From positions 6,112-70,111 of the forward strand of contig JAIPFY010000004.1 of the NCBI GenBank assembly GCA_021736385.1: a stretch of 64,000 nucleotides of DNA, read 5' to 3'. Position numbers and translations under genes: made by a program. Of this stretch, positions 1 through 64,000 are shown piece by piece. Source of the DNA: Spirochaetia bacterium. GTDB lineage: Bacteria > Spirochaetota > Spirochaetia > CAKZLE01. How positions within the stretch are numbered: the first letter of the stretch is position 1; the number at the start of each line of letters is the position of its first letter. The notes below the pieces were generated by a model that was not told where the DNA came from, made no database searches, and worked only from the letters and a program-made list of their open reading frames with translations.

Positions 1-109
1 AGCACATGCATTGAAAGTGATGCTTACGTTCGACGAATAGTACCGTTTCCATGGAACAATTCAGGCGCTTCTGTATCAGCAGGGCGCCTGAATAAAAAAG
101 GGGTGGCTT

Positions 110-1627
110 GTGAGTGAAGATAGTCTACTGGAAATGAAAGGTATCAGCAAACAGTTTCCAGGCGTGAAAGCTTTGAATCAGGTTGATTTTTCTGTTCGTT
201 ACGGAGAGGTCCATGCTTTGATCGGTGAGAACGGGGCTGGAAAATCCACCCTGATGAAAGTCCTGTTAGGCATGTACACACCAAATAGCGGAACGATCTC
301 GTTTGCAGGGAAAGACGTGGTGATCGACTCACCACATGATGCATTGAAGACAGGTATCTCCATGATACATCAGGAATTAAGCTTAGTGCCAGATAGGACG
401 GTCGCTGAAAATATCTTTATTGGCAGAGAACCGGTGAACGCATTAGGCCTTCTGGACTGGAAAAGACTCTATGCTGAAGCTGAAAGCTTGATGCGGACAA
501 TAGGTATGGTATTCGACCCGCAGCAAAAGGTCAGTGATCTTACCGTCTCACAGCAGCAGATGATAGAGATCGCCAGAGCTGTCTCGTATAAGTCAAAATT
601 GATCATCATGGATGAACCGACATCCGCGTTGACTGATAAAGAAGTCAATACGCTCTATACCATCATCAACGGCCTGAAAAAGGAACATGTATCGGTCATA
701 TTCATCTCGCATAAACTAGAAGAGATATTCAGGATCGCAGATCGAACTACAGTTCTTCGCGATGGAGAGCTCGTCGGTGTGAAGAATAATAAAGAATTCA
801 ATAAGGAACTGCTTGTTACCATGATGGTTGGTCGGGAATTGAATCAGATATTCCCTAAAGAAGATGTAGCGATCGGTGACGTGCTGCTGGAAGCAAAGAA
901 CCTGACTCGAAAAGGGGTCTTTGAGAACATCAGTTTTTCCGTAAGAAAGGGTGAGATCCTGGGTTTTTCCGGTCTGATGGGTGCCGGTCGGACAGAAGTC
1001 ATGCGGGCTCTGTTCGGGATCGATAGACTCGATAGTGGTGAAGTATTTTTACGTGGAGAGAAAGTGAACATCCATTCTCCCCAGAAAGCCATCTCTCTTG
1101 GGTTGGGGATGGTAACGGAAGATAGAAAGGTTGAAGGCCTATGTCTGATCAGGTCGATCAAAGAGAATATCTCCATGGTCACGATGAAAGATTACTGCAG
1201 ACTGTCGCTCATCAACGACAGAAAAGAGACTGCACATGCCCAGTCGAAGATCGAGATGCTGAGGATCAAGACACCGAATCAGCATGTGAAGGCTAATTCA
1301 CTTAGTGGTGGGAATCAGCAGAAAGTGGTTGTTGCGAAATGGCTTGCCATAAAACCCGGACTCATCATCCTGGATGAGCCTACCAGAGGTATTGATGTCG
1401 GGGCAAAATCAGAGATTCACAAGCTGATGACATCGTTCGTAAAAGAAGGTCTGGCTATCATATTGATCTCTTCCGAATTGCCGGAAGTCCTTGGGATGAG
1501 TGACAGGATACTGGTTATGCATGAAGGTCGTATCAAAGGAGAATTCCTCCGAGAAGAAGCCACACAAGAGAAATTGCTGCAGTGCGCGATGGTTGAGAAC
1601 AGGGAGGGATCGTATGCAAATCAATAG
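110..1627 (+). CDS. Sugar ABC transporter ATP-binding protein with duplicated ATPase domains (RbsA/MglA-like)
   Basis: 505 aa with two Walker A motifs (GENGAGKST, GLMGAGRTE) and LSGGNQQK signatures. GTG start with AAGGGGTGG RBS. Overlaps downstream permease by 14 bp. Confidence 0.9.
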   Translation: MSEDSLLEMKGISKQFPGVKALNQVDFSVRYGEVHALIGENGAGKSTLMKVLLGMYTPNSGTISFAGKDVVIDSPHDALKTGISMIHQELSLVPDRTVAENIFIGREPVNALGLLDWKRLYAEAESLMRTIGMVFDPQQKVSDLTVSQQQMIEIARAVSYKSKLIIMDEPTSALTDKEVNTLYTIINGLKKEHVSVIFISHKLEEIFRIADRTTVLRDGELVGVKNNKEFNKELLVTMMVGRELNQIFPKEDVAIGDVLLEAKNLTRKGVFENISFSVRKGEILGFSGLMGAGRTEVMRALFGIDRLDSGEVFLRGEKVNIHSPQKAISLGLGMVTEDRKVEGLCLIRSIKENISMVTMKDYCRLSLINDRKETAHAQSKIEMLRIKTPNQHVKANSLSGGNQQKVVVAKWLAIKPGLIILDEPTRGIDVGAKSEIHKLMTSFVKEGLAIILISSELPEVLGMSDRILVMHEGRIKGEFLREEATQEKLLQCAMVENREGSYANQ

Positions 1628-2576
1628 AACTGAAGTGATTAAAAATCTTGATAGATTCAAAATGGTCATCATATTACTACTGATGATCATTGTGATGTCA
1701 TTTGCCAGTGATGTGTTTCTCAGTGGTAGGAATATCATGAATGTCGTCAGGCAGATATCTGTCAACATGATCCTGGCGGTGGGAATGACCTTTGTGATCA
1801 TGACCGGTGGTATCGATCTGAGTGTCGGCTCGATCCTCGCGGTATCCGGGGTGGTCGCCTCATCGCTGCTGAAGAATGGATCAGTCGATTCGATCCTGCT
1901 TGTAACAATTATCGCATCGATAGTAGGTGGGCTCTTAGGTCTGGTCAACGGGTTGTCGATCGCCAAACTCAAGGTTCCGCCTTTCATCTCTACATTGGCA
2001 ATGATGCAGATAGCTCGTGGTATTGCCTATCTGCTGTCCAATGGGCGTCCTATCGTCGATCTGCCAAAGAGATTCCTGATAATCGGGCAGGAGGCATTCA
2101 TGGGGTTGCCTATTATGGTGATCATGATGATCGTAGTCGTCGCTATAGGGTATGTTCTGCTGCAGAGGACAAGGTTCGGCAGGTATGTCTATTACATCGG
2201 AGGCAATGAAGAAGCTGCGAGGGTTTCGGGCGTCAATGTCTCAAGGATCCTCATCTTGGTCTATGTGCTTGCCGGTATTTGTGCAGGATTTGCCGGTGTG
2301 ATCCTCTCTTCTCGAATCAATTCCGGTCAACCTCAAGCTGGTCTCACATATGAACTCTATGCGATCGCGGCTGTCGTGATCGGAGGTACCAGCTTGAACG
2401 GGGGGATCGGATCGATCGGGGGGACTATCATCGGTGCCATCATCATCGGACTGATCCGAAACAGTATGAATCTACTGAATGTATCTCCGTTCAATCAGAT
2501 GGTTGTTCTGGGAGTAGTGATCCTCTTGGCTGTCATACTTGATATGCAGTCTTCGAAACGGATGCTCAAGAGTTAG
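1614..2576 (+). CDS. Sugar ABC transporter permease (RbsC/branched-type inner-membrane component)
   Basis: ATG at 1614 preceded by GGGAGGGA RBS (the ORF track starts earlier at 1500). Multi-TM hydrophobic protein typical of RbsC-family permeases. Translationally coupled to the ATPase. Confidence 0.85.
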   Translation: MQINRTEVIKNLDRFKMVIILLLMIIVMSFASDVFLSGRNIMNVVRQISVNMILAVGMTFVIMTGGIDLSVGSILAVSGVVASSLLKNGSVDSILLVTIIASIVGGLLGLVNGLSIAKLKVPPFISTLAMMQIARGIAYLLSNGRPIVDLPKRFLIIGQEAFMGLPIMVIMMIVVVAIGYVLLQRTRFGRYVYYIGGNEEAARVSGVNVSRILILVYVLAGICAGFAGVILSSRINSGQPQAGLTYELYAIAAVVIGGTSLNGGIGSIGGTIIGAIIIGLIRNSMNLLNVSPFNQMVVLGVVILLAVILDMQSSKRMLKS

Positions 2577-2623
2577 TGTATGCATCTATCCGAAAGGATG
2601 GAAAAAATAAATAAAGGGGTATT

Positions 2624-3568
2624 ATGATGAAGAGAACGATGGGAGTGATGTTAGTACTGATACTGACAGCAGGGTTTGTCTTTGGGCAGGGAAGCAGCGA
2701 AGAGAAAGACACGATAGTCCTCGGTCTGAGTATGTCGGCACATACACAGTTTCTGGAAAATGTGACTGATGCGGCGCTTGCTCAGGCAGAGGAACGTGGT
2801 GTTGAGATCATATCGATGAATGGTAATGATGACATCGATACACAGATCAATGATGTTGAAAGCCTTATCACACGAGGGGTCGATGCAATCATCCTCAATC
2901 CCCTCGACCGTGCGGGCCTTGGCAGATCTGTTGATAATGTAAAAGCTGCAGGTATCCCTCTGGTCGAAGTCAACACCTTCACGAACAACGACAAGTATGA
3001 TGTCTATGTCGGGTCGGATGAAGTCGTAGCCGGAAAGACTCAAGGTAATTGGGTTGCGAAGAATATGGGTGAGAGCGGGAACATCTGCATCCTCTATGGT
3101 GTGATGGGTCACTCCGGTCAGATCGGTAGGTTTGAAGGTGTGAAACAGAGCCTGCTTGATCAGTATCCCGGTTGGACGCTGCTTGCTGATATGACCGGCG
3201 AGTGGAAACGAAGTGAAGGTCTGAGAATCACAGAGGACTGGATTCAGACGTACGGTAACGAGATCGATGTCATCGCAGCTCAGAACGATGAGATGGCTTT
3301 AGGTGCTCTGCAGGCAGTCCAGGAAGCAGGACTTGATATCGCAGTTCTCGGGATCGATGCTACACCGGATGCTATCCAGTCTGTGATCGACGGTGGGTTG
3401 AAGCTTACCGTGTTCCAGAATTCAAAAGCACAGGGTTCAGAAGCGGTGAACGTCGCTATTGGACTGGTCAATGGTGAAACATATCCAAAGGTCTATGATA
3501 TTCCCTATGAAGAGGTAACGACCGAAAACGCACAGGTCTACCTGGAACGAGTATCATCCTGGAATTGA
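2624..3568 (+). CDS. Periplasmic sugar-binding protein (RbsB/LacI-type periplasmic binding fold), secreted
   Basis: N-terminal signal peptide MMKRTMGVMLVLILTAGFVFG. Periplasmic binding protein family 1 architecture. Third gene of the ABC operon. Confidence 0.85.
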   Translation: MMKRTMGVMLVLILTAGFVFGQGSSEEKDTIVLGLSMSAHTQFLENVTDAALAQAEERGVEIISMNGNDDIDTQINDVESLITRGVDAIILNPLDRAGLGRSVDNVKAAGIPLVEVNTFTNNDKYDVYVGSDEVVAGKTQGNWVAKNMGESGNICILYGVMGHSGQIGRFEGVKQSLLDQYPGWTLLADMTGEWKRSEGLRITEDWIQTYGNEIDVIAAQNDEMALGALQAVQEAGLDIAVLGIDATPDAIQSVIDGGLKLTVFQNSKAQGSEAVNVAIGLVNGETYPKVYDIPYEEVTTENAQVYLERVSSWN

Positions 3569-3587
3569 TCACATTATGAAATAATTC

Positions 3588-3624
3588 AACGAAGCGTATA
3601 GGCATCCTTCCTATACGCTTCGTT
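3588..3624 (+). terminator. Perfect 15-bp stem / 7-nt loop hairpin between the binding-protein gene and the next gene (intra-operon attenuator or mRNA-stabilising stem-loop)
   Basis: AACGAAGCGTATAGG-catcctt-CCTATACGCTTCGTT. No U-tract, so partial termination is more likely than full. Confidence 0.5.
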
Positions 3625-3638
3625 ATAGAGGTGAAATC

Positions 3639-4655
3639 ATGAAAAGAGTACAGTTGGGAATCATCGGACTGGGGAGACTTGGTCGGGAACATGCGAAGAA
3701 TATCTATTACAATATACCTCAGGCAGATCTGACAGCTATTTGCAGTGTGGTCCAGAGTGAGTTGGATCTTGTATCAGAAGAGATGGATCCACGGATCGTG
3801 ACGAACGATTATATGGATCTTCTTACGGACAGGGATCTCGATGGTCTTGTGATCTCGACGAATTCAGCCACCCATTGTGAGATCATCTGTAAAGCTGCCG
3901 CCGCCGGTGTCAAGAACATATATACCGAGAAGCCTATTGGCATGTCTCAACAGGAAATCGACAAGATCAGGCAGGCAGTGACCGAACACAAGGTACGACT
4001 ATGTCAAGTTGGATACAATCATCGATTTGATCATGATCTGTGTGAAGCGAAGAAGAAAGTAGATGAAGGATTCATTGGAAACCCGATACTCATAAAGATG
4101 GCCTCACGCGATCAGGCTGGTCTGGAAGAGTTCCTGGTCAAGTTCGCTCCGTCAAGCGGTGGGCTTGTAGCTGACATGCTCACCCATGACTATGATACCG
4201 CACGATGGTTTACCGGATCTGAAGCAGAGACGATATACGGTCTGGGCGGTGTGTATGCCTATGAAGGATTGAAAGCTGTTGATGATATCGATAATACCGT
4301 GATCCTGATGCGATTCAAGAATGGTGTGATGGTACAGCTGGAAGCAAGCAGAAACAGTGCTTATGGGTATCATGCGCCCATGGAGATCTATGGAAGCGAA
4401 GGATGTATCAAGATCGGTGAGAACTCATTCCGTGACAGAAGTATCTATCTGAATGCTGATGGGGTGAACCGGTCCTGCACGACCTGGTTCTTTGCATACT
4501 GGGAACAGACCTATCTTGCTGAGATCGCAGATTTTGTTGATTGCATCATTACCGGTAAGGAACCCAAAGTAAACCTCATTGATGGGTATAAAGCCGTTGA
4601 GTGGGCTCTGAAAGCCAAGGAAGCTGTCGATACCGGCTCTATCATCACTATGTGA
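3639..4655 (+). CDS. Gfo/Idh/MocA family NAD(P)-dependent oxidoreductase (inositol/sugar dehydrogenase-like)
   Basis: N-terminal Rossmann motif GIIGLGRLGREHAKNI. Family-typical EKP motif and C-terminal alpha/beta domain. RBS AGAGGTG. Confidence 0.85.
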   Translation: MKRVQLGIIGLGRLGREHAKNIYYNIPQADLTAICSVVQSELDLVSEEMDPRIVTNDYMDLLTDRDLDGLVISTNSATHCEIICKAAAAGVKNIYTEKPIGMSQQEIDKIRQAVTEHKVRLCQVGYNHRFDHDLCEAKKKVDEGFIGNPILIKMASRDQAGLEEFLVKFAPSSGGLVADMLTHDYDTARWFTGSEAETIYGLGGVYAYEGLKAVDDIDNTVILMRFKNGVMVQLEASRNSAYGYHAPMEIYGSEGCIKIGENSFRDRSIYLNADGVNRSCTTWFFAYWEQTYLAEIADFVDCIITGKEPKVNLIDGYKAVEWALKAKEAVDTGSIITM

Positions 4656-4813
4656 TGCAGTACGGGGACACCCCCCTCTGTATGGGGGGCACGACTCTAT
4701 ACACATACAGATCTCCTGAGCGAGCAGCATATGCACATATGCCTGTATAGAGAGGTGTTGACTTCTCGTACATAGAGTACACTCTAAAATAGAGTGAAAA
4801 GGATGTAATAGCT

Positions 4814-6364
4814 ATGGAACCATCATTGGGAAACTATATCATACATGAGTTCGTGCAGCAGAGATCGTATACTTTGAGTACAGAGATCATTGTGCGTGCT
4901 GTGGAGAAAGCCAACACTGAAGACTCGGAGTACCTGTATGCTGCACGATCGATACGTCAGGAGGGAAGTTGTTTCTATCTCATGGTCTCAGAACTCGACT
5001 CCTGTAAAACTGCACTGATCATCTGCTCAGAAAAACAGGAAGAACTTCGATTCTTGGGGATGGTACGAGATCATGATCTCTTCTATCTGCAGGTTGCAGA
5101 ACTCTCCTGGCACAATACACAGATCCTTCATGAGGTGTTTCCCTTTACGAAACCGGTCTCACTGAAGGACAGACGTACTACCTTCGGCTGTGGCGATCGG
5201 TTGGGGCTGGCTTCCATCGGCCATATCCAGGCTATTGCACAGTACCCCGATGTCTATCCGGTGTTAGCCCAGCAATCGATGAGGGAGCTGCATCTCACCG
5301 GCAGGACTTATCAGGACGTTGTCACCGATGTGAGTTTCCAAGTGTTCCAGGAAGGGTTTACCAGAGGGTATGGTGCCGATGGTGATCATCTGAAGACCTT
5401 GGAAGATATCGACTCAGCACTTGATGCACACATGCCGATGATCACTTTGGATCTTTCTGATCAGATGCATCCGGAAGCTGCTCAATGGTCTGCTGAAGAA
5501 CTGGAAAAGCGATTCCATAAGCTCTCGCTGGATGCCATCACCTTTGTCATGGAGCTGTTCTATCATCGGCAGTGGAATATCGGTGGGCAGCAGTACAGCT
5601 TCTCCCGTGAAGAGATCTATCGGTGCACCTTGATCTATCTTGATGCAATACACTATACCAGAGACGTCGAGCAGCATATTCGTATGCGGCGAGGCGATCA
5701 ATATGATCTTGAGATCAGTATCGATGAGACATCCACACCGACACTGCCTCTGCATCACCTGTTCATTGCCGTAGCTCTGCAGTCAGAGGGCGTAGCGTTC
5801 AGCTCCCTCGCCCCTCGGTTTATCGGTGAATTCCAAAAAGGTGTTGATTACCGTGGGAACCTCGAGGATTTCACAATCCAGTTCGATCAGCACGCCGCTA
5901 TAGCTGAATATTTTGCATCATACAAGCTTTCCATACACTCTGGAAGTGATAAGTATTCGGTATTCGGTATCATCGGTGCAAGAACCGGCATGCACCTGCA
6001 CGTGAAGACCTCCGGTACCAGCTGGCTTGAAGCTCTGCGAGTAGTTGCTACAGAGAACTCCCCGTTATACCGGCAGATCCATGCAAAAGCACTGGCTTTC
6101 TTCCCGACTGCATCAACGTACTATCATGTTTCCTGTGATCTGAAACAGGTGGTTCCAATCGACCACGTAGAACAGGAAGACTATGCTGAGTATCTCAACA
6201 GTGATGATTCCAGACAGCTTGTACACATAACCTACGGCGGTATCTTAGCAGATACGGAACTACGTGCAGAATTGTTCAGGACACTCTATCGTTATACAGA
6301 TGTCCTGAACCATTATGAGTGCACGAACATCGAAAAGCATCTGACAAGCCTGTATGGCATATAA
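4814..6364 (+). CDS. GatZ/KbaZ-UxaE superfamily TIM-barrel protein (putative ketose/uronate epimerase-like); function uncertain
   Basis: 516 aa. Segments GADGDHLK, HSGSDKYS and HVKTSGTSWLEALR resemble, from my recollection, the GGDHLGP, HSTDYQ and LKVGPALTFALREAL regions of E. coli GatZ. About 100 extra N-terminal residues. Sits in a sugar operon after an oxidoreductase. Confidence 0.4.
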   Translation: MEPSLGNYIIHEFVQQRSYTLSTEIIVRAVEKANTEDSEYLYAARSIRQEGSCFYLMVSELDSCKTALIICSEKQEELRFLGMVRDHDLFYLQVAELSWHNTQILHEVFPFTKPVSLKDRRTTFGCGDRLGLASIGHIQAIAQYPDVYPVLAQQSMRELHLTGRTYQDVVTDVSFQVFQEGFTRGYGADGDHLKTLEDIDSALDAHMPMITLDLSDQMHPEAAQWSAEELEKRFHKLSLDAITFVMELFYHRQWNIGGQQYSFSREEIYRCTLIYLDAIHYTRDVEQHIRMRRGDQYDLEISIDETSTPTLPLHHLFIAVALQSEGVAFSSLAPRFIGEFQKGVDYRGNLEDFTIQFDQHAAIAEYFASYKLSIHSGSDKYSVFGIIGARTGMHLHVKTSGTSWLEALRVVATENSPLYRQIHAKALAFFPTASTYYHVSCDLKQVVPIDHVEQEDYAEYLNSDDSRQLVHITYGGILADTELRAELFRTLYRYTDVLNHYECTNIEKHLTSLYGI

Positions 6365-6374
6365 CCGATATCTC

Positions 6375-6456
6375 CTGAGATGATCCCATCCATGAGTGGA
6401 TCATCTCAGGCAGAACCTCCTTTTTGCAGTATCGTCTCAACAAGAGACGATACTGC
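6375..6456. terminator. Two tandem perfect hairpins (12-bp and 13-bp stems) in the convergent gap; likely bidirectional terminators
   Basis: CTGAGATGATCC-11nt-GGATCATCTCAG, then GCAGTATCGTCTC-aacaa-GAGACGATACTGC followed by TTTCGT. Confidence 0.55.
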
Positions 6457-6483
6457 TTTCGTATGAGAAGCAGAGTGAAAGGC

Positions 6484-8349
6484 CTACTGCAGTGCCTCGT
6501 TGGCGTGATGCATCTCATCAGTATCGAGATCGATACGGGTGATGCTCTGGTTCCTGTCATCTATCTCATACAGAAGACTTTGAGATCCTGTGAAATGCAG
6601 ATCAAGGTGGTAGCTGTGTTCCGGTGTACTGAAGCAGGCACTGAGCTGTCTGTCCTGGATCTGATGAGAGAACCCCTGTACAAGAGGGTAGTGCAGGTTC
6701 CGAAGGTCCGGATGCAGCACGAACAGTCTGTAGATGTCCCGGTCGTTCCTTACCCAGAAATCGACAGGAGTCTCGGTCTGCAGGACGGGATTCACAGTCG
6801 GCAGGTCCCCCAGAGCCCGTGCCATGGTCTGCTCTGCAAGCTCCCTGTACGACTCGTGTTGTTGCCTGCCGGGTTCGTTCGGGGACTGGCGCAGTACTAT
6901 CGGGGCCCCTTCCCGTACCAGCCGATCGATCTCCAGCAGGTACTCGAAGTCGATATAGTGTGCATCGACATAGAGGAATGAGAATTGCAGGTCCCCGTAT
7001 ACTAACTGGTGTGTCTGTTGGTCATATGCAAGCTGTTTCAGCAGTGCTCCAGATATCCAGAGAGGCCGATACGCAAGCAGATCATCCGGGATCTTCGTTT
7101 CCTGCAGTTCCCAGAAATAATGACTGCTCGGTTTAGTGAGTTCCTGAGGGAGTCTGTCTGCCATCCACTGATCTTCCAGCGGCAGGTAGATCAAAGATGG
7201 TGCATACACGTTTCCGAACCGTAACTGCTCACTCATGGAAGTGAGGTAGTCATTGAACCATCTGAGTTCCTGGTTCAACGTCCCATCTCTCCCCACGTGC
7301 ACAGTCGCATAGAAACGTGTGTCATGTGGAACCTGTTCATAGGGCATCCCGTGCCATACGACCTGATTCACACCGCAGGCGAACTGAGCATCTGCTACAC
7401 ATCGCAGATCATAGACATCCTCTTCTCCCAGTCCAGGGGCCTCTTCGGGGCTGGGGACCCATCCGTAAATACAGGTGAAGGATTCGCTTGATACCACAGG
7501 CTTGCCGTACAGAGCAGCGGAAGAAGCTGCAAAGAGAGCGAAGTCCGGGTCAAAGAGCATCGTCTCCGTCTCTGGTATGTCAGAGCATCCATATGCCTGC
7601 AGGATATCTGTAGGAGCACCATGACACTGGACTCTTGCATATGCTCCTGCAGCATGTGAGATCGCACCAAAGGGCCTGTAGAACTCTTCAATAGTCCTTT
7701 GCGCCAAAAGTTTGCGATAATCGTATCGGACCTCGGGGAATCGGTCCAGATCGGTACTGAATGCCGCCAGATCATACCCATAGGAGCTGCTGAAGTCAGT
7801 GAACAGGCCGTCATAGGAGAGTCCTTCAGGGTCTATCTCCCATGAATCACAGAAGAAGCTCATTCCCGGGTACTCTTCTGCAAAGTCTGAAAACCCATAA
7901 GACAGCAGGTGGTCTGCATAATATGTCAGTGCTTCTGCATTGAGATGATCCAGAATCAGACCCGGTTTGGACAGATACCGGGACTCCCAACTCTTACGTA
8001 ATCGCTGCTGTGAACTCCCGGAAAAGACCTTGCTGGCATATGTGTGAGGGATGAACGATCCGCCGAATGGCCATAAGGTCCCGAACGTCAGATCACAGCC
8101 GATATGAAGATCTCTGCAGGTCTGTACAGCGAACATGACATAGGAGGTGAATTCTTCATCAAGGAATCGGGGACCTTCAGCACTACCTGTATCTTGCAGG
8201 GGGTAGACCCAAGCGATCTCCACCCCTCCGAATCCCATATCAGCGATCCACTCGAGCTGTTTCACTATGGCCTGCTCTGATAGCGGACCTGAGAACCACC
8301 ACCATCGTACATATGGTCGTGCATTGATGAACATCGGATGCTGTTTCAT
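6484..8349 (-). CDS. Putative glycoside hydrolase (family uncertain; Trp-rich N-terminus with RWWW motif), last gene of the CUT1 ABC operon
   Basis: 621 aa cytoplasmic protein. ARPYVRWWWFSG motif, which I associate with certain GH families (alpha-L-rhamnosidase-like) but cannot assign. Start 4 nt after the permease stop, with AAGGA RBS. Confidence 0.5.
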   Translation of the reverse strand: MKQHPMFINARPYVRWWWFSGPLSEQAIVKQLEWIADMGFGGVEIAWVYPLQDTGSAEGPRFLDEEFTSYVMFAVQTCRDLHIGCDLTFGTLWPFGGSFIPHTYASKVFSGSSQQRLRKSWESRYLSKPGLILDHLNAEALTYYADHLLSYGFSDFAEEYPGMSFFCDSWEIDPEGLSYDGLFTDFSSSYGYDLAAFSTDLDRFPEVRYDYRKLLAQRTIEEFYRPFGAISHAAGAYARVQCHGAPTDILQAYGCSDIPETETMLFDPDFALFAASSAALYGKPVVSSESFTCIYGWVPSPEEAPGLGEEDVYDLRCVADAQFACGVNQVVWHGMPYEQVPHDTRFYATVHVGRDGTLNQELRWFNDYLTSMSEQLRFGNVYAPSLIYLPLEDQWMADRLPQELTKPSSHYFWELQETKIPDDLLAYRPLWISGALLKQLAYDQQTHQLVYGDLQFSFLYVDAHYIDFEYLLEIDRLVREGAPIVLRQSPNEPGRQQHESYRELAEQTMARALGDLPTVNPVLQTETPVDFWVRNDRDIYRLFVLHPDLRNLHYPLVQGFSHQIQDRQLSACFSTPEHSYHLDLHFTGSQSLLYEIDDRNQSITRIDLDTDEMHHANEALQ

Positions 8350-8353
8350 GAGG

Positions 8354-9184
8354 TTATCCTTTGACCGAGCCGACTACCAGCCCGCCTATGATACGTCGAG
8401 AGAAAAACGCATACACTGCTATGATCGGGACGATCGAGATCGTGACACCGAGATAGATCGCTCCGTAGTTATTGGTATAGACACCTTTGAGCATGGAGAT
8501 CAGCAGCGGGAGGGTGAACTTGTCTTTGGAGAACAGGATGATCAGGGGCATGATATAGTTATTCCAGGACCCGACAAAATTGAAGATAGCAAGAGTCGCA
8601 AGAGCAGGTGTCAGCAGGGGCAGTACCAGTGTGTTGAAACTTCTGAATTCATGTGAACCATCGATCCTTGCTGCTTCCAGCAGCGCATCAGGGATGGCAG
8701 AATCAATATACATCTTGATGAAGAAGACCGTAGCAGGGTGGGCTATCCAGGGTATGATCAGCGGGATGGTCGTATCCAGCAGCCTGAGGGTGTTATGCAG
8801 ATGGTAGTAGCCGATCAGCCCGAGCTGCATGGGGATCATCATCGTGATAAGGACGGTAGAGAACAGGAACCCTGATCCCCGGAACTTGTACTTGGCAAAG
8901 CCGAACGCCGTCAAGGCTCCGAAATAGAGGGAGAGCACCACCGATGGTATGGTCACTTTGAGGCTGTTGTAGAATCCCCTGAAGATGTTCATGTGTTTGA
9001 CGATCTGCTCATAGTTCGCCTTGAGATCGTCCCCGGGCAGGAGGTTGAGATCACGTGCGATCTCAACGTTGCTGTGAGTGCTGTTCATGATCGTGATATA
9101 GAAGGGCATGATACTGATGGCAGCAAGAAGAATGAGGCATGCATATCGTATGACTGTCAGGGTGGCAGGTGTTTTCCATCTCAT
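8354..9184 (-). CDS. Carbohydrate ABC transporter permease (MalG/AraQ-like, CUT1)
   Basis: 276 aa, six predicted TM segments, EAA-like loop (EAARIDGS). ATGA overlap with upstream permease. Confidence 0.85.
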   Translation of the reverse strand: MRWKTPATLTVIRYACLILLAAISIMPFYITIMNSTHSNVEIARDLNLLPGDDLKANYEQIVKHMNIFRGFYNSLKVTIPSVVLSLYFGALTAFGFAKYKFRGSGFLFSTVLITMMIPMQLGLIGYYHLHNTLRLLDTTIPLIIPWIAHPATVFFIKMYIDSAIPDALLEAARIDGSHEFRSFNTLVLPLLTPALATLAIFNFVGSWNNYIMPLIILFSKDKFTLPLLISMLKGVYTNNYGAIYLGVTISIVPIIAVYAFFSRRIIGGLVVGSVKG

Positions 9185-10086
9185 CAGGAACCTCTTTTCT
9201 GCAGATTCTTATAGGCTGTGAAGGAGAAGAGCATGATCACCATCAGTAATCCATAGGCGATCGTTGAACCATATCCGTAGTTGGTATATCGGAACGAGGT
9301 ATTGTAGAGGTACATCACCATCGTGAGAATGGACCTGTTAGGTTCTCCCAGACCTCCTGTAAGCACATTCGGGACATCGAAGATCTGCATACCGCCGATT
9401 ATCGAGGTGACGATCACATACGTAAGGGTGTTCTTCAAAAGAGGGATAGTGATCCGAAAGAACATGGTCACATATCCTGCTCCATCGATCCGTGCTGCTT
9501 CATAGAGATTCTCGGGTATGGCTTTCATCCCTGCCATGACAATGAGGGTCGTATACCCGAACCATTGCCACCATTGAATGTAGGAAGTCGCTGTCACGGT
9601 CCAGAAGGGCTCTTTGAGCCAGTTTATCGGCTCTGATATCAGATGAAGTGACAGAAGGATCTGATTGACCGACCCGGCCTGCCAATCCAGGAGAATGCTG
9701 AACAGAACGGCTATGGATGTTGCGGTGATAAGATTCGGCAGATAGAAGACAGCCTGAAAGAACCCCCTTCCTTTGAACTTCTTGAATGAGAACAGGGCTG
9801 AGAGCACCAGTGCGAGACTGATCTGCGGGATCGCTGCAAGAAGCCATATGCGGAGGGTGTTGAAGAGAGCGGTATAGAAGAAATCGTCTGTTACCAGACG
9901 TCTGTAGTTCTTGAATCCGATGAATACCCAGTCCTGCAGCCCGTCCCATCGAAAGAAGGTCAACACAAACGTATAGAGGATCGGGTACAGTTGAAATAGT
10001 GCAAATACGATAACATACGGCAATACAAAGAACAGGCCGTATCGTGCATATGATATTGATCGGTTCTTTGATGTGTTTCTACTCAT
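9184..10086 (-). CDS. Carbohydrate ABC transporter permease (MalF/AraP-like, CUT1)
   Basis: Start moved to ATG at 10086 (MSRNTSK...), preceded by GAGGGAG RBS. EAARIDGAG motif. Confidence 0.8.
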   Translation of the reverse strand: MSRNTSKNRSISYARYGLFFVLPYVIVFALFQLYPILYTFVLTFFRWDGLQDWVFIGFKNYRRLVTDDFFYTALFNTLRIWLLAAIPQISLALVLSALFSFKKFKGRGFFQAVFYLPNLITATSIAVLFSILLDWQAGSVNQILLSLHLISEPINWLKEPFWTVTATSYIQWWQWFGYTTLIVMAGMKAIPENLYEAARIDGAGYVTMFFRITIPLLKNTLTYVIVTSIIGGMQIFDVPNVLTGGLGEPNRSILTMVMYLYNTSFRYTNYGYGSTIAYGLLMVIMLFSFTAYKNLQKRGS

Positions 10087-10145
10087 AGCTCCCTCACATA
10101 GAGGGTAATGGCAGCAGTGTGCCATTACCCGATGATCACAACGTA

Positions 10146-11468
10146 TTACTCAACGGTAAGTTCCGGGAATGCGTTACGAACCTCGTCCTTGAAACCTTTC
10201 AGGGCTTCTTCTTTCGGGACATCACTGTCTACGTGGAGGCTGATCGCATTGAGCAGCATCTTCTCGATATGCTGATCATATTTCGTCACTTTCGAGACAT
10301 CGATACCCATGGCAGAATCAGCGAAGAATGCGTAGCTGTTCTGTCCACCGAGAAATGGTTCACTGAAGTCATTCTGAACTTTTGCGATGGTCTTCAGATT
10401 ACTGACAAAATCGCCTTTCTCAGTCACATAATCGTTCAGGAACCCCTGATCGAACATGAGGAACTTCACAAACAGCCAAGCCAGTTCAGGGTCCTTCGTG
10501 TTCTCTGAGATACCGTACCATGTGCCTCCCCAGTAGTAGGGCTGTGGACCGGAAGTCAGGCCCCAATCACCTGAATACTGTGATGGATCCTTCACATCGG
10601 GTTCAGCGCCGGGTTTGAGTTCATAGTGCAACCCCCAGGTAGGTAGAATATAGCTCATCACTGAGCCATCTGCCATCACTGAATACCATGAAGGATCACT
10701 TGGATCGGCTTTGGCACTCAGATCGTTATCCCGAATCTCCTTTGCCAGATCGAAGTAGTCCAGGATCACCTGATCTACGTAGAGCTTCCCATCCTTGACC
10801 CAGGGATTGGTTCGTGCATTGAAGGGGAACCATCTGAGGTCCTTCCAGCTAGCAAACAGATGTACCGTGTTGTCACTGTCATCACGGATCTTTGCTGCAA
10901 GATCAAGGTAGTCTTCCATGCTGGTCATCATCTTACCCACTTCAGCAGGATCATCGGTTCCCAGATAGTCTTGTGCAAGGCTTCTTCGGTAGAAGATACC
11001 ACCGGGGGTTGCCTGATTTGAAAGAGCACGCAGGACTCCGTTTGCATCTCTTCCCATATCTACCACATAGGGGATCAGATCATGTGTGAGTGCGTCAGCA
11101 TGGTAGGGAGCACTCCCGATATCGGCCCATACCCCGGCATCGATCCACTGCTTGATGAATGAGACCTCAGCAGAGAACACATCCGGTGCATTGTTGGCTG
11201 ATGCAGCGGAATTGATCTTTGTGATATAATTCTGGCCTCCGCTGATGTGGGTGAAATTCACCTTCACATTCGGGTACACTTCATTGAATTTCTCGATCTG
11301 GTATTCGGGTTCATTGGTGAATGACCAGACTGAGATCTCTCCTGTGTATTCAGACGGGGCTTTTTCGCTAAAAGCGGTGACTTGTGACTTCGGTTCCTGC
11401 TGCCCGGCAGCAAAAACCAGTGCTGTTACACATAGCAGCATAGCAGTGATAACCAGTACTCTTTTCAT
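10146..11468 (-). CDS. Extracellular solute-binding lipoprotein (family 1) of the CUT1 sugar ABC transporter
   Basis: 440 aa. Signal peptide MKRVLVITAMLLCVTALVFAAG. AAGGAG RBS. First gene of the minus-strand operon SBP-permease-permease-GH. Confidence 0.85.
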   Translation of the reverse strand: MKRVLVITAMLLCVTALVFAAGQQEPKSQVTAFSEKAPSEYTGEISVWSFTNEPEYQIEKFNEVYPNVKVNFTHISGGQNYITKINSAASANNAPDVFSAEVSFIKQWIDAGVWADIGSAPYHADALTHDLIPYVVDMGRDANGVLRALSNQATPGGIFYRRSLAQDYLGTDDPAEVGKMMTSMEDYLDLAAKIRDDSDNTVHLFASWKDLRWFPFNARTNPWVKDGKLYVDQVILDYFDLAKEIRDNDLSAKADPSDPSWYSVMADGSVMSYILPTWGLHYELKPGAEPDVKDPSQYSGDWGLTSGPQPYYWGGTWYGISENTKDPELAWLFVKFLMFDQGFLNDYVTEKGDFVSNLKTIAKVQNDFSEPFLGGQNSYAFFADSAMGIDVSKVTKYDQHIEKMLLNAISLHVDSDVPKEEALKGFKDEVRNAFPELTVE

Positions 11469-11482
11469 AACCTTCTCCTTAT

Positions 11483-11494
11483 TTACACGTGTTA
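11483..11494. promoter_or_regulatory. Operator half-palindrome TTACACGTGTTA next to the SBP RBS (putative LacI-family operator 1)
   Basis: Core ACACGTGT palindrome directly upstream of the AAGGAG RBS of the minus-strand SBP gene. Confidence 0.45.
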
Positions 11495-11530
11495 TATTCT
11501 ATAAATACTTAACTTGAATCATGTAAAGTA

Positions 11531-11559
11531 TTGACAGTTACACGTGTAACTATTACTAT
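11531..11559 (+). promoter_or_regulatory. Sigma-70-type promoter TTGACA-17-TACTAT with embedded perfect 16-bp palindrome AGTTACACGTGTAACT (putative LacI-family operator 2)
   Basis: Perfect -35 hexamer. The palindrome (11536-11551) occupies the spacer. Upstream of the LacI-family regulator / GH43 operon. Confidence 0.55.
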
Positions 11560-11646
11560 AGGATGAGCAGCCACAAATGTCAAGTTTTAATTTTGCACAT
11601 GTACAATGGGGGGAACTCATGTATACTGTATTCAGGAGAAGAGGGG

Positions 11647-12663
11647 ATGGTGAAAACGACTCGCAACGATGTTGCCCGACTGGCTGAGGTGTCACCTGCG
11701 ACTGTATCGCATGTCATAAACAATACGAAACCGGTCTCTGAGGATCTCCGTATACGTGTGGAACAGGCTATTGAGACCCTGAACTATATACCCAACAGCA
11801 TTGCACGCAGTATGAAGACGAACAGATCGATGCAGGTCGGTCTGGTACTGAGCAACATGGAGAACCCGATCTATGCCGAGTTCGTCAAAGGGTTCGAAGC
11901 AACAGCAGCTCTATACGCATATACGGTGAATATCTGTACGGGGTATGAGGACACGCGGGAGTATTTCAATAAGATCATTCTGAATCGTTGGGACGGTGTT
12001 CTCATAGAGCCTCTGCCTCGACAGCTGAAGACCGGCATCATCGAGCAGCTGCTCGATAAGCAGATCAAAGTGGTGCTGTATAATGATACAGGATTCAGAG
12101 ATCCCAGATGTTCGTTTCTCCGGAATGACTATCTCGGTGGTGTACAGGATACTATGGATCATCTGCTCTCTCTGGGGCATCGTGCGATCGCGTATGTGAC
12201 CGGACTCTCTCCAGATGTCGGCAGCAGTGAAGCCCGTTATGCCGCATATGAACGTATCTGTGCTGAGCGGCAGCTGACTCCGATCATCATCCAGTCCCCT
12301 GAGGCAACAGCCATGACGCTCAGATCCGGATATGAGATGGGTCCTCAGGTATTCGCACAGCTGGAGACCTTCACCGCCTGTATCTGTACCAATGACCTGC
12401 TGGCCATGGGTATTGCCACCTATCTGAAAGAGCAGCAGGTGCAGATCCCCCGGGACATCTCCATCGCCGGCATCGATGATAATATCTACTGTGATTATTT
12501 TACTCCAAGACTGACTTCGATCCATGTTGATAACTATGAGATGGGTTCGCTGGCTTTCAACATCCTCTATCATGATATCCAGCATCACAGCGCTCAGGAT
12601 AGGCTCATACCCATGAAACTCGTCATCAGAGAGTCAACAGCACAGAAGAGGGATACACTATGA
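11647..12663 (+). CDS. LacI family transcriptional regulator
   Basis: N-terminal HTH (NDVARLAEVSPATVSHVIN) and periplasmic-binding-fold effector domain. ATG at 11647 chosen over the longer ORF start. Stop overlaps the GH43 start (ATGA). Confidence 0.85.
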   Translation: MVKTTRNDVARLAEVSPATVSHVINNTKPVSEDLRIRVEQAIETLNYIPNSIARSMKTNRSMQVGLVLSNMENPIYAEFVKGFEATAALYAYTVNICTGYEDTREYFNKIILNRWDGVLIEPLPRQLKTGIIEQLLDKQIKVVLYNDTGFRDPRCSFLRNDYLGGVQDTMDHLLSLGHRAIAYVTGLSPDVGSSEARYAAYERICAERQLTPIIIQSPEATAMTLRSGYEMGPQVFAQLETFTACICTNDLLAMGIATYLKEQQVQIPRDISIAGIDDNIYCDYFTPRLTSIHVDNYEMGSLAFNILYHDIQHHSAQDRLIPMKLVIRESTAQKRDTL

Positions 12664-14129
12664 CGTTTGCGAATCCAGTGAACCCGGGGTTCTATCCAGA
12701 TCCCAGTATCTGCAGGCGAGGAGATGACTATTTCATGGTACACAGCTCGTTCGAATACTTCCCTGCCGTACCGTTGTTTCACAGCAGGGATCTGGTCAAC
12801 TGGCAGTGCATCGGTCATGTGCTTGACCGGCTCTCACAGCTTGATCTGCATGCCCGACCCTCTTCCTGCGGCATATTCGCTCCATCGATACGCTACCACG
12901 ATCATGTATTCTATATGATCACGACAGATGTCAGAGGAAGCGGTCATTTCTTCGTCACTACGGAAGATCCGTTCGGCAGCTGGTCCGATCCGATCCATGT
13001 AGAAGGCAGCGGATTCGACCCGGATCTGTTCTTTGATGATGATGGAAGGATCTACTTCGTGCGTGAGGATATACAAGGGCATGGTATCAGGATGTGGGAG
13101 ATCGATATCAGCAACGGCAGACTCCTCGGGGATGAGATGCTGATCTGGGATGGGTTCGAAGACAGGTTGTGTGAAGGACCCCATATCTACAGGATCGGCT
13201 CCTGGTATTATCTGCTTGCTGCTGAAGGGGGCACCTATCGTGGCCATATGATCACATGTGCCAGAAGCAGGAGTGTGACCGGTCCATATCTCTCGTGTCC
13301 TCACAACCCTCTGCTCACTCACCGGCATATGGTCCTTGATCCCATCCAGTCACTCGGCCATGGTGATCTGCTGCAGGCTCATGATGGATCCTGGTGGCTG
13401 ATGTGTCTTGGGACCAGACCCTCCGGTGCCCATCACTATCTGGGAAGAGAGACCTTCCTGTTCCCGGTGACCTGGGATGAGAACCAGTGGCCCCATATCG
13501 ATCCGATGCTTGCCTGCGGCTCTGAGCTTCCGGCCTTCGCATCCGAGCAGCACCTTGACACCTCGGTTCATGAAGATTTCTCACATGAGAGGGTATGTCA
13601 CTACCTGTGTTCCAGAAGGACTCCTATCAGCCAGATAGCAGTGCATGATCGGAAGAATCACAGATTGCAGCTCCTGGCTCCTGAGTACGATCCTGAGTCC
13701 ATCGATCCATTCTCCTTCATCGGCCTGAGGATCAGGGATCCGCAGTGTACGCTCACTGTAGAACTGGCGAGCGTATCAATGGATGCAGGCCTGATGATCC
13801 TTATGGATGAGAAGCATTATTACAGCCTGTCTCTGAACGCTCCTGATTCCTGCTGTCTGAAGAAGGTGCTGGGAGATCATATCTGTGATATCCGATATAC
13901 CCAGATCGAAAAGAGGCCTGTCCATCGGTTCTCCGTCTCTCTTGCCCATGATCTCTGCTCCTTCTCTCTGGATGGGGAACCGGTCGGGGACGCTGAAGCA
14001 AAACTGATCTCGAGCGAGGTCGCCGACTCTTTCACAGGATTGACTGCAGGGATCTATCACGCACAGAACGGGATACAGGAACCTCTGGTCTGTACACAAC
14101 TGGTATATGAGGCTCTTCCTTCTCTGTAG
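12660..14129 (+). CDS. Glycoside hydrolase family 43 (beta-xylosidase / alpha-L-arabinofuranosidase-like), cytoplasmic
   Basis: N-terminus NPVNPGFYPDPSICRRGDDYFMVHSSFEYFPAVPLFHSRDLVNWQ is the classic GH43 five-bladed propeller start. 489 aa with C-terminal beta-sandwich. Confidence 0.9.
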   Translation: MTFANPVNPGFYPDPSICRRGDDYFMVHSSFEYFPAVPLFHSRDLVNWQCIGHVLDRLSQLDLHARPSSCGIFAPSIRYHDHVFYMITTDVRGSGHFFVTTEDPFGSWSDPIHVEGSGFDPDLFFDDDGRIYFVREDIQGHGIRMWEIDISNGRLLGDEMLIWDGFEDRLCEGPHIYRIGSWYYLLAAEGGTYRGHMITCARSRSVTGPYLSCPHNPLLTHRHMVLDPIQSLGHGDLLQAHDGSWWLMCLGTRPSGAHHYLGRETFLFPVTWDENQWPHIDPMLACGSELPAFASEQHLDTSVHEDFSHERVCHYLCSRRTPISQIAVHDRKNHRLQLLAPEYDPESIDPFSFIGLRIRDPQCTLTVELASVSMDAGLMILMDEKHYYSLSLNAPDSCCLKKVLGDHICDIRYTQIEKRPVHRFSVSLAHDLCSFSLDGEPVGDAEAKLISSEVADSFTGLTAGIYHAQNGIQEPLVCTQLVYEALPSL

Positions 14130-14329
14130 CAGCATCCTCCGATCATCCCCCTCAATGAGATCACCCTGCCATGTCAGGAGCCCGGCTGATGCTGGAGCTC
14201 CTTCTCTGCCATGTCGTGAGCAGCATCCTGCCTCCCTTCCTGCATGGGCTCTGAGGTGCACATCTTTTTACCTCTTTTTTTCATGCATCTTTGAGAATTC
14301 CCTCTTGCATTTCATATCAACTCGTCATA

Positions 14330-14384
14330 CTATAGAAAGCATAAAGAAAGTAAATAGAAAGTATATAGAAAGAATATAGAAAGG
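14330..14384 (+). repeat. Five tandem direct repeats with exact 11-bp phasing (core TAGAAAG/AAGAAAG) immediately upstream of the DeoR regulator gene
   Basis: Cores at 14333, 14344, 14355, 14366 and 14377. The last repeat abuts the RBS. Confidence 0.7.
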
Positions 14385-14394
14385 TTGATATGGC

Positions 14395-15147
14395 ATGATC
14401 GGATTAAGCAGTAGAGAGAACCAGATACTGGAGACCTTGCGGAACGGGGAGAAGAACTCTGTTTCAGAGCTGAGTCATGAGCTGGGTGTCTCTGTTGTCA
14501 CGATCAGGGCTGATCTCAAGTCCATGGAAGAGAAGGGGGTCATCGTCCGCACACGGGGAGGGGCCATCCCTGCATTCCATCCGGAGATGATGGACAGGAT
14601 CGGCAGCAGGACTCCTGAGAAGGAGCGGATAGCAAAAGCTGCTGCAGACCTGGTCAAGGACGGCGATAAGATCATGATCACCAACGGGACGACCTCGGCC
14701 CTGGTCGGCCGATACCTGCTCGGGAGGCGTGATGTGCAGATCGTGACCAACTCGACCCTGCTGCTCCCCTATGCACGGGTGAACCCGAATCTGAACATCA
14801 CCTTTGTCGGAGGTGAGTTCAGACCATCGGCAGAAGCGCTGGTAGGACCTGAAGCTATCCATCGTATCGATCAGTTCCATGTCTCGATGACCATCACCGG
14901 GACTGACGGGGTGACCTCCGAACATGGGCTCACGACCCATCTGGTGGAAAGTGCTGAGATCGTCCGTAAGATGTGCGAACAGGCAGAGACACGGGTACTG
15001 GTGGTTGATTCATCGAAGTTCGGGAAGAAGGGGTTCGTGAAGATCCTGCCGCTCGAAGCGATCGATATCATCATCACCGATACCGGTCTTGATCAGCAGA
15101 CCGCAGAGAGCATCGAGAAGCTGGGAATAGAAGTACACAGGGTCTGA
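14395..15147 (+). CDS. DeoR/GlpR family transcriptional regulator
   Basis: N-terminal HTH (RENQILETLRNGEKNSVSELSHELGVSVVTIRADL) and C-terminal DeoR sugar-phosphate sensor domain. Confidence 0.85.
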   Translation: MIGLSSRENQILETLRNGEKNSVSELSHELGVSVVTIRADLKSMEEKGVIVRTRGGAIPAFHPEMMDRIGSRTPEKERIAKAAADLVKDGDKIMITNGTTSALVGRYLLGRRDVQIVTNSTLLLPYARVNPNLNITFVGGEFRPSAEALVGPEAIHRIDQFHVSMTITGTDGVTSEHGLTTHLVESAEIVRKMCEQAETRVLVVDSSKFGKKGFVKILPLEAIDIIITDTGLDQQTAESIEKLGIEVHRV

Positions 15148-15180
15148 TACAGACCCTGTCAGTTATAAGGAGAATGAAAT

Positions 15181-16548
15181 ATGGCAAAGCAGATCCTGAT
15201 GCCCAAACAGGGTAATTCAGTAGAATCATGCATCATCCTTGAGTGGAAGATCAAAGAGGGTGACAGCATAGCGACAGGAGATGTCATCTGTGAAGTGGAG
15301 ACAGATAAAGCGACCATAGAGGTCGAAGCCACCGCAGAGGGAACCGTTCTGAAGCTGCTCTACAGTGCAGATGACGATGTCCCGGTACAGGTCCCGATCG
15401 CTATCGTGGGAGAACCCGGAGAAGATATCTCATCGCTGGTCAGCGGTGAAGAGCCCCCGGCTGCTGAAGAAGAGCCCGAAACACCAGTCCCCGATGACAG
15501 GATCGCGATCGCGCAGGCCTCACCTGCATCGTCTTCACCGATCCCTGCAGGAACTGGTTTTGCCTCACCACGGGCAAAGATGCTTGCAGCGAAACGAGGT
15601 ATCGATGCCTCCGTGCTGACAGGGAGCGGACCGAAAGGGCGGGTGATCGAGCGTGATGTGGCTGCAGCAGAAGCCGGAAGAGCTCCTCTGACACCGACTG
15701 CCAGAGAGCTGATGGCAAAAGAACAACTCAGTGCACCGGAATCAGGCTCAGGCATCGGCGGACGTGTCGTCGCTGCTGACCTGTTGACCTCACGATCACA
15801 GCAGCTGGATGAAGCACAGGTAGAGACGGTGACAAGTGCCCTCGGATTCCCCGGACCTGTGGTGAAGACACCGGTACGGAGTGTCCGGAAGATCACTGCA
15901 CAGCGGATGAGAGAATCACTGGCAGTCTCTGCACAGCTGACTCTCAACAGTGCCGCTGATGCGACAGCCCTCAAGGCGCTCAGAGCACGGCTGAAGCAGA
16001 GCGACCCGAAACTCGGGCTCAACAATATCACCATCAACGATCTGGTACTCTATGTTGTGGCAAAGACCCTCAAGGAGTACCCGTCGATCAATTCACACTT
16101 CCTTGGCGATACCATCGTCGAGTTCGAGCACGTACACCTCGGGTGTGCGGTGGATACCCCGAAAGGACTCATGGTCCCGGTGATCCGATACGCTGACCTG
16201 ATGAGCCTCAAAGCACTCTCTGATACTGCCAAGGGGCTGATCAACAACTCGCTGGAGGGAAAGGCCGCACCTGAGGACCTGCAGGGTGGGACCTTCACCG
16301 TGACCAATCTGGGAGCTCTGGGAATCGACAGCTTCACTCCGGTACTCAATGTACCCGAGACGGCTATCCTCGGAGTCTGTACCATACAGCAGCGACCGGT
16401 CGAGACACCCTCCGGTGTCCAGTTCGTTCCCTATCTGGGATTATCACTGACCTTCGACCATCAGGCCTTCGACGGAGCTCCGGCAGCACGATTTCTCAAG
16501 GCGCTGAGCGAGAATATCAAGAATATCGACCTGTTGATGGCACGATAA
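15181..16548 (+). CDS. Dihydrolipoamide acyltransferase E2 component of a 2-oxoacid (acetoin/pyruvate-type) dehydrogenase complex
   Basis: Lipoyl domain with ETDKATIEVEA. Ala/Pro-rich linkers. Peripheral subunit-binding domain. Catalytic domain with DHQAFDGA motif. AAGGAG RBS. Confidence 0.9.
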   Translation: MAKQILMPKQGNSVESCIILEWKIKEGDSIATGDVICEVETDKATIEVEATAEGTVLKLLYSADDDVPVQVPIAIVGEPGEDISSLVSGEEPPAAEEEPETPVPDDRIAIAQASPASSSPIPAGTGFASPRAKMLAAKRGIDASVLTGSGPKGRVIERDVAAAEAGRAPLTPTARELMAKEQLSAPESGSGIGGRVVAADLLTSRSQQLDEAQVETVTSALGFPGPVVKTPVRSVRKITAQRMRESLAVSAQLTLNSAADATALKALRARLKQSDPKLGLNNITINDLVLYVVAKTLKEYPSINSHFLGDTIVEFEHVHLGCAVDTPKGLMVPVIRYADLMSLKALSDTAKGLINNSLEGKAAPEDLQGGTFTVTNLGALGIDSFTPVLNVPETAILGVCTIQQRPVETPSGVQFVPYLGLSLTFDHQAFDGAPAARFLKALSENIKNIDLLMAR

Positions 16549-16573
16549 CGAAAAAGAAGTAAGGAGCATACAT

Positions 16574-17911
16574 ATGAGCATATATGATCTGATCGTCATC
16601 GGCGCCGGACCCGGCGGGTACGTGGCAGCTGAACGTGCAGGAGCACTTGGCAAGCGAGTCCTGCTCATAGAGAAAGCAGAGATGGGAGGAGTCTGTACCA
16701 ACTGGGGATGTATCCCTACGAAGTCGCTCCTGAACTCTGCGAAACACCTTGTCCATGCACAGGAGAGCAGTAAGTACGGAGTACACTGCGGGGATGTGAC
16801 TTTCGAACTCTCCGAGGCTATGGCCTGGAAGGATGAGGTCGTCCAGACCCTTCGTTCTGGGATCACCTTTCTGATGAAGAAGCACAACGTGGAAGTGGTC
16901 GCAGGTGAGGCCGTATGTATTGACCGAAATCATGTGGCAGTCGGGGAGACGGTCTATGAGTGCACCAACCTCATCATAGCGACCGGTTCATCCCCGTTCG
17001 TACCCCCGATCCCCGGGGTGGAGAACGAGCTGGTCATGACCAGCAAGCAGATCCTCTCCATCGATCGTATCCCCCGTAAGCTTGCAGTGATCGGAGGAGG
17101 AGTCATCGGTATGGAATTCGGATCACTGTTCAGCTCGATCGGCAGTGAAGTGACGGTCATCGAGATGATGCCGGAGATCCTTCCCATGATGGATGGTGAG
17201 TTCGCGAAGCTGATGCGCAGGGAGATGAAGAAGATCACCTGTAAGACCAGCTGCAGGGTCGAAGAGATCCTGCCTGACGGACTGGTCTATACAGATAAGA
17301 AAGGTAAGAGACAACAGCTCGAAGCTGATGCGGTACTGCTGAGTGTTGGAAGAAGACCGAACACAGGGGGGCTCAAGGAGCTGGGGCTGGATATAGATCG
17401 GACAGGAGTGGTCGTCGATCAGTACATGAGGACCAATCTCCCGGGAGTCTATGCGATCGGTGATGTCAATGGCAGATCCCTGCTGGCACACTCTGCCTCA
17501 AGGATGGCTGACGTGGCGATCTCCCATATGTTCGGCACCCCGCAGCAGATGCGCTACCATGCGATCCCGTGGGCCATCTATACCCTGCCGGAAGCTGCCG
17601 GATGCGGTATGACCGAAGAGGACGCCAAGAAGAACGGCCACAGAGTGATCAGTGCCTCGGCACAGATGCGATCGAACGGCAGATTCCTTGCAGAACACGG
17701 TAAACGTGCAGGGGGGTTGTGTAAAGTCGTAGCCGATGCCGACAGCAGAGTGATCCTCGGGATCCATCTGCTCGGGGCAGTGAGCAGTGAGATGATCCAC
17801 AGTGCATCTGTGATCATTGAGTCAGAACTGAGAATACAGGACGTACAGGAGATAGTCTTCCCGCACCCGAGTGTCTCAGAGATCATCAAAGACGTCTGTT
17901 TCGAGCTGTAG
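16574..17911 (+). CDS. lpdA: Dihydrolipoyl dehydrogenase E3
   Basis: FAD motif GAGPGG. Redox-active disulfide [14 protein letters not shown]-terminal dimerisation domain. Confidence 0.9.
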
Positions 17912-17961
17912 AGCAGCAAGGAAGCAGAGCAGCATATATATACCAGAGGAGAGAACGAACC

Positions 17962-20415
17962 ATGCCTAGAACGATAACAGTGGATCCGGTAGCGATCCGA
18001 AAGAGCGATAGTGTGAAGATCAATCCGATCCCGGTCAATCAGTACAAACCGGATATCAAAGCGGAAGTGAAGAAGTACGGGAAAGAGGGTCTCAAGCGCA
18101 TGTACTACGACATGCTGATGATCAGAGAGTTCGAGGACATGCTCGACCAGATCAAGCGTGAGGGTTCCTATCAGGGGATGACCTATGACCATCGAGGACC
18201 TGCACACCTCTCAGCCGGACAGGAATCTGCCGCTGTGGGACAGTGTGTCAACCTCATGCCCGAAGATCACATCTTCGGCTCTCACCGAAGTCATGGAGAG
18301 ATCCTGGCAAAGTGCTTCTCTGCGATCCAGAAGCTCGATGATGATGCCCTGGAACTGATCATGAAGGAGTTCATGGATGGGGATGTCCTGTCTGTGGTAG
18401 AGACCCACTTCGCAGGAACGAGCGTCAAGGACCGTGCAGAGAACTTCGTCCTCTATGGGGCATTAGCTGAGATCTTTGCACGAAAGACCGGGTTCAGCCG
18501 CGGACTCGGCGGTTCGATGCACACCTTCTTCGCTCCCTTCGGCAGTATGCCGAACAATGCCATCGTCGGCGGAAGTGGGGATATCGCGGTAGGTGCAGCA
18601 CTCTATAAGAAGATCAACAAGAGACCGGGGATCGTCATTGCCAACATCGGTGATGCGGCAATGGCCTGCGGCCCGGTATGGGAAGGGTTGATGCTTGCTG
18701 CGATGGACCAGTACCACACCCTCTGGGGTGACCGTGCAGGTGCACCTCCCTATATGCTCAATGTCTTCAACAACTTCTATGGGATGGGCGGACAGACCTC
18801 CGGAGAGACCATGGGCTACGGGATCCCGGCACGAATAGGAGCCGGAGTCAATGCAGATGGCATGCATGCAGAACGAGTCGATGGTTTCAACCCGCTGGCT
18901 GTCGCAGATGCCATCGAACGTAAACGGAAGCTGATGCTCGAGGGGAAAGGACCTGTCCTGATGGATACGATCACCTACCGCCTCTCCGGGCACTCCCCGT
19001 CTGATGCCTCATCCTATCGAACGAAAGAAGAGGTTGACTCCTTCAAAGAACATGATGCTATCCCTGCATTCGCCGATTACCTGCAGAAGAACGGCATCAT
19101 CACCGAAGAAGAGATCGCCTCCTATAAGGAACAGATCACCGCTAAGATCACCACGACCATGAGACTTGCGATCGATGATGAGATCTCCCCGAGAGTGGAC
19201 GGGGCATTCATCGAATCCGTGATGTTCTCGAATGGTTCTGTAGAAGCCTTCGGTGCAGGTGAGGCTGAACTGCTCACACCGATCGAAGAGAACATACGAG
19301 TCCAGCAGATCGCCAAAAAGACAAGGACTGCCACGGTCGGTGGGAAGAAGGTACCGGCTGCACGCATGTACGCCTACCGGGATGCGATCTTCGAGGCCAT
19401 GCTCCACCGCTTTGCAATAGACCCGACCATGGTCGCCTACGGCGAGGAGAACCGGGACTGGGGTGGTGCATTCGCCTGTTACCGAGGACTGACCGAGATC
19501 CTTCCCTATCACCGACTCTTCAACTCACCGATCTCAGAAGCCTCTATCGTCGGCAGCGGTGTCGGGTATGCCTTAAGTGGTGGACGTGCTGTGGTAGAAC
19601 TGATGTACTGTGACTTCATGGGAAGAGCAGGGGATCAGATCTTCAACCAGATGCCCAAATGGCAGGCGATGAGTGCCGGTGTCCTGAAGATGCCGCTGGT
19701 ACTTCGCGTATCGGTCGGGAACAAGTACGGTGCCCAGCACTCACAGGACTGGACCGCCCTGACCGGCCATATCCCGGGACTGAAAGTCATGTTCCCATCG
19801 ACCCCCTATGATGCGAAGGGCATGCTGAACCTGGCCCTGAGAGGTACCGACCCGGTAGTCTTCTTCGAGAGCCAGAAACTCTATGGTATCGGAGAGGAGT
19901 TCGAGAAGGACGGCGTACCGGAGGGGTATTATGAAGTGCCCGAGGGAGAGCCTGCGGTACGCAGAACGGGGACCGACGTCACGATCATCACCATCGGTGC
20001 GACCCTGTATCCTGCCATCGATGCTGCGAAGCTGCTGGAAGAGACCTATGGGATGAGTGCAGAAGTCATTGACCTGAGATTCATCAACCCGCTGAACTAT
20101 GGACCGCTGGTGGAATCGGTGAAGAAGACCGGCAGAGTGCTGCTGACCTCAGATGCCAGTGAGCGAGGGTCCTTCCTCCACACGGTGGCATCGAACCTCG
20201 GCCGACTGGCCTTTGATTACCTTGATGCACCTCCTGTGGTGCTCGGGTCAAGGAACTGGATCACTCCGCCGGCTGAGATGGAAGACTACTACTTCCCCAC
20301 AGCGAAGTGGATGCTCGATGCCATCCATGAGCAGATCATTCCGCTCAAAGGGCATGCAGTGACCACAGTACAGACTGATGGGGAGTTCATCAGAACACAG
20401 CGTTCAGGCGTATAA
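17962..20415 (+). CDS. Fused E1 alpha-beta component (TPP-dependent 2-oxoacid/acetoin dehydrogenase E1)
   Basis: 817 aa. N-terminal TPP-binding alpha module ([13 protein letters not shown]). C-terminal transketolase-like beta module. GAGGAG RBS. Gene order E2-E3-E1. Confidence 0.85.
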
Positions 20416-20428
20416 CACTATGATGATC

Positions 20429-20474
20429 GGCAGCACCGGTTCACTGTCCATGGTGAGGCAGAACCGGTGCTGCC
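20429..20474 (+). terminator. Perfect 13-bp inverted repeat hairpin after the E1 gene
   Basis: GGCAGCACCGGTT-20nt-AACCGGTGCTGCC followed by TTCGTG. Weak U-tail, so possibly a partial terminator. Confidence 0.45.
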
Positions 20475-20489
20475 TTCGTGAGGGACTAT

Positions 20490-21842
20490 ATGAACAGTAC
20501 AGAACGGATCAATCCAGCAGAAGTGATCGACAGGCTCAATGCTCAAGAGCGGTCAGAGCGTCTGGCGGCTGCTGAAGAGGTCGGCCGTCTGATCGATCAG
20601 CAGCTGATCACCAGAGAACCTCTTCGTGAAGTGAACAATCACGTACACACCCAATATTCTTTCAGTCCCTACTATCCTGCGATGGCGGCCTTCCGTGCAT
20701 GGGAAGCAGGTCTGCAGATAGTCGGCAGTATCGATCACGACAGCATCTCTGCAGCAGAAGAGATGCTGCTTGCGGGAGCATCCATTGGCATAGCGACCAC
20801 CGTCGGCTTCGAAGTCCGATGCAGTTTCCTGGATACGCCACTTGCGGATAAGAAGATCAACAACCCTGACTCTCGGGGGATCGTCTACATGTGCGTACAC
20901 GGGGTGCCCGCACAGCATATCGAACAGGTGAAAGAGTTCCTCAGACCGGTCAACCGGGTTCGGAACATCAGAAACCGGGCAGAGGTCGAAGCGCTCAATG
21001 CACTCATGGCACCGAGCGGCATCACCGCGCTGGATTTCATGGATGATGTAGCTTCCCTGTCTCAGATGAACGAAGACGGGAGTATCACAGAGCGCCATAT
21101 CCTCTATGCGCTGGCAGGAAGACTGATAGACAGCTGCGGTATCGGTGCTCCCCTGGTGGCATTCCTTGAACAGACCCTGCAGCTCTCTCTCTCCGGTGCG
21201 ATCAGAGAGTATCTGCTTGATGAGCAGAACCCTCACTATCGATATGACCTGCTGGGTATCCTCAAAAGTGCCTATCTCCCTGAGTTCTTCATCCAGCCGT
21301 CTCGGGAAGAGACGATACCGGTTGAGGAGGTGGTGAACTTCTGCAGAACGATCGGTGCCATCCCTGCCTATGCCTATCTCGGTGATGTCACAGAGAGCCC
21401 TACCGGCGATAAGAAGGCGGAGAAGTTCGAAGACAGCTTCCTTGATGAGCTGTTCGACCTGCTTGATGAGATCGGTTTCCAGGCGGTGACCTATATGCCG
21501 CCGAGAAATTCAAAGGAACAGCTGCTGCGGGTGCAGAGCCTTGCACGTACCCATGGATTGATGGAGATCAGCGGAGTGGATATCAACTCCTCACGACAGA
21601 AGTTCAACTGTCCTGAGCTCTTGGAACCGGAGTTCGAACATCTGATCGATTCTGCATGGGCGCTAGTCGCCCATGAGAAACTTGCCTTCCATGACCCGTC
21701 GCTGGCTCTGTTCAGTGACAGCAACCCCCTGCATGACCAGCCGCTCTCGAAGCGGATCGAACGATATGCACGGATCGGACGGGAGATGGATCCCGGAAGA
21801 CCCGAATCTGTAGTGGAACTGATGGAACAGACAGAGGAGTAA
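20490..21842 (+). CDS. PHP-domain metal-dependent phosphoesterase (function unknown)
   Basis: HVHTQYS and GSIDHD motifs typical of PHP domains. ATG at 20490 with GAGGGA RBS preferred over the GTG at 20478. Confidence 0.6.
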   Translation: MNSTERINPAEVIDRLNAQERSERLAAAEEVGRLIDQQLITREPLREVNNHVHTQYSFSPYYPAMAAFRAWEAGLQIVGSIDHDSISAAEEMLLAGASIGIATTVGFEVRCSFLDTPLADKKINNPDSRGIVYMCVHGVPAQHIEQVKEFLRPVNRVRNIRNRAEVEALNALMAPSGITALDFMDDVASLSQMNEDGSITERHILYALAGRLIDSCGIGAPLVAFLEQTLQLSLSGAIREYLLDEQNPHYRYDLLGILKSAYLPEFFIQPSREETIPVEEVVNFCRTIGAIPAYAYLGDVTESPTGDKKAEKFEDSFLDELFDLLDEIGFQAVTYMPPRNSKEQLLRVQSLARTHGLMEISGVDINSSRQKFNCPELLEPEFEHLIDSAWALVAHEKLAFHDPSLALFSDSNPLHDQPLSKRIERYARIGREMDPGRPESVVELMEQTEE

Positions 21843-21847
21843 GAATC

Positions 21848-23014
21848 ATGAGTAGAGAACCGATGGAACGTCCTGAAGCGGTCATCCCGCCCTATCTGCG
21901 GGGATTGACCTATGATGGCGTGAAAGGATTATGTATAACCCGTATTGACACACCTCCTGCAGGGGAGGTCCTGACGATCGAGTGCGGTGAAGAAGACCAG
22001 AGTCAGGAACAACTGCTTGAAGATGCAGGAAAGCAGTTCCATGCATATACCCACAAGCATCAGAGCTACCCTGCTGCAGTACGACTCTCAACAGGGGCCG
22101 TCTTCGGATTGGGCGTCGACTACCAGGAGGCCTCAGCAGCTGCAGGATGTTCGATCCTGCCCCAAGTGAAGGGATCGACCTCCCGCTCAGATGTGGTACG
22201 GAACAAGATCGCTCTGGTGACAGGGGGGGCTCAGGGATTCGGCGAGGGCATGGTCAGAGGACTGGCTGCAGAGGGTGCATTCGTCTTCATCGCCGATATG
22301 AACCTCACCGGAGCCACAGCACTCGCGGAGACCCTGAATGCCGAGAATGGAAGAACGACGGCTCTTGCGGTCGAAGTGAATGTCACTGATGAGTCGTCGG
22401 TGGAGAAGATGCTCTACGAGGTGACACAACTCACCGGCGGGCTCGATATCTTCATCAGCAATGCCGGCGTCCTCAGAGCCGGGAGTGTCAAGGAGATGAC
22501 CCTCAGGGACTTCAATTTCGTTACCTCCGTCGATTATGTCGGCTTCTTCATCTGTACCAAACACACCTCCCGTGTGATGGCTCTGCAGCATCAGGGCTCT
22601 TCGGACTACCGTGCCGATATCATCGCGATCAGCTCGAAGTCGGGACTCGAGGGGTCCAACAAGAACGGGGCCTATTCCGGAGCGAAGTTCGGTACCATCG
22701 GATTGACACAGAGCTTTGCGCTGGAGTTGGTGACCGATGGGATCAAAGTCAATGCGATCTGTCCCGGGAACTTCCTCGACGGACCGCTGTGGTCCGACCC
22801 TGAGAAGGGACTGTTCGTACAGTACCTGCAGACCGGGAAAGTACCTGGAGCTGAGACCCTTGCGGATGTCAGAAGATTCTATGAGGCGAAGGTTCCCCTA
22901 GGCCGCGGATGTACTACCGATGATGTGATGAAGGCACTGCTGTATTGCATCGAACAGCACTATGAGACCGGACAGGCTATCCCTGTTACCGGCGGACAGG
23001 TGATGCTCAACTGA
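21848..23014 (+). CDS. Short-chain dehydrogenase/reductase with about 115-aa N-terminal extension (candidate RhaW-like lactaldehyde dehydrogenase)
   Basis: SDR core KIALVTGGAQGFGEG ... YSGAKFG (YxxxK). GAGGAG RBS at the long start. The extension has no recognisable motif. Confidence 0.6.
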   Translation: MSREPMERPEAVIPPYLRGLTYDGVKGLCITRIDTPPAGEVLTIECGEEDQSQEQLLEDAGKQFHAYTHKHQSYPAAVRLSTGAVFGLGVDYQEASAAAGCSILPQVKGSTSRSDVVRNKIALVTGGAQGFGEGMVRGLAAEGAFVFIADMNLTGATALAETLNAENGRTTALAVEVNVTDESSVEKMLYEVTQLTGGLDIFISNAGVLRAGSVKEMTLRDFNFVTSVDYVGFFICTKHTSRVMALQHQGSSDYRADIIAISSKSGLEGSNKNGAYSGAKFGTIGLTQSFALELVTDGIKVNAICPGNFLDGPLWSDPEKGLFVQYLQTGKVPGAETLADVRRFYEAKVPLGRGCTTDDVMKALLYCIEQHYETGQAIPVTGGQVMLN

Positions 23015-23045
23015 TGCACACCTGTGATCAAAGGGAGATCAATCA

Positions 23046-24305
23046 ATGAAGACAACAGCTGTAAGACTCTATGGAGTCAATGACCTGCGTATGGAAGAGT
23101 TCGACTTGCCGGAGATCAAAGATGATGAGATCCTGGCAAAAGTCATCACCAACAGTATCTGCATGTCCAGTCACAAGGCTGCAGAACAGGGCGCTGCACA
23201 CAAGCGGGTCCCCGCTGATATCGCAGAGCATCCGGTGATCGTCGGACATGAGTTCTGCGGCGAGATCGTGAGCGTTGGCTCGCGATGGGCTGACAAGTTC
23301 AAAGCGGGGGACAGGTTCTCTATCCAGCCGGCTCTGAACTACAAGGGGTCTCTCGATGCCCCGGGGTACTCCTACCGATGGATCGGGGGGAATGCCACCT
23401 ATATCGTGATACCTCATGAAGTCATGGAGATGGACTGCCTGCTCCCCTATAAGGGTGATGCCTATTTCCTGGGCTCTCTCTCAGAACCGGTCTCCTGTAT
23501 CGTAGGGACCTTCCATGCGATGTATCATACCCGACAGGGCTCATACATCCATGATATGGAGATAGTCGAAGGCGGCAAGATGGCGATCCTTGCAGGCGTG
23601 GGACCCATGGGCCTCGGTGCGATCGATTATGCCATCCATAACAGCCGGCGACCGGGACTGCTGGTCGTCACCGATATCGATCAGGCACGCATCGATCGTG
23701 CAGCCTCCCTGTTCACCGTCGAGGATGCGAAAGCACACGGGGTGGAACTGGTCTATCTGAACACCGGTTCGATGGACGATGCCAATGAGCAGCTCATCGC
23801 GCTCACCGGTGGTACCGGGTTCGATGACGTGATGGTCATGGCTCCTGTGAGGCCTGTCGTGGAACAGGGAGATGCGATCCTCGGGAAGGACGGCTGTCTG
23901 AACTTCTTCGCCGGACCGAACAGGACAGATTTTTATGCACAGATGAATTTCTATGATGTACACTACGCTGCTCACCACATCGTGGGGACCAGCGGCGGTA
24001 ATACGGCCGATATGAAAGAATCACTGAGCATGATGGAAGCAGGGCAGCTCAACCCGGCATCGATGATCACCCATGTGGGTGGACTTGATGCGGTGGCACA
24101 GACCATCATAGACCTCCCGGCGATCCCTGGTGGTAAGAAACTGATCTATACCCACATACGCATGCCGCTGACGGCTATTGATGATTTTGCAGCGCTTGGT
24201 GCAGAGGATCCCTTCTTTGCAGAACTTGCCGGGATCGTAGCACGGCATAACGGATTGTGGTCAAAAGAGGCTGAAGATCATCTGCTCTCTACGAAGCAGG
24301 CATAA
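23046..24305 (+). CDS. Zinc-dependent medium-chain alcohol/polyol dehydrogenase
   Basis: GHEFCGEIVSVG catalytic Zn motif. Rossmann GVGPMGLGA. 419 aa. AAGGGAG RBS. Confidence 0.8.
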   Translation: MKTTAVRLYGVNDLRMEEFDLPEIKDDEILAKVITNSICMSSHKAAEQGAAHKRVPADIAEHPVIVGHEFCGEIVSVGSRWADKFKAGDRFSIQPALNYKGSLDAPGYSYRWIGGNATYIVIPHEVMEMDCLLPYKGDAYFLGSLSEPVSCIVGTFHAMYHTRQGSYIHDMEIVEGGKMAILAGVGPMGLGAIDYAIHNSRRPGLLVVTDIDQARIDRAASLFTVEDAKAHGVELVYLNTGSMDDANEQLIALTGGTGFDDVMVMAPVRPVVEQGDAILGKDGCLNFFAGPNRTDFYAQMNFYDVHYAAHHIVGTSGGNTADMKESLSMMEAGQLNPASMITHVGGLDAVAQTIIDLPAIPGGKKLIYTHIRMPLTAIDDFAALGAEDPFFAELAGIVARHNGLWSKEAEDHLLSTKQA

Positions 24306-24329
24306 CGAACAGAAACAAAAGGAGTCTGC

Positions 24330-25745
24330 ATGAACAAATATATCGCTGTAGACCTCGGGGCATCGAACGGCAGGGTGATCGTCGGTGACCTCGAGCACTT
24401 CGAAGTAACCAACAGGTTCGTCACGAAGAACGAGCTGGTGAACGGACGGGTGTACTGGGACATCATTGGTATCTTCTCAGAGATCAAGAAGGGGATCAAG
24501 AGTGCCTTCTCCCTCTACGGGGACCAGATCGTCTCCATAGGGATCGATACCTGGGGAGTCGATTTCGGCCTGCTGGATGAAGCAGGTGAACTGCTTGGCA
24601 ATCCCTACCACTACCGGGATAACCGGACAGACGGTATGATGGAACACGTCTTCTCCCTGATCCCGAAAGAGCAGATCTATCAGGCGACCGGCATCCAGTT
24701 CATGCAGCTCAACACCATCTACCAGCTGGCTGCACTGAAGAAGGACCATCCTCAGCTGCTCGCAGCTGCCAGGCACTATCTATCGATCCCCGACCTGCTG
24801 TGCTACTGGCTGACCGGGGTGATGAAGAACGAGTACTCCCATGCCACCACCACCCAGCTCTATGATCCGAACAGCGGGGATTGGGCCTGGGAGATCATTG
24901 ATGCCCTGGGACTCGATCGTGGCCTCTTCGGACAGATCGTCCCCAGCGGGACGGTACTCGGACCCCTTTCAGCAGAGGTCGCGAAAGAACTCCATGCCCC
25001 TGAAGGGGTGACCGTCATAGCCTCGGGCAGCCATGACACAGCCTCTGCTGTGGCTGCAGTGCCGGTTCTCTCAGATGAACAGTACCTCTACCTCTCAAGC
25101 GGTACCTGGTCGCTGCTCGGTATAGAGAGTGATCATCCGATCATCTCGGAGAAGACCCTTGCCTATAACTTCACCAACGAGGGAGCTGCGAGCGGCAAGA
25201 TCAGGTTCCTGAAGAACATCATGGGCATGTGGATCCAGCAGGAGTGCATACGGTGGTGGGAAGCAGGCGGAGAGGAGATCTCGTGGAAGGTCCTTGATCA
25301 GCAGACCCTTGCTGAAGCTGATTTCCCCTCATTCATCGATCCCAATGATCCCCGTTTCCTCAAACCCAACACATCTTCATCATCCATGCCTGACCGGATA
25401 TGCAGTTACTGCAGAGAGCAGGGGATGAGCGAGCCGGAGAATCACGGGCAGTTCATGACTGCGATCTATCGCGGTCTGGCGAAAGCCTATGCCTTCTACC
25501 TGCAGCAGATCCAGGAGCTTACCGGCATACAGTTCGACCGCCTCTATATCATAGGAGGGGGGAGTAAGAACGCCATCCTGAACCAGTGGACGGCAGAAGA
25601 GGCGAAGATCAGGGTCTCATCAGGTCCTGTGGAGGCCACAGCCTTGGGGAACATCCTGATCCAGGCCCTTGCCTGCGGTGATATCCCGGACCGAAGTGCC
25701 GGCAGACAGATCATACGGACCTCTCAGGAGATCATTGACTACTGA
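24330..25745 (+). CDS. rhaB: Rhamnulokinase (FGGY carbohydrate kinase)
   Basis: N-terminus YIAVDLGASNGRVIVG matches the RhaB start. FGGY N- and C-domains. Located in the rha cluster. Confidence 0.75.
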   Translation: MNKYIAVDLGASNGRVIVGDLEHFEVTNRFVTKNELVNGRVYWDIIGIFSEIKKGIKSAFSLYGDQIVSIGIDTWGVDFGLLDEAGELLGNPYHYRDNRTDGMMEHVFSLIPKEQIYQATGIQFMQLNTIYQLAALKKDHPQLLAAARHYLSIPDLLCYWLTGVMKNEYSHATTTQLYDPNSGDWAWEIIDALGLDRGLFGQIVPSGTVLGPLSAEVAKELHAPEGVTVIASGSHDTASAVAAVPVLSDEQYLYLSSGTWSLLGIESDHPIISEKTLAYNFTNEGAASGKIRFLKNIMGMWIQQECIRWWEAGGEEISWKVLDQQTLAEADFPSFIDPNDPRFLKPNTSSSSMPDRICSYCREQGMSEPENHGQFMTAIYRGLAKAYAFYLQQIQELTGIQFDRLYIIGGGSKNAILNQWTAEEAKIRVSSGPVEATALGNILIQALACGDIPDRSAGRQIIRTSQEIIDY

Positions 25746-26649
25746 TCGGGCGGTTGATCCTGTCACGGTATGCCTTCTTGTATTCCCGTGGACTTGCCTG
25801 CATGATCCGGCGGAACTGCCGTGAGAAGTAGTTGCTGTCAGAGAAGCCGGTCAGTTCGGAGATCCTGGTGATCGAGTATCCTGTCGTCCTCAACAGGCGG
25901 CAGGACCGCTCGATACGCAGCCGCAGCTGGTACTCGATCGGTGAACAGCCTGCGGCTTTATGAAAGGCCCTGTTGAGACTGCTGTGCGACATATGAGCGA
26001 TCGAGCACAGCTCATCGATCGTCACTGTGCGGTCACTGTTCTGCTCGATGCAGGTGAAGGCACCTGCCAGGCGCATGATCATGCTTGAATCAGGGATCTC
26101 TGTCTGCGTGTATCGTCGTGAGAGGTATACGACGATCTCGATGAAATAGGCCAGAGCAAGAGCTTTGTTACCGCTCCCGTGATGCTGCCGATCGAGTTCT
26201 TCCTTGACCATGTCTATGCGTTCGATCATATAGGTAAGATCTGCAGAACCGAGCCTCAGTCTGCTGTTGAACTCATGAGAGTCGCGGTATCGGGGTTCGA
26301 TGTTGAAGATCGCATGGTATCCCGGCATCTCCTTGATGTCAAAGAACATCTGGCTGAGCAGCTTCTTGTCGAAGATGATATTATAGAGCTGCAGATCCTT
26401 CGTATCACGGTACCCGTGGGCATAGCCTGCTTCGATGACGAACACATCACCGGGAAAGACCTGGTACTCTGCGCTGCAGGAGAAATGGATGCCGGTCCCG
26501 CTGGTCACGATGACCAGTTCATGAAAATCATGCGTATGCAGCGGATAGGGGACCTGAGGTTTTCTCTCAAGGAGCCTGAGATGAAAATCATCCTCGGAGA
26601 AGAAGGTGTAGGATGATAGATGCGTTGACTGGTTTTCGGAATCAAACAT
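25732..26649 (-). CDS. AraC family transcriptional regulator (RhaS/RhaR-like; cupin sensor + HTH)
   Basis: N-terminal cupin (HTHDFHELVIV). C-terminal AraC-type dual HTH. Divergent from rhaA. Confidence 0.8.
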   Translation of the reverse strand: MFDSENQSTHLSSYTFFSEDDFHLRLLERKPQVPYPLHTHDFHELVIVTSGTGIHFSCSAEYQVFPGDVFVIEAGYAHGYRDTKDLQLYNIIFDKKLLSQMFFDIKEMPGYHAIFNIEPRYRDSHEFNSRLRLGSADLTYMIERIDMVKEELDRQHHGSGNKALALAYFIEIVVYLSRRYTQTEIPDSSMIMRLAGAFTCIEQNSDRTVTIDELCSIAHMSHSSLNRAFHKAAGCSPIEYQLRLRIERSCRLLRTTGYSITRISELTGFSDSNYFSRQFRRIMQASPREYKKAYRDRINRPISSQ

Positions 26650-26742
26650 GACAGAATAGTGCTAGTAAATGAGACGATAGTCAAGGCATGCAGACGAATA
26701 TGGCAGTACTATAGATGATAAGAGCATAAGAAGGAGTAATAC

Positions 26743-28011
26743 ATGAACACATTTGAAGATACGGGAGCATACCGATGGGCACAAGAGGCCTATGCTGCTC
26801 TGGGAGTTGACACAGAGGCCGCCATAGCACGACTGCAGACGATCCCCATCTCGCTGCACTGCTGGCAGGGCGATGACGTAGGCGGATTCGAGACCCCCGG
26901 AGCCACCCTCTCCGGTGGAGGGATCCAGGTCACCGGGAACTATCCCGGGAAAGCCCGTTCGATCAAAGAACTGCAGGCTGATATCGAGAAGGTCTATACC
27001 ATCATCCCGGGGGTCCACCGGCTGAACCTGCATGCGAGCTATGGTGAGTTCGGGGATACGTTCGTCGATCGCGATCAGATCGAGATCGAACATTTCACCG
27101 TCTGGGTCGAGTGGGCAAAGCGACTGGGGATCGGAGTCGATTTCAACGCCACCTGCTTCTCCCACCCCAAGGCCGAGGACGGTTTCACCCTTGCGAGCAA
27201 AGATCCCGAGATCCGGGCTTTCTGGATCGAACATGTCAAACGGGCGCGTAAGATCGCTGCCCATTTCGGTAAGGAACTCGGTACACCTTCGGTGCACAAC
27301 ACCTGGATACCCGATGGTTCCAAAGACCTTACCATCGACAAGACCGGGTATCGCGAACTGCTCAAAGAAGCGCTCGATGAGATCTTTGCGGTGGAGTACC
27401 CGAAAGCATATCTCAAAGATGCTGTGGAGACCAAGCTCTTCGGTATCGGCAGTGAATCCTTTGTCGTCGGTTCCCATGAGTTCTATATGAACTATGCGAT
27501 CAGAAACGACAAGATGGTCTGTCTGGACCTCGGACACTTCCACCCGACCGAGCAGATCGCTGATAAGATCTCCGCGATGATGGTCTTCTCCGATGAGATG
27601 CTGCTGCATGTGAGCCGGCCGATGCGCTGGGACAGTGATCACGTGGTGATCCTCAATGATGATATCATCTATCTGACACAGGAACTGGTACGATGCGGAA
27701 AACTCGATCAGATCCATATCGGACTTGACTTCTTCGATGCCACGATCAACCGGGCAGGTGCCTGGGTCACCGGAGCACGTGCTACGCAGAAAGGGCTGCT
27801 GATGGCCCTGCTCGAGCCGACAGGATTGCTCAAGGAATATGAGGAGTCGGGGAACCTCTATGCTCGGCTCGGACTGCTCGAACAGCTCAAGAGCATGCCC
27901 TTCGGTATCATCTGGGATGAGTTCTGTGCACGAGAAGGGGTCTGCAGGGAATCAGAGGTCATCCAGGAGGTGCTGACCTATGAGCAGCAGGTCCTGAAGG
28001 AGCGTACCTGA
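26743..28011 (+). CDS. rhaA: L-rhamnose isomerase
   Basis: LQTIPISLHCWQGDDVGGFE matches the conserved RhaA N-terminal region (E. coli LPVSMHCWQGDDVSGFE). 422 aa. Confidence 0.9.
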   Translation: MNTFEDTGAYRWAQEAYAALGVDTEAAIARLQTIPISLHCWQGDDVGGFETPGATLSGGGIQVTGNYPGKARSIKELQADIEKVYTIIPGVHRLNLHASYGEFGDTFVDRDQIEIEHFTVWVEWAKRLGIGVDFNATCFSHPKAEDGFTLASKDPEIRAFWIEHVKRARKIAAHFGKELGTPSVHNTWIPDGSKDLTIDKTGYRELLKEALDEIFAVEYPKAYLKDAVETKLFGIGSESFVVGSHEFYMNYAIRNDKMVCLDLGHFHPTEQIADKISAMMVFSDEMLLHVSRPMRWDSDHVVILNDDIIYLTQELVRCGKLDQIHIGLDFFDATINRAGAWVTGARATQKGLLMALLEPTGLLKEYEESGNLYARLGLLEQLKSMPFGIIWDEFCAREGVCRESEVIQEVLTYEQQVLKERT

Positions 28012-29117
28012 TGGATATCGCAGACCTGATCGAGGTATCAAGGCGGTACGGAGCTGATGAACAGATGGTCCTGGCAGGAGGGGGGAATACCTCCAAGAAG
28101 CTGGGAGGAGAGATGTATGTGAAGGCTTCCGGTCACATGCTTGCAGATATCGATGCTTCCGGGTTCGTGAAGATGGACCTGTCAGCACTTGAGCAGATCT
28201 GGGACAAAGAGTACCCTGAAGATACTGATGAACGTGAGAATCAAGTCCTCGCCGACATGATGGAGGCACGGTTCGCCGGTGAGCAGGCACGACCGAGTGT
28301 CGAAGCGCTGCTGCACAGTCTCCTGAAACCGGTCTATGTGGTACACCTGCATCCTGGTCTGGTCAACGGTGTGACCTGTGCACAGGACGGTGAGGAGACG
28401 GTACACCGGCTCTTCGGGGACGATGCTGTCTGGATCCCGCTGGTGAACCCCGGTTATATCCTGGCAAAGACTGTCAGGGATGCCATCAGGGAGCACGAAG
28501 GGCGAACCGGAGTCTACCCTGCCAGTATCTTCCTGCAGAACCACGGCGTGTTCGTGAGCGCTGATACCCTGGATGAGATCGACAGGAACTATGACAGGAT
28601 CATGAGCACCCTCACAGCAGCACTCAAGAGAACCCCTCAGATGGCTCCTGTGGCTGTGGATCCGAAACGGAAGGAGCTGATCACAGAGGCTCTGCAAACC
28701 TATGCCGGTTCAGAACAGGCATGCCATGTGCTGATGAACGAGGAGCTGACCTCACGGCTGCAGGATGAAGAGTCCTTCTATCCGCTCAGTTCAGCCTTCA
28801 CCCCCGATCATATCGTCTACAGCGGATTCAAACCGCTGTGGATCGACCATACTGTCTTCAGCGAGGAGGACCCGGTCGCGGCGGTGGCGGCACGATGCAG
28901 GGCGTATGAAAAAGCATACGGAGTAGCCCCCAAGTGTCTTGCTGTACAGAATACCGGTATCTTCGCCTTGGAAGAACGTGCTGTCATCCTCTTTCAGGAT
29001 ACCGTGAAGGTAGCAGCCTACACTGAGTCCTTCGGTGGAGCACGATTCATGGATGATGATCAGATCAGTTTCATCAGGAACTGGGAAGTAGAGAAATATA
29101 GAGCTAAAGTCTCCTGA
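28011..29117 (+). CDS. Stand-alone RhaE-type rhamnulose-1-phosphate aldolase domain protein (class II aldolase-like; homolog of the N-terminal half of RhaEW/YuxG)
   Basis: GGGNTSKK and QNHGVFV motifs. One-nucleotide overlap TGATG with rhaA. No SDR half attached. Confidence 0.6.
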   Translation: MDIADLIEVSRRYGADEQMVLAGGGNTSKKLGGEMYVKASGHMLADIDASGFVKMDLSALEQIWDKEYPEDTDERENQVLADMMEARFAGEQARPSVEALLHSLLKPVYVVHLHPGLVNGVTCAQDGEETVHRLFGDDAVWIPLVNPGYILAKTVRDAIREHEGRTGVYPASIFLQNHGVFVSADTLDEIDRNYDRIMSTLTAALKRTPQMAPVAVDPKRKELITEALQTYAGSEQACHVLMNEELTSRLQDEESFYPLSSAFTPDHIVYSGFKPLWIDHTVFSEEDPVAAVAARCRAYEKAYGVAPKCLAVQNTGIFALEERAVILFQDTVKVAAYTESFGGARFMDDDQISFIRNWEVEKYRAKVS

Positions 29118-29132
29118 AAGCACCATAGGCCT

Positions 29133-29183
29133 GATGTGAGACGGGGTGCGGTACAGACCGCACCTTGTCTCACATCTTTTTTT
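29133..29183 (+). terminator. Rho-independent terminator of the rha operon
   Basis: GATGTGAGAC ... GTCTCACATC stem with inner GTGCGGT/ACCGCAC, followed by TTTTTTT. Confidence 0.85.
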
Positions 29184-29285
29184 AGGAAGCTGTCCCTGCG
29201 GCTGAAGAGTACTCCCACAGTCCGTTTCCGTGCATGCATCTTTTTCGTGAAACGACCTCCCATCCTATGATATACTGCATCCACC

Positions 29286-31157
29286 ATGAAACGAGTGAAC
29301 TTCTTACCTGCAGTGGTCCTGTCTCTCTTTCTGATCGTCTCCTCGGCGTCTCTTACCGGCGTGAACCTGACCACCGCGGCTCTTGATGCGTTCTTCGGGG
29401 GGCTGATCCCCCTGCAGCTGCAGCAGCAGCATATAGCAGGAGCAGTGGTCACCGTCGTACACCGGGGGGAGGTGGTCTTCTCCCATGGATACGGCTATGC
29501 AGATCTTGAGCACCGAAGACCGATGGACCCCTCTGATACTCTGGTACGTATCGGGTCGATCACGAAGCTGTGTACCGCGACGGTAGTGATGCAGCTGGTA
29601 GAGCAGGGCTTGATCGATCTTGATGCCGATATCGAACGGTATCTGGAGTTCCCGATCACCAGAGCCTTCGATGAGCCTGTGACGATGAGACATCTGCTGA
29701 CCCATACCGCAGGGTTCGAGGATCGGGGATTCGGTACCTGGGTCCAGAAGGATGCTCTCCCTCTCTCCCTGGCATCCTGGCTTGTGACCGATATGCCGGA
29801 GCAGGTCCGCAGGCCAGGCTCCTATGCTGCCTATTCCAACTACGGCTTCGCCCTTGCCGGGCATATAGCCTCAAGGGTATCGGGGATGGATTATGATACC
29901 CTCCTCGAGCGATCCCTCTTCTCCCCGCTCATGATGGATCATACCTCTTCAGCACAGCCGATCCCGGAAAATCTTCAGCCTCTTGCCTCTCTCGGGTATC
30001 GATTCGAGCAGGGCCGCTATGTGGTTCAGGACCTGCCTCTGCTCCTGCCTGCTCCTGCAGGCTCGGTCTATTCCACTGCTGAGGATATGAGTCGCCTCAT
30101 GATCATGCAGCTGCAGTCGGGCAGGTATGCTCAAGAGCAGCTTCTGCTGAGCGAGAGTGCAGCTGTGATGCAGTCTGTCCAGTTCAAACATGATCAGAAC
30201 CTGCATGACGGCATGGCCCTCGGTTTCTATGAGACCCACCGGAACGGGGTGAGGATCATAGGCCATGGGGGAGATACCCTCTGGTTCCACTCCCGTCTGG
30301 CCCTGATCCCCTCCCATGAGATCGGGCTGTTCGTCTCGTTCAACAGTGCCGGATCTGAGGAACTGGGCACAGAGATCGTCGATACCTTCACCGATCACTT
30401 CCTCGGTGTGGAACAGCAGCGCTCAGATCCCTTCATCCCTGCTGATACCGATATGGTCAGCGGGACCTATCGCATGAACAGGATGTCTTTCTCTACCCCC
30501 GAGCGTCTCATGCAGCTGCTTTCGACCATCAGCATCGAGAAGGTCGATGCGGGAACGATCCTGCTTGACGGTCCGAAGGGACCGGAACTCTTCAGGGCTG
30601 TCGCTCCCATGGTCTATGAACGAGAGGGAAGTGCACTCAGACTGGTCTTCTCCGAGGATGAGCAGGGGAGTATGAGGGCTTTTCTTGATACCGCCCCCTT
30701 TCTGGTCTTCCAGAGGATCCCCTGGTATGAATCAGCAGCAGTGCATCTGGGGATCATGGTGGTCACCCTGGTGATTTCTCTCCTATGGATCGTCTTGCAT
30801 CTAAAGAGACGTCTCCTCGGGACTGCGGGGTACCGCATGACCGGTCGTCCCTGTCTCTTCGATGCCGGCATGCTGGGCTTCTCCGGACTCGCGATCGCCC
30901 TTCTGACCGTCATGGGGCTGCTTATCTCTGATATCACAGCACTGATGACAGGAGGTTCCTCCCTGATCTATCTGCTCTATGCCCTGCCGTATCTGCTGGT
31001 ATGCTGCTTTCTTGCTGCAGCCTCCGGCCTGATCGTCTCGCTGCGGACCCTCGTGCTCTCAGGGAAGAGCCTGTTCCGTTCTGTCCTTCAGCTTCTGGTC
31101 CTTCTGTCCTTTCTCTGGTCCCTCTGGTACTGGAACATTCTCGGAGGAAGATTCTAA
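29286..31157 (+). CDS. Beta-lactamase-fold serine hydrolase (class C/PBP4*-like) with C-terminal multi-TM anchor
   Basis: Signal peptide. SITK (SxxK), YSNYG (YxN) and HGG motifs. C-terminal about 130 aa contains three to four hydrophobic helices. Confidence 0.75.
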   Translation: MKRVNFLPAVVLSLFLIVSSASLTGVNLTTAALDAFFGGLIPLQLQQQHIAGAVVTVVHRGEVVFSHGYGYADLEHRRPMDPSDTLVRIGSITKLCTATVVMQLVEQGLIDLDADIERYLEFPITRAFDEPVTMRHLLTHTAGFEDRGFGTWVQKDALPLSLASWLVTDMPEQVRRPGSYAAYSNYGFALAGHIASRVSGMDYDTLLERSLFSPLMMDHTSSAQPIPENLQPLASLGYRFEQGRYVVQDLPLLLPAPAGSVYSTAEDMSRLMIMQLQSGRYAQEQLLLSESAAVMQSVQFKHDQNLHDGMALGFYETHRNGVRIIGHGGDTLWFHSRLALIPSHEIGLFVSFNSAGSEELGTEIVDTFTDHFLGVEQQRSDPFIPADTDMVSGTYRMNRMSFSTPERLMQLLSTISIEKVDAGTILLDGPKGPELFRAVAPMVYEREGSALRLVFSEDEQGSMRAFLDTAPFLVFQRIPWYESAAVHLGIMVVTLVISLLWIVLHLKRRLLGTAGYRMTGRPCLFDAGMLGFSGLAIALLTVMGLLISDITALMTGGSSLIYLLYALPYLLVCCFLAAASGLIVSLRTLVLSGKSLFRSVLQLLVLLSFLWSLWYWNILGGRF

Positions 31158-31245
31158 GGCCCAGTTTTGCGATAGATTCTTGTGCTGCGGATACGTGTAC
31201 CGTATGATGGAGAGAGGAGATCCAGGACTGTAAGGAGAGCTGCCT

Positions 31246-31560
31246 ATGAAAGAGATCAAAGAGAATCTGCAGTATATCATGGAGAAGCATGGTGATATCT
31301 ATGCTGCCTATGAGCAGTACGGGAGGCTGGTCCATACTGATGGAGGGCCTCTTGATGAGAAGACCCGATGGCTGATCAAGGTTGCCATATCCAGTGCGAG
31401 TGAATACCAGTTCGCTCTTCGGACCCACATCAACAAGGCCCTGGCCGCGGGGTGCACCCGTGAAGAGATCGAACACGCCATATTGATGATCGCTCCGACC
31501 ACAGGATTCCCGAGGATGATGGAAGGTATCATGATCCTGCGCGAACTGCTCGGGGATTAG
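31246..31560 (+). CDS. Carboxymuconolactone decarboxylase (CMD/AhpD-like) family protein
   Basis: 104 aa. Typical CMD helical core. AAGGAG RBS. Confidence 0.7.
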   Translation: MKEIKENLQYIMEKHGDIYAAYEQYGRLVHTDGGPLDEKTRWLIKVAISSASEYQFALRTHINKALAAGCTREEIEHAILMIAPTTGFPRMMEGIMILRELLGD

Positions 31561-31761
31561 GTATTCGGCTGCATGTATCAGTCGGTAAGAAAATGGTCCT
31601 CGTTCCAACTACTCATAGTAGACGGTATATGTATAGTATACGACATAACTCATTGTGCATGAATATTTCGGATGAGGTATGCATATACTATGCTCAGGAG
31701 AATAGCATGCCACATCGAGATTAGTGTACTGATCCTGCCGAGCTTCTCGCTGAAGAACAGA

Positions 31762-31937
31762 TGATCATATCTTCAACCAATGATGCACAGTTTCAGCAGA
31801 AAGTGGAAATCGTTAATTTGGTGCTCAGTGGTCTTACACCCTCGTTTTTGAGCACATACTGCGGGGAAAGCACAAATGCTATTACGCTTTGGGTGAAGAC
31901 CACTGATGAGCAGGGTTTTGATGCTCTTACGCTCTAA
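31762..31937 (+). pseudogene. Remnant of an IS630-like transposase N-terminal wHTH (58-codon fragment)
   Basis: Translation ...LVLSGLTPSFLSTYCGESTNAITLWVKTTDEQGFDAL resembles the IS630/Tc1 N-terminal HTH (LSxGxS...FGVSxSTVxRWVKRxxExG). No DDE domain follows. Confidence 0.35.
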
Positions 31938-32698
31938 TAACCGGTTTGGACCCCGATCCCTGCATCGACGCGTATGTTGATCCCGGTGATCTTCGAAGCC
32001 TGACTGCTTGCCAGGAACAGGGCAGTGTGTGCCACATCCTCAGCGTCTATGAGAGTATGCAGAGGAGAGTTCTCTGTATACCTCCGCACTCCGTCAGGCC
32101 ATGCCTGCTCTATGCCCTCACGATGGATGACCCCCGGTGAGATGCCATTCACTCTGATCGAATACGGACCGAGTTCAAGAGCCGATGCACGGGTGAACTG
32201 CAGCAGCCCGCCCTTGAGAGCCCCGTACTGACTGTGACCTGCAGCCGGGTTCTCCGCTTCTATCGACAGGATGTTGATGATCGAGCGCTGTATATCTATT
32301 CCCCTGCTGCGTGCCTGTCTGGCCATCTGTGCAGTGCAGTAGATCGGTGCGAAGAGATTCACTGCGCTCATGCTGCCCAGCAATCCTTCATTGGTCTCCA
32401 TGATCGGCTGCAGATCCTGTATCCCGGCATTATTGATCAGTACATCAATACACTCCGTGTGTGATGAGATCTCTGAGAACAGCTGCACGATCGCATCGTG
32501 TGAGCTGAGATCGGCCTCAAGCAGGTGGTATGAGCCTGCGGGCAGCGTGCTGATCCAGACAGGCAGTTCTCCGGTCCACGATCGTGCCTGAAGGAAGAGG
32601 TGAGCCCCTTCTGCGGCGAAAGCTGTTGCCAGAGCCGTACCGAGCAGGCCTCTGCTCCCTGTGATCAATACCCCTTTCCCCTTGAGATCAGCATACAT
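31934..32698 (-). CDS. SDR family oxidoreductase
   Basis: KGVLITGSRGLLG Rossmann motif. YxxxK (YGALKGG). 254 aa. Confidence 0.8.
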   Translation of the reverse strand: MYADLKGKGVLITGSRGLLGTALATAFAAEGAHLFLQARSWTGELPVWISTLPAGSYHLLEADLSSHDAIVQLFSEISSHTECIDVLINNAGIQDLQPIMETNEGLLGSMSAVNLFAPIYCTAQMARQARSRGIDIQRSIINILSIEAENPAAGHSQYGALKGGLLQFTRASALELGPYSIRVNGISPGVIHREGIEQAWPDGVRRYTENSPLHTLIDAEDVAHTALFLASSQASKITGINIRVDAGIGVQTGY

Positions 32699-32817
32699 GG
32701 CTGTGATCCTCCCTGAAGATGTGTCCTTCTCCTATCATAGGAGCCTTTATAGGATTATACAAGAAGAGAATGAACACAGAACAGACAGCTATAGCCCTTT
32801 GCCCGTTCGTATGAATC

Positions 32818-34665
32818 ATGATAGACTCCGGTATGGAAATTACAGGAAAAGGCAATCTGGTACTCTATAAAGCAAAACCGGCAGTCATTCGCCAGACCGG
32901 TGCGAAAGTGACCATCGAACTGGAGACCGGGAAGACGGTGAGTGTACGTCCCAAGGACATCACGCTCCTGCACCCCGGTCCGATACAGAATCTGAAAGAA
33001 CTATCTTCTGCACCTGCGGCTTCGAGTGAACTCGAGGCTGCCTGTGAGATGCTCTATGGAGAACAGACGAACATACAGGAGTTCTCAGAGCTCGCCTATG
33101 AAGCATGGACCCCATCCTCTGCCTGGGAAGTCATCAGACTGCTTGGAGATGGACTCCTGCTCAGTGGAGAACCCTGGGAGATCACGGTTCATACCGAAGA
33201 GGTCATAGCACAGGAGCGGGAGCGACGACAGCAGAAAGCTGCACAGCAGCAGCAGTGGGAGTCGTTCATCGAACGGCTGCGAACAAAGAAGCTTGAAGCA
33301 GAGGATACTGCCAGATTCTTCGATGTCGAGAACCTGGCACAGGGACATACCACCTCGAGCAGGATCCTTAAGGAACTGGGGATCAAAGAGGATGCAGAAC
33401 ATGCCCATGCCGTACTGCTGAAATATGGTATCTGGGATGACCATGTGAATCCTCATATCGCCCGGTTCGGCTGTACCACCGAACCCGACCATCCTCTCAG
33501 TGAGATCGCAGGATCCATCGAACGGGTCGATCTGACGCATCTGAGTTCGTTTGCCATCGATGATGAGGGCAACACCGACCCCGATGATGCGATCAGTATC
33601 GACGGGGATCGCATATGGGTGCATGTGGCTGATGTCGCATCTGCTGTGAGCCCGGGAAGCCCGGCAGACCTGTCTGCCGCATCACAGGGAGCCACGCTCT
33701 ATCTACCGGAGATCACCGTACCGATGCTGCACCGCGAGAGTGCAGACCTCTTCGGGCTGGGGCTGCAGGAACTCTCTCCTGCACTCTCCTTTGGAGTGCG
33801 GCTCGATGACGAGGGGCATATACACGACGTTCAGATCTGCAGATCCACCGTCAGGGTGACGAGGATCACCTATGAACAGGCACAGCAGGCAGTGACCAGC
33901 TCTCCGCTGAAGGAGATCGATGAGCTGCTTGCCCGATACCAGCAAGGACGGAAGGACTTCGGGGCGATCGAACTCTCTCTGCCGGAAGTCCGCATCAGGG
34001 TCAGAGAGGACCATCAGGTGGAGATCTCCCCCATAGTCACCTATCCTTCACGGGAGCTGGTCAGTAATGCCATGATCATGGCCGGTGAGGCGGCAGCTCA
34101 GTTCGCCTCCTCCCATCAGATCCCGTTTCCCTATGCGGTCCAGGTCCCGCCTGAAGGCAGTCTGCCTGAGCAGGCCTCTCTTACCCAGATGTATGCCTTT
34201 CGCCGGCAGCTCAAGCCAAGCGAAGTGAGGCTCTCCCCCGATGTACACTCAGGCCTCGGGGTCGCAGCGTACAGCAGGGTCACCAGCCCTCTTCGCCGCT
34301 ATGTAGATCTGCTGGCACATCAGCAGCTGGGGGCGTATCTGAGCGGTGAACCGATGATGGATGATCAGGAACTGCTCTATAAGGCAAGTACCGCCTTCGA
34401 GCAGGCAAAGCAGACCCAGCGGCTCGAACGGGCGGCCAACTACCAGTGGAAGCTGGTCTATCTGAAGCAGCATCCGGACTGGGAAGGTCCCGGGGTAGTC
34501 GTGGAGATCAGAAAGAACACCTGTACGGTATTGATCCCCTCGCTCGCGATGGAGACACAGCTTCCGCTGATCCATGGCATCGAGATAGGGGATCAGGTGA
34601 TACTCTCGGTAGAGAGTGTCCAGATTCCCTACCAGAGTGCACAGTTCGCTGTGCGTCTCCCCTGA
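32818..34665 (+). CDS. RNB-family 3'-5' exoribonuclease (RNase II/R-like)
   Basis: RNB catalytic motif (SPLRRYVDLLAHQQL). N-terminal and C-terminal OB/S1-like regions. Start uncertain (no clear RBS). Confidence 0.75.
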   Translation: MIDSGMEITGKGNLVLYKAKPAVIRQTGAKVTIELETGKTVSVRPKDITLLHPGPIQNLKELSSAPAASSELEAACEMLYGEQTNIQEFSELAYEAWTPSSAWEVIRLLGDGLLLSGEPWEITVHTEEVIAQERERRQQKAAQQQQWESFIERLRTKKLEAEDTARFFDVENLAQGHTTSSRILKELGIKEDAEHAHAVLLKYGIWDDHVNPHIARFGCTTEPDHPLSEIAGSIERVDLTHLSSFAIDDEGNTDPDDAISIDGDRIWVHVADVASAVSPGSPADLSAASQGATLYLPEITVPMLHRESADLFGLGLQELSPALSFGVRLDDEGHIHDVQICRSTVRVTRITYEQAQQAVTSSPLKEIDELLARYQQGRKDFGAIELSLPEVRIRVREDHQVEISPIVTYPSRELVSNAMIMAGEAAAQFASSHQIPFPYAVQVPPEGSLPEQASLTQMYAFRRQLKPSEVRLSPDVHSGLGVAAYSRVTSPLRRYVDLLAHQQLGAYLSGEPMMDDQELLYKASTAFEQAKQTQRLERAANYQWKLVYLKQHPDWEGPGVVVEIRKNTCTVLIPSLAMETQLPLIHGIEIGDQVILSVESVQIPYQSAQFAVRLP

Positions 34666-34690
34666 TCAGAAGAAGGAATAGCGCACGTAC

Positions 34691-35509
34691 ATGCATGAGA
34701 TAACCGAAGAACAGCTGAAAGGACTCTCCCATTGGTTCGATGGCTATGTGAAGAGGTACCTTGATGATAGGGCGACCGAAGAGAACATCACCCTGAAGAT
34801 AGATCATACCAGAAGGGTCTGTGAGGAGATCCTGATGATCGCACGGTCACAGGATCTTGATGAAGGGGAGAAACGATTCGCCCGGATCATAGCCCTGTTC
34901 CATGACATCGGCAGATTCGAACAGTACCGTACCTACAGGACCTTCGCTGATGCCCGATCAGTCGATCATGCGCAGCTGGGCGTTCAGATCCTCAGGGAGC
35001 AGGACGTGCTGCATCTGCTCGATCCGCATGTACAGGAACTCGCCCTGAGGTGTATCGGGTATCACAACAGGGCGCAGCTTCCGCACGAGGAGACTCCTGA
35101 GTGTCTCTACTTCTCCCGCATGCTCCGCGATGCCGATAAACTTGATATCTGGCGTGTGGTGATCACCTATTATGAGCGGGAGGACAAGACAGAGAACAAA
35201 GGTCTCCAGTTGGACCTGGAAGATACCCCGGGAGTCTCACAGGCGGTATACGATGGCCTTCTGGCACATCAGATCGTGAAGACGGCAGATGTGAAGAACC
35301 TCAATGACTTCAAGCTCCTGCAGGCCGGATGGGTCTATGACTGCAACTTCCCGGCAACCCTTGAAGCTGTATGCCAGAGGAAGTATCTGAGATCGATCCA
35401 GTCGGCTCTTCCTGATCAGCCGGCCATAGCTGAGATCTTCACTGAGATCGACAGGTACCTGAGAGCCCGCATGGAAGAGTATGCAGCTGCAGGCTATGAG
35501 ATGTCATAG
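34691..35509 (+). CDS. HD-domain phosphohydrolase
   Basis: H...HD motif (ALFHDIGR) and downstream D (DADKLD). 26 bp after the RNase II gene. Confidence 0.7.
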   Translation: MHEITEEQLKGLSHWFDGYVKRYLDDRATEENITLKIDHTRRVCEEILMIARSQDLDEGEKRFARIIALFHDIGRFEQYRTYRTFADARSVDHAQLGVQILREQDVLHLLDPHVQELALRCIGYHNRAQLPHEETPECLYFSRMLRDADKLDIWRVVITYYEREDKTENKGLQLDLEDTPGVSQAVYDGLLAHQIVKTADVKNLNDFKLLQAGWVYDCNFPATLEAVCQRKYLRSIQSALPDQPAIAEIFTEIDRYLRARMEEYAAAGYEMS

Positions 35510-35514
35510 CAGGG

Positions 35515-36762
35515 CTATCTGCTCTCTTCTGCAGCCAGATAGGCATCCTGTCCCTGCTGTGCTGCACAGACGGTGAGCAGCGGACCTTTTGTCAACGTGA
35601 TGAGGGCTGAACCCAGCGGTGCGGTGAGGATGATACTCATGACGGCGACAGCAAGGATGAGCATCCCTGGGGCAGTCTCCATACCGGAACTCTGCATGGC
35701 GATCAGTGGATACGAACCGATCGCAGCCTGTACCGTAGCTTTCGGCAGATAGGCGATGGTGATGAACAGTCGCTCTCTGGCTGTGAAACGGCTCCTGAAG
35801 AGCGAGAGCTGAACACCGGCACTCCTGCCTGCAAGCCCGATGGCTATGACTGCGATACCTCCTGCGCCTGCCTGCAGGGCTGTGGGGATATCGACCTCCG
35901 CGCCGATGAGGGCGAACAGCAGGATCTGCGCGAAGACCCATACCTTACCCAGTTTGGATGAGATCTCATGAGCCATATGTTCGTCTCTCTCCAGGATGTA
36001 GAAGCCTATGGCCATCACCGCGAGCAGTGCGGAGAAGGGGAACAGGGAGTTGATCCCCCGTTCGAACGAGAGGAGCATGACTGCGATCCCGATGACGATG
36101 AGCGTTCGTTTGGTGGCACGGGGATCCATCTTCCTGAACAGCAGATAACACAGATACCCGATCCCGATCCCCGTTGCGATCCCCGTGACGATAGAGACAG
36201 GGACCGAGATGATGTTCTGAAGCAGAGAGACCGACTCTCCCACATACATCCCGATGAACGAGGTAGCCAGCACGATAGCGAAGGCATCATCGCTGGAAGC
36301 TCCCGCAAGGATCAGGGTAGGGACCCCTGAATCCACACCCCGTCCCTCTTCGATGAGTTCGATCATATGAGGGACGATCACTGCCGGAGAGACGGCAGCG
36401 AGCACGCTGCCGAGCATCGCAGCCTCGAGGGTCGAGATCGGAAGGATATGGGGAGCTGTCAGGGTGATGGTGGAGACTTCGAACAGACAGGGGACGAACG
36501 CCATGAGCAGTGCTCGGAACCCGACCCGCTGCAGTGCCAGCCTGCTCAGTTCGAAACCTGCTCTCAGGAGGATGACGATCAGTGCTATGAGTCTGAGATC
36601 CGATGAGACACGCTGCAGTTCCGGGGTGATGAGATCCAATGCGAACGGACCGAGGAGCATGCCGGTGACCAGCAGGCCGATAAGACCCGGCAGGTGCATC
36701 TGTTCGAAGAGCCAGGCGACCAGGAGTCCTATGAGAATCAGTTCCGCTATCCCAAAAGCCAT
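35515..36762 (-). CDS. Cation:proton antiporter (CPA1 / Na+/H+ exchanger family)
   Basis: About 12 TM helices. Start set at MAFGIAEL (GGAGG RBS 7 nt upstream) rather than the ORF-track start. Confidence 0.75.
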   Translation of the reverse strand: MAFGIAELILIGLLVAWLFEQMHLPGLIGLLVTGMLLGPFALDLITPELQRVSSDLRLIALIVILLRAGFELSRLALQRVGFRALLMAFVPCLFEVSTITLTAPHILPISTLEAAMLGSVLAAVSPAVIVPHMIELIEEGRGVDSGVPTLILAGASSDDAFAIVLATSFIGMYVGESVSLLQNIISVPVSIVTGIATGIGIGYLCYLLFRKMDPRATKRTLIVIGIAVMLLSFERGINSLFPFSALLAVMAIGFYILERDEHMAHEISSKLGKVWVFAQILLFALIGAEVDIPTALQAGAGGIAVIAIGLAGRSAGVQLSLFRSRFTARERLFITIAYLPKATVQAAIGSYPLIAMQSSGMETAPGMLILAVAVMSIILTAPLGSALITLTKGPLLTVCAAQQGQDAYLAAEESR

Positions 36763-37030
36763 ATGCATACCTCCGGCAAATAGATACAGGACAGGCCTGT
36801 GTATGAGTCTGTTTGCAGGAGTCATCAGCCGTTACCGGCGGTTAGCAGGAGGAACCCCATCTCCATTCCCCGTTATCCTATAGGATTCTCACACAGGGTG
36901 TCAAGTTCGGATCCCGACAGGCTCTGCAGACTGATTGCGGGATCCGATAGACCGTTGTAGTCTTCTGCGGCATCAGAGAACCGGTACCCCCACAGCTGTG
37001 ATAAACAGCTGACAGAAGAGCTAAAAACAT

Positions 37031-37059
37031 GGTGATACGGTATTCCCGTATGCTATAAT
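37031..37059 (+). promoter_or_regulatory. Promoter with extended -10 (TGCTATAAT), overlapped by inverted repeat ATACGG-5-CCGTAT, upstream of the LTD/CotH genes
   Basis: TGnTATAAT at 37051-37059. Weak -35 GTGATA. Inverted repeat at 37035-37051. Confidence 0.5.
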
Positions 37060-37086
37060 GAGCTATTATGTGATGACAGGGTAGAT

Positions 37087-38034
37087 ATGAAAAAGTATAT
37101 AAGTATTGCTGGTGTGATCATGGCAGCCCTCAGTATCGCCGCAGCTGAACCTGCTGCAGCACGTCCTGAGATGATCGTGATCAATGAAGCGGCCTCGACC
37201 GGTGCGTATGATTTTGTCGAGCTGAGGAATCTCGGTTCCGAGGATGCCATCTTCGATGGCTCATGGTCCCTCATCGATGATCTCGAGGGCTCTGCCGACG
37301 GCGATAAGCCGGCGGTGATCCCTGCAGGGACCGTGATCCCTGCGAACGGGTACCTCCTCCTGGCCCCGTATAAAGTGCAGCTGCTCTCATCGAAGGTCCC
37401 GAAAGACCTCCCTGAAGCTGCCATACCACTGAGATCCTTTGCCCTCGGTTCCCAAGATAGCGTCACGCTGCTTCAGGGGATGCAGATCGTAGACCGGTTC
37501 TCCTGGGATACGGCGATCAACAGCTATGGGAGATCTCCTGTTGACAGCAATACGCTCACTGATCTGCTCATACCCACCCCCGGTACTGAAAACAGACAGG
37601 AGATCTATCATACCGGAGAGCTTCCGGTGAAGATCAATGAAGTCTGCTCGAAAGGACTCGATTACATCGAGCTCTTCAATACCTCAGACCGTGACTATCA
37701 GCTGGAGCCCGGAAGCTGGGAACTCCATGATACAGGACGCAACGATGTGTTCCGCTTCCCTGAAGCGGCAGTGATACCTGCACAGGGATTCCTGACCATC
37801 TATCCCGATCTGGTCCGATTGCCCCTCTCTGCACGGAAGAACAGTTATGCCTCCACTGCAGGGAACCGTTTCGGTCTGGGAGAGAGTGACAGGGTCTTTC
37901 TGAAGTATGATGGGAAGATCGTTGATACGATCGGATGGAGACTTCATGCGGCAAGTACGGGGAGATTGCCCGACGGTGGTGATCTCTGGGTGGCAGATCT
38001 CTTTCTGACCCCCGGACGAACGAACAGGAAATGA
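37087..38034 (+). CDS. Secreted protein with two lamin-tail domains (LTD)
   Basis: Signal peptide. Two repeats of the LTD signature (IVINEAASTGAYDFVELRN... and VKINEVCSKGLDYIELFN...), each followed by the G-x-W beta-strand region. Confidence 0.7.
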   Translation: MKKYISIAGVIMAALSIAAAEPAAARPEMIVINEAASTGAYDFVELRNLGSEDAIFDGSWSLIDDLEGSADGDKPAVIPAGTVIPANGYLLLAPYKVQLLSSKVPKDLPEAAIPLRSFALGSQDSVTLLQGMQIVDRFSWDTAINSYGRSPVDSNTLTDLLIPTPGTENRQEIYHTGELPVKINEVCSKGLDYIELFNTSDRDYQLEPGSWELHDTGRNDVFRFPEAAVIPAQGFLTIYPDLVRLPLSARKNSYASTAGNRFGLGESDRVFLKYDGKIVDTIGWRLHAASTGRLPDGGDLWVADLFLTPGRTNRK

Positions 38035-38047
38035 CAGGAGACAGAGC

Positions 38048-40684
38048 ATGAGAGGACGAACGACAGGTACGGCTGTCCTGCTGTCAGTGATACTGATCCT
38101 TGCAGCGGGATGTACGACAGAGCCTTCGCAGCAGGCGTATGAGCAGCTGCTTGCCGAGCGGAATCAGCAGTTCGCCCAGGCGAAGCTGCAGCCGGGACAG
38201 CAGCTGATCATCAATGAGGTCTCCCTGTGGAATACCACGGAACTTCAGGCGGATGACGGCACGTTCCCCCAGTGGATCGAACTACGCAACGTGACCGAAG
38301 AAGATCTACAGCTCGAGGGCTGGCGTATCGTGGTGACCGACCGGGACGGCACGGTCACCCGCTTCCTGCCGTTTCCCTCCCTGACCATGGAAGCCGGCTC
38401 GATCAGGCTCCTTGCGTTCGTACCGCAGGCTTCGAGGCTCCCTGTCTCTGCGATCAGGTTCACTGAAGCGCTGCCTGTGACCACTGCAGCGGTCGAACTG
38501 GTCGATGCGCAGCAGGTGACCGTTGACCGGTTCCTGATCGAGGAGACCGAAGTCAGTTCCTGGGAAGATCCCCCCCCGCGTGATATCTCCTATGCCCGTG
38601 AAGCCGACCACGGCCGCCTGATCCGAAGGAGCACCTCACCCAGTCCCGGTATGGACAACGAGCTGGGAATCCCGACCCCTGTGTTCACAGTCTCTTCAGG
38701 TTTCTATGATTCACTTGCACTGGAGTTCTCGACAGAGGACCTTCCGGCAGACTATGAGATCCGGTATACGATCAACGACGGGTATACCCGTGGAGAGGAC
38801 ATCTATGACACCCGGAAGCTGTGGAAGTACCCGACGCAGCACGAGGGACAGCTCTATACAGGACCGGTACCGCTGGATGCGACTGCTGTGGTGAAGGCAC
38901 GGGTCTATACCCCTACGGGGGCCTGCAGCCGCATGATCGTACGGACCTATCTCATCGATGAATCCACTGAACTGCCCATCTGGTCTCTGACTGCTGATCC
39001 TGCTGATCTCTGGAGTGCCGAGTATGGCATCTATACTGCCGCGGAGAGCACTGATGAGCCGAACTTTACCAAGAAAGGCTTCAGGATGGTGCATACGGAG
39101 TTCTTTGACCATGACCGGCAGCAGAGTCCCTCGTTCTCCGATACCTATCTCATGAGGATCTTCGGGAACTCCTCCAGATACTTCCTGAGCAAGTCGCTTG
39201 CACTCTATGCGAAGGCACCCGCATCACAGAAGCGGATCCCCAACCGGTTCTTCACCGGATCTGCTGCCCATATCGATGAGCTCTATGCTGTGGTATTGAG
39301 AACCTCGGGAGGGGACTATGAACGGGCGATGATCCGAGACGGACTGATGACCGGGCTCGCTACGGATCATGGGTTGGAGAAACAGGATATACGACCCTCT
39401 GTGGTGTTCCTCAACGGACAGTACTGGGGGATCCTGAACATACGCGAGAAGGTCAATGAGTACTTTCTCGAAGACCATGCAGGGATCGACCCTGACGTGG
39501 TCGATCTCATTGAGGGATCCTACTTTGATGAGATGGTAGCCAGCGAAGGATCGATGGCGGCTGTCACCGAGCTCTATGAGTACATCACCAGTGCCGATGC
39601 CTCGTACGATGTCCTCTATGATCGGTTCGCTGAGATGGTCGATATCGAGAACTTCATCGACTACATCATCTTTCAGACGTTCATCAATAATACTGACTGG
39701 CCGTGGAGCAACATGAAGATGTGGCGACCTCAGACACCGGAAGGGAAATGGCGATTCATCTTCTATGATACCGATGCCGGGTTCGATACCACCGAGTATT
39801 TCACTCAGAGCTTCCCTGACCCCGAGCGATTCCCGAAAGGGCGTGCTGATCATGATATGCTCCACTATCTTGCGACCGATTTACGTTCCGATGTGATCAG
39901 CAGACTCTTCAAGTCCCTGATCCGCAACCGGCGGTTCTATGATCAGTTCATCACCCGCTACACGGAACTGCTCGATACCCATCTCACCCCTGCATACCTG
40001 ACTGCTGAAGTGTCCAGACATGCTGCTGTGATCGCACAGGAGATCCCCAGACACGCGCAGCGGTGGTCGATCCTGGATACGTATAAGGACAACCAGTACT
40101 ATTTCTCGCAGGAGGCCTGGGAGCAGGAACTCTCTGTGCTCTATGAGTTCGCCCGTGAACGGACTGCCCATGTGAGAGAACATCTGGCCGCTTTTGCTGT
40201 GGAGCATGAACCGGTCGAGCAGCTACGGATCGCCAATGGTGACTTCGAGGGAGAGGATTTGAGCATGTGGAATCTGCGCTGGTCAGAAGAGAATGTACGA
40301 TCAGAAGTGGTGAAGGACGGTGATGGACATGTGGGATCCATACAGATCATCAAGGGTATGACCTACCCGTGGGATTCGGTATCCTTCGTCTATGACAACA
40401 TATTCCTCGAAGAGCAGACTGAGATCGAGTTCGCCTTCGATATGAGAAGCAGCAGCCGCCTCTCGAGCGGTGAATATGTCAGGGTGGTCCTCTTTCAGGC
40501 AGATACCAACGAACGGGTCTTCTCTCTGGATGTCGTGCCATCTCTCGAGTGGGAGCGGGAGAAGATCAGAGTCCGGTATACCGGTCCTCTGATGTTCAAT
40601 GGTCGCCTGCAGTTTCGCGTCGGTACGCTCAAAGAGGGGCGTGAGATCCTCATCGATTCGATTACCATGACGATAGTGGAGTAG
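38048..40684 (+). CDS. Lipoprotein: LTD - CotH atypical protein kinase domain - CBM4/9-like C-terminal domain
   Basis: Lipobox LAAGC. N-terminal LTD (LIINEVSLWNT...WIELRNVTEEDLQLEGWRIV). Central region with CotH-family hallmarks (FGNSSRYFLSKSLALYAK, NNTDWPWSNMKMWRP, YDTDAGFD). C-terminal NGDFEGEDLSMWN... beta-sandwich. AGGAGA RBS. Confidence 0.75.
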   Translation: MRGRTTGTAVLLSVILILAAGCTTEPSQQAYEQLLAERNQQFAQAKLQPGQQLIINEVSLWNTTELQADDGTFPQWIELRNVTEEDLQLEGWRIVVTDRDGTVTRFLPFPSLTMEAGSIRLLAFVPQASRLPVSAIRFTEALPVTTAAVELVDAQQVTVDRFLIEETEVSSWEDPPPRDISYAREADHGRLIRRSTSPSPGMDNELGIPTPVFTVSSGFYDSLALEFSTEDLPADYEIRYTINDGYTRGEDIYDTRKLWKYPTQHEGQLYTGPVPLDATAVVKARVYTPTGACSRMIVRTYLIDESTELPIWSLTADPADLWSAEYGIYTAAESTDEPNFTKKGFRMVHTEFFDHDRQQSPSFSDTYLMRIFGNSSRYFLSKSLALYAKAPASQKRIPNRFFTGSAAHIDELYAVVLRTSGGDYERAMIRDGLMTGLATDHGLEKQDIRPSVVFLNGQYWGILNIREKVNEYFLEDHAGIDPDVVDLIEGSYFDEMVASEGSMAAVTELYEYITSADASYDVLYDRFAEMVDIENFIDYIIFQTFINNTDWPWSNMKMWRPQTPEGKWRFIFYDTDAGFDTTEYFTQSFPDPERFPKGRADHDMLHYLATDLRSDVISRLFKSLIRNRRFYDQFITRYTELLDTHLTPAYLTAEVSRHAAVIAQEIPRHAQRWSILDTYKDNQYYFSQEAWEQELSVLYEFARERTAHVREHLAAFAVEHEPVEQLRIANGDFEGEDLSMWNLRWSEENVRSEVVKDGDGHVGSIQIIKGMTYPWDSVSFVYDNIFLEEQTEIEFAFDMRSSSRLSSGEYVRVVLFQADTNERVFSLDVVPSLEWEREKIRVRYTGPLMFNGRLQFRVGTLKEGREILIDSITMTIVE

Positions 40685-40688
40685 TGAT

Positions 40689-41624
40689 ATGAAACAGACG
40701 ATCCTGATCCTGGCTCTGATGAGCATGATTCTTGGCTGCACGACTGCACCTCCTGCAGTCTCGGACCGGGAACCGGTAGAGGCCGTGCCTGCCTTCATCG
40801 TGATCAACGAGGCCGCCTCGGAGGGCGACTTTGAGTTCATAGAACTCTTTGCCATCACCCCCCACCCGGTGATCTTCTCATCCGGCTGGAGCCTGATCGA
40901 TAATGCGAACAACTTCAGTGAAGGGGAGAAGGCCTTCATCATCCCTGAGGGGACAGTCATCCCGGCCTACGGGTATCTGCTGATCTGTCCGTTCACCGAG
41001 GCCAGGGCCAAGGACGTCCTCAACGATCCCGATGTTCCCGCCGATGCCCTCTGTGACATCTCCTTCTCTCTGGGTTCCAACGATTCGGTATCCCTGTACT
41101 ACGATTCACTGCTGGTTGACAGCCTCTCGTGGGAACATGATGTGAACTCGATCGGCAGGGTGACCGATGGTCTTGCGGAGATCTCAGATGAGCTGGTACC
41201 GACCCCCGGGATGCAGAACAGGACTGAACCTGTCGCACGGGGATCGTTCCCGATACGGATCAATGAGATCAACTCCAGAGGTGATGACTATGTCGAGCTG
41301 TACAATAGCGGTGACACACCATTCTCGTTCACCGAAGGTGATTGGGTCATCGAAGATATCAGAAAGGACCGGGACTATGAGATCCCGGGATCATTGGAGA
41401 TCCCGGCAGAAGGGTATGTGCTGCTGCGAACAGGGCATGATGACTTCTCAGTGAAGTTCGGCAGCTCTGACAGTGTCATCCTCAGATACAAAGATCGTAT
41501 CTTCGACAGCTATCGCTGGGGTGAGCATGTGAACTCTCATGGCCGGTATCCTGATGGGGCTGATCAGTGGGGTCCCATGGAGATGAGTCCGGGAGAGGAG
41601 AATCTCCCGGTCACAGCTGATTAA
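40689..41624 (+). CDS. Lipoprotein with two lamin-tail domains (LTD)
   Basis: Lipobox ILGC. Two LTD signatures (FIVINEAASEGDFEFIELF and IRINEINSRGDDYVELYNSG). 5 bp after the CotH gene. Confidence 0.7.
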   Translation: MKQTILILALMSMILGCTTAPPAVSDREPVEAVPAFIVINEAASEGDFEFIELFAITPHPVIFSSGWSLIDNANNFSEGEKAFIIPEGTVIPAYGYLLICPFTEARAKDVLNDPDVPADALCDISFSLGSNDSVSLYYDSLLVDSLSWEHDVNSIGRVTDGLAEISDELVPTPGMQNRTEPVARGSFPIRINEINSRGDDYVELYNSGDTPFSFTEGDWVIEDIRKDRDYEIPGSLEIPAEGYVLLRTGHDDFSVKFGSSDSVILRYKDRIFDSYRWGEHVNSHGRYPDGADQWGPMEMSPGEENLPVTAD

Positions 41625-42232
41625 CTCTCCTGAAAGTCAGACAGGAAGCTGGGATACCGTTTTGCATCGTAGAGGATCTCCAGCATGGCGGTATCTCTCA
41701 GGAAGTTTATCGCCCCAATATGGACATCAAGCACCTCGATGCCCAGTCGCTTCTCAAGGTCTTCGATCAGAGCCGGTCTGTTCTCTGGTCTGATCAACTC
41801 GATCTTCTCATACCGTACCGTCAGAATACTCTTGGAGCGTCGGAACCAGAGCAGCTCAAGGATCGCAGTGATCAGCAGGATCACCGTATTGACTCCGAGG
41901 ATGATCAGGGCACTGTACCCGGCTGCGGTCAGGGAGTTGATCACCGATACGGTGATAGCCAGGAACATGTAGGTCATCTCCCGGATCTGTACGGTCGTGG
42001 TACGGTAGCGCAGGATCCCGAAGATCGCAAAGAGACCCAGAGCGAGACCGAGTTCGAGATTGATACTCGAGAGCAGATAACAGAGAAAGAATACGGCGAC
42101 ACCTATGATATTGGACGTGAAGACATACTCCTTCTTACGGGACCCGGTATAGTAGAGAAACCGGGTGATGAGTATGAGCATCACGGTGTTGATCAGAAAA
42201 CGCACAGCAAGATCAAATAGGGGACTGTTCAT
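41621..42232 (-). CDS. DUF4956-family small membrane protein
   Basis: 203 aa, four hydrophobic helices plus a C-terminal soluble tail. AAAGAGG RBS. Overlaps the upstream VTC gene by 20 bp. This family typically neighbours VTC-domain genes. Confidence 0.6.
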   Translation of the reverse strand: MNSPLFDLAVRFLINTVMLILITRFLYYTGSRKKEYVFTSNIIGVAVFFLCYLLSSINLELGLALGLFAIFGILRYRTTTVQIREMTYMFLAITVSVINSLTAAGYSALIILGVNTVILLITAILELLWFRRSKSILTVRYEKIELIRPENRPALIEDLEKRLGIEVLDVHIGAINFLRDTAMLEILYDAKRYPSFLSDFQES

Positions 42233-43055
42233 GTGATAACCTCTTTATCAGGAGTTGTTTGCTTTTGAAGCTGTTGTATTTCAGGCTGGGATCCAGCTCG
42301 ATCATGCCGATACAGTATTTGCTGAAGCCCGAAGGTTGGATCCCGAGATCATGCAGGATCCGTGCAAAGGTCAGTCTCGGGACAGCCCCTTCATGCTTGA
42401 TCTCTGCGATGACCAGCCTCTCGGGCCGATTCGTATGTTCAGCAGATGAGAAGACCAGTGAAGTATCTATGGTGATTCGCTCAGCCCCTGACAGATGCAC
42501 CAGGGTGACCCGGTTGAATTCGAGGGACAGGGCCTTCATGAGCGACTGGGGGTCGTAGGGCAGGATCGGTCCTGCGAAGTCGATGATCGTCTCAAGGAGC
42601 CTGCTGTCAGATAGCAACTCATCGAGATCGCTGGTATCAGCAAGCCTGAGACGATGTTTTCTGGTCTTCCCCTTGAACTTCTCTTTTATCTCTGCAAATA
42701 CCAGATCGAATCCCCGGTATTCCCTGAGTCGCAGTTTGTATCGGTGCTCCTTACCGTTGTGATGTGAGAGGAACATATCGTACGAGGGGGTATCGAAATA
42801 GGCCGTGTAGTAGGGGAACAGCTGCATTCCCCCTTCGGTGGTGACCCTGTACTCATGAGCACAGGCTGCGAGTATCTCAGGCAGGCGATGTGATGAGAAG
42901 ACATACTTGGTATCGAACCGGTTGAGCAGTCCCACTTCTGTGGTCTCTTTGAGGCTGATCGGGTCGAACCGGCTAAGCAGTTCATCCATTGCAGAGAGTG
43001 GGTTCTGATGCTGTCGGGACGGTGAAGCTGTCATGAGGTAAGTATACCCTACCAT
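42213..43055 (-). CDS. VTC-domain protein (polyphosphate polymerase-like / CYTH-like domain of vacuolar transporter chaperone)
   Basis: 280 aa. Sequence features (TKYVF, Y..AYFDT, HRYKLRLREY, basic tunnel residues) match the VTC/PF09359-type fold as I recall it. Start codon uncertain (43055 or 43034). Confidence 0.55.
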   Translation of the reverse strand: MVGYTYLMTASPSRQHQNPLSAMDELLSRFDPISLKETTEVGLLNRFDTKYVFSSHRLPEILAACAHEYRVTTEGGMQLFPYYTAYFDTPSYDMFLSHHNGKEHRYKLRLREYRGFDLVFAEIKEKFKGKTRKHRLRLADTSDLDELLSDSRLLETIIDFAGPILPYDPQSLMKALSLEFNRVTLVHLSGAERITIDTSLVFSSAEHTNRPERLVIAEIKHEGAVPRLTFARILHDLGIQPSGFSKYCIGMIELDPSLKYNSFKSKQLLIKRLSHEQSPI

Positions 43056-43103
43056 TGGATTCTTTTATAGAGAAATAATGTTTATGTGTATTAACTATAT
43101 GTA

Positions 43104-43132
43104 TTGACATGAATCCACACTAAAGTTAGAAT
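43104..43132 (+). promoter_or_regulatory. Sigma-70 promoter TTGACA-17-TAGAAT for the feo operon; GCTAA-containing motifs just downstream may be a metalloregulator box
   Basis: Perfect -35 and near-consensus -10. TAGGCTAA downstream resembles a DtxR/IdeR half-site. Confidence 0.6.
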
Positions 43133-43174
43133 GAGCTAACAATATAAGAATAGGCTAATTTCAGAGGTGAAGAT

Positions 43175-43507
43175 ATGAGAGGATTCGGACAGGGAATGTT
43201 TGGTAGAGGCCGGGGCGGCGGACGAGGACGTGGACATGGACCGAAAGGATGCTCTGATGGTGAATGCTGTGCAAGACGCCGTCGGGCTCTGCATGGGATG
43301 ACACCCGGTGAGAGTGCCATAATCACCGAACTGCCCTGCCAGGGGAAACATCGGAAACGATTGATATCATTGGGGATGCTGCCCGGGACACGAGTGACCT
43401 GCGTACGGACCAACGGCAAGTCAGGTCTCTGTGTCAGGATCGATAGAAGTGAGTTCTGCATAGACAGCTCTCTGGCTGAGCAGATACAAGTTGGGGGATC
43501 GATATGA
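43175..43507 (+). CDS. feoA: FeoA-domain protein with Gly/Arg-rich, Cys-containing N-terminal extension
   Basis: C-terminal SH3-like FeoA domain (GESAIITELP...RLISLGMLPGTRV). N-terminal 40 aa GRGRGGGRGRGHGPKGCSDGECCARRRR. GAGGTG RBS supports the long start. Confidence 0.7.
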   Translation: MRGFGQGMFGRGRGGGRGRGHGPKGCSDGECCARRRRALHGMTPGESAIITELPCQGKHRKRLISLGMLPGTRVTCVRTNGKSGLCVRIDRSEFCIDSSLAEQIQVGGSI

Positions 43508-43749
43508 GTGACGTGATGGGATTGAAGCAGATGAGCAAAGGTGATAAGGCTATCCTGACAGGGTTCTCTGAGAACGGGAGTGCCTATCGAAGGAAACTGT
43601 TGTCGATGGGGCTGACCCGGGGGGTGGAGATCGAGTTCGTCCAGGCAGCCCCGATGGGTGACCCGATAGAGATCAAGGTCCGGGGCTATGCCCTGAGCCT
43701 GAGGAGAGCAGAAGCAGAAGTGCTTCAGCTCAGGGGAGTGGACAGATGA
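43504..43749 (+). CDS. feoA: FeoA-domain protein (second copy)
   Basis: 81 aa FeoA fold. ATGA overlap with both neighbours. Confidence 0.8.
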   Translation: MSDVMGLKQMSKGDKAILTGFSENGSAYRRKLLSMGLTRGVEIEFVQAAPMGDPIEIKVRGYALSLRRAEAEVLQLRGVDR

Positions 43750-46043
43750 ACAGCAAAGCTCACCCCTCGATCGCGATCGCGGGGAATCCGAACTGTGGGA
43801 AGACCACCATCTTCAATGCCCTCACCGGTAGTGATCAGCGGGTAGGGAACTGGCCCGGGGTCACCGTTGAGAAGAAGTCGGGCAAGTTCACCTTCCCCCA
43901 TGTCTCAGGAGAGGTCATAGACCTTCCGGGGATCTATTCACTGAGTCCTGACTCGGAAGATGAGATCGTGGCACGAAGATTCCTGGCATCAGCGGAGTAT
44001 GATGTGGTGATCAATGTGATCGATGCCTCCAACCTGGTGAGGAATCTCTATCTGACGACACAGCTTCGTGAGATGGATATTCCCATGATCATCGTGATCA
44101 ATAAGCAGGACCTTGCCGCAAAACATGGGCTGAACATCGATGCGGAGAAGATGAGCAAGGGCCTTGGAGCTCCGGTCATCTCGATCAGTGCCGTCGATGA
44201 ACATGACATCGCACGTCTGAAGAAGGGATTGAGCCGGTATCTTGTGCAGGATACGCTCATCAACACCCCGTTCAGTGTCTCCTACGGGGAAGCTATAGAG
44301 CGGTTCATCGCAAGCGGGATCGTATCGAACGATGCCCTCGGCGCATTGGGACGGATGGGGCAGCGAAGTGCATCGATCGCACTGCTCGAGGATGATCCCA
44401 TCGTCATCGAGATGATCTGCTCGAGTGGTGTCTCGAAGGATGAGATCCTTCAGCGGCGAGAAGAGGTCTATAAAGCGGTCGGAGATGATCTGGATATCAT
44501 CCTGGCAGAACGGCGCTATGCCGCTATCGATGCACTTGAGCATACCGCCTCCTCTGAGACCTCAGGGAAGAAGGGCTTCGATCTTGACAGGATCGTCATG
44601 CATCGATACCTGGGAGTCCCGGTATTCTTCGCCATGATGTATCTGGTCTTCATGGTCACCATGACCCTCGGTGGAGCCTTCATCGACTTCTTCGATATCC
44701 TCTTCGGTGCCTTCTTCGTTGACGGGTTCGGGGCGCTCCTCTCCCTCATCCAGGCTCCTGAGTGGGTGATCACCTTCTTAGCTGGTGGTGTCGGCGGTGG
44801 TATCCAGACGATCGCGACCTTCATACCTATCATCTTCTTCATGTTCCTGATGCTCGGTATCCTGGAAGATTCCGGGTATATGGCACGGGCTGCCTTTGTC
44901 ATGGACCGCTTCATGCGGTTCGTCGGGCTTCCCGGTAAAGCGTTCGTACCCATGCTGGTAGGCTTCGGATGTACCGTCCCTGCGATCATGGCGACCAGGA
45001 CGCTGGATTCGAAACGGGATCGGTTCCTCGCGATCTTCATGGTACCGTTCATGTCCTGCGGGGCACGACTGCCGGTCTATGCGTTGTTCGCTGCAGCCTT
45101 CTTCAGTACCCATGCGGGACTGGTGGTCTTCTCGATCTACATGGCAGGTATTCTCCTGTCGATCATGACCGGGATGATCCTGAAGAGGACGCTGTTCAAG
45201 GGTGAGTTCTCTCCCTTCATCATGGAACTCCCCGAGTACCATATCCCCAAGCTCAGGAAGGTCATGAAGTATTCCTGGGACCGACTCACGCTGTTCATGT
45301 TCCGTGCAGGGAAGGTGATCATCGTGGTCGTCTGCATCCTGACTCTGCTCGGCAGCTTCGGGACCGATGGATCGTTCGGGAACGAGGATAGCCAGAACTC
45401 GGTACTCGCTGCCATCGGTAAGACGATCACTCCCATCTTCGGACCTATGGGGATCACCGAAGATAACTGGCCGGCAACCGTAGGCCTGTTTACCGGGATC
45501 TTTGCCAAAGAGGCCGTAGTGGGTACCTTGAACAGTCTCTACCTGACATCCGATGGGGGGGTAGAAGAGGATACAGAACCTTTCAGCCTCTCAGGAGAGA
45601 TCCTTGCAGCCTTCAGCTCCATCGGTGAGAACCTCGCAGGTATCGCAGGAGGACTGGCTGATCCCCTGGGACTCGGCATCCTCGGTGCAGAAGAGCAGGA
45701 GACAGCCGAAGAGGTCGGTGCTGATTCACAGCTCTTCGGTATCCTCAGAGCGATGTTCACCCCTGCAGCAGCCTATGCCTATCTGCTGTTCATCCTGATC
45801 TACTTCCCCTGTGTCGCTGCCCTCGGTGCGGTCTTCAGAGAGGCCGGCAGATTCTACGGGATCCTGCTTGCCTCCTACCTGACGATCCTTGCCTGGGTGG
45901 TATCGGTCTTCGTCTATCAGGTTGCCGAGGGGCATTCTCCCCTCTGGATCACGGTCTCTGTGGGGATCAGTGCGCTGATCTACCTGAGTCTGATCCTCCT
46001 CGGAAAGCGTGAAGACAAGATGGAAGCAGCCCTGTTCCTCTAG
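43746..46043 (+). CDS. feoB: Ferrous iron transporter FeoB (G-domain + membrane permease)
   Basis: G1 motif GNPNCGKTT. NKQD. Long polytopic C-terminal domain with two gate motifs. 765 aa. Confidence 0.95.
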   Translation: MNSKAHPSIAIAGNPNCGKTTIFNALTGSDQRVGNWPGVTVEKKSGKFTFPHVSGEVIDLPGIYSLSPDSEDEIVARRFLASAEYDVVINVIDASNLVRNLYLTTQLREMDIPMIIVINKQDLAAKHGLNIDAEKMSKGLGAPVISISAVDEHDIARLKKGLSRYLVQDTLINTPFSVSYGEAIERFIASGIVSNDALGALGRMGQRSASIALLEDDPIVIEMICSSGVSKDEILQRREEVYKAVGDDLDIILAERRYAAIDALEHTASSETSGKKGFDLDRIVMHRYLGVPVFFAMMYLVFMVTMTLGGAFIDFFDILFGAFFVDGFGALLSLIQAPEWVITFLAGGVGGGIQTIATFIPIIFFMFLMLGILEDSGYMARAAFVMDRFMRFVGLPGKAFVPMLVGFGCTVPAIMATRTLDSKRDRFLAIFMVPFMSCGARLPVYALFAAAFFSTHAGLVVFSIYMAGILLSIMTGMILKRTLFKGEFSPFIMELPEYHIPKLRKVMKYSWDRLTLFMFRAGKVIIVVVCILTLLGSFGTDGSFGNEDSQNSVLAAIGKTITPIFGPMGITEDNWPATVGLFTGIFAKEAVVGTLNSLYLTSDGGVEEDTEPFSLSGEILAAFSSIGENLAGIAGGLADPLGLGILGAEEQETAEEVGADSQLFGILRAMFTPAAAYAYLLFILIYFPCVAALGAVFREAGRFYGILLASYLTILAWVVSVFVYQVAEGHSPLWITVSVGISALIYLSLILLGKREDKMEAALFL

Positions 46044-46076
46044 GGAAGGGGGCAGATTCTCAACGAACATCAAGCG

Positions 46077-46139
46077 GTCTGCTCGTGCTGAGATCCCGGA
46101 TCAACGGTTCAGCACCGGCAGACCGTCCTTTCTTCTCGA
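46077..46139 (+). terminator. Long hairpin (outer 8-bp plus inner 7-bp stems) followed by a T-rich tract; feoB terminator
   Basis: CGGTCTGC...GCAGACCG with inner GTGCTGA/TCAGCAC, then TCCTTTCTTCT. Confidence 0.6.
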
Positions 46140-46170
46140 TTAGTTCTCAGGAGTATGATAAGGTATCTAT

Positions 46171-46872
46171 ATGAACGTGAATGAATTGGCTAAACGCTAT
46201 CCGACAGCCTCCGAATATATATCACAGATCTATCTCATCTTGCGAGATTATACCTACTGCAATAACCGCCGCCTTGCCGATCATATCGGGGTCTCACCAT
46301 CTGCAGTCTCACAGGCGGTGGGTCGTCTCAAACGGCTCGATATCGCAGAGCAGGACAAGTACGGGATGATCATGCTCAGAGAGACCGGGGTCATCCTCGC
46401 CGAGCAGATCCTCAGAAGGCACTACCTGCTTGAACATCTGATGGTCAGGAAACTGCACTTCCCCTGGGATCTCGCTGACAAGGAGGCCGAACATCTGCAG
46501 GACAAGGTCTCTGATGACTTCACTGACCATCTCGAGCAGGAGCTCGGACATCCCAGAGTATGTCCTCATGGGAATCCCTTTCCCTGTAATCCTGATGCAC
46601 CTGAGATCCTCAGTGCCCCGAGGCTCATCGACTGCACCGAAGGTGAGCATATCGAGATCGTGCGTATCACCGAAGAGGGGGAGCGGGTAGAGGGACTGCT
46701 GCATCTGTGCTATCTGGAAGGGGTAGTCCCGGGTACTACCTACCGCATCACCCGGATGCTGACCGAGGAGCTCGAGTTGGCTGAAGATACCACAGGACGT
46801 CTGATCGTCCTTCCCCGCAGCTATGGTGAACACCTGCGTGTGAAGTCTGTGGCTCCTGCACTCACAGCCTGA
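46171..46872 (+). CDS. DtxR/MntR-family metal-dependent transcriptional repressor with C-terminal SH3-like (FeoA-like) domain
   Basis: wHTH. Metal-binding region (HLEQELGHPRVCPHGNPFP). C-terminal SH3-like domain. Adjacent to the feo operon. Confidence 0.8.
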   Translation: MNVNELAKRYPTASEYISQIYLILRDYTYCNNRRLADHIGVSPSAVSQAVGRLKRLDIAEQDKYGMIMLRETGVILAEQILRRHYLLEHLMVRKLHFPWDLADKEAEHLQDKVSDDFTDHLEQELGHPRVCPHGNPFPCNPDAPEILSAPRLIDCTEGEHIEIVRITEEGERVEGLLHLCYLEGVVPGTTYRITRMLTEELELAEDTTGRLIVLPRSYGEHLRVKSVAPALTA

Positions 46873-46901
46873 ACCTGATCCTCTGCATACGTGGGTTTCC
46901 T

Positions 46902-47016
46902 CATCAAACGGCCATGACTGCCTGCCATGCCTTCCTGCAACGTTCCCTGACACCGCTCGAGCAGGATCTCATCAGTGTCCAAGAGGCTCCTCCCTCATGT
47001 ATGAGTCTGCTGCAGG
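46902..47016 (+). repeat. Direct repeat copy 1 (about 115 bp, ISL3 transposase 5' end including the start codon)
   Basis: About 93% identical to 49211-49325. Confidence 0.85.
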
Positions 47017-47467
47017 AGGTCCCATTCAAGGTTGAAGGACACCGAATAACCTATCCTCTGCAAAAGAGTATCATCTCCCTTCTGGAAAACGGCTTTACGC
47101 TAAAGGATGTCTCTGAACTGCTTGATGTGAACCCCTCATTGGTGAAAGATATTGACAAGAAGCGGTTGGAATCGAAGTTCAAGGACAAGCCACCAGAGTG
47201 CTACAGTAGGCATATCGGCATAGATGAATCTCTCCTGCATACACACACCCTCGATATGCTACGGTGGTTAAGGATCTTGATACTGGTCATGTGTTGTTCT
47301 GTGAAGAAGGGAAGAAGAAGGAACAGGTATACCATTTCATCAATCAGATGGGGCCTGACTGGATGAGCCATCTTGTTGCAGTAGCAATGGATATGAATGA
47401 CCACTATGTCAGTGCCTTCAGAGAGAAGGCACTCCATCTGGAGATCATCTACGACCGATCCATGTGA
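46914..47467 (+). pseudogene. ISL3-family transposase, frameshifted and C-terminally truncated
   Basis: Two overlapping frames. IGIDE (first D) then, after a frameshift, LDTGHVLFCEEGKKKEQVYHFINQMGPD...VAMDMNDHY...IYDRSM. This reproduces the conserved ISL3 DDE region up to the second D. No third catalytic residue or further C-terminus. Confidence 0.7.
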
Positions 47468-47713
47468 ACAAATGAGGCTTCGTGCCTCATAATGACCCAT
47501 TCATGGTCACGAAACCTTCATCTGCCTGATATTTTTCCCGTGAGTGTTCATAATCTCCCGAGCAGATACTGTATATGTGAGATTGTTGTGTGTTTGTACG
47601 ATAGGTAGTGTTTGATAGTTATAGTTACCAAAATATTGAAAACTTAACTTAAATAGCTTCCATATATTCGTAAACTATTTGACTTGTTGGATGATTGGGC
47701 ATATCATACAGAT

Positions 47714-49027
47714 ATGAATGATATATTGCGCCTGATTATCGCGCAGCAACAGCAAAGATTGAAAAGCAGTTTCCCGATTGTATCTCGGGATACAGAGATC
47801 CTCCCGGTCCCAAGAAAAGCCACTATTATCATTGGAATCAGACGGAGCGGGAAGTCCACGTGGCAGCATGAAAAAATGGGATCGCTCTTGGATGAGGGTG
47901 TAGCTCATGAGAACATCTGCTATATTGATTTCTCTGATGATCGTCTCGAATTCCTCAGACTTGTAGACTCGGACCCCGCAGTGATCACAGATACTTACTA
48001 TGGGATGTATCCCCAAAAGCACGATCAGAAGGTGTACTTCTTCTTTGATGAATTGCAGTATGTCAACAGGTGGGCTCAGCTGGTTAACAGATTACAGGTC
48101 ACAGAATCCTGTGAGATCTATATCACCGGATCATCAGCTAAACTCCTTTCTAAGGAGATAGCAACGGAGTTGGGAGGAAGGTCGTTCACCTGGGAGATGT
48201 TCCCATTCTCATTCCGTGAATTTTTACGAGCGAACGGGAAACCGCAAGCCATCACTGATATTGCAAGCAGAGATGCAATCATCAGCGCATTTGGTGCATA
48301 TGTAGAGTTGGGAGGAATGCCGGAGCGGTTGGTGCTCCCCAAGGACGCGATGGCTCCCATCTATTTCCAGAACCTGGTCAACGATGTAATCACCCGTGAT
48401 ATGCTACTCAGGTATAATATGCAACACCCAGTTCAGTTGAAACGACTCGTTCATATCCTGATGAACAGTTATTCCCGACTCATCACGGTAAATAAGCTCA
48501 AACAGCGTCTTGCCGGAGAGCGAAACAAACTTTCCCCAGAATTGATCAGTGACTATATTGATAAGCTCATTGACTGCTATCTGATATGTACAATTCCTAT
48601 CCGCTCATACAATATGGCTGTTCAGGCTGTGAACCCAAAGAAAGTTTACTGTGTTGATCATGCGCTGGTTCAGGCTTTTTCTCGAGCTACATCTGAAAAT
48701 AATGGATTTGTATTGGAGAACATGGTGTTCATTGCGCTCAGGCGCTCCACCGAACATATATACTACTACAAGACTGCACTTGGTGATGAGATTGATTTTG
48801 CCGTTGGTCCAGATACTGATATCAAACTGATTCAAGTTTGCTGGGAAATGAGTAGGGAGAGCCGCACAAGAGAACGGGAACTGAAACCTCTTATTGATGG
48901 CATGGAAGAACTTGGACTTCAAGAGTCATGGATAATTACCGCGTACGAAGAAGAGGAATTCGAAGATGAGAAGACAGGTAGAACCATCCATCTTGTGCCC
49001 GCCTATTCTTGGTTATTACACAGGTAA
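47714..49027 (+). CDS. AAA ATPase of the AAA_14/DUF4143 family
   Basis: Walker A GIRRSGKST. Walker B FFFDELQ. C-terminal DUF4143-like region. Noticeably lower GC than flanks. Preceded by an AT-rich promoter region. Alternative TTG start at 47684. Confidence 0.75.
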   Translation: MNDILRLIIAQQQQRLKSSFPIVSRDTEILPVPRKATIIIGIRRSGKSTWQHEKMGSLLDEGVAHENICYIDFSDDRLEFLRLVDSDPAVITDTYYGMYPQKHDQKVYFFFDELQYVNRWAQLVNRLQVTESCEIYITGSSAKLLSKEIATELGGRSFTWEMFPFSFREFLRANGKPQAITDIASRDAIISAFGAYVELGGMPERLVLPKDAMAPIYFQNLVNDVITRDMLLRYNMQHPVQLKRLVHILMNSYSRLITVNKLKQRLAGERNKLSPELISDYIDKLIDCYLICTIPIRSYNMAVQAVNPKKVYCVDHALVQAFSRATSENNGFVLENMVFIALRRSTEHIYYYKTALGDEIDFAVGPDTDIKLIQVCWEMSRESRTRERELKPLIDGMEELGLQESWIITAYEEEEFEDEKTGRTIHLVPAYSWLLHR

Positions 49028-49035
49028 GAGGCTCT

Positions 49036-49149
49036 CATGCCACAGGGACCTTTACCAGCGAGAGCGCCTTACGATGCACGTGGTACGTATATGATTGACT
49101 GTATCCAAGCTGAGCAGCGATCTCCTCCTGGGACTGCCTGATACCCAAA
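49036..49149 (-). pseudogene. Orphan C-terminal fragment encoding a sigma-70 region-4/ECF-like HTH
   Basis: Minus-strand frame gives FLGIRQSQEEIAAQLGYSQSYTYHVHRKALSLVKVPVA*, preceded in frame by a TAA. It resembles ECF sigma region 4.2 but has no N-terminal part. Confidence 0.35.
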
Positions 49150-49210
49150 AATTAGTACTGAACAAAACATCACAGATGCTACATGCTGCAGGGATGGAAA
49201 CACAACACAC

Positions 49211-49325
49211 CATCAAACGACCATGACTGCCTGCCATGCCCTCCTGTACTGTTCCCTGACACCGCTCGAGCAGGATCTCATCAGTGTCCAAGAGGCTCCT
49301 CCCTCACGTATGAGTCTGCTGCAGG
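49211..49325 (+). repeat. Direct repeat copy 2 (ISL3 transposase 5' end, truncated after about 40 codons)
   Basis: Matches 46902-47016 with about 8 mismatches, then diverges. Confidence 0.85.
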
Positions 49326-49446
49326 AAGCAGCAGAGCATGCTGGCAATCTGATGAAAAACCGACGGTGAGTATCTGGCCTGTACTGGTACTCAGGTGTAT
49401 ACTATCAGTGGTGATGATCGATCACCGCAAGTGGTAGGAGCAGTAT

Positions 49447-49767
49447 ATGAAGAAGTTCATGATGCTATCGATGATCAGTATCCTCATGCTGCTGGTCTTC
49501 TCCTCCTGTCTTTTCCCCTATGTGCGATATCGCTACAACAGGCCCATCTACCATATGGAAGTGTTCGTTGAGAGGGCAGAGGACGGAACGGTCTATCTGA
49601 TAGAGAACCCGGGCTCACGCAGCCGCATATCCTATGTGGTCACCCGACAGACGCAGCATGCACTCGCCCCCTATGTCGGCAGGGTGATCTATGTCGATGC
49701 TCTTCTGCTGCGGATGAATAATCCCTGGTTCGGGGAGTTGAGGATCCTCTTGGTGTATGACGAGTGA
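49447..49767 (+). CDS. Small lipoprotein, hypothetical
   Basis: Signal peptide with lipobox VFSSC. 106 aa. No recognisable domain. Confidence 0.45.
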   Translation: MKKFMMLSMISILMLLVFSSCLFPYVRYRYNRPIYHMEVFVERAEDGTVYLIENPGSRSRISYVVTRQTQHALAPYVGRVIYVDALLLRMNNPWFGELRILLVYDE

Positions 49768-49775
49768 CCTGCAGG

Positions 49776-50657
49776 TCAGCTGCAGTACCCCATGATATCG
49801 TAGATCAGCTGTGCGGCAGAGAAGTCGCAGTAGGGCAGATGTTCGATAGGAGCAAGCTCGACAACGTCGAAACCTCTGAGTGTATACCTGCTGCAGATCA
49901 GCTGCAGCAGCTGAGCCATATCATACCAGGATACACCTCCCGGGACAGGGGTCCCTGTGGCAGGCATGAACGAGGGATCGAAGGCATCGACATCGATGGT
50001 GATGTAGATGTCGTTCGGGAAATCGTCCGGTATACAGGAGAGCACCTGCTGTGCGAACTGTTCGCCGAAGGTCTGTCTCATCCGGTACAACCGGTCTCCG
50101 TCGACATGATGGATGTCATGCTCCAGACGGAAGGAGACCTCCTGTTCACACAGAGCTCTGACTCCCAGCTGGAAGATCGGCAGCTGCAGCTCGTCAGTGA
50201 CGCGCTGCATGACCGATGCATGGGAGTACCGGTTGCCTTCATAGGCTTTTCTGAGATCTGCATGTGCATCGAACTGGATCACTCCCAGTGATCCAGTGGT
50301 CCTGCAGCACGCTGCGATGGGAGCGAAGGAGACCGTATGTTCACCACCGAGGGTCACCGGGATCGCATGATGGTCCAGTGCTGCTGATGTACGTCCTTCG
50401 AGTTCAGCAAGGAACGCAGCTGTCTCCAGCTGAGGATCGATCATTCGCTGGGTATGGATGCCTCCTGTAGAGGGGTCTTTCCCTCCTGTCAGGACTTCGA
50501 GCTGGTCAGAGGCCCTGAGGATCGCTTCAGGACCCCGTGCAGTACCTCCGCCGTAGGAGACACTGCGTTCCAGCGGTGCCGGTATGATATGGAAACGGGA
50601 ACGGTCTACCGGTCCGTTTGGGATCTCCGATGCCAGGAACCATGGCAGTGCATTCAT
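49776..50657 (-). CDS. speB: Agmatinase (ureohydrolase family)
   Basis: Arginase-fold motifs (GGEHTVS, FDAHADL, ITIDVDAFDP). ATGA overlap with nspC. Confidence 0.85.
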   Translation of the reverse strand: MNALPWFLASEIPNGPVDRSRFHIIPAPLERSVSYGGGTARGPEAILRASDQLEVLTGGKDPSTGGIHTQRMIDPQLETAAFLAELEGRTSAALDHHAIPVTLGGEHTVSFAPIAACCRTTGSLGVIQFDAHADLRKAYEGNRYSHASVMQRVTDELQLPIFQLGVRALCEQEVSFRLEHDIHHVDGDRLYRMRQTFGEQFAQQVLSCIPDDFPNDIYITIDVDAFDPSFMPATGTPVPGGVSWYDMAQLLQLICSRYTLRGFDVVELAPIEHLPYCDFSAAQLIYDIMGYCS

Positions 50658-51826
50658 GAAAGTCGTCCTTTGAAGTCCTCATACCCGAACTCTTTGATGA
50701 TCGAGAGTTCTGCAGTCCTTGAGTCATACGTCGAGATGGAGGGGAGTCGGATGCCATTGAAGGTGGTGGTCTTGACCATGGTGTAGTGAGCCATATCGGT
50801 GAAGATCAGCCGCTGTCCCACTTCCAGTGGAGCATCGAAACTGTAGTCCCCGATGACATCTCCCGCAAGGCAGGTCATGCCGCCGAGGCGATAGGTATGG
50901 GGTTTCACCTGTGGATGAGCTGCACCGATGATCTGCGGCCGATAGGGCATCTCGAGGACATCAGGCATGTGACAGCTTGCTGACGTATCAAGGATCGCGA
51001 TCGGCATACCGTTACGGGTGATGTCGAGTACCGTCGCCACGAGGATCCCGGTGTCGAGTGCCACAGCCTCTCCCGGTTCCAGATAGACCTGTACCTGGTA
51101 GGTCGACTCGATCCTGCTGATGAGATCGATCAGGGCCTGCCGGTCATAGTCAGCCCGCGTGATATGGTGACCTCCACCAAGATTGATCCATGCTGCCGAG
51201 TGCAGCAGTGGTGAGTAATCCTCTTCGACACGGTCCCAGGTGCGGATCAGGGCATCGGAGTTCTGTTCACAGAGGTTGTGTATGTGGAAGCCCTCTATCC
51301 CCTCTATGTATCCGGCGGTAAAGACCTCCTGCGGGAACTGGTCTCTGGTGATCCCCAGTCGTGAGTACGGTGCGGAGGGGTCATACATGGGAGTCTCGGC
51401 CTCCTGCTGCTGCGGGTTGATACGCAGCCCGAAGGAGACCCTATCCTGCCACTGGCGGGTCGTAGGACGGAAACGGTCCCACAGGGAGAAGGAGTTGAAG
51501 ATCAGATGGTCTGAATAGCGGAGGAACGAACTGAGCATCTGTTCATCGAACCCTGCTGCATAGCTGTGAACCTGCTGTCCCATCTCCTCTCTGCCCAGAC
51601 GTGCCTCGTCCGGGGAGCTGGCACAGACCCCGTGAAGATAGGATCTGATCAGGGGGAATGTCGAGAACATGCTGAACCCTTTGAGGGCAAGCAGGATCTG
51701 TGCATGGGTCTGCTGCTGGATGCTGTCCAGGATCTGACAGTTCTCTTCCAGCAGTGCAAGATCCACGACATACCCCGGAGAGGGGACTGCGTATGGGTCG
51801 AACCCTATAAATCCATCACGTTCCAT
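50654..51826 (-). CDS. nspC: Carboxynorspermidine/carboxyspermidine decarboxylase
   Basis: 390 aa. PLP-dependent fold-III decarboxylase. N-terminus and length match NspC/CANSDC. Sits between CANSDH and agmatinase. Confidence 0.75.
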   Translation of the reverse strand: MERDGFIGFDPYAVPSPGYVVDLALLEENCQILDSIQQQTHAQILLALKGFSMFSTFPLIRSYLHGVCASSPDEARLGREEMGQQVHSYAAGFDEQMLSSFLRYSDHLIFNSFSLWDRFRPTTRQWQDRVSFGLRINPQQQEAETPMYDPSAPYSRLGITRDQFPQEVFTAGYIEGIEGFHIHNLCEQNSDALIRTWDRVEEDYSPLLHSAAWINLGGGHHITRADYDRQALIDLISRIESTYQVQVYLEPGEAVALDTGILVATVLDITRNGMPIAILDTSASCHMPDVLEMPYRPQIIGAAHPQVKPHTYRLGGMTCLAGDVIGDYSFDAPLEVGQRLIFTDMAHYTMVKTTTFNGIRLPSISTYDSRTAELSIIKEFGYEDFKGRLS

Positions 51827-52983
51827 GGTAGTCCATATGCACCTAGTGCCTCCATAAAGGGATCAGGATCGAACTGTTCCATATTATACACCCCTGGGCC
51901 TCTCCAGGTTCCCTCGATCAGCATCTTGGCACCGATCATCGCAGGGACACCGGTGGTATAGCTGATCGCCTGAGACCCCACCTCTTTGTAGGCCTCCTGA
52001 TGATCACAGATGTTGTAGATGTATATCGTCTTCTCCCTGCCGTCTTTGATGCCTTTGATCAGGCATCCTATACAGGTCTTCCCGGTCGTGCGTGATCCGA
52101 GTTCAGAAGGTTTTGGCAGCAGGGCCTTGAGGAACTGGATGGGGATGATCTGATGTCCCTCATACTCGACCGGATCGATGCGTGTCATGCCTACGTGCTG
52201 CAGCACTTCAAGATGTGTCAGGTACTGCTCAGAGAAGCTCATCCAGAACTGTGCCCGTCTGAGGGTGGGGTACTGTCGTACCAGGGACTCCAGTTCCTCA
52301 TGGTACATGCGGTAGATCGTATAGGTTCCCACCTCTTCCGGACAGGAGAACTCCTTTGACATGCTCATCGCCGGGGTCTCTATGAAGGTCCCCTCTTCCC
52401 AGTGCCTGCAGGGTGCGGTGACCTCCCTGATGTTGATCTCAGGGTTGAAGTTCGTAGCAAAGGCATACCCATGGGATCCACCGTTCACATCGATGATGTC
52501 AAGCTCGTGGATCTCGTCAAAGAAGTGCTTCTGTGCATAGGCGGTGAACACATTGGTGACTCCTGGATCGAAGCCGCTGCCCAGCAGGGCTGTAAGACCT
52601 GCCTGCTTGAACCGCTCGTGGTAGGCCCATTGCCAGCTGTATTCGAATCTGGCCACCTCCGGTGGTTCGTAGTTCGCCGTATCAAGATAGCTGATCCCGG
52701 CGGCAAGACAGGCGTCCATGATCGAGAGGTCCTGATAGGGCAGGGCCACATTGATCACCAGCTCCGGTTTCCAGGAGTTCAGCAGGGCTGTGAGCTCTGC
52801 GACATCATCGGCATCGATCTGAGCGGTCTCGATGGGACGGGAGACGGCTGCAGCGATGGCATCACACTTCGACTTCGTCCTGCTGGCAAGCAGGATCGAT
52901 GAGAAGGTCTCGGGAAGCTGTGCACATTTATGGGTGACGACGCTGCCTACACCCCCTGCACCAATGATCAATACTCGTGACAT
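51805..52983 (-). CDS. Carboxynorspermidine/carboxyspermidine dehydrogenase (saccharopine dehydrogenase family)
   Basis: N-terminal Rossmann VLIIGAGGVGSVV. 392 aa. Saccharopine-DH-like C-terminal domain. Confidence 0.8.
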   Translation of the reverse strand: MSRVLIIGAGGVGSVVTHKCAQLPETFSSILLASRTKSKCDAIAAAVSRPIETAQIDADDVAELTALLNSWKPELVINVALPYQDLSIMDACLAAGISYLDTANYEPPEVARFEYSWQWAYHERFKQAGLTALLGSGFDPGVTNVFTAYAQKHFFDEIHELDIIDVNGGSHGYAFATNFNPEINIREVTAPCRHWEEGTFIETPAMSMSKEFSCPEEVGTYTIYRMYHEELESLVRQYPTLRRAQFWMSFSEQYLTHLEVLQHVGMTRIDPVEYEGHQIIPIQFLKALLPKPSELGSRTTGKTCIGCLIKGIKDGREKTIYIYNICDHQEAYKEVGSQAISYTTGVPAMIGAKMLIEGTWRGPGVYNMEQFDPDPFMEALGAYGLPWNVMDL

Positions 52984-52999
52984 GAGTTTTGCTCCTTTC

Positions 53000-55003
53000 T
53001 TAACGATGGTTCTCGAAATAGGTATACCCTCTCAGGCTCTCTTCAAAGTTCTTTACCATGAGCATTCGCTCCTTGGGGGTGATCATCTGATGTCTCACCG
53101 CCTGCTCAGCACGTTTTCGGTACTGGGAGAGCAGCTTCTTCGGATCATATTCCACATAGCTGAGCACATCTGCGATGCTGTCCCCTTCGATCTCCTTGAC
53201 GATACTGAAGGTCCCGTCGGGCTCCAGCCTGACGCTCACCACATTGGTATCACCAAAGAGATTGTGCAGATCCCCCAACGTCTCCTGATACGCTCCGACG
53301 AGGAAGAAGCCCAGATAGTACTCTTCATTCGATCTGAGTTCATGGAGCAGCAGGGTCTTCTTCTCATCGTGCAGATCGACGAATCGGTCGATGACCCCGT
53401 CACAGTCGCAGGTGATATCGGCAACGACCGCATGCCGTGTAGGCTCCTCTTTCAGCCGGTGTATCGGCATGATAGGAAATACCTGATCGATCGCCCATGA
53501 GTCGGGGAGAGACTGGAAGATACTGAAATTGGCATAGTAGACATCAGAGAGGGCCTCATCCAGGCCGTCGAGTCCGGGCATCTTCCTCTTCATCGATTTC
53601 GCTGTTCTGGCGATCTGTTCTATCGTCTTCAGGAAGATCGACTCTCCCATGGAGCGTTCTCTCAATGATATCTGACCCAGTCGGAATCGCTGCCTTATCT
53701 CATCGCGGTAGAAGATCGCATCGTTGAAGCATTCCTGGATGTTCTTGACCGTCAGATCCGTCGATATCTGCAGCAGATTGATGATCTGTTCAGGCATCGA
53801 ATCATCCGGTTCCGGTATGATCTGTGGTTTGGGTTTGAACTGCGCCGAGTCAAGGACGTTCACGATCAGGACAGAGTAGTAGGCTACCGTCGAACGGCCT
53901 GATTCTGTGATGATGGTCGGATGGGGGACCCCGGTCTCATCCAGAACACTCAGTACCACTTCGATCACATCGGAGGTGTACTCATCGAGTGAGTAGTTCT
54001 TACTGTGGACATAGTTCGTCTGTGATCCGTCATAGTCGACCGCAAGGCCTCCGCCGAGATCGAAGTAGCCCATCGGGGCTCCCTCACTGACCAGATCGGC
54101 ATAGAACCTGCTCGCCTCCAGGACTCCCTGTCGGATGTCTCGGATGTTGGGGATCTGCGAGCCGAGATGGTAGTGCAGCAGCTGCAGGCAGGGAAGCTGA
54201 CCGGTCTCCTTCAATCGATCGACGACATCGATGAGCTGAGAGGTCGTCAGTCCGAAGATACTGCGGTCACCCCCGGACTCACTCCAGTTGCCGCCGACTT
54301 TCGAGGAGAGTTTGAGACGTACTCCGATCCTCGGGTCCACATGCAGCTGTGCCGCCCGTTCAAGGATCAGTTCCAGTTCACCTGGGCGCTCGATGACCAG
54401 AAAACAGGAGTAGCCGATCTTCAGTGCATTGAGGGCGAGGTCGATGAACTCCGCATCCTTATAGCCGTTGCAGATCAGACAGGCCTCAGGGTCTTCGAGC
54501 ATAGCCAGAGCTGCGATCAGTTCTGCCTTGCTGCCGGCTTCAAGCCCGTGATGGTATCTTCTGCCGAACATGGTGATCTCGTCGATGACCTGTTCCTGCT
54601 GATTCACTTTGATCGGGAACACACCGCGATAGTCTCCCTTGTACTCGAGGGTTTTGATCGCACGCTGGAAACTCTCGTTGAGCATGGTGATCTGATTGTC
54701 AAGCAGATTCTCTATACGAAGCAGGATAGGGGGTTCCAGTCCCCGTTCTTTGATACCCTCTATGATATCAACGATAGGCACTGGTGTGTTCTTATGCGAA
54801 TTGGTCGATGCTGATATGGTGACCTCTCCGTCAGGTGATACGTTGAAATATCCTGCACCCCAGGTCTCGATACCGTATAGTTCTGAAGATTTCGTCAGAT
54901 CCCAGCTTTCCAGTAACTGCTTCTTGCTCAATCGGTTGGCCTCCCTGTCGAGACTGATGTCCCGCATATCATCGAGTATACTGAAGATCTTCAAAAAAAG
55001 CAT
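53000..55003 (-). CDS. speA: Biosynthetic arginine decarboxylase (PLP-dependent)
   Basis: 667 aa. Fold-III PLP decarboxylase with the long SpeA-type N-terminal and C-terminal regions. Confidence 0.85.
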   Translation of the reverse strand: MLFLKIFSILDDMRDISLDREANRLSKKQLLESWDLTKSSELYGIETWGAGYFNVSPDGEVTISASTNSHKNTPVPIVDIIEGIKERGLEPPILLRIENLLDNQITMLNESFQRAIKTLEYKGDYRGVFPIKVNQQEQVIDEITMFGRRYHHGLEAGSKAELIAALAMLEDPEACLICNGYKDAEFIDLALNALKIGYSCFLVIERPGELELILERAAQLHVDPRIGVRLKLSSKVGGNWSESGGDRSIFGLTTSQLIDVVDRLKETGQLPCLQLLHYHLGSQIPNIRDIRQGVLEASRFYADLVSEGAPMGYFDLGGGLAVDYDGSQTNYVHSKNYSLDEYTSDVIEVVLSVLDETGVPHPTIITESGRSTVAYYSVLIVNVLDSAQFKPKPQIIPEPDDSMPEQIINLLQISTDLTVKNIQECFNDAIFYRDEIRQRFRLGQISLRERSMGESIFLKTIEQIARTAKSMKRKMPGLDGLDEALSDVYYANFSIFQSLPDSWAIDQVFPIMPIHRLKEEPTRHAVVADITCDCDGVIDRFVDLHDEKKTLLLHELRSNEEYYLGFFLVGAYQETLGDLHNLFGDTNVVSVRLEPDGTFSIVKEIEGDSIADVLSYVEYDPKKLLSQYRKRAEQAVRHQMITPKERMLMVKNFEESLRGYTYFENHR

Positions 55004-55192
55004 CTCATGTTCCAGTATACTATGAGAACATCAGATGAACCACCCCGCTTGGGAAAACACCGATATAATGAAGTCCCATGGGAGAAAAATCAAGTATGCA
55101 GCCGATGATTCTCATACGAAAGTGCAGAGATGGTGATCTGAGGATGTGCCTGGAGGGAGGGGAGCAGAAAGCGGTCAGGGGTGCGACGGGAA

Positions 55193-55228
55193 GCGGGGTC
55201 AGCTCTCCTGCAGGAGATATGACCCCGC
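55193..55228 (-). terminator. Hairpin 7 nt downstream of the gdhA stop (9-bp stem with internal palindrome CTCCTGCAGGAG)
   Basis: GCGGGGTCA...TGACCCCGC. Weak U-tract. Confidence 0.5.
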
Positions 55229-55234
55229 CGAATC

Positions 55235-56656
<1,422 letters not shown>

Positions 56657-56798
56657 TGAATGAGGGGGACTCTGGAGTGGGATTTTTGCAGGAATGTTGC
56701 TGCAAACCGTGAGAATGCAACAGATCTGACGTGATTTGTTGAGATGATAACACTGTTTGCCTGCTTCGGGCTGATTCTGCCCTGACAGTGCAACATGA

Positions 56799-58160
56799 TC
56801 AGTCTACGGAGACCCTCTGCAGCTTCGCCTCTTTCCGCCGCTGTTTGTCGAGGGTCACCAGCGCTATCCCGACTCCCGAAGTCATGGCGAACATATAGAT
56901 CACCGGGGTCAGCCGGAAGACCCATTCGAGGAACCCGATCATCAGGAAGGCCACGATACCCACCGCAAGTCCGAGCATCAGCAGATGATCGAGATGCTTC
57001 CATCTCAGTCCGTTCAATCCGATCGGGAGGACGATGGATGCCAGCAGCAGGATGAACACGGCCAGCCCGGTGTACCCCATCTCCGCTGCAGTGAGCAGAT
57101 AGATATGGTGTGCGACCCCTCCCTCTTCCTCGTTGGCCATGATCACGATGTGCTCACGATATTTCTCCACATTGGTGAGGGCATATGAGTACTGATTGAG
57201 ACCGACTCCGAAGAACTTGTCTTCAGCCATCATCTCTGCAGCATAATTGAACTCCTCGCGAGCCCCTTCGCTCTCCTCGGGGGCATGGAGGAATCGGTAG
57301 ATCACCGTATCGATCACCATCAGACCGCCGATCGCCATGGCGATGATGATCACCAGAGTAGAGAACCGTATGCGTAACTGGTCCACCGAAAGCCGTCGTT
57401 TCCGCAGATTCACGATCATGATCGCTGCTACGACCGAACCGGCTGCCACCACGTAGCCGGTTCGGGAACCGGTAGCGAAGATGGCAAAGATCATTCCGAG
57501 CGATGCTGCCATGGACAGACCGTACTGTATGAAGCCCAGCCGTTTATCGGCCATGCCCCAGATCAGGAGCATGCACAGCGGCATGATGAGAAAGGAGGGG
57601 ACGGTATTGGAGTGATCGAACAGTGCCGGGATCCGGTAGTATCCATCAAGATATTTCTGTTTGAAGGCGATCAGGAGCATGAAGATACCGATCGCGACGA
57701 ATCCTGCCCAGATTGCCGTGAGGATCTCTGTACCGCCCTCTTCGGTCACGATCAGATTGATGATGCACCAGTAGAGCATGGCGGCTCGGAAGATCTGCCA
57801 GAGAAAGAAGTACCCGTAGATCGGTACCGGACTGATCACCACATTGATCACTGCCAGGATGAAGAAGAGCAGGCATATGAGGAACGTCTTGGGAATCCAG
57901 ATGATCTGCCTGGGTTTCGTGGCAACGAGGACCAGGATCAGCGCCATGACGATGATATCGGTTATGGTGATCTCAAACCCCCGCGAAGGGCCTCGGTAGT
58001 GCTCCATCGAAAGGAAGTTTATACTCACCCTGGCTCCGAGCATCGTCGTGAAGATCATGAAGGAGACCAGCAGGTATTTGATCTTCGGCATGATGATAGA
58101 GACCATCATCATGCCCGGTATGCCGACTACTATGGCAAGGGCGAAGGCGATGTATTTCAT
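56799..58160 (-). CDS. O-antigen ligase/polymerase-like (Wzy_C) polytopic membrane protein
   Basis: 453 aa, about 10-12 TM helices with a large periplasmic loop late in the sequence. Family assignment from topology and loose motif resemblance only. Confidence 0.5.
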   Translation of the reverse strand: MKYIAFALAIVVGIPGMMMVSIIMPKIKYLLVSFMIFTTMLGARVSINFLSMEHYRGPSRGFEITITDIIVMALILVLVATKPRQIIWIPKTFLICLLFFILAVINVVISPVPIYGYFFLWQIFRAAMLYWCIINLIVTEEGGTEILTAIWAGFVAIGIFMLLIAFKQKYLDGYYRIPALFDHSNTVPSFLIMPLCMLLIWGMADKRLGFIQYGLSMAASLGMIFAIFATGSRTGYVVAAGSVVAAIMIVNLRKRRLSVDQLRIRFSTLVIIIAMAIGGLMVIDTVIYRFLHAPEESEGAREEFNYAAEMMAEDKFFGVGLNQYSYALTNVEKYREHIVIMANEEEGGVAHHIYLLTAAEMGYTGLAVFILLLASIVLPIGLNGLRWKHLDHLLMLGLAVGIVAFLMIGFLEWVFRLTPVIYMFAMTSGVGIALVTLDKQRRKEAKLQRVSVD

Positions 58161-58245
58161 ATGTTCTGTATCATATCATACCGCAGGAGGCTGTGAAACA
58201 GAAAAACGGATATACAGAAGTGCAAAGAGCAGATAGAATGGGTTC

Positions 58246-58902
58246 ATGGAACACTATATCGTGATTGCGGGGAATATCGGAGCTGGGAAATCGACGCTGG
58301 TGGAGCGGTTGAGTGCACGGTTCAACTGGATACCGTACTATGAACCGGTAGCTGAGAACCCGTATCTTGGGGATTTCTACCGGGATATGCAGCAGTGGGC
58401 CTTCCACTCACAGCTCTTCTTTCTCACAAGCCGTCTGCAGATGCATCTGTCACTGCAGGACCAGAGCGGCAAGGTCGTTCAGGATCGCTCGGTTTTCGAG
58501 GATGCTGAGATCTTCGCACGTAATCTTCATGAGAGGGGATTGTTGTCAGAGCGGGATCTTTCCACCTATATGAAGGTCTATGAGACCGGGCTCTCGTTCC
58601 TGCAGCCGCCTGATCTGCTGGTCTATCTCAGATCCTCGCTCCCGACCCTCAGGAGGCGGATAGCACTTCGCGGCAGGGAGATCGAAGACGATATCTCCGA
58701 TGACTATCTCAGTAGTCTGAATCGACTGTACGAGCAGTGGATAGACCGCTATGCACTCAGTCCGGTACTGACCATCGATACCGGCAGTATCGACATCATC
58801 GAGAACCCCACCGATCTCGATCGGGTAGTGGGACTGATCCATGAAGCGATGAAGGGAAAGCAGGAAGAGCTGTTTGATGCATCTCTTGAGAAGGATCACT
58901 AG
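58246..58902 (+). CDS. Deoxynucleoside kinase (dAK/dGK/dCK family)
   Basis: P-loop IAGNIGAGKSTL. ERS-like motif. 218 aa. Confidence 0.85.
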   Translation: MEHYIVIAGNIGAGKSTLVERLSARFNWIPYYEPVAENPYLGDFYRDMQQWAFHSQLFFLTSRLQMHLSLQDQSGKVVQDRSVFEDAEIFARNLHERGLLSERDLSTYMKVYETGLSFLQPPDLLVYLRSSLPTLRRRIALRGREIEDDISDDYLSSLNRLYEQWIDRYALSPVLTIDTGSIDIIENPTDLDRVVGLIHEAMKGKQEELFDASLEKDH

Positions 58903-58914
58903 GCGCCGCAGCTC

Positions 58915-59160
58915 CTAGTCGGTATCCTGCAGACCCCTGTTCTTGTATCGATAGATGAAAGCCTGATAAGCCAGGATGGCTCCGGAGATCTCTGCTGCCT
59001 TCAGGTTCCCTCTTCCTGTCCAGTCAAGCCCCTCATACTTCACCAATGACTGCAGCTCGCCTTCGAGCTTCTCGATGGTGAAATCCTGAGCCAGAGCCTG
59101 CTCCTTCAGTCGGTTCATCGTGATCTCATACTGCGAATCAAATACTTCATCTTCAAGCAT
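58915..59160 (-). CDS. Hypothetical small protein (81 aa)
   Basis: Clean ORF with purine-rich RBS. No recognisable domain. Confidence 0.35.
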   Translation of the reverse strand: MLEDEVFDSQYEITMNRLKEQALAQDFTIEKLEGELQSLVKYEGLDWTGRGNLKAAEISGAILAYQAFIYRYKNRGLQDTD

Positions 59161-59441
59161 GCTTATCTCTCTCTTTGTCTATCTCTTGTAGTGTGGTCAA
59201 GAAAAGATACGGAACTCCGGAGGTATAATCAACACTTTTTCAAAAAAGAATCGGAACTGCTGACCGGACGCTGCAGGCGCTTTGAGGGGCCGTATGGATG
59301 CTGCTATGATCTTGGACCGAGGCTGTGCAGATCGTGCTGATGTGCTATTTTCGTATTGAGTGGGGCCTGTCATCTTTATTCAATCATGCTAAGTTGGTAT
59401 AGTCAGATGGTAGATGATCGAACAGAAGGGGAACGAGGCCT

Positions 59442-59900
59442 ATGGGAATCGAACAGGTGCGCGATGAGTTCAAACAGAAGGGGTACGATCTTACGGTACT
59501 GGAGTTCGATCGGAGCTCAGCGACCGTGGATCTTGCTGCAGGTGTCCTGGGTGTGGAGCCTGACAGGATCGCGAAGACCATGGCCTTCAAGGTCCATGAC
59601 GACCCGCTGCTCATCGTACTGGCTGGGACCGCCCGTATCGATAACAGGAAGTTCAGGCAGTACTTCGGCGTGAAGGCACGCATGCTCTCACCCGAGGAGG
59701 TCCGTACCGCTACCGGCCATGAGGTCGGCGGAGTGTGTCCCTTTGGGCTGCCTGTCGGTATCCCGGTCTATCTTGATGTCTCACTTCGGCAGTTCGATAC
59801 GGTCTATCCTGCTGCAGGCACCCCCAGTTCGGCAGTCCTGGTCCCCGTATCGCAGTTTCAGCATTACGTTCAAGGAGAGTGGATCGATGTCAGCACATGA
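59442..59900 (+). CDS. YbaK/EbsC-type aminoacyl-tRNA editing (Cys-tRNA(Pro) deacylase-like) domain protein
   Basis: YbaK fold hallmarks (KTMAFKVHDDPLLIVLAG ... GHEVGGVCPFG). 152 aa. Confidence 0.75.
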   Translation: MGIEQVRDEFKQKGYDLTVLEFDRSSATVDLAAGVLGVEPDRIAKTMAFKVHDDPLLIVLAGTARIDNRKFRQYFGVKARMLSPEEVRTATGHEVGGVCPFGLPVGIPVYLDVSLRQFDTVYPAAGTPSSAVLVPVSQFQHYVQGEWIDVST

Positions 59901-60324
59901 TGGAATGAACAGTATTCAGGAACAGATCGCCCGATGGGTGCATGATCACTACTGGGTCGAGGACCATAACTGTACCACGGCAGTGATCAGCTGTCTTGCG
60001 AAGCTGTTCGGGACCGAAATCGATGATCAGGTGTATGCGGCATCTCTTGGCATGCACGGAGCCGGGGGCTATCGTGCACAGTGCGGCCTGGTCGAAGGCG
60101 GGCTGCTGTTCATCGGCATCCATGGGTCAGCAAAGCAACTCGGCCGTGAGCGGATCGTGCAGCTCTGCTATGATTATGCGAAAGCCTTTGAGGCGAACTA
60201 CTCCTCGATCTCCTGCAGAGACCTGCGTCCTGAGGGGTTCAGGGAGAACGATCCTCCCCACCCCTGTGAACAGATCACCGTAGAAGCTGTCTGGTTCACC
60301 TATCAGTGGCTGCTCAACCTCTGA
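59886..60324 (+). CDS. C_GCAxxG_C_C family putative redox-active protein
   Basis: HNCTTAVISC ... GMHGAGGYRAQCGLVEGG pattern matches the family signature (NCAQAV ... GFGGGMG..CGAVTG). Start at MSAHDG, overlapping the ybaK stop. Confidence 0.55.
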
Positions 60325-60457
60325 TTCAGGAAGTCTTCTACTCTGGATGGTCTGCGGGACCTCTGGCTCTCGTACCCATCATGATGGTTTTTCGGTTTTC
60401 CTTTTTCTCTGATCTTCTGTATTATGGAGACACAGGTCTTCATACAGGAGCAGAATA

Positions 60458-61297
60458 ATGAACAGACGTACAGCAGATCAGCAGGTCATTCTCATCACAG
60501 GGGCATCCTCGGGAATAGGGGAGGCAGCAGCCTCACGGCTTCTTGCGCAGGGGTACATCGTATATGGTGCTGCACGACGCACAGAGCGTATGGCAGCGCT
60601 GGCAGAGAGGGGGCTCATCGCGCTGCCCCTTGACATCACCGATGATCGGATGTGCACAGAGGTCGTAGACACGATCATGCAGGAGCAGGGCCGCATCGAT
60701 GTCCTGATCAACAATGCAGGGTACGGCTCCTATGGCTCAGTCGAAGATGTCCCGATGGATGAGGCGAAACGACAGTTCGAGGTGAATCTCTTCGGACTTG
60801 CCCGTATCACTCAGCTGGTGCTCCCGGTGATGAGAGCACAGAAGAGCGGCAGGATCATCAATATATCATCGATCGGCGGTAAGATGGCTCTGCCGTTCGG
60901 GGCGTGGTACCATGCGACCAAGCATGCCCTTGAGGGGTTCTCTGATTCCCTCAGGTTGGAAGCTGCTCCCTTTGGGATCTCGGTCGTACTCATCGAGCCC
61001 GGCGGCATCAGGAGTGAATGGGATTCGATCGCCGTAGCGTCTCTACTCAAACACTCTGACAATGATGCGTATGGGAATGAAGCACAGGGGTTCGCCTCCT
61101 ACTTCTCAAGGATGTACAAAAACCCCAGGACCTCAGGCCCCGATGCGGTCGCCCGGAGTATCTGCCGCGCCGTCACGGCTGCACGGCCGAAGACCCGCTA
61201 TGTGAGCGGCCATCTGGCTCCGACGATCCTCCTGCTCCGACGGATCCTCACTGACAGGGCCTTTGACCGCCTGATGTACAGTCAGCTCCATCAGTAG
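60458..61297 (+). CDS. SDR family oxidoreductase
   Basis: ILITGASSGIGEA. NNAG. YHATKHA (YxxxK). 279 aa. Confidence 0.85.
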   Translation: MNRRTADQQVILITGASSGIGEAAASRLLAQGYIVYGAARRTERMAALAERGLIALPLDITDDRMCTEVVDTIMQEQGRIDVLINNAGYGSYGSVEDVPMDEAKRQFEVNLFGLARITQLVLPVMRAQKSGRIINISSIGGKMALPFGAWYHATKHALEGFSDSLRLEAAPFGISVVLIEPGGIRSEWDSIAVASLLKHSDNDAYGNEAQGFASYFSRMYKNPRTSGPDAVARSICRAVTAARPKTRYVSGHLAPTILLLRRILTDRAFDRLMYSQLHQ

Positions 61298-61312
61298 GGA
61301 CCCCTGCGATCG

Positions 61313-61540
61313 TTACAGCAGGGCGACGATGGACTCTGCACTGAGCAGCTGTCCGGTGCTTACCACCTTCTCATCGATGACCAATGCCGGAGTTGAGAGG
61401 ATCCTGTATCTCAGGATCTCACTCATGTCGGTGACTTTCTCGACAGTGGCGCTGCTCTGTGCCTGTTTCACCGCATCGAGTGCATTGGCATAGAGTCTTT
61501 GGCATTTCGGGCATCCGCTGCCCAGGATCTTGATAGTCAT
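61313..61540 (-). CDS. Thioredoxin-fold redox-active disulfide protein 2 family
   Basis: 75 aa. GCPKCQ active-site CxxC. Typically paired with ArsP-type permeases. Confidence 0.75.
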   Translation of the reverse strand: MTIKILGSGCPKCQRLYANALDAVKQAQSSATVEKVTDMSEILRYRILSTPALVIDEKVVSTGQLLSAESIVALL

Positions 61541-61558
61541 GAAGGACTCCTTTTCGTA

Positions 61559-62542
61559 TCAGAATGCAAGATTGAATATCCACCCTGCAAGGGTGAAGAA
61601 GAACAAGAGCATGAAGAAGAAGATCACCAGCAGGCGGGGCTTCATCACCTGTTTCAGCAGTATGAACTCCGGGAAGCTTGCCGCCACGGTGCTCATCATG
61701 AAGGCCAGGGTCGTCCCGATGGGAAGGCCCTTGAGCAGCAGGCTCTCAGCTATGGGGATCATTCCCGTAGCATTCGAGTAGAGCGGGATACCTACGACCA
61801 CGGCAAGAGGGACCGACCACCACTGGCCGCTGCCGAGATTGTCTGAGATCAACTGTTCAGGTACGAACCCGTGCAGCCCGGCACCAAGACCGACCCCGAT
61901 CAGGACCCATTTCCAGACCCGCAGGAAGATGGTCTTGACCTCATCCTTCGCAAAGTCAGACCGTTCTCTCAAGGAGAGTCTGGTCTTCACGGTCCCGTCA
62001 GGATAGGCTGCTTCGGTACTTCCAAGGGCTTTTGCCTGGTTCCCCAGATCGGTAAGATACCGTTCGGCGCCTATGCTGTCGAGGAAGAAGCCTCCGAGTA
62101 TCCCGGCGAGCATACCGGTGATGACATACAATACCGTGAAGCGCAGACCGAGCAGCCCGCCAAGCAGGGCTATGGCTACTTCATTGATCATAGGTGAGGT
62201 GATCAAAAAGGACATGGTGATCCCCAGAGGGATCCTGGCCGAGGTGAAACCGAGGAACAGCGGGATGCTCGAACAGGAACAGAACGGGGTGATCGCACCG
62301 AAGGCGGCAGCGATCAGGTAGGAGACTCCCCGTGATCGGTTCTGGAGGAACTTCCTCACGTTCCCGGTATCAAGACCTGCCCGCAGCACTGCGATGATGT
62401 AGATCATCACGATGATCAGGGCATAGATCTTGGTGACATCTTCGATGAAGAAGTGCACACTGTCACCGAGCTTCGAAGCCGGATCGAGTCCGAACAGCTC
62501 ATAGGTCAGGACATCTGCCAGTCTGGTGAAGATCTCTAACAT
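61559..62542 (-). CDS. arsP: ArsP-type permease (DUF318/predicted permease family)
   Basis: 327 aa polytopic protein. TPFCSCSSIP motif (conserved Cys pair of ArsP). Between ArsC and the thioredoxin-like gene. Confidence 0.65.
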   Translation of the reverse strand: MLEIFTRLADVLTYELFGLDPASKLGDSVHFFIEDVTKIYALIIVMIYIIAVLRAGLDTGNVRKFLQNRSRGVSYLIAAAFGAITPFCSCSSIPLFLGFTSARIPLGITMSFLITSPMINEVAIALLGGLLGLRFTVLYVITGMLAGILGGFFLDSIGAERYLTDLGNQAKALGSTEAAYPDGTVKTRLSLRERSDFAKDEVKTIFLRVWKWVLIGVGLGAGLHGFVPEQLISDNLGSGQWWSVPLAVVVGIPLYSNATGMIPIAESLLLKGLPIGTTLAFMMSTVAASFPEFILLKQVMKPRLLVIFFFMLLFFFTLAGWIFNLAF

Positions 62543-62985
62543 CGTTCTATCTCATGAGTTTCCGGCAGGATCGATGCAGGAAGACTCTCGACGAACGCCC
62601 TGATCTCATCACGGACTCTTCGATAGCACTCCAGCTTCTCTTCTTCGGTCTCCTTCAGCTGCGCCAGCTTCGGGGGGTCATCAAAGCCCCGGTGGACGAC
62701 ATGGCTTGTCCCGGGGAAGATGGGGCAGTTCTCATGGGCATGCCCGCATACGGTGATCACATGATCGAAGGTGATATCGCTCAGTTCACTGACATGCTTC
62801 GAGGTATGGCCTGAGATGTCTATACCGACTTCTTTCATGACCGTAACAGCAGAGGGGTTCAGCCCATGGGTCTCTATCCCGGCTGAGAAGGCTTCGAACT
62901 CATCAGACTTCAATGCACGTGCCCAGCCTTCAGCCATCTGGGATCGGCAGGAGTTCCCTGTACATAAGAAGAGCAGCTTCATCAT
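62536..62985 (-). CDS. arsC: Arsenate reductase, LMW protein-tyrosine-phosphatase type (thioredoxin-coupled)
   Basis: CTGNSCRS P-loop at the N-terminus. Downstream Cys residues. 149 aa. Confidence 0.85.
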   Translation of the reverse strand: MMKLLFLCTGNSCRSQMAEGWARALKSDEFEAFSAGIETHGLNPSAVTVMKEVGIDISGHTSKHVSELSDITFDHVITVCGHAHENCPIFPGTSHVVHRGFDDPPKLAQLKETEEEKLECYRRVRDEIRAFVESLPASILPETHEIERC

Positions 62986-63111
62986 ATGCCTCCATTCATT
63001 TCTATATATAGCGAAATATAATGTTATTCTCTTGATATGTCAACATGTTATGAGTATAGTATGAACAGAAGTTGCTAGAAGGCATTCCGATACAGAAGGG
63101 GAGAGGACGTG

Positions 63112-63456
63112 ATGAAAGAGACCATTGAGATGTTCAAAGCGCTCGGAGATGAGCACCGATTCAGGATATTCATGCTGCTGCAGCATAAGCGCATGTGTGT
63201 CTGTGAGCTGCTGACGGTCTTTGACATTGCCGGGTCGACCCTCTCAGCCCATCTGAAGATCCTGCGGACTGCCGGGCTCATCGAGCAGCGAAAGGACGGC
63301 AGGTGGATCGAATACCATGTCTCCCCGGAGAACAGCACAGCGGCGAGACTCTATGAACTCATCAGTGATGAGCTGCTGGTTGACCGGTCGGTCATCGATG
63401 CTGATCGTACGAGGGTGCAGGGGCTGACACGGGAGGTCTGTTCGAAGGGGATCTGA
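63112..63456 (+). CDS. arsR: ArsR/SmtB family metalloregulator
   Basis: wHTH. Metal-site ELCVCDL-like motif (CVCEL). Divergent from arsC. ATG at 63112 after GGGGAGAGGA. Confidence 0.85.
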   Translation: MKETIEMFKALGDEHRFRIFMLLQHKRMCVCELLTVFDIAGSTLSAHLKILRTAGLIEQRKDGRWIEYHVSPENSTAARLYELISDELLVDRSVIDADRTRVQGLTREVCSKGI

Positions 63457-63609
63457 GATCTGCAGGACGACAGAGAGCGAGAGATACCAGAGAAGAGCGA
63501 GCCGCTGTGATCGTACAGCAGCTCGCTCTTCTTGTGTGGGGATCAGGGGCCGGGGGCTCTGCTGCGATACGATCGGATCTGGATGGACGGTCTCCAGATC
63601 CCTGCCGAC

Positions 63610-64000
63610 TCATCTGCCGCCGAGCAGCTCAGTGATCGAACCATCTGCCGCTTCGGCAGAGAAGGCGAACGTCTCACTCAATGTCGGGTGCGGGTGGATC
63701 GTCCTGGCGATATCCTCTGCGACGGCTCCCATCTCCAGTGCGAGTGCGGCTTCCCCGATCAGTTCTCCTGCATGGATCCCTGTGATGGCAGCCCCGATCA
63801 GTCTTCCGGTCTTCTCATCAAAGAGCGCCTTGCTCGTACCCTCATCGGCCATGGCGGTGATAGCCCTGCCGCTCGCCTTCCAGGGGAATCGTCCCTTGAC
63901 GTAGGAGATGTTCTGCTCTTTCGCCTCCCGTTCGGTGATCCCGGTCCAGGCGATCTCCGGCTGGGTATAAGCGACAGAGGGGATACTCATGGGGGAGAAA
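63610..64000 (-). CDS. Dihydrolipoyl dehydrogenase-type flavoprotein disulfide reductase, C-terminal part only (gene continues beyond window end)
   Basis: C-terminal dimerisation-domain sequence with HPHPTLSE motif. N-terminus lies outside the window. Confidence 0.7.
   Translation of the reverse strand, partial: FSPMSIPSVAYTQPEIAWTGITEREAKEQNISYVKGRFPWKASGRAITAMADEGTSKALFDEKTGRLIGAAITGIHAGELIGEAALALEMGAVAEDIARTIHPHPTLSETFAFSAEAADGSITELLGGR

Follow-up and report, generated by a model that had tools for sequence, protein, structure and literature searches.

A widely conserved, predicted L-rhamnose breakdown supercluster with a proposed dedicated lipoamide complex and a split RhaEW-like enzyme

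Main finding

Judged from its genes, the locus described here is a widely conserved supercluster for the breakdown of L-rhamnose (6-deoxyhexose). It lies in a 64,000-nucleotide stretch of DNA (the window) from an uncultured spirochaete. Why would a lipoamide complex be encoded together with rhamnose genes? Our best guess, a tentative one, is that the complex cleaves, in the manner of acetoin dehydrogenase, a methyl ketone derived from a phosphorylated 6-deoxy sugar. If this is true, it suggests that the deoxy (methyl) end of the sugar is converted to acetyl-CoA, and hence ATP, and is not excreted as 1,2-propanediol.

Organization of the locus

All of the genes named in the original prediction were recovered, with coordinates that are the same or a few bases off (Table 1). 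The gene order is DeoR, E2, E3, fused E1αβ, PHP-fold protein, SDR, MDR/Zn-ADH and RhaB-like kinase, followed by a RhaS-like AraC gene on the opposite strand and then by RhaA, the RhaE-type aldolase and a strong terminator. The E2-E3-E1 genes (15181-20415) lie directly upstream of the PHP and SDR genes, as had been stated, and are preceded by the DeoR gene. A PHP hydrolase and a Zn-ADH had been placed between the SDR and the aldolase. This is true of the Zn-ADH, but the PHP gene precedes the SDR gene; a PHP-fold protein is indeed encoded, but 20490, given as its start, is an internal ATG of an ORF that opens at GTG 20478. A GH106 rhamnosidase-like gene is found 6 kb upstream in the same window.

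Table 1. Features of the rhamnose supercluster in the window
Feature	Position	Strand	Evidence
DeoR-family regulator	14395..15147	+	Pfam HTH_DeoR + DeoRC
E2 dihydrolipoamide acyltransferase (lipoyl, E3-binding, catalytic domains)	15181..16548	+	Pfam Biotin_lipoyl, E3_binding, 2-oxoacid_dh
E3 dihydrolipoyl dehydrogenase	16574..17911	+	TIGR01350, 482 bits
Fused E1 alpha-beta thiamine-diphosphate component, 817 aa	17962..20415	+	Pfam E1_dh, Transket_pyr, Transketolase_C
PHP-fold metal-dependent (phospho)esterase-like protein, 454 aa	20478..21842	+	AlphaFold model, Foldseek
SDR dehydrogenase with ~115-aa N-extension	21848..23014	+	NCBIfam sorbitol-6-P dehydrogenase, 239 bits
MDR (Zn-ADH family) dehydrogenase, polyol/ketose-reductase type, 419 aa	23046..24305	+	Pfam ADH_N, ADH_zinc_N
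RhaB-like FGGY kinase	24330..25745	+	TIGR02627, 471 bits
AraC-family regulator, RhaS/RhaR-like	25732..26649	-	Pfam AraC_binding, HTH_18
L-rhamnose isomerase RhaA	26743..28011	+	NF002203, TIGR01748
Stand-alone RhaE-type class II aldolase, 368 aa	28011..29117	+	Pfam Aldolase_II
Intrinsic terminator	29133..29176	+	20-bp stem, 11 GC pairs, then TTTTTTT

The genes had been described as co-directional, and one transcription unit from 14395 to 29117 had been envisaged. The AraC gene on the minus strand, which had been missed, overlaps rhaB by 14 bp in a convergent arrangement and points away from rhaA, and a single transcript is unlikely because this gene parts rhaB from rhaA. By gene orientation and the terminator, which ends both the rhaA-aldolase unit and the region, there are at least three transcription units, and the aldolase, whose start overlaps the rhaA stop, is in a different unit from the SDR. 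The DeoR-type regulator is predicted to govern one operon and the RhaS-like AraC regulator would govern rhaA and the aldolase. The best NCBIfam matches of the latter regulator are RhaS (128 bits) and RhaR (112 bits), both below their cut-offs. Sugar phosphates are the typical signal of DeoR-family regulators, and the DeoR protein probably senses such a compound and represses the long operon.

The presence of rhaA and rhaB is borne out. RhaA scores above the cut-offs of both NF002203 (646 bits, cut-off 572) and TIGR01748 (600 bits, cut-off 585). The kinase has rhamnulokinase as its best match, short of the cut-off of 528 bits, and fuculokinase as the next family at 157; by these scores it is a probable L-rhamnulokinase. 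As had been noted, class II RhaD is missing, with no E. coli-type RhaD in the region.

Conservation across genomes

Synteny was sampled in about 80 loci drawn from at least 571 species genomes. About 90-99% of the sampled loci show synteny for the core DeoR-E2-E3-E1 alpha-beta-PHP-SDR-MDR. Of 57 loci with enough flank, 52 have the DeoR gene upstream of this core, and conservation was found for E2 (55/59), E3 (57/63), E1 alpha-beta (67/70, mean 69% identity), SDR (70/71) and MDR (66/68, mean 70% identity). The PHP gene almost always adjoins the E1 gene in these loci. In 46 of 60 loci the RhaB-like kinase comes after the MDR. RhaM and an ABC transporter are directly upstream in 15, the AraC-RhaA-aldolase trio is next to the core in eight, and a transketolase gene is directly downstream in five. 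The same gene order occurs in Spirochaetota, Kiritimatiellota (Pontiella), Atribacterota and other MAGs, and a distant genome (L097) has all nine enzymes in a single co-directional cluster. Where the core has no aldolase next to it, the aldolase is encoded elsewhere in the genome, for example in P. coccoides and Sphaerochaeta sp. PS. The core is also found without the kinase and, in one locus, near FucI/FucU. Because the arrangement is conserved across the sampled loci and several phyla, gene order supports a link between the E2-E3-E1 genes and the rhamnose genes that is not a chance juxtaposition.

The split RhaEW-like enzyme

RhaEW, known as YuxG in Bacillus subtilis, Caur_2283 in Chloroflexus and 'RhaD' in rhizobia, is a bifunctional L-rhamnulose-1-P aldolase/L-lactaldehyde dehydrogenase with DHAP and L-lactate as reported products (Rodionova et al. 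2013, PMC3870299). It had been proposed that this enzyme is split in the window. The stand-alone aldolase can be aligned, as predicted, with the RhaE part of a genuine rhizobial RhaEW (25% identity, E 3e-19, residues 26-335), and the SDR core with its RhaW part (27% identity, E 9e-25, residues 437-693); both alignments are colinear. In two other loci (L079 and L092/L093) the orthologues form one 653-654-aa polypeptide in the same operon. These alignments and fusions support the view that the aldolase and the SDR correspond to the two parts of a RhaEW-like bifunctional enzyme, which the window encodes as separate genes. However, the curated RhaEW cut-off (568 bits) is reached by neither the aldolase nor the SDR nor the fused relatives (213-248 bits), compared with 1209 for the rhizobial control, and the SDR is nearer to sorbitol-6-phosphate dehydrogenase. 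The aldolase matches 'bifunctional aldolase/SDR' models in NCBIfam over their N-halves only, and its 120 closest homologues, 354-405 aa long, all stand alone. Its GGGNTS phosphate loop and His112, His114 and His178 are invariant.

The N-terminal extension of the SDR, said to be about 115 aa and unexplained, is real: the SrlD/RhaW-like Rossmann core (residues 118-388) begins at about residue 118, and the extension (residues 1-117) is kept in 66 orthologues. An explanation can now be offered. In hhalign it matches residues 283-323 of the aldolase (90.6% probability, E 1.3e-6), and the best score in 20 column-shuffled control runs was 18. By this profile match, the extension is a remnant of the C-terminal subdomain of a RhaE-type aldolase. 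The SDR falls short of the sorbitol-6-P dehydrogenase cut-off (307 bits), scores 139 bits with the RhaEW model and 170 bits against PDB 5o3z. It is much nearer SrlD than RhaW, and for this reason lactaldehyde oxidation may not be what it catalyses.

The lipoamide complex

E3 exceeds its cut-off of 409 bits. The best NCBIfam match of E2 is PDH E2 (285 bits versus a cut-off of 445), and the fused E1 alpha-beta is under every PDH E1 cut-off in NCBIfam; PDH models are nevertheless the best, though sub-threshold, matches for both. Generic PDH/Aco E1 alpha sequences that carry no assignment share only about 30% identity with the E1 alpha half, and the annotated AcoA matches are few, partial-length and 28-29% identical. 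The fused E1s of sugar clusters on Rhizobium pRL8 and Agrobacterium pAt15955 are 50-54% identical to the window E1. Their neighbours include a lipoyl protein, an AcoC-like alpha/beta hydrolase, sugar kinases, an isomerase, FucU and SorC regulators, and an aldolase is absent from these clusters. One E1 relative carries the annotation acoB. In L092, lipoate ligase and lipoyl synthase genes are within the cluster. The sub-threshold PDH scores of E1 and E2, the kinship with the rhizobial E1s and the lipoate genes of L092 argue for a specialised complex. We think that it is dedicated to this cluster, is not pyruvate dehydrogenase and acts like acetoin dehydrogenase. Its feed may be a lactaldehyde-derived or acetoin-like compound.

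The PHP protein and the MDR dehydrogenase

The PHP protein has no Pfam match, and its NCBIfam PHP match is weak and confined to the N-terminus. Its AlphaFold model (pLDDT 90.5) has a PHP fold, and the top Foldseek matches are TrpH/YciV-type PHP enzymes (TM 0.70-0.72 on target); the matches include 3e0f, 2yb1 (pAp phosphatase) and RNase AM. By the model, the protein is structurally a TrpH-type phosphoesterase and a putative esterase. Residues H55, H57, D86-H87-D88, E112, H141, D368 and H399 are invariant. The site is non-canonical, with D-I-N where the motif has D-x-H, and because of this departure and the lack of a Pfam match the protein may not be a phosphatase. There are more than 7000 homologues, and in L092 the protein is fused to a mannitol-1-P dehydrogenase-like domain. 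The solved structures nearest to the MDR are ketose reductase and sorbitol and xylitol dehydrogenases, all weak matches, as is the NCBIfam match to IolM. In a distant locus (L096) the MDR is paired with the PHP protein.

Proposed pathway and alternatives

In the proposed pathway, RhaA would isomerise L-rhamnose and the RhaB-like kinase would produce L-rhamnulose-1-phosphate, both by homology. Two dehydrogenases of the hexitol-phosphate type, namely the SrlD-like SDR and the MDR, would then act on rhamnulose-1-P, so that the CH3-CHOH end becomes a CH3-CO-CHOH methyl ketone on a sugar that is still phosphorylated. E1 would release the acetyl unit, which E2 and E3 would turn into acetyl-CoA, with NADH as the second product. 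The aldolase-fold enzyme, together with the PHP phosphoesterase, may take the remaining C4 phosphate to DHAP or pentose-phosphate intermediates. The order of these steps and the substrates of PHP, MDR and E1 are the parts that we infer. Phosphorylated sugar-alcohol chemistry is suggested by the SrlD-like SDR and polyol-dehydrogenase-like MDR, by the TrpH-type PHP protein with its mannitol-1-P-dehydrogenase-like domain in L092, and by the DeoR regulator and the transketolase downstream in five loci. Against the methyl-ketone reading, the stereochemistry of the proposed C4 product would be non-standard (D-threose-4-P or L-erythrose-4-P, or else a 3-oxo form), and no isomerase for it was identified. 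The RhaEW-type fusion and its DHAP and L-lactate products point to a C3 route and against cleavage at the sugar-phosphate level. Furthermore, the occurrence of the core without a kinase and, in one locus, near FucI/FucU fits a substrate that fucose and rhamnose breakdown share, for instance lactaldehyde.

The main rival, which we consider somewhat less likely than the methyl-ketone reading, is an extended classical pathway. The aldolase would cleave rhamnulose-1-P to DHAP and L-lactaldehyde, the RhaW-like SDR would form L-lactate, the MDR or a separate LDH would form pyruvate, and the complex would be a dedicated, rhamnose-induced PDH that yields acetyl-CoA and CO2. The PDH step would pull the unfavourable lactate oxidation, and the MDR would use threonine/butanediol-dehydrogenase-like chemistry on CH3-CHOH. 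The RhaEW architecture recovered in L079 and L092, the formation of DHAP and lactate by RhaEW in vitro and the lactate dehydrogenase genes in RhaEW regulons of other phyla (PMC3870299) favour this route. An Ldh gene downstream of the P. coccoides cluster, the top sub-threshold PDH matches of E1 and E2, and the occurrence of the core without the kinase and near FucI/FucU, as expected of a module on a shared C3 product, also agree with it. However, the PHP protein would be left an accessory or unspecified part, so that its strict conservation, its mannitol-1-P-dehydrogenase-like fusion and its adjacency to E1 get no role. The closeness of the SDR to SrlD also counts against it, and we know of no MDR lactate dehydrogenase. 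The 54%-identity E1 alpha-beta relatives are in rhizobial clusters with no aldolase or pyruvate source, and their hosts already possess a PDH.

It is improbable that the complex acts on L-lactaldehyde directly, with the ThDP adduct oxidised by lipoamide to lactoyl-CoA or dehydrated to propionyl-CoA, in place of lactaldehyde dehydrogenase/reductase. Aldehydes are possible thiamine-diphosphate donors, and the rhamnose cluster of the window has no FucO-type or ALDH gene. To our knowledge, however, E1 enzymes of this class do not use aldehydes efficiently; moreover, the SDR, MDR and PHP proteins are left unexplained, and the rhizobial relatives have no aldolase to supply lactaldehyde. Such a role has been proposed for the missing final step in Caldicellulosiruptor, where FucO and AldA are absent (PMC8579813). 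Finally, a housekeeping 2-oxoacid dehydrogenase operon that adjoins rhamnose genes with no functional link can be dismissed almost entirely: the first reading drew on one window and the opposite-strand AraC gene divides the region into separate units, but the recurring gene order, the one DeoR regulator common to the genes and the single cluster of L097 contradict it.

Comparison with known systems

Like RhaEW, the window enzymes comprise a class II aldolase domain with a Zn His triad, phosphate loop and C-terminal subdomain, then an SDR; they are encoded with rhaA/rhaB-type genes and have fused orthologues in L079 and L092. Unlike RhaEW, the window enzyme is encoded by two genes that lie 5 kb from each other and belong to different transcription units; it has only 25-27% identity and scores far under the RhaEW cut-offs, with an SDR nearer SrlD. 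Its two genes are part of a module that also encodes a lipoamide complex, PHP and MDR, all of them absent from RhaEW loci.

A similar situation may exist in Caldicellulosiruptor, where a DeoR-regulated rhamnose cluster encodes an acetoin-dehydrogenase-like three-subunit enzyme with no assigned function, suggested by Rodionov et al. for the missing final lactaldehyde step (PMC8579813). The cluster is induced on rhamnose, and C. saccharolyticus forms 1 mol of 1,2-propanediol per mol of rhamnose (PMC4187192). Compared by published description, this cluster (Athe_0702-4; Csac_0865-0876) shares with the window an acetoin-dehydrogenase-like multi-subunit enzyme, DeoR, rhaA and an aldolase. It differs in that its enzyme is described as three subunits and the organism excretes 1,2-propanediol stoichiometrically; if this cluster is the same module, oxidation of the methyl end does not take place in that organism.

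Like acetoin dehydrogenase (AcoA/AcoB/AcoC/AcoL), the window complex combines a ThDP E1 (alpha and beta) with a lipoyl E2 and an E3 and is encoded in a catabolic operon specific to a substrate, and its close E1 alpha-beta relatives pair with AcoC-type parts (lipoyl protein, alpha/beta hydrolase). In contrast, the window E1 alpha and beta form one polypeptide, E2 has the three canonical domains, and the context is deoxy-sugar catabolism under DeoR, not acetoin/butanediol under AcoR. The E1/E2/E3 architecture and the best sub-threshold matches are those of the pyruvate dehydrogenase complex, but the window E1 and E2 fail the PDH cut-offs and their genes are inside a sugar operon with sugar-phosphate-type enzymes.

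In the Lsr (AI-2) pathway, which has the LsrK kinase and the LsrF thiolase, a phosphorylated methyl-diketone is converted to acetyl-CoA and DHAP. The C-C cleavage in Lsr is carried out by a class I aldolase-fold thiolase that has no homology to E1. RhaE-type aldolases, with or without the SDR, occur in Lsr-like clusters of Shinella and S. meliloti. The logic proposed for the window is like that of Lsr: a phosphorylated compound resembling a deoxy sugar would yield acetyl-CoA from its methyl-ketone end and leave DHAP.

Gene organization

The genes were mapped from an ORF listing together with Pfam and NCBIfam family scans of the window, and the features are collected in the table. The core consists of the DeoR regulator, the E2, E3 and fused E1 alpha-beta components of a lipoamide complex, a PHP-fold-like protein (PHP), an SDR and a Zn-ADH-family dehydrogenase (MDR).

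Coordinates of the features in the window and of two rhizobial clusters with a related E1
Feature	Location	Strand	Remarks
CUT2 monosaccharide ABC transporter (ATPase, permease, binding protein), GFO/IDH/MocA oxidoreductase, UxaE tagaturonate epimerase	110-6364		
GH106 alpha-L-rhamnosidase-like gene	6484-8349	-	
CUT1 oligosaccharide ABC transporter	8354-11468	-	
LacI	11563-12663		in block directly upstream of DeoR operon
GH43	12660-14129		in block directly upstream of DeoR operon
DeoR regulator	14395-15147	+	Pfam HTH_DeoR, DeoRC
E2	15181-16548	+	lipoyl, E3-binding and catalytic domains
E3	16574-17911	+	above lipoamide dehydrogenase cut-off
Fused E1 alpha-beta, 817 aa	17962-20415	+	E1_dh, Transket_pyr, Transketolase_C
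PHP protein, 454 aa	20478-21842	+	no Pfam match; faint PHP signal
SDR	21848-23014	+	Rossmann core from residue ~118
MDR/Zn-ADH	23046-24305	+	ADH_N, ADH_zinc_N
FGGY kinase (rhaB)	24330-25745	+	rhamnulokinase 471 bits, cut-off 528
AraC regulator	25732-26649	-	top matches RhaS, RhaR
RhaA	26743-28011	+	exceeds cut-off
Class II aldolase, 368 aa	28011-29117	+	NCBIfam matches only N-halves of eleven 'bifunctional aldolase/SDR' models
Terminator, 20-bp stem	29133-29176		3' of aldolase
Beta-lactamase-family (PF00144) gene, 623 aa	29286-31157		3' of terminator
Rhizobial E1 cluster, Rhizobium johnstonii 3841 pRL8 (L090)	10830-17649		fused E1 54% identical
Rhizobial E1 cluster, Agrobacterium pAt15955 (L091)	10375-26400		fused E1 54% identical

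The intergenic gaps across the long same-strand run are 5-62 nt. The cluster had been described as co-directional with the E2-E3-E1 genes, with co-transcription from 14395 to 29117 to be checked. Instead, three transcription units are predicted, because the minus-strand araC gene that lies between rhaB and rhaA is convergent with the former and divergent from the latter, and a terminator follows the aldolase. The 3' ends of rhaB and araC overlap by 14 bp (25732-25745) without a terminator between them, and convergent transcription could couple both units; araC and rhaA are separated by 93 nt. The aldolase start overlaps the rhaA stop and a RhaB-like kinase is found within the same cluster, as is also the case in L002 (a 73%-identical relative), L097 (a more distant relative) and others. 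A minus-strand ORF of 351 aa antisense within rhaA (26662-27717) was taken as spurious and a 90-aa ORF overlapping the GH43 3' end (14107-14379) is probably no gene; neither has a family match, nor do further antisense ORFs in the region, which were also taken as spurious.

The galacturonate-pathway genes, GH106 and GH43 upstream provide a pectin/rhamnogalacturonan setting. The block from GH106 through CUT1 and LacI to GH43 (6484-14129) is probably a unit for the uptake and hydrolysis of rhamnogalacturonan/arabinan oligosaccharides that feeds the rhamnose genes. RhaM is not found in the window, though it is common beside the core in Sphaerochaeta. The PF00144 gene 3' of the terminator is probably an insertion. 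In L002 it is missing at this position and the aldolase is directly followed by CMD and SDR genes (31246-32698 in the window).

The rhamnose enzymes and the probable split RhaEW

RhaA passes the cut-offs of two models (NF002203, 646 against 572; TIGR01748, 600 against 585). The kinase stays below the TIGR02627 cut-off, and this is by far its best family (fuculokinase, 157). No E. coli-type RhaD is indicated, as no RhaD, FucA, AraD or MtnB model is among the NCBIfam matches of the aldolase at E <= 0.01. The aldolase has kept the Zn-binding His triad and the Gly-Asn phosphate loop of class II aldolases. Neither the GGGNTS phosphate loop (residues 23-28) nor His112, His114 and His178 vary within the group or in RhaEW; as the catalytic acid, Glu98 stands where RhaE has Asp. 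All 120 of the 120 closest homologues are stand-alone proteins. By homology, the genes are shown to specify a predicted route from rhamnose via rhamnulose to rhamnulose-1-P with a RhaEW-like aldolase/SDR pair and an oxidative lipoamide complex that would deliver acyl-CoA, under the control of DeoR and a RhaS-like activator.

According to the original prediction the aldolase and the SDR are the two halves of a split RhaEW, the bifunctional L-rhamnulose-1-P aldolase/SDR represented by the models TIGR02632 and NF006189. The protein of a rhizobial rhamnose locus (L089), which scores 1209 bits on TIGR02632, was used as the reference RhaEW. Both window proteins align to it and the matches are colinear, the aldolase with residues 26-335 (25% identity, E 3e-19) and the SDR core with residues 437-693 (27%, E 9e-25). 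The window has no single aldolase-SDR polypeptide, as the two are encoded by separate genes. Fusions were found only in the relatives L079 and L092 (L092/L093). L079 has an uninterrupted 653-aa ORF between PHP and MDR that consists of the aldolase, a 10-aa linker and the SDR (39% identical to the window aldolase and 60% to the SDR core), and at the corresponding place in L092/L093 a single 654-aa protein combines Aldolase_II and adh_short. The alignments and the fusions thus bear out the split, but the proteins do not reach the cut-off of the RhaEW family itself. The scores on TIGR02632, with its cut-off of 568, are 98 bits for the aldolase, 139 for the SDR and 213-248 for the fused relatives. 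The SDR scores 239 bits on the sorbitol-6-phosphate dehydrogenase model SrlD (NF009050), where it also misses the cut-off (307), against 139 on the RhaEW model. Its nearest solved structure is PDB 5o3z (170 bits), and it has SrlD signature motifs. On these scores the SDR is distinctly closer to sorbitol-6-phosphate dehydrogenase than to RhaW, the SDR half of RhaEW.

The N-terminal extension of about 115 residues noticed earlier on the SDR is indeed present, and 66 orthologues share it. When profiles were compared, residues 51-91 of the extension matched residues 283-323 of the aldolase (probability 90.6%, E 1.3e-6, score 45), whereas the top score among 20 column-shuffled controls was 18. The extension also matches the equivalent segment in RhaEW and in the L079 fusion. 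These matches argue that the extension is what is left of the C-terminal aldolase subdomain, which in the fusions lies ahead of the SDR. The only biochemistry available for this step is that of RhaEW, which yields DHAP and lactate (PMC3870299). No DHAP was obtained without NAD+, so the hydroxyl or carbonyl that is attacked by the RhaEW SDR is not established by that study (PMC3870299). Why does an aldolase need NAD+? The module raises this question for the mechanism of RhaEW.

The PHP and MDR proteins

The PHP protein has no Pfam match (PF02811) and reaches only 21 bits on the NCBIfam PHP model. Its predicted model is confident (pLDDT 90.5), and the nearest structures are TrpH/YciV-type phosphoesterases (target-normalised TM 0.70-0.72); the structural matches include 3',5'-bisphosphonucleotide phosphatase and RNase AM. 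Of the metal-ligand motifs, HxH, DHD, E, H and H are invariant, and the final one is D-I-N, not D-x-H. A PDB sequence search gave a marginal match only, and an exact look-up of the protein gave no match. The family comprises 662 clusters in a 50%-identity library. One member in the L092 module (P0122, 840 aa) is fused to a mannitol-1-phosphate 5-dehydrogenase-like domain and another to an FGGY fragment, and at a distant locus PHP is followed by MDR near a kinase and a class II aldolase. Judged by sequence, the PHP clade is functionally broader than the rhamnose module. Among more distant relatives (P0158, P0191, P0199, P0207), some with 27-33% identity are fused to the membrane domain LPG_synthase_TM, and others carry a GNAT, methyltransferase or PLP-enzyme domain. 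The MDR resembles polyol dehydrogenases and ketose reductases. RhaZ was rejected as a model for it, as RhaZ is an iron-type ADH.

Conservation of the module

One genome per species was scanned, a PHP homologue was found in at least 571 genomes and the best 80 loci were analysed. The majority belong to Spirochaetota (Sphaerochaeta, Pleomorphochaeta, Marispirochaeta, Oceanispirochaeta); Pontiella, an Atribacterota MAG and others are represented as well. Among loci with enough flank around PHP, E1 alpha-beta lies beside it in 67 of 70, and nearby are the SDR (70/71), MDR (66/68), E3 (57/63), E2 (55/59), DeoR (52/57) and a RhaB-like kinase (46/60). RhaM and a CUT2 ABC transporter are directly upstream in 15 loci, and AraC-RhaA-aldolase adjoins the core in 8, on either side. 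In L097, whose PHP is 46% identical to that of the window, a single cluster has the order MDR-SDR-E2-E3-E1 alpha-beta-PHP-RhaA-aldolase-kinase. These recurring neighbours and the L097 cluster bear out the proposed link of the rhamnose genes to E2-E3-E1, and the association is real and old. The adjacent aldolase is missing but encoded elsewhere in the genome in P. coccoides, Sphaerochaeta sp. PS and two uncultured Sphaerochaeta. A transketolase gene is directly downstream of the module in 5 loci, 3 of them with a HAD phosphatase.

Variations were observed in some relatives. The L097 E2 (4962-6119, 385 aa) has E3-binding and catalytic domains only, with no lipoyl domain reported; either its start was called wrongly or the lipoyl domain is supplied from another place. 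The L092 module (10001-17368, from a MAG) has neither kinase nor RhaA, and its last genes encode a lipoate-protein ligase and a lipoyl synthase-like radical-SAM protein. In L098 (1-11517), the neighbours of E1 alpha-beta and PHP are an ABC transporter, RbsD/FucU, an FGGY kinase and a gene of the PdxA family, that of the 4-phospho-tetronate dehydrogenases/decarboxylases. This single instance is a possible hint at a route from a C4 phosphate to DHAP.

The lipoamide complex

E3 alone passes its model (lipoamide dehydrogenase, 482 against 409). The pyruvate dehydrogenase cut-offs are missed by E1 alpha (187 against 394), E1 beta (223 against 321) and E2 (285 against 445). Generic, unassigned E1 alpha sequences share about 30% identity with the alpha half of E1. 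Sorting this half as PDH-like or Aco-like by similarity was uninformative, as annotated PdhA and AcoA matches are few, 24-32% identical and in several cases of partial length. Identity rises to 50-54% with the fused E1 alpha-beta on Rhizobium pRL8 and Agrobacterium pAt15955. The genes that come after the fused E1 there encode a stand-alone lipoyl protein, an alpha/beta-fold hydrolase, a carbohydrate kinase and a SorC regulator. The same clusters also hold sugar ABC transporters, RbsD/FucU, a sugar-phosphate isomerase, an enzyme of the mannitol dehydrogenase family, xylB and lipA. The lipoyl protein plus alpha/beta hydrolase is the AcoC arrangement of proteobacterial acetoin dehydrogenases. Neither cluster has an aldolase. 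These clusters suggest lipoamide-dependent cleavage of a ketose phosphate; Ramachandran 2011 has nothing on the pRL8 cluster. Taken together, the missed PDH cut-offs, the rhizobial sugar clusters and the lipoate genes of L092 make the fused E1 clade look dedicated to sugar-derived ketones rather than pyruvate.

Proposed route and alternatives

The reading that we favour, at somewhat less than even chances, is an acetoin-dehydrogenase-like cleavage of a methyl ketone made on a phosphorylated 6-deoxy sugar. L-rhamnulose-1-P would have its carbonyl shifted to C5 by the two hexitol-phosphate-type dehydrogenases and so become a 1-deoxy-ketohexose-6-P or a 5-keto derivative. The lipoamide complex would then release acetyl-CoA from this C5 ketone, and the aldolase-fold protein and the PHP phosphoesterase would return the C4 phosphate to central metabolism. 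In favour of this cleavage, all three dehydrogenase types of these modules (SrlD-like, MtlD-like and GatD/polyol-like) come from families that interconvert hexitol phosphates with ketose phosphates. The carbon oxidised by SrlD is four positions away from the one bearing the phosphate, and in rhamnulose-1-P or its reduced form this would be C5, beside the methyl group. The position of PHP, almost always beside E1, implies a phosphorylated substrate or product. The DeoR regulator also fits, since DeoR regulators typically sense sugar phosphates, as does the occurrence of the E1 clade elsewhere in aldolase-free sugar clusters. The cleavage reading is weak on what becomes of the C4 phosphate and on its stereochemistry, as well as on the roles of the aldolase and PHP. 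The larger claim, that the fused E1 alpha-beta/E2/E3 is a new class cleaving sugar-phosphate ketones within a non-aldolytic third 6-deoxyhexose route, is doubtful.

The main rival, rather less likely than not, is an extension of the classical pathway. The aldolase would act with the SDR as RhaW, and the lactate formed would be converted to pyruvate for a dedicated PDH. This agrees with the products of RhaEW and with the finding that the core also occurs with no kinase and, in one locus, close to FucI/FucU, but it gives no account of PHP or of the SrlD/MtlD-type signals. A sedoheptulose-bisphosphate-like route, with the aldolase, PHP as the bisphosphatase and the transketolase found nearby in 5 loci, is a possibility at most: it fits the genes but is at odds with the expected stereochemistry. 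That the complex oxidises lactaldehyde directly, as suggested by Rodionov et al. for Caldicellulosiruptor (PMC8579813), is improbable. Four further ideas were not adopted on grounds of energetics or for want of a supporting gene: that E1 attacks C2 of rhamnulose-1-P and yields phosphoglycolyl-CoA, that the aldolase acts as an MtnB-like dehydratase, that MDR with PHP serves as a glycerol/tetritol electron sink, and that PHP works like a methylglyoxal synthase.

Two further loci were noted. On a Shinella plasmid (L087, 3784-13113) a fused aldolase-SDR is beside an LsrF-type thiolase, DeoR, an ABC transporter and an FGGY kinase, and in S. meliloti pSymB (L088, 1-7164) the lsr (AI-2 uptake) operon ends with a stand-alone RhaE-type aldolase. 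These contexts repeatedly link RhaE-type aldolases to the release of acetyl-CoA and DHAP from phosphorylated methyl ketones.

Significance and comparison with known systems

In anaerobes the methyl half of such sugars is thought to be lost as 1,2-propanediol. If it is converted to acetyl-CoA by a dedicated complex, predicted fermentation products and ATP yields would change, and cross-feeding in digesters, sediments and guts would shift toward less propanediol and more acetate, H2 or formate. The module recurs in at least 571 species genomes and among thousands of metagenomic proteins, and the third 6-deoxyhexose route, if true, would be common among anaerobic spirochaetes and have relatives in the sugar clusters of rhizobia. 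Three large orphan families, namely the fused E1 alpha-beta and the PHP and MDR clades of the module, would gain functions, and the 'unclear' genes of the Caldicellulosiruptor rhamnose cluster, a question that reportedly dates from 2008, would be addressed.

The known part is the phosphorylated rhamnose pathway with a RhaEW-type step, of which the module is a variant; that it hides a new thiamine/lipoamide-dependent 6-deoxyhexose route is a tentative proposal with the odds against it. Full-text searches on rhamnose and rhamnulose catabolism turned up no account of the module, and their only precedent is one sentence on Caldicellulosiruptor. No description was found of a spirochaete module with fused E1 alpha-beta, PHP, an SDR with a vestigial aldolase piece and MDR, of aldolase-SDR fusions within it or of its link to the rhizobial E1 alpha-beta clusters. 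The Caldicellulosiruptor cluster is likened to the module by its published description. It has an acetoin-dehydrogenase-like enzyme, left without a function, among DeoR-regulated rhamnose genes (PMC8579813), it is induced by rhamnose and the organism excretes 1,2-propanediol 1:1 (PMC4187192).

Follow-up and report, generated by a model that had tools for sequence, protein, structure and literature searches.

What connects an exported CotH-type kinase and its lamin-tail domain (LTD) companions to a VTC-domain enzyme and a DUF4956 membrane protein in a non-sporulating spirochaete? In the window, the 64,000-nt stretch of contig JAIPFY010000004.1 analysed here, the five genes form a single block, in which an exported LTD trio meets, tail-to-tail, a polyphosphate-polymerase-like cytoplasmic enzyme paired with a membrane protein:

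37087-38034, plus strand: gene A, Sec-exported protein with two lamin-tail domains, 315 aa, pI 4.8
38048-40684, plus strand: gene B, 878-aa lipoprotein with the layout LTD / Ig-like / CotH / CBM4-like
40689-41624, plus strand: gene C, lipoprotein with two lamin-tail domains, 311 aa, pI 4.2
41621-41624, no strand: overlapping stop codons (TTAA) of the convergent genes C and DUF4956, with zero intergenic spacer
41621-42232, minus strand: gene D, DUF4956 membrane protein, 203 aa, five TM helices
42213-42232, minus strand: overlap of the VTC end and the DUF4956 start, 20 nt, translational coupling
42213-43055, minus strand: gene E, cytoplasmic VTC-domain triphosphate-tunnel enzyme, 280 aa, without a signal peptide

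All five open reading frames and domain calls of an earlier sequence-only reading (LTD-LTD, LTD-CotH-CBM, LTD-LTD, DUF4956 and VTC) were recovered by Pfam and fold matches, and the Pfam E-values of the main domains were far beyond chance in every protein (1e-44 for CotH, 4e-23 for VTC and 3e-47 for DUF4956). The overlapping ends of the VTC and DUF4956 genes were likewise as described. The trio and the VTC-DUF4956 pair had been called divergent, but they are in fact convergent; it is from feoA-feoA-feoB, located on its other side, that the pair diverges. Gaps within the trio are 13 and 4 nt. As the two operons lie on opposite strands, they are not co-transcribed. We tentatively favour the possibility that both nonetheless serve one extracytoplasmic process, in which a Vtc-like polyphosphate synthase/translocase is linked to an extracytoplasmic kinase.

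Two further features precede gene A:

37032-37059, plus strand: promoter-like site of the LTD-CotH-LTD operon, GTGATA, 16 nt, TG-extended TATAAT (TGcTATAAT)
37035-37051, no strand: 6-bp inverted repeat ATACGG-N5-CCGTAT within the promoter spacer, weak evidence

The promoter-like site has 10 of 12 matches with the TG present and lies 28 nt before the gene A ATG. Because such sites occur in the region at chance level (6 observed versus 5.4 expected from shuffles), its sole support comes from its position and its conservation, a TGCTATAMT extended -10 also being found upstream of the orthologous operons in loci L001 and L009. The extended -10 and the overlapping repeat reported from the sequence are thus both present, but the sequence of the repeat is not kept in orthologous loci, and L001 has a different one (ATGTCA-N7-TGACAT) at the equivalent place. 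The dedicated regulation that had been proposed is not supported, based as it was on a 6-bp repeat without conservation in orthologues.

Is the adjacency already known? The genes cotH, 'PPP' (VTC) and DUF4956, with or without DUF4832, are known from Gram-positive pel loci, to which they are accessory (Whitfield et al. 2020, 10.1101/768473 = PMC7112168). There the triad occurs in Firmicutes and Actinobacteria, and its CotH is predicted to be secreted (10.1101/768473). In S. intermedius the triad genes at the pel locus are SIR_1592-1594, and deletion of the CotH or the DUF4956 gene alters Pel level and aggregation (PMC12345266). The DUF4956 and CotH deletions shift Pel oppositely and the VTC deletion has no aggregation phenotype (PMC12345266), which does not fit a simple linear pathway from VTC through DUF4956 to CotH. 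The claim that this adjacency recurs in bacteria without a functional explanation agrees with both reports (10.1101/768473; PMC12345266). The published view that the triad is confined to pel loci (PMC12345266) is countered by the present block, which has no pel genes for at least 10 kb in both directions, and the same is true of L001/L002. Both settings place an exported CotH next to a VTC-domain protein of the cytoplasm and a membrane protein of the DUF4956 family, and in neither is the function explained. The pel triad forms one operon and its CotH carries FN3, whereas the spirochaete genes are convergent, the CotH carries LTD, Ig-like and CBM4-like modules and is flanked by two LTD-LTD paralogues, and the host is a diderm. 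DUF4832 was absent among the genes scanned at the spirochaete locus.

Neighbourhood comparison showed that the block is conserved: seven more spirochaete contigs, whose flanks differ, carry it in the same tail-to-tail form, and one of these seven lacks CotH. The C/DUF4956 abutment, ranging from a 7-nt overlap to a 10-nt gap, was seen in L001, L002, L008, L009, L010 and L090, and the A-B-C order is kept in L001, L002, L006, L007, L009 and L010. L090 has A and C orthologues beside VTC-DUF4956 with no CotH in between, so the role of A and C needs no kinase gene in cis; both flanks differ there and feoAB is absent, yet the spacerless tail-to-tail abutment is still kept. The closest relatives are syntenic over the entire region, feoAAB-DtxR included, and the spirochaete adjacency could be partly due to shared descent. 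The parts also occur separately, as the trio without VTC-DUF4956 nearby (L006, L007), as CotH plus LTD alone (L003/L004), as CotH alone (L005) and as VTC-DUF4956 alone (the spirochaete locus L091); because they are separable, the description of the block as a self-contained module was too strong. GCA_018399255.1 carries the trio and VTC-DUF4956 on separate contigs, so that co-presence survives loss of adjacency.

The wider pattern was counted over 80 sampled DUF4956 loci. VTC and DUF4956 are an obligate pair, with VTC immediately upstream on the same strand in 74 of the 80 loci and a gap of at most 50 nt, or an overlap, in 73 of these 74. DUF2490 accompanies DUF4956 in 46/80 loci, and an exported CotH lies within ~1.4 kb in 16/80; ~80% have no CotH nearby. 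In Bacteroidota, where B. thetaiotaomicron BT3498-99 have been named DUF4956/DUF2490 (PMC10434189), the operon takes the form [CotH] - small exported proteins - VTC - DUF4956 - DUF2490 - [CotH] (L011-L087). An exported CotH, either a lipoprotein or T9SS-sorted and in some cases with LTD, was found within 1.4 kb of the pair in 13 Bacteroidota loci, usually on the same strand and following the signal-peptide protein DUF2490, and CotH is tightly clustered with the pair, 17 of the 18 CotH ORFs in the ±10 kb flanks falling within that distance. Like the spirochaete block, this operon has VTC-DUF4956 at its core, to which exported CotH, LTD proteins or both are added in some loci. It differs in lying on one strand, in including DUF2490, which is absent from the spirochaete locus, and in its CotH, often a short CotH-only lipoprotein or T9SS-sorted. 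LTD-only genes adjoin the pair in L090, L021 and L041, from two phyla, and the Bacteroidota LTD-CotH genes P0024 and P0038 are solitary. The linkage of CotH/LTD to VTC-DUF4956 is therefore facultative in both directions.

These separate occurrences, from the CotH-free majority of sampled loci and L091 to the stand-alone trios, CotH genes and solitary P0024 and P0038, argue for two independent neighbouring modules, as do the lack of co-transcription and the full synteny of the closest relatives. VTC-DUF4956 would then act independently of CotH, for example in membrane-associated polyphosphate or in phosphate/metal homeostasis, and LTD-CotH-LTD would be an unrelated surface kinase/adhesin whose adjacency was inherited. 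We regard this as rather unlikely, given that the spacerless abutment persists in L090 despite its changed flanks, that the association recurs in Bacteroidota with other arrangements and CotH architectures and again in the pel loci of Firmicutes and Actinobacteria, and that LTD-only genes stand beside the pair in two phyla.

Does gene E resemble a polymerase? Its Pfam VTC match covers 231 of 235 model positions, and a profile of 25 homologues matched Vtc2 (3G3O) and Vtc4 (3G3Q) in a weak alignment (E 0.002-0.003). Invariant residues comprise R46, D48, K50, R105, K107, R109, R111, E122, K124, R182, R193, D197, E218, K220, S245, K246 and Y247, and 13 of the invariant residues in the tunnel are basic. 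In the weak profile alignment K246 falls on the catalytic Lys-458 of Vtc4p, E218-x-K220 on E426-x-K428 and R46-x-D48-x-K50 on R196-x-T198-x-K200. Hydrolytic tunnel enzymes are defined by an acidic patch, which in Vtc4p largely gives way to basic residues (PMC4641920). By this mapping the same holds for gene E, except at one patch position, where the invariant D48 stands in place of the Thr of Vtc4p. The VTC domain thus resembles the Vtc4 polymerase type at the sequence level, and the likeness to Vtc4 first noted from the sequence is upheld. No biochemical data on any bacterial VTC or DUF4956 protein were found in the literature searched.

The gene D model (AlphaFold, pLDDT 76) has a cytoplasmic C-terminal beta-alpha-beta-beta domain after the TM helices, and the basic loops SRKKE and RYRTT..R suggest an N-out/C-in topology. 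DUF4956 is ~50% identical across Spirochaetota and Bacteroidota; neither the Vtc1/Vtc4 membrane domain nor any solved transporter shows detectable similarity to it. In yeast, the VTC complex synthesises polyphosphate in the cytosol and translocates it (PMC4641920). With the eukaryotic complex (Vtc4 plus Vtc1/Vtc2/3), gene E shares the VTC tunnel domain, the Lys-458 equivalent, the basic tunnel residues and a largely absent acidic patch; in both cases the enzyme is cytoplasmic and has a small polytopic membrane protein as its obligate partner. The spirochaete pair departs from the eukaryotic complex in lacking an SPX domain, in having its catalytic and membrane portions on two polypeptides, in using DUF4956 in place of a Vtc1-type domain and in the Asp at one patch position. 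VTC-membrane and VTC-CotH fusions were absent among the best 150 representatives.

Gene E could alternatively be a triphosphate/polyphosphate hydrolase or signalling tunnel enzyme and DUF4956 an MgtC/ACT-like regulator, with phosphate/Mg sensing tuning a CotH-modified surface polymer. Characterised tunnel enzymes are mostly hydrolases (PMC4641920), D48 occupies a patch position, the DUF4956 C-terminus gives weak ACT-like fold matches, and the S. intermedius authors describe DUF4956 as MgtC-like TM plus ACT and report the silent VTC deletion and opposite Pel shifts (PMC12345266), a pattern that we read as regulatory in appearance. This is improbable, however, as two of the three mappable patch positions carry basic residues, like Vtc4p, the equivalent of Lys-458 is invariant although hydrolases can do without that lysine (PMC4641920), and the tunnel has its 13 invariant basic residues. 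The ACT-like fold matches were not significant (E > 0.1), MgtC and ACT families were absent from the Pfam matches of gene D, and the DUF2490 protein that follows the pair in Bacteroidota, probably in the outer membrane, suggests a trans-envelope route over a cytoplasmic signal.

On the exported side, inspection of the N-termini bore out the export of all three trio proteins, with a Sec-type signal in A (MKKYISIAGVIMAALSIAAA, without Cys) and lipoboxes ending at C22 in B and at C17 in C (MILGC). A and C are paralogues (37% identity), each with two Pfam LTD matches (E 4e-18 and 1e-18, respectively). A orthologues are present in L001, L006 and L090, and those of C adjoin DUF4956 in every linked locus. 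Both proteins are acidic, which makes direct electrostatic polyphosphate binding unlikely; their Ser+Thr content is ordinary (13%), and the serine-rich basic repeats of CotB/CotG are absent.

Gene B consists of an LTD (~aa 50-200), an Ig-like CHB_HEX_C/Fn3_assoc region (~205-305), CotH (~311-720) and a CBM4-like beta-sandwich (~745-878). The Pfam CotH match spans residues 370-708. The N-terminal LTD scores 25 bits, below its cut-off of 34, and the Fn3_assoc/CHB_HEX_C matches are likewise sub-threshold. The CBM4/9-like tail claimed earlier gave no Pfam match in this protein, but PF02018 was called in orthologues, and Foldseek with the AlphaFold model (pLDDT 89) found CBM4/16/22 structures (E 1e-8) as well as the lamin Ig fold 3GEF. 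The same model matched the B. cereus CotH fold (5JDA/5JD9, E 1e-14, TM 0.74). The gene has 17 full-length orthologue clusters. Its core is encoded as follows:

39695-39775, plus strand: CotH catalytic core, with D550 (39695-39697), N555 (39710-39712), D574 (39767-39769) and D576 (39773-39775)

These four residues, the codons of which were verified, are invariant across 31 homologues and align with 'NFD..HN' and 'WDYD' of B. cereus CotH. D550, N555 and D574 correspond in the alignment to residues essential in Bacillus CotH, and their spacing matches that of B. subtilis D228/D251, mutation of which abolishes the kinase (PMC7821199). With these residues kept and the fold matched, the CotH domain of B looks catalytically competent. 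B thus shares with the Bacillus spore-coat Ser/Thr kinase the Pfam family, the fold and the catalytic Asp/Asn/Asp. It differs in structure-based identity (14%), in being an exported lipoprotein of a non-sporulating spirochaete with extra LTD/Ig-like/CBM-like modules, in having no CotB/CotG-like substrates nearby and in that any activity of B would take place where there is no ATP pool. The proposal that CotH phosphorylates the flanking LTD proteins, as a self-contained kinase-substrate surface module like CotH-CotB/CotG, draws on the tight operon, its order kept in six loci, the intact kinase residues and the phosphorylation of neighbouring gene products by Bacillus CotH (PMC7821199), but we give it little credence, since A and C are acidic, ordinary in Ser+Thr and devoid of CotB/CotG-type repeats, L090 retains both without CotH, B bears glycan-type binding modules (CBM4-like and CHB_HEX_C/Fn3_assoc), the exported kinase's phosphoryl donor is left unexplained, and no indication that the LTD proteins are substrates was found in this analysis.

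If both operons serve one process, the translationally coupled VTC and DUF4956 proteins would together play the part that the VTC complex has in eukaryotes. On the cytoplasmic side, the tunnel enzyme would build a phosphate chain from NTP; DUF4956 would accept this chain and move it into the cytoplasmic membrane or through it. The plus-strand operon would contribute the soluble exported LTD-LTD protein A, the lipoprotein kinase B and the LTD-LTD lipoprotein C, with B phosphorylating a component of the envelope, for which a glycan or surface polymer is a likelier candidate than a protein of the spore-coat type, and the LTD proteins acting as anchoring or scaffolding partners. In a periplasm without an ATP pool, the exported phosphoanhydride polymer would be put to use by the kinase system, whether as its phosphoryl donor or as a co-substrate/matrix partner. 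The secretory-pathway kinases Fam20C and Fam20B, the latter of which phosphorylates a sugar, offer a functional analogy only, as atypical kinases working outside the cytosol; they differ in using ATP imported into the Golgi lumen, and we know of no comparable ATP supply to the bacterial periplasm, nor of a protein kinase with polyphosphate as donor. The association itself has been published for pel loci, and what is new here is a pel-independent spirochaete variant, which gives a hint of how an extracytoplasmic kinase might be supplied with phosphate-bond energy.

The block comprises five open reading frames, all of them present as the sequence-only reading had described, and Pfam matched the CotH, lamin-tail (LTD), VTC and DUF4956 families that it had named in the respective proteins. 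No NCBIfam model matched any of the five.

Features of the five-gene block
37087-38034, plus strand: gene A, 315 aa, two lamin-tail domains (Pfam, E 4e-18)
38048-40684, plus strand: gene B, 878 aa, CotH at residues 370-708 (Pfam, E 1e-44)
40689-41624, plus strand: gene C, 311 aa, two lamin-tail domains (Pfam, E 1e-18)
41621-42232, minus strand: gene D, 203 aa, DUF4956 (Pfam, E 3e-47)
42213-43055, minus strand: gene E, 280 aa, VTC (Pfam, E 4e-23)

Genes A, B and C are separated by gaps of 13 and 4 nt and thus form one operon, and the ORFs of E and D overlap by 20 nt. The earlier observation was essentially right except for gene orientation: the operons, described as divergent, in fact converge, with the stops of C and D overlapping in TTAA (41621-41624). 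On its other side, the VTC operon is divergent from feoA-feoA-feoB and a DtxR-family gene. The block's neighbours are rhamnose catabolism genes, RNase II, an HD protein, a Na/H exchanger, feoAAB, DtxR and polyamine genes; no pel (Pel polysaccharide), sporulation or glycosyltransferase genes were found within 10 kb on either side. The window sequence matched a Spirochaetia MAG at 100%, and an Rfam scan found nothing within the five-gene block. The sole Rfam match, outside the block, is a full-length fluoride riboswitch (RF01734; 36809-36873, minus strand; 59.9 bits, E 5e-15) directly upstream of a Na+/H+-exchanger-family gene (35515-36825, minus strand). As listed, the exchanger ORF begins inside a stretch shared with the aptamer, and translation probably starts at a Met further downstream; a sigma-70-like TTGACA-18-TAGGAT (36904-36875, minus strand) fits as the promoter.

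Proteins A and C each contain two LTD stretches (PF00932; 66 and 68 bits against a cut-off of 34.3). They are paralogues, 37% identical, with separate orthologues in relatives, the A-type without a lipobox Cys and the C-type with one. Judged by reading the N-termini by eye, A (Sec signal), B (lipoprotein signal LAAGC, C22) and C (lipobox MILGC) are extracytoplasmic. For bacterial LTDs, membrane or envelope targeting has been suggested (PMC6085458). A role for the LTD proteins as electrostatic binders of polyphosphate (polyP) is disfavoured because they are acidic.

The CotH match in B spans model positions 2-321 of 322 (PF08757; 153.7 bits against a cut-off of 23.8). An AlphaFold model built with 31 homologues (pLDDT 89, pTM 0.81) places LTD, Ig-like, CotH and C-terminal beta-sandwich modules after the lipoprotein signal. 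Sequence searches of the PDB with the CotH domain, as a single sequence or as a 31-sequence profile, gave no match, and the domain was recovered there solely by fold, Foldseek retrieving Bacillus cereus CotH (5JDA/5JD9; E 1e-14, target TM 0.74). The structure predicted for 38048-40684 thus recovered the B. cereus CotH fold, and B keeps the catalytic Asp/Asn/Asp residues. D550, N555 and D574 are invariant among the 31 homologues, and a multiple alignment of the window family, Bacteroidota CotH proteins and 5JD9 places D550/N555 in 'NFD..HN' and D574/D576 in 'WDYD'. Pairwise BLAST of the window CotH domain against one Bacteroidota CotH was uninformative, and the multiple alignment was required. 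The residues of B correspond to the catalytic Asp (D228 of B. subtilis), the catalytic-loop Asn and the metal-binding Asp (D251). In B. subtilis CotH, D228 and D251 lie 23 residues apart and their mutation inactivates the kinase (PMC7821199). Because the catalytic residues are kept and their equivalents are essential in Bacillus, B is predicted to be an active kinase.

Upstream of CotH, the Pfam matches of B to LTD and Fn3_assoc/CHB_HEX_C are both sub-threshold. The N-terminal LTD scores 25 bits, below the cut-off of 34.3, but the model matches the lamin A/C Ig fold (3GEF) and LTD is annotated in B orthologues. The CBM4/9-like tail proposed from the sequence has support from fold and orthologues: Foldseek matched the beta-sandwich to CBM4/16/22 modules (4BJ0, 2Y64 and others; E 1e-8, TM about 0.7), and PF02018 is called in B orthologues, but the tail of B itself has no Pfam match.

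Protein E (PF09359; 82.7 bits against a cut-off of 23) is a VTC domain alone, with no signal peptide, SPX domain or membrane domain, and in lacking SPX and a fused C-terminal membrane domain it differs from a Vtc4-type polymerase. An alignment of 25 homologues displays the alternating charged residues of a triphosphate tunnel, with 13 basic residues invariant. While a single-sequence search of the PDB gave no match, the 25-homologue profile matched only yeast Vtc2 (3G3O) and Vtc4 (3G3Q), weakly (E 0.002-0.003), with motif matches that are coherent despite the weak E values. In this weak profile alignment to Vtc4, by the chain offset that it implies, E218-x-K220 falls on E426-x-K428 of Vtc4p, K246 on Lys-458 and K50 on K200. 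K246 (in an SKY motif) and E218 are invariant and align to FSKF and LEVK of Vtc4, again weakly; Lys-458 was identified by Martinez et al. as the catalytic lysine of Vtc4p (PMC4641920). Hydrolytic tunnel enzymes carry an acidic patch, formed by an E-x-E on the first strand and another on the penultimate strand, which in Vtc4p is replaced by basic residues guiding the growing polyP chain (PMC4641920). The weak alignment puts R46-x-D48 and E218-x-K220 of the bacterial VTC family at the patch. Of the four acidic-patch positions, three were mapped. Two of them, R46 and K220, share the basic character seen in Vtc4p, and at the third an invariant D48 stands where Vtc4p has Thr. The residue signature of E appears predominantly polymerase-like, a reading no better than its weak alignment. 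Among the best 150 of 3752 representative VTC homologues, all were standalone proteins of 239-347 aa, and no Rosetta-stone fusion to a membrane domain or to CotH was found.

DUF4956 was matched in D over the full model length (PF16316; 161 bits), and conservation of the family is strong, Spirochaetota and Bacteroidota members being about 50% identical. The model of D (pLDDT 76) contains five transmembrane helices and a C-terminal beta-alpha-beta-beta domain. Fold searches with DUF4956 found no specific relative and a sequence search of the PDB no match. Basic loops (SRKKE, RYRTT..R and RRSKS) suggest an N-out/C-in topology, which would have the C-terminal domain and the invariant residues K34, R75 and R77 face the cytoplasm, the side on which VTC is. 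E is a cytoplasmic tunnel enzyme of Vtc4-like type, and its gene is translationally coupled to that of D, a conserved membrane protein.

The recurrence of this neighbourhood was confirmed in other spirochaete loci, and the families associate across phyla. The genes are arranged identically, feoAAB-DtxR included, in L001 (CotH orthologue 47% identical, in a 4.3-Mb genome) and L002 (52%), and likewise in L008-L010, which were located via DUF4956. In every linked close-relative locus, C and DUF4956 stand tail-to-tail with a gap of at most 10 nt. This abutment is kept in a different context in spirochaete locus L090, which has A and C orthologues with CotH absent between them and no feoAB within the flanks fetched. 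Other spirochaete loci carry the A-B-C trio without VTC-DUF4956 nearby (L006, L007), CotH and LTD only (L003/L004), CotH only (L005) or the VTC-DUF4956 pair alone (L091). Assembly GCA_018399255.1 holds both the L006 trio and a further DUF4956 gene (L092), ahead of which a truncated ORF occupies the usual VTC position; both modules thus appear to be co-present and unlinked in this assembly, the one on which unlinked co-presence rests. Linkage of CotH with VTC-DUF4956 is conserved yet facultative, and in one clade the two operons appear to be kept together by selection.

Several of these loci contain additional genes. In L090 (block at 7253-10536), VTC is preceded by two ORFs of 474 and 365 aa that are unannotated and without a Pfam match, and at L005:10939-13131 a CotH gene without LTD genes is followed by ORFs of 366 aa (weak DUF1207 match) and 357 aa (none). 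Downstream of the DtxR-like gene, the window has an ISL3-family transposase HTH fragment (46914-47366, plus strand) and an AAA_14/DUF4143 ATPase gene (47684-49027, plus strand); in L001 and L002 this position is taken by a Peptidase_C11 gene. An iron link was considered and is unsupported. The feoAAB-DtxR adjacency is conserved in the closest spirochaetes only, apparent FeoB matches in Bacteroidota loci are weak GTPase-domain matches, and the iron response of DUF4956/DUF2490 in B. thetaiotaomicron was not significant (p 0.175).

To look beyond spirochaetes, a DUF4956 alignment was searched against one genome per species, yielding 80 loci (77 from Bacteroidota) whose ORFs were searched with iterated profiles seeded by the window proteins. 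VTC lay directly upstream of DUF4956 on the same strand in 74 of the 80, and DUF2490, a signal-peptide protein of about 237 aa (Pfam E 1e-22), accompanied the pair in 46. CotH was present within 10 kb of the pair in 16 of the 80 loci, or 13 of the 50 with full flanks. The CotH ORFs near the pair lay within 1.4 kb of it in 17 of 18 cases and on the same strand in 14, a clustering that would not be expected from uniform placement over +-10 kb. These CotH proteins are lipoproteins or T9SS-sorted, some with LTD; in two Bacteroidales loci, small proteins with LTD alone are encoded ahead of the pair, and two Bacteroidota LTD-CotH genes examined were solitary. The DUF2490 alignment is rich in invariant arginines (R49, R79, R114, R116, R138 and R177 in A5), and its matches in the PDB were to porins only and non-significant (E about 1.5); from its sequence, DUF2490 could be an anion-selective outer-membrane channel.

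A VTC-DUF4956-DUF2490 operon, with or without CotH, recurs in Bacteroidota (L011-L087, e.g. L083:9230-12766). Just upstream of VTC, small signal-peptide proteins of about 138 aa form two families, found in 18 and 13 loci (e.g. L055:1903-2319 and L042:8473-8889, range L013-L087), one with weak CarboxypepD_reg-like matches and the other with no Pfam match. In a Flavobacteriales MAG (L042:1158-8470), the VTC operon is preceded by a T9SS-sorted run of an arylsulfotransferase-like protein, two CotH proteins (at least one with LTD) and a Reg_prop propeller protein.

The remark that adjacency of these families recurs and is functionally unexplained finds its counterpart in the literature on pel loci (10.1101/768473; PMC12345266), where the CotH/VTC/DUF4956 triad has already been published and its function left unexplained. 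In streptococci, clostridia and bifidobacteria, Whitfield et al. described accessory genes directly adjoining pelDEADAFG, namely cotH, a 'poly-phosphate polymerase' gene, DUF4956 and DUF4832 (10.1101/768473). Streptococcus intermedius encodes a predicted secreted CotH, a DUF4956 protein with four transmembrane helices and an ACT domain, and a VTC protein; deletion of the CotH or the DUF4956 gene halved aggregation in sputum medium and shifted Pel levels in opposite directions, deletion of the VTC gene gave no phenotype, and the authors could not find the triad outside pel loci (PMC12345266). The NELoc-2 locus of C. perfringens contains VTC genes, each followed by a 'tubulin/FtsZ' cytoplasmic-membrane gene, as well as a CotH gene (PMC2879425). 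The literature searched yielded no functional or biochemical study of a bacterial VTC-domain or DUF4956 protein. While the same three families are adjacent in the window, they are not contiguous with pelDEADAFG there, and the gene groups are convergent rather than a single co-directional operon. The window locus is a pel-independent spirochaete version with LTD paralogues and a convergent layout.

Dedicated regulation of the LTD-CotH-LTD operon was also proposed earlier. The extended -10 promoter is present and well placed, with a similar TGCTATAMT upstream of two orthologous loci. The 6-bp inverted repeat within it is not conserved in sequence, however, and promoter-like sites occur about as often as chance would give, so that dedicated regulation stays a conjecture. 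The idea of an operator conserved in the promoter was rejected, as the upstream regions do not align and the sequences of their inverted repeats are different. With no spacer at the convergent junction, terminators have no place between the operons, and the only terminator-like site for the minus-strand transcript is a hairpin inside gene C (41388-41369, minus strand), about 230 nt downstream of the DUF4956 stop. Since the operons converge without a spacer, their transcripts probably overlap, and this might be relevant to mutual regulation. Upstream of feoA lies the strongest promoter match of the region (TTGACA-17-TAGAAT, 11 of 12; 43104-43140, plus strand), in a 119-bp intergenic region common with the VTC operon. 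The inverted repeat overlapping its -10, GTTAG-N6-CTAAC (43125-43140), is a candidate operator at which the DtxR-family regulator (gene at 46171-46872) would act.

Exported CotH kinases are common, but we know of no phosphoryl donor outside the cytoplasm. For an exported kinase without an ATP pool, a polymer exported by its neighbours would be an evident choice of donor or partner. The yeast VTC complex produces polyP in the cytosol and translocates it (PMC4641920); VTC-DUF4956 may, by analogy, synthesise a phosphoanhydride polymer and pass it through the cytoplasmic membrane, and in Bacteroidota DUF2490 may carry the route onward through the outer membrane. As the CotH target, a glycan or matrix polymer is suggested by the CBM-like and CHB_HEX_C-like modules of B and by the link to pel in other bacteria. 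The interpretation of the block as a phosphorylation or polyP-linked surface module is partly supported, and a functionally linked system of polyP and extracytoplasmic phosphorylation is our tentative preference, held at somewhat less than an even chance. Several points weigh against a polyP model: deleting the VTC gene was silent in S. intermedius, the two modules are linked only facultatively, we know of no precedent for a polyP-dependent protein or glycan kinase of the CotH fold, and DUF4956 shows no structural resemblance to known channels.

That same facultative linkage would be expected of two independent modules adjacent by descent, but the abutment kept in L090 and the recurrence across phyla argue against this explanation, which we regard as unlikely though worth keeping in view. 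The S. intermedius phenotypes are compatible with a VTC-DUF4956 pair that is hydrolytic or regulatory and adjusts how much surface polymer is produced; the residue pattern, being Vtc4-like, argues against such a pair, which we consider improbable. Phosphorylation of A and C by B, the kinase-substrate trio proposed from the sequence, is similarly doubtful, as A and C are unlike CotB/CotG and persist without CotH in L090.

The linked polyP system also has a bolder form, in which VTC-DUF4956 is a widespread prokaryotic polyP synthase-translocase, the bacterial counterpart and possibly ancestor-type of the VTC complex. PolyP would be delivered across the cytoplasmic membrane, and in Bacteroidota further on through the arginine-rich outer-membrane protein DUF2490, and exported CotH kinases would phosphorylate envelope glycans or proteins with polyP, not ATP, as donor. 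We consider this form a long shot.

Bacterial polyP synthesis is attributed to PPK1/PPK2. A Vtc-type polymerase with a membrane partner would constitute a second, export-oriented polyP route beside these enzymes, in a family whose bacterial clusters number thousands (3752 representatives), and in the bolder form polyP as donor would solve the energising of a kinase in an ATP-free compartment. If the rival view is right, the block is nothing out of the ordinary, a set of neighbouring envelope genes that are poorly characterised. The association of CotH, VTC and DUF4956 extends beyond pel loci, and LTD proteins and DUF2490 are added as recurrent partners of the triad. The spirochaete version and the wider pattern sharpen the association into a hypothesis open to bench tests.

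Follow-up and report, generated by a model that had tools for sequence, protein, structure and literature searches.

Here we describe a gene encoding a predicted CotH-family lipoprotein and the genes around it in the window, i.e., the whole 64-kb stretch of DNA that was analysed, which comes from a Spirochaetia MAG. The features on which the discussion relies are the following, where LTD stands for lamin-tail domain, and + and - for the strand:

37032..37059, +, promoter-like site before the LTD-CotH-LTD genes (10/12 consensus matches, extended TG)
37087..38034, +, upstream secreted double-LTD protein, 315 aa, ending 13 nt before the CotH gene (Pfam LTD E 4e-18, two stretches)
38048..40684, +, CotH-family lipoprotein gene (ORF, 878 aa; exact match to MCF7940344.1)
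38048..38113, +, signal peptide with lipobox (…LILAAG-C22), as read from the translation
38195..38542, +, N-terminal LTD, about aa 50-165 (sub-threshold Pfam LTD, orthologue labels, structural matches)
38675..38956, +, Ig-like beta domain, about aa 210-303, Fn3_assoc / CHB_HEX_C_1-like (sub-threshold Pfam, model strands)
38960..40207, +, CotH atypical kinase core, aa 305-720 (PF08757; profile against 5jd9; model against 5jda/5jd9)
39695..39712, +, catalytic-loop motif D550-W-P-W-S-N555 (aligns to FDGFVHN of B. cereus CotH)
39767..39775, +, metal-binding motif D574-T-D576 (aligns to WDYD of B. cereus CotH)
40229..40681, +, C-terminal CBM_4_9-type beta-jelly-roll, aa 728-878 (HMM, profile, AlphaFold, Foldseek)
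40689..41624, +, downstream double-LTD lipoprotein, 311 aa, beginning 4 nt past the CotH stop (Pfam LTD E 1e-18)
41621..42232, -, DUF4956 membrane protein, 203 aa, convergent, its end overlapping the LTD gene end by 4 nt (PF16316 E 2.9e-47)
42213..43055, -, VTC-domain (polyphosphate-polymerase-like) protein, 280 aa, overlapping the DUF4956 start by 20 nt (PF09359 E 3.9e-23)

The product is deposited as "CotH kinase family protein [Spirochaetia bacterium]" (MCF7940344.1), and its 878 residues are arranged, from the N-terminus, as an LTD, an Ig-like domain, the CotH kinase core and a C-terminal beta-jelly-roll. Export as a lipoprotein is predicted from the lipobox, and most orthologues have a cysteine at the aligned position. 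The sequence-only reading had delimited a fusion of kinase core and beta-sandwich at 38855-40684; this range does cover the 3' two-thirds of a single gene, but its start is in-frame codon 270, inside the Ig-like domain. In near-identical assemblies a 182-aa ORF is called over the C-terminal tail. That the tail should be a gene of its own was rejected because homopolymer deletions of 1 nt set those assemblies apart, and genes next to it are broken in them as well. The NCBIfam search gave no usable match and a PADLOC match was likewise absent, leaving a reading as a defence system unsupported, and a single-sequence phmmer search with the whole protein returned no match among PDB sequences.

The presence of a CotH kinase core, already claimed from sequence, was borne out: PF08757 matches aa 370-708 (E 1.1e-44, 153.7 bits against a cut-off of 23.8), covering profile positions 2-321 of 322. 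While a profile built from orthologues (A1) reached no CotH structures, a broader one built from 21 diverse CotH cores (A3) reached B. cereus CotH (5jd9) with an E of 2.3e-12, and the full-length AF2 model matched 5jda/5jd9 with an E of about 1e-11 and a target-normalised TM of 0.73-0.74. In the alignment of A3 with 5jd9, DWPxxN stands opposite FDGFVHN and YDTD opposite WDYD. Residue roles were taken from the literature (PMC7821199), D550 being equated with D228 of B. subtilis CotH and D574 with D251 by the 23-residue spacing of the motifs; in B. subtilis, the D228Q and D251A substitutions each abolish activity (PMC7821199). All of the 21 diverse cores have N555 and D574, and at least 90% have D550. 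K382 is invariant among orthologues, and the alignment with 5jd9 begins only after the N-lobe. The catalytic residues, whose examination had been suggested beforehand, are thus conserved and aligned with the catalytic and metal-binding residues of CotH, and judging from these motifs the core looks catalytically competent.

This bears directly on the idea that the core could be that of a pseudokinase or adhesin and the protein a surface adhesin built of binding domains, as has been proposed for the CotH invasins of Mucorales. The multi-domain surface architecture, with its LTD, Ig-like and CBM-type modules, would suit such a role, and fungal CotH proteins are regarded as virulence factors or surface ligands (PMC9973265). 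Nevertheless, both this protein and the 21 diverse homologues have kept the Asp and the Asn of the catalytic loop as well as the Asp that binds metal, which would not be expected had catalysis been lost, and we regard this explanation as very improbable.

The two domains that precede the core score below their Pfam cut-offs. The LTD profile matches aa 50-119, ahead of the range delimited by the sequence-only reading, with 25.2 bits, under the cut-off of 34.3; despite this score, assignment to the lamin-tail domain family (PF00932) is warranted by the precomputed PF00932 labels of orthologues and by the predicted structure, as the full-length model retrieved the lamin A/C tails 3gef and 6ghd in Foldseek (TM 0.64-0.72, with 0.72 for 3gef). 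The Ig-like region likewise gave sub-threshold Pfam scores (21 and 16.7 bits, for Fn3_assoc and CHB_HEX_C_1), and is modelled as beta strands with high pLDDT in the full-length model; precomputed labels of both families are widespread among distant CotH homologues.

The CotH gene is the middle of an LTD-CotH-LTD operon conserved within one Spirochaetia clade. The two flanking LTD proteins are paralogues with 37% identity. The complete arrangement, including the upstream LTD neighbour, was found at six loci (L001, L004, L005, L006, L008 and L009), and the downstream neighbour is conserved even beside a 32%-identical orthologue (L002). The promoter-like site before these genes is weak evidence, given that chance alone would yield 4.6 such sites and six were counted. 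A link of the operon to the sugar-utilisation genes of the window (GH106, GH43, rhamnose catabolism) was considered and discarded: these lie more than 8 kb off and are non-syntenic in other genomes.

The C-terminal tail had been proposed, from the letters alone, to be a beta-sandwich of the CBM4/9/22 type. The segment NGDFEGEDLSMWN is located at residues 730-742, and N730 to E878 span 149 aa. Against Pfam CBM_4_9 the tail itself stays below the cut-off of 25.9 bits (20.2 bits alone, 15.9 as whole protein); in this HMM comparison, which had been suggested beforehand, 16 of the 17 orthologous tails match CBM_4_9 (E up to 1, best E 1.9e-12), and PF02018 is precomputed on six orthologues. In the PDB, the profile of the tail family found 4mgq, a GH10 CBM (E 6e-5), and 1gui, the Lam16A CBM4-2 (E 7e-3). 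A word-indexed homologue search with the same profile yielded only three fragments and an exhaustive one 625 representatives; PF02018 was strong in all nine non-CotH proteins scanned from among the best-scoring of these. Leaving CotH proteins aside, the tail is most closely related to surface proteins with several copies of CBM_4_9, one of which also has GH16 and CBM6.

Structure prediction points the same way. Modelled alone, the domain is all-beta with nine strands and a pLDDT of 91.5, and the strands recur in the full-length model. Nearly all of the top 30 Foldseek matches are CBM4, CBM16, CBM22 or CBM61 modules (TM 0.65-0.72), led by 2y6j, 4bj0, 3jxs and 1gui, all CBM4, and followed by CBM16, CBM22 and CBM61; Cry protoxin domains, phage tailspikes, MAM domains and the ephrin-receptor ligand-binding domain are also found among the matches. 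Hence the predicted fold and the orthologue matches agree with the proposal, and neither of the outcomes that would have spoken against it, a non-CBM fold or the lack of any CBM HMM match, was obtained. Altogether, these data support that the tail belongs to the CBM_4_9 sequence superfamily and adopts the CBM4/16/22 jelly-roll fold. It is conserved nearly as well as the remaining protein (mean column identity 49% vs 52%), and S796, D798, K/R800, R853, Q855, R857, W741, W745 and W775 are conserved residues that would point outward by strand periodicity. The strand that carries R853, Q855 and R857 is, as we assume by analogy with CenC CBM4-1, the one lining the CBM4 cleft.

Alternatively, the jelly-roll could be a protein-binding or structural accessory domain of the kinase that recruits the LTD proteins or a protein substrate, or caps the C-lobe. 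Only about eight residues (aa 720-727) link helix 688-719 to the jelly-roll, and the pTM of the full-length model (0.76) suggests rigid packing; in the model, these features would suit a rigid accessory domain and a tethering module equally. Moreover, the fold is common to the non-CBM deposits mentioned above, which counts against a glycan-targeting role, the best-conserved neighbours of the gene are LTD proteins and not glycan enzymes, and CotH of B. subtilis has been found to act on proteins (PMC7821199). On the other hand, by sequence the tail is closest to genuine Pfam CBM_4_9 repeats that occur alongside GH16, CBM6 or dockerin, the top structural matches are ligand-bound CBM4-2 and CBM16 modules, and a conserved polar run is predicted to face outward on two strands (S796, D798, K/R800 on one; R853, Q855, R857 on the other). 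We consider an accessory domain of this kind unlikely, although it is the most probable of the alternatives.

Downstream of the operon, and convergent to it, lie the genes of the DUF4956 membrane protein and of the VTC-domain protein, the latter without a relative among PDB sequences by phmmer. The CotH, DUF4956 and VTC families are thus adjacent in the window, as they are in the accessory module associated with pel. The linkage is recurrent: DUF4956 accompanies CotH in 20 fetched loci besides the window, and co-directional VTC-DUF4956-CotH operons exist in 13 loci of other phyla. Among spirochaetes, the pair lies near CotH in the window and in three other genomes (L001, L008, L009), and is missing beside most orthologues (L002, L004, L005, L006, L007, L010, L017). 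A Pfam scan of the 43 window ORFs detected no Pel or other synthase-type EPS genes, nor were such genes present in the fetched spirochaete loci with called genes listed.

According to a different conception, the enzyme would phosphorylate a glycan and not a protein, the CBM-type module serving as its substrate-binding site in a manner reminiscent of Fam20B. In the model the module is rigidly fused beside the catalytic domain; a kinase fold acting on sugars has a precedent in Fam20B, which phosphorylates a xylose residue (PMC5865150); and genetic data connect CotH-like genes with the output of Pel polysaccharide, as Pel-dependent aggregation of S. intermedius is reduced when the CotH-like or the DUF4956-like gene is mutated (PMC12345266). 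Against this, the characterised CotH proteins all phosphorylate proteins, CBM_4_9 is absent from most CotH homologues, and no glycan-synthesis genes are found near the locus in the window, so that a glycan kinase appears improbable.

The reading that we favour, with a probability of roughly 0.6, is that of an exported CotH kinase, catalytically competent by its appearance, whose jelly-roll targets the enzyme or positions its substrate, most probably through a glycan. The lipid-anchored, extracytoplasmic protein would carry its LTD, Ig-like domain, kinase core and CBM4/9-type jelly-roll outside the cytoplasm, where the last of these would most likely hold the kinase on a polymer of the envelope or of the environment, most probably a glycan; there, the kinase may phosphorylate a substrate of the surface or matrix. 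In turn, DUF4956 in the membrane and the VTC-like enzyme in the cytoplasm would probably take part in the same phosphate-handling pathway, possibly in phosphate supply. It counts against this reading that an exported CotH kinase would work where ATP is not to be expected, and so would lack an obvious phosphate donor; Bacillus CotH, for its part, acts in the ATP-containing mother cell. A far-reaching version of this scheme, which we hold to be speculative and improbable, is that the conserved trio constitutes an extracytoplasmic phosphorylation system. Synthesis of a polymer or donor of phosphate would fall to the VTC-like enzyme in the cytoplasm and its transfer through the membrane to DUF4956, with CotH drawing on it at the surface; in this spirochaete clade, the CBM-type module would present the substrate, and a glycan or envelope polymer would be phosphorylated. 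If true, such a system would explain how a kinase works without ATP. In any case, the recurrent CotH-VTC-DUF4956 linkage, outside pel loci and in several phyla, makes the question of the phosphate donor of exported CotH proteins testable. Furthermore, the CBM-type tail is small, confidently modelled and expressible, and glycan screening could locate the action of at least one orphan CotH kinase.

The suggestion of the sequence-only reading that such a fusion would be a new context for a protein kinase could not be sustained. CotH is already present in cellulosomes and beside Pel operons, dockerin, LysM, CHB_HEX_C and F5/8-type C domains are found on homologues, CBM_4_9 is likewise the last domain of P0054, a CotH architecture unrelated to this one, and orthologues bear PF02018 labels. 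The CotH + CBM_4_9 fusion is a modest variant of the secreted CotH kinases linked to polysaccharide systems; it adds one more targeting module to multi-domain secreted enzymes already known in outline.

Among the known systems, Bacillus CotH (PF08757; 5JD9/5JDA), which phosphorylates the coat proteins CotB and CotG (PMC7821199), shares a homologous atypical kinase core, in which the metal-binding Asp and the two catalytic-loop residues, Asp and Asn, are aligned. Nevertheless, it is a single-domain protein of about 360 aa, whereas that of the window is a predicted exported lipoprotein of 878 aa with three extra beta domains, in a host from a non-sporulating diderm lineage. With Fam20B, a secretory-pathway kinase-fold enzyme that acts on a glycan (PMC5865150), the likeness would be one of analogy only, as it belongs to a different kinase family. 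As for the C-terminal module, the CBM4-2 of R. marinus Xyn10A and of T. maritima Lam16A have the same jelly-roll fold (TM about 0.7), and the CBM_4_9 modules of glycoside hydrolases share with the tail an N-G-x-F-E…W start and an L-x-F-x-x-G…I-D-D/N end; here, the module has a sub-threshold Pfam score and is fused by a very short linker to a kinase and not to a glycoside hydrolase.

Closer parallels exist for the whole architecture. Dockerin-bearing CotH kinases occur in bacterial and anaerobic-fungal cellulosomes, where binding to the plant cell wall has been speculated (PMC6083626, PMC12484212, PMC8665504). C. thermocellum CseP/Cthe_0044 and Cthe_0239 (LTD-LTD-Fn3-CotH), together with the fungal dockerin-CotH proteins, are likewise secreted CotH proteins with LTD or Fn3-type domains at a polysaccharide-associated machine; they attach through dockerin to scaffoldin, whereas the window protein has no dockerin and would rely on a predicted lipid anchor and a directly fused CBM_4_9-type module. 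Secreted CotH-like kinases also adjoin Pel exopolysaccharide operons (PMC7112168, PMC12345266), and the Gram-positive pel accessory genes (Whitfield 2020; S. intermedius SIR_1592-1594) bring together the same CotH, polyphosphate-polymerase and DUF4956 families (PMC7112168, PMC12345266). The window differs from them in its spirochaete host, in a 64-kb context without pel genes, in the two LTD genes that flank the kinase, and in a VTC-DUF4956 pair that is convergent to the CotH operon, unlike the co-transcribed pel accessory genes; the pel-associated CotH, for its part, is likewise secreted with a C-terminal beta-sandwich, of the FN3 type there and of the CBM_4_9 type in the window.

The region 38855..40684, from the sequence alone taken as a CotH kinase core fused to a carbohydrate-binding-like beta-sandwich, is the 3′ two-thirds of a single open reading frame of 878 aa (38048..40684, +), in which window position 38855 is codon 270. 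The product exactly matches MCF7940344.1, a MAG entry annotated as "CotH kinase family protein [Spirochaetia bacterium]", and its N-terminus, MRGRTTGTAVLLSVILILAAG-C22, reads as a putative signal peptide with a lipobox at its end. Pfam delimits the following regions of the protein:

aa 50-119, LTD (lamin-tail domain), 25.2 bits, below cut-off
aa 237-301, Fn3_assoc / CHB_HEX_C_1, below cut-off
aa 370-708, CotH, E 1.1e-44
aa 728-820, CBM_4_9, 15.9 bits, below cut-off (25.9)

The full-length model (pLDDT 84, pTM 0.76) resembles the solved structures 5jda/5jd9 (TM 0.73-0.74) and lamin A/C tails (TM 0.64-0.72), as well as CBM4-2 and CBM16 modules, so that all three domain calls are structurally supported.

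The string NGDFEGEDLSMWN, quoted by the sequence-only reading as the start of a C-terminal region of predicted CBM-type fold, lies at residues 730-742, within the C-terminal module (aa 728-878). The tails of 17 full-length orthologues (32-52% identity) were excised and aligned (alignment A2); scanned singly, 16 of them match CBM_4_9 (best E 1.9e-12), and the window tail alone reaches 20.2 bits (Pfam cut-off 25.9). By sequence, the tail profile extends to two solved CBMs, that of a GH10 enzyme (4mgq, E 6e-5) and CBM4-2 of Thermotoga Lam16A (1gui, E 7e-3), and shares with both the end motif L-x-F-x-x-G…I-D-D/N-V/I. The AlphaFold model of the tail is a nine-strand beta domain (pLDDT 91.5), for which Foldseek ranks Rhodothermus CBM4-2 variants first in the PDB (E about 3e-9, TM 0.70-0.72); next come 1gui, CBM16, C. 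thermocellum CBM4s, CBM22 and CBM61. Searched exhaustively against 1.84 billion representatives, the tail profile gave 625 matches at E up to 1e-3. Eight CotH proteins (843-933 aa) are among the 150 matches listed, and nine non-CotH matches, scanned from among those with the best scores, all proved to be strong multi-copy PF02018 proteins, one with GH16 and CBM6 and another with a dockerin. Altogether, these results bear out the fold prediction: the region models as an ordered CBM-type domain and, at the level of the orthologous tails, yields CBM HMM matches. By sequence and model the tail has a CBM4-type fold, with putative carbohydrate binding.

Cry protoxins, phage tailspikes, MAM domains and the ephrin-receptor ligand-binding domain also appear among the Foldseek matches; that the jelly-roll is a protein-binding or structural domain seems to us rather unlikely. 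Conserved outward-facing residues (S796, D798, K/R800; R853, Q855, R857) could form a candidate ligand cleft or kinase interface. The CBMs of glycoside hydrolases are usually joined by long flexible linkers, whereas here the jelly-roll starts only about 8 residues after the last kinase helix (688-719), which, together with the pTM, suggests a module packed against the kinase.

As to the kinase itself, a profile of 21 diverse CotH cores (A3) matches B. cereus CotH 5jd9 (E 2.3e-12), aligning D550-W-P-W-S-N555 with F-D-G-F-V-H-N and Y-D574-T-D576 with W-D-Y-D. In B. cereus CotH the counterparts of D550 and D574 lie 23 residues apart, the spacing of D228 and D251 in B. subtilis CotH, whose D228Q and D251A mutants are catalytically dead (PMC7821199); in part we infer that D550 and D574 map to these positions. 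The proposed check of catalytic residues was favorable, N555 and D574 being invariant and D550 kept in at least 90% of the 21 cores; this conservation argues against a pseudokinase or adhesin, which we consider highly improbable.

The gene is closely flanked on both sides:

37032..37059, weak promoter-like site
37087..38034, double-LTD protein, 13 nt from the CotH gene
38048..40684, +, CotH protein
40689..41624, double-LTD protein, 4 nt from the CotH gene
41621..42232, -, DUF4956 membrane protein, convergent to the LTD-CotH-LTD operon
42213..43055, -, VTC-domain (polyphosphate-polymerase-like) protein, also convergent, its frame overlapping the DUF4956 gene

The two double-LTD proteins are paralogues (37% mutual identity). 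The LTD-CotH-LTD order recurs in six fetched loci (L001, L004, L005, L006, L008, L009), and CotH-LTD in L002, whose orthologue is 32% identical; the L007 paralogue lacks both LTD genes, and a 1750-aa CARDB-domain protein follows its CotH-CBM gene in place of the LTD gene (L007:9759-15011). Directly adjoining the VTC gene, FeoA-FeoA-FeoB and, after it, a DtxR-type iron-dependent repressor (43175..46872) keep their synteny in L001, with no evident functional tie to the CotH locus.

Besides the window, three spirochaete genomes (L001=L014, L008, L009) carry VTC and DUF4956 in the adjacent position; the pair was not found beside the remaining spirochaete orthologues in the fetched loci. Across phyla, VTC-DUF4956-CotH(-CotH) operons occur, often co-directional, and the linked CotH genes are predicted to be secreted. 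In 13 non-spirochaete loci VTC, DUF4956 and CotH follow one another contiguously in the same direction (L045:7704-14484, L020, L023, L037, L046, L050, L057, L066, L069, L070, L081, L083, L085); Pfam confirms the order in L045, whose two CotH proteins bear type IX secretion (T9SS) sorting domains. Since VTC genes are rare, the chance of one lying within 10 kb is, by a rough estimate, well below 1% per locus, and the linkage thus looks functional.

We favor, with a probability of roughly 0.6, an exported, lipid-anchored and active CotH kinase. Its CBM-type module would direct the enzyme to a polymeric partner or hold that partner in place; the partner would most likely be a glycan, and VTC and DUF4956 would act with the kinase in one phosphate-related pathway. 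The analysis establishes the domain identities and folds, the catalytic residues, the synteny and the linkage, while export, glycan binding, substrate and donor are inferences. That the enzyme would itself be a glycan kinase, by analogy with Fam20B (PMC5865150), appears improbable, and we give about as little credence to a system of phosphorylation outside the cytoplasm, with a surface CotH that would act on a glycan and a donor that VTC and DUF4956 would supply.

In a scan of 185,579 species genomes, which yielded 79 loci, matches running through the tail come only from Spirochaetia and Spirochaetales MAGs; those from Ignavibacteriota, Bacteroidota, Marinimicrobia, KSB1, Cloacimonadota and others are mainly confined to residues about 50-716 and so take in the LTD, Ig-like and CotH regions but no tail of the window type. 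Among the 150 matches listed, the spirochaete CotH-CBM_4_9 clade accounts for eight clusters (50% identity). Three paralogous CotH-CBM genes on separate contigs of one CAKZLE01 MAG (L008, L010, L015) and two in tandem in another (L017:6143-12580) indicate that the family expanded within the clade. In two assemblies 97.5% identical to the window (L087, L088; SRR3166490; GCA_002900405.1 LQAE01000016.1; loci corresponding to 37087..41624) the CotH gene is called in pieces (615 or 404 aa, and a CBM ORF of 182 aa) through 1-nt deletions in short homopolymer runs; as the neighboring genes for a Na/H exchanger and RNase II are likewise split, sequencing error is a likelier explanation than pseudogene formation.

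Elsewhere in the window, GC falls from about 0.55 to 0.49 at 46001..50000, a segment that contains an AAA_14/DUF4143 ATPase (47684..49027) and may be a foreign insertion. A 454-aa ORF (20478..21842, +) between 2-oxoacid dehydrogenase complex and short-chain dehydrogenase genes gave no Pfam match at E up to 1e-5. A saccharolytic set (6484..14129 and 25732..29117: GH106 rhamnosidase-like, GH43, sugar ABC transporter, LacI and AraC regulators, rhamnose isomerase, aldolase) suggests use of plant polysaccharides by the host; no synteny between it and the CotH locus was found in other genomes.

Dockerin-bearing CotH kinases are parts of bacterial and anaerobic-fungal cellulosomes, for which plant cell wall binding has been speculated (PMC6083626, PMC12484212, PMC8665504), and the accessory genes of Gram-positive pel operons encode a secreted CotH-like kinase, a protein resembling polyphosphate polymerases and a DUF4956 protein (PMC7112168). 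In S. intermedius, CotH-like and DUF4956-like mutants show lowered Pel-dependent aggregation, and the three-gene arrangement was not found outside the pel locus (PMC12345266); in contrast, the window holds the trio without pel or other synthase-type EPS genes, so that it is not limited to pel loci. CotH homologues also bear LysM, F5/8-type C, dockerin and CHB_HEX_C domains, and one of unrelated architecture (P0054) likewise ends in CBM_4_9. Given these precedents, there is nothing new in placing a kinase of the CotH family at a cell-wall or polysaccharide layer, and the "new context" claimed by the sequence-only reading is overstated; what is distinctive here is the direct, short-linker CotH-CBM_4_9-type fusion within a small spirochaete clade.
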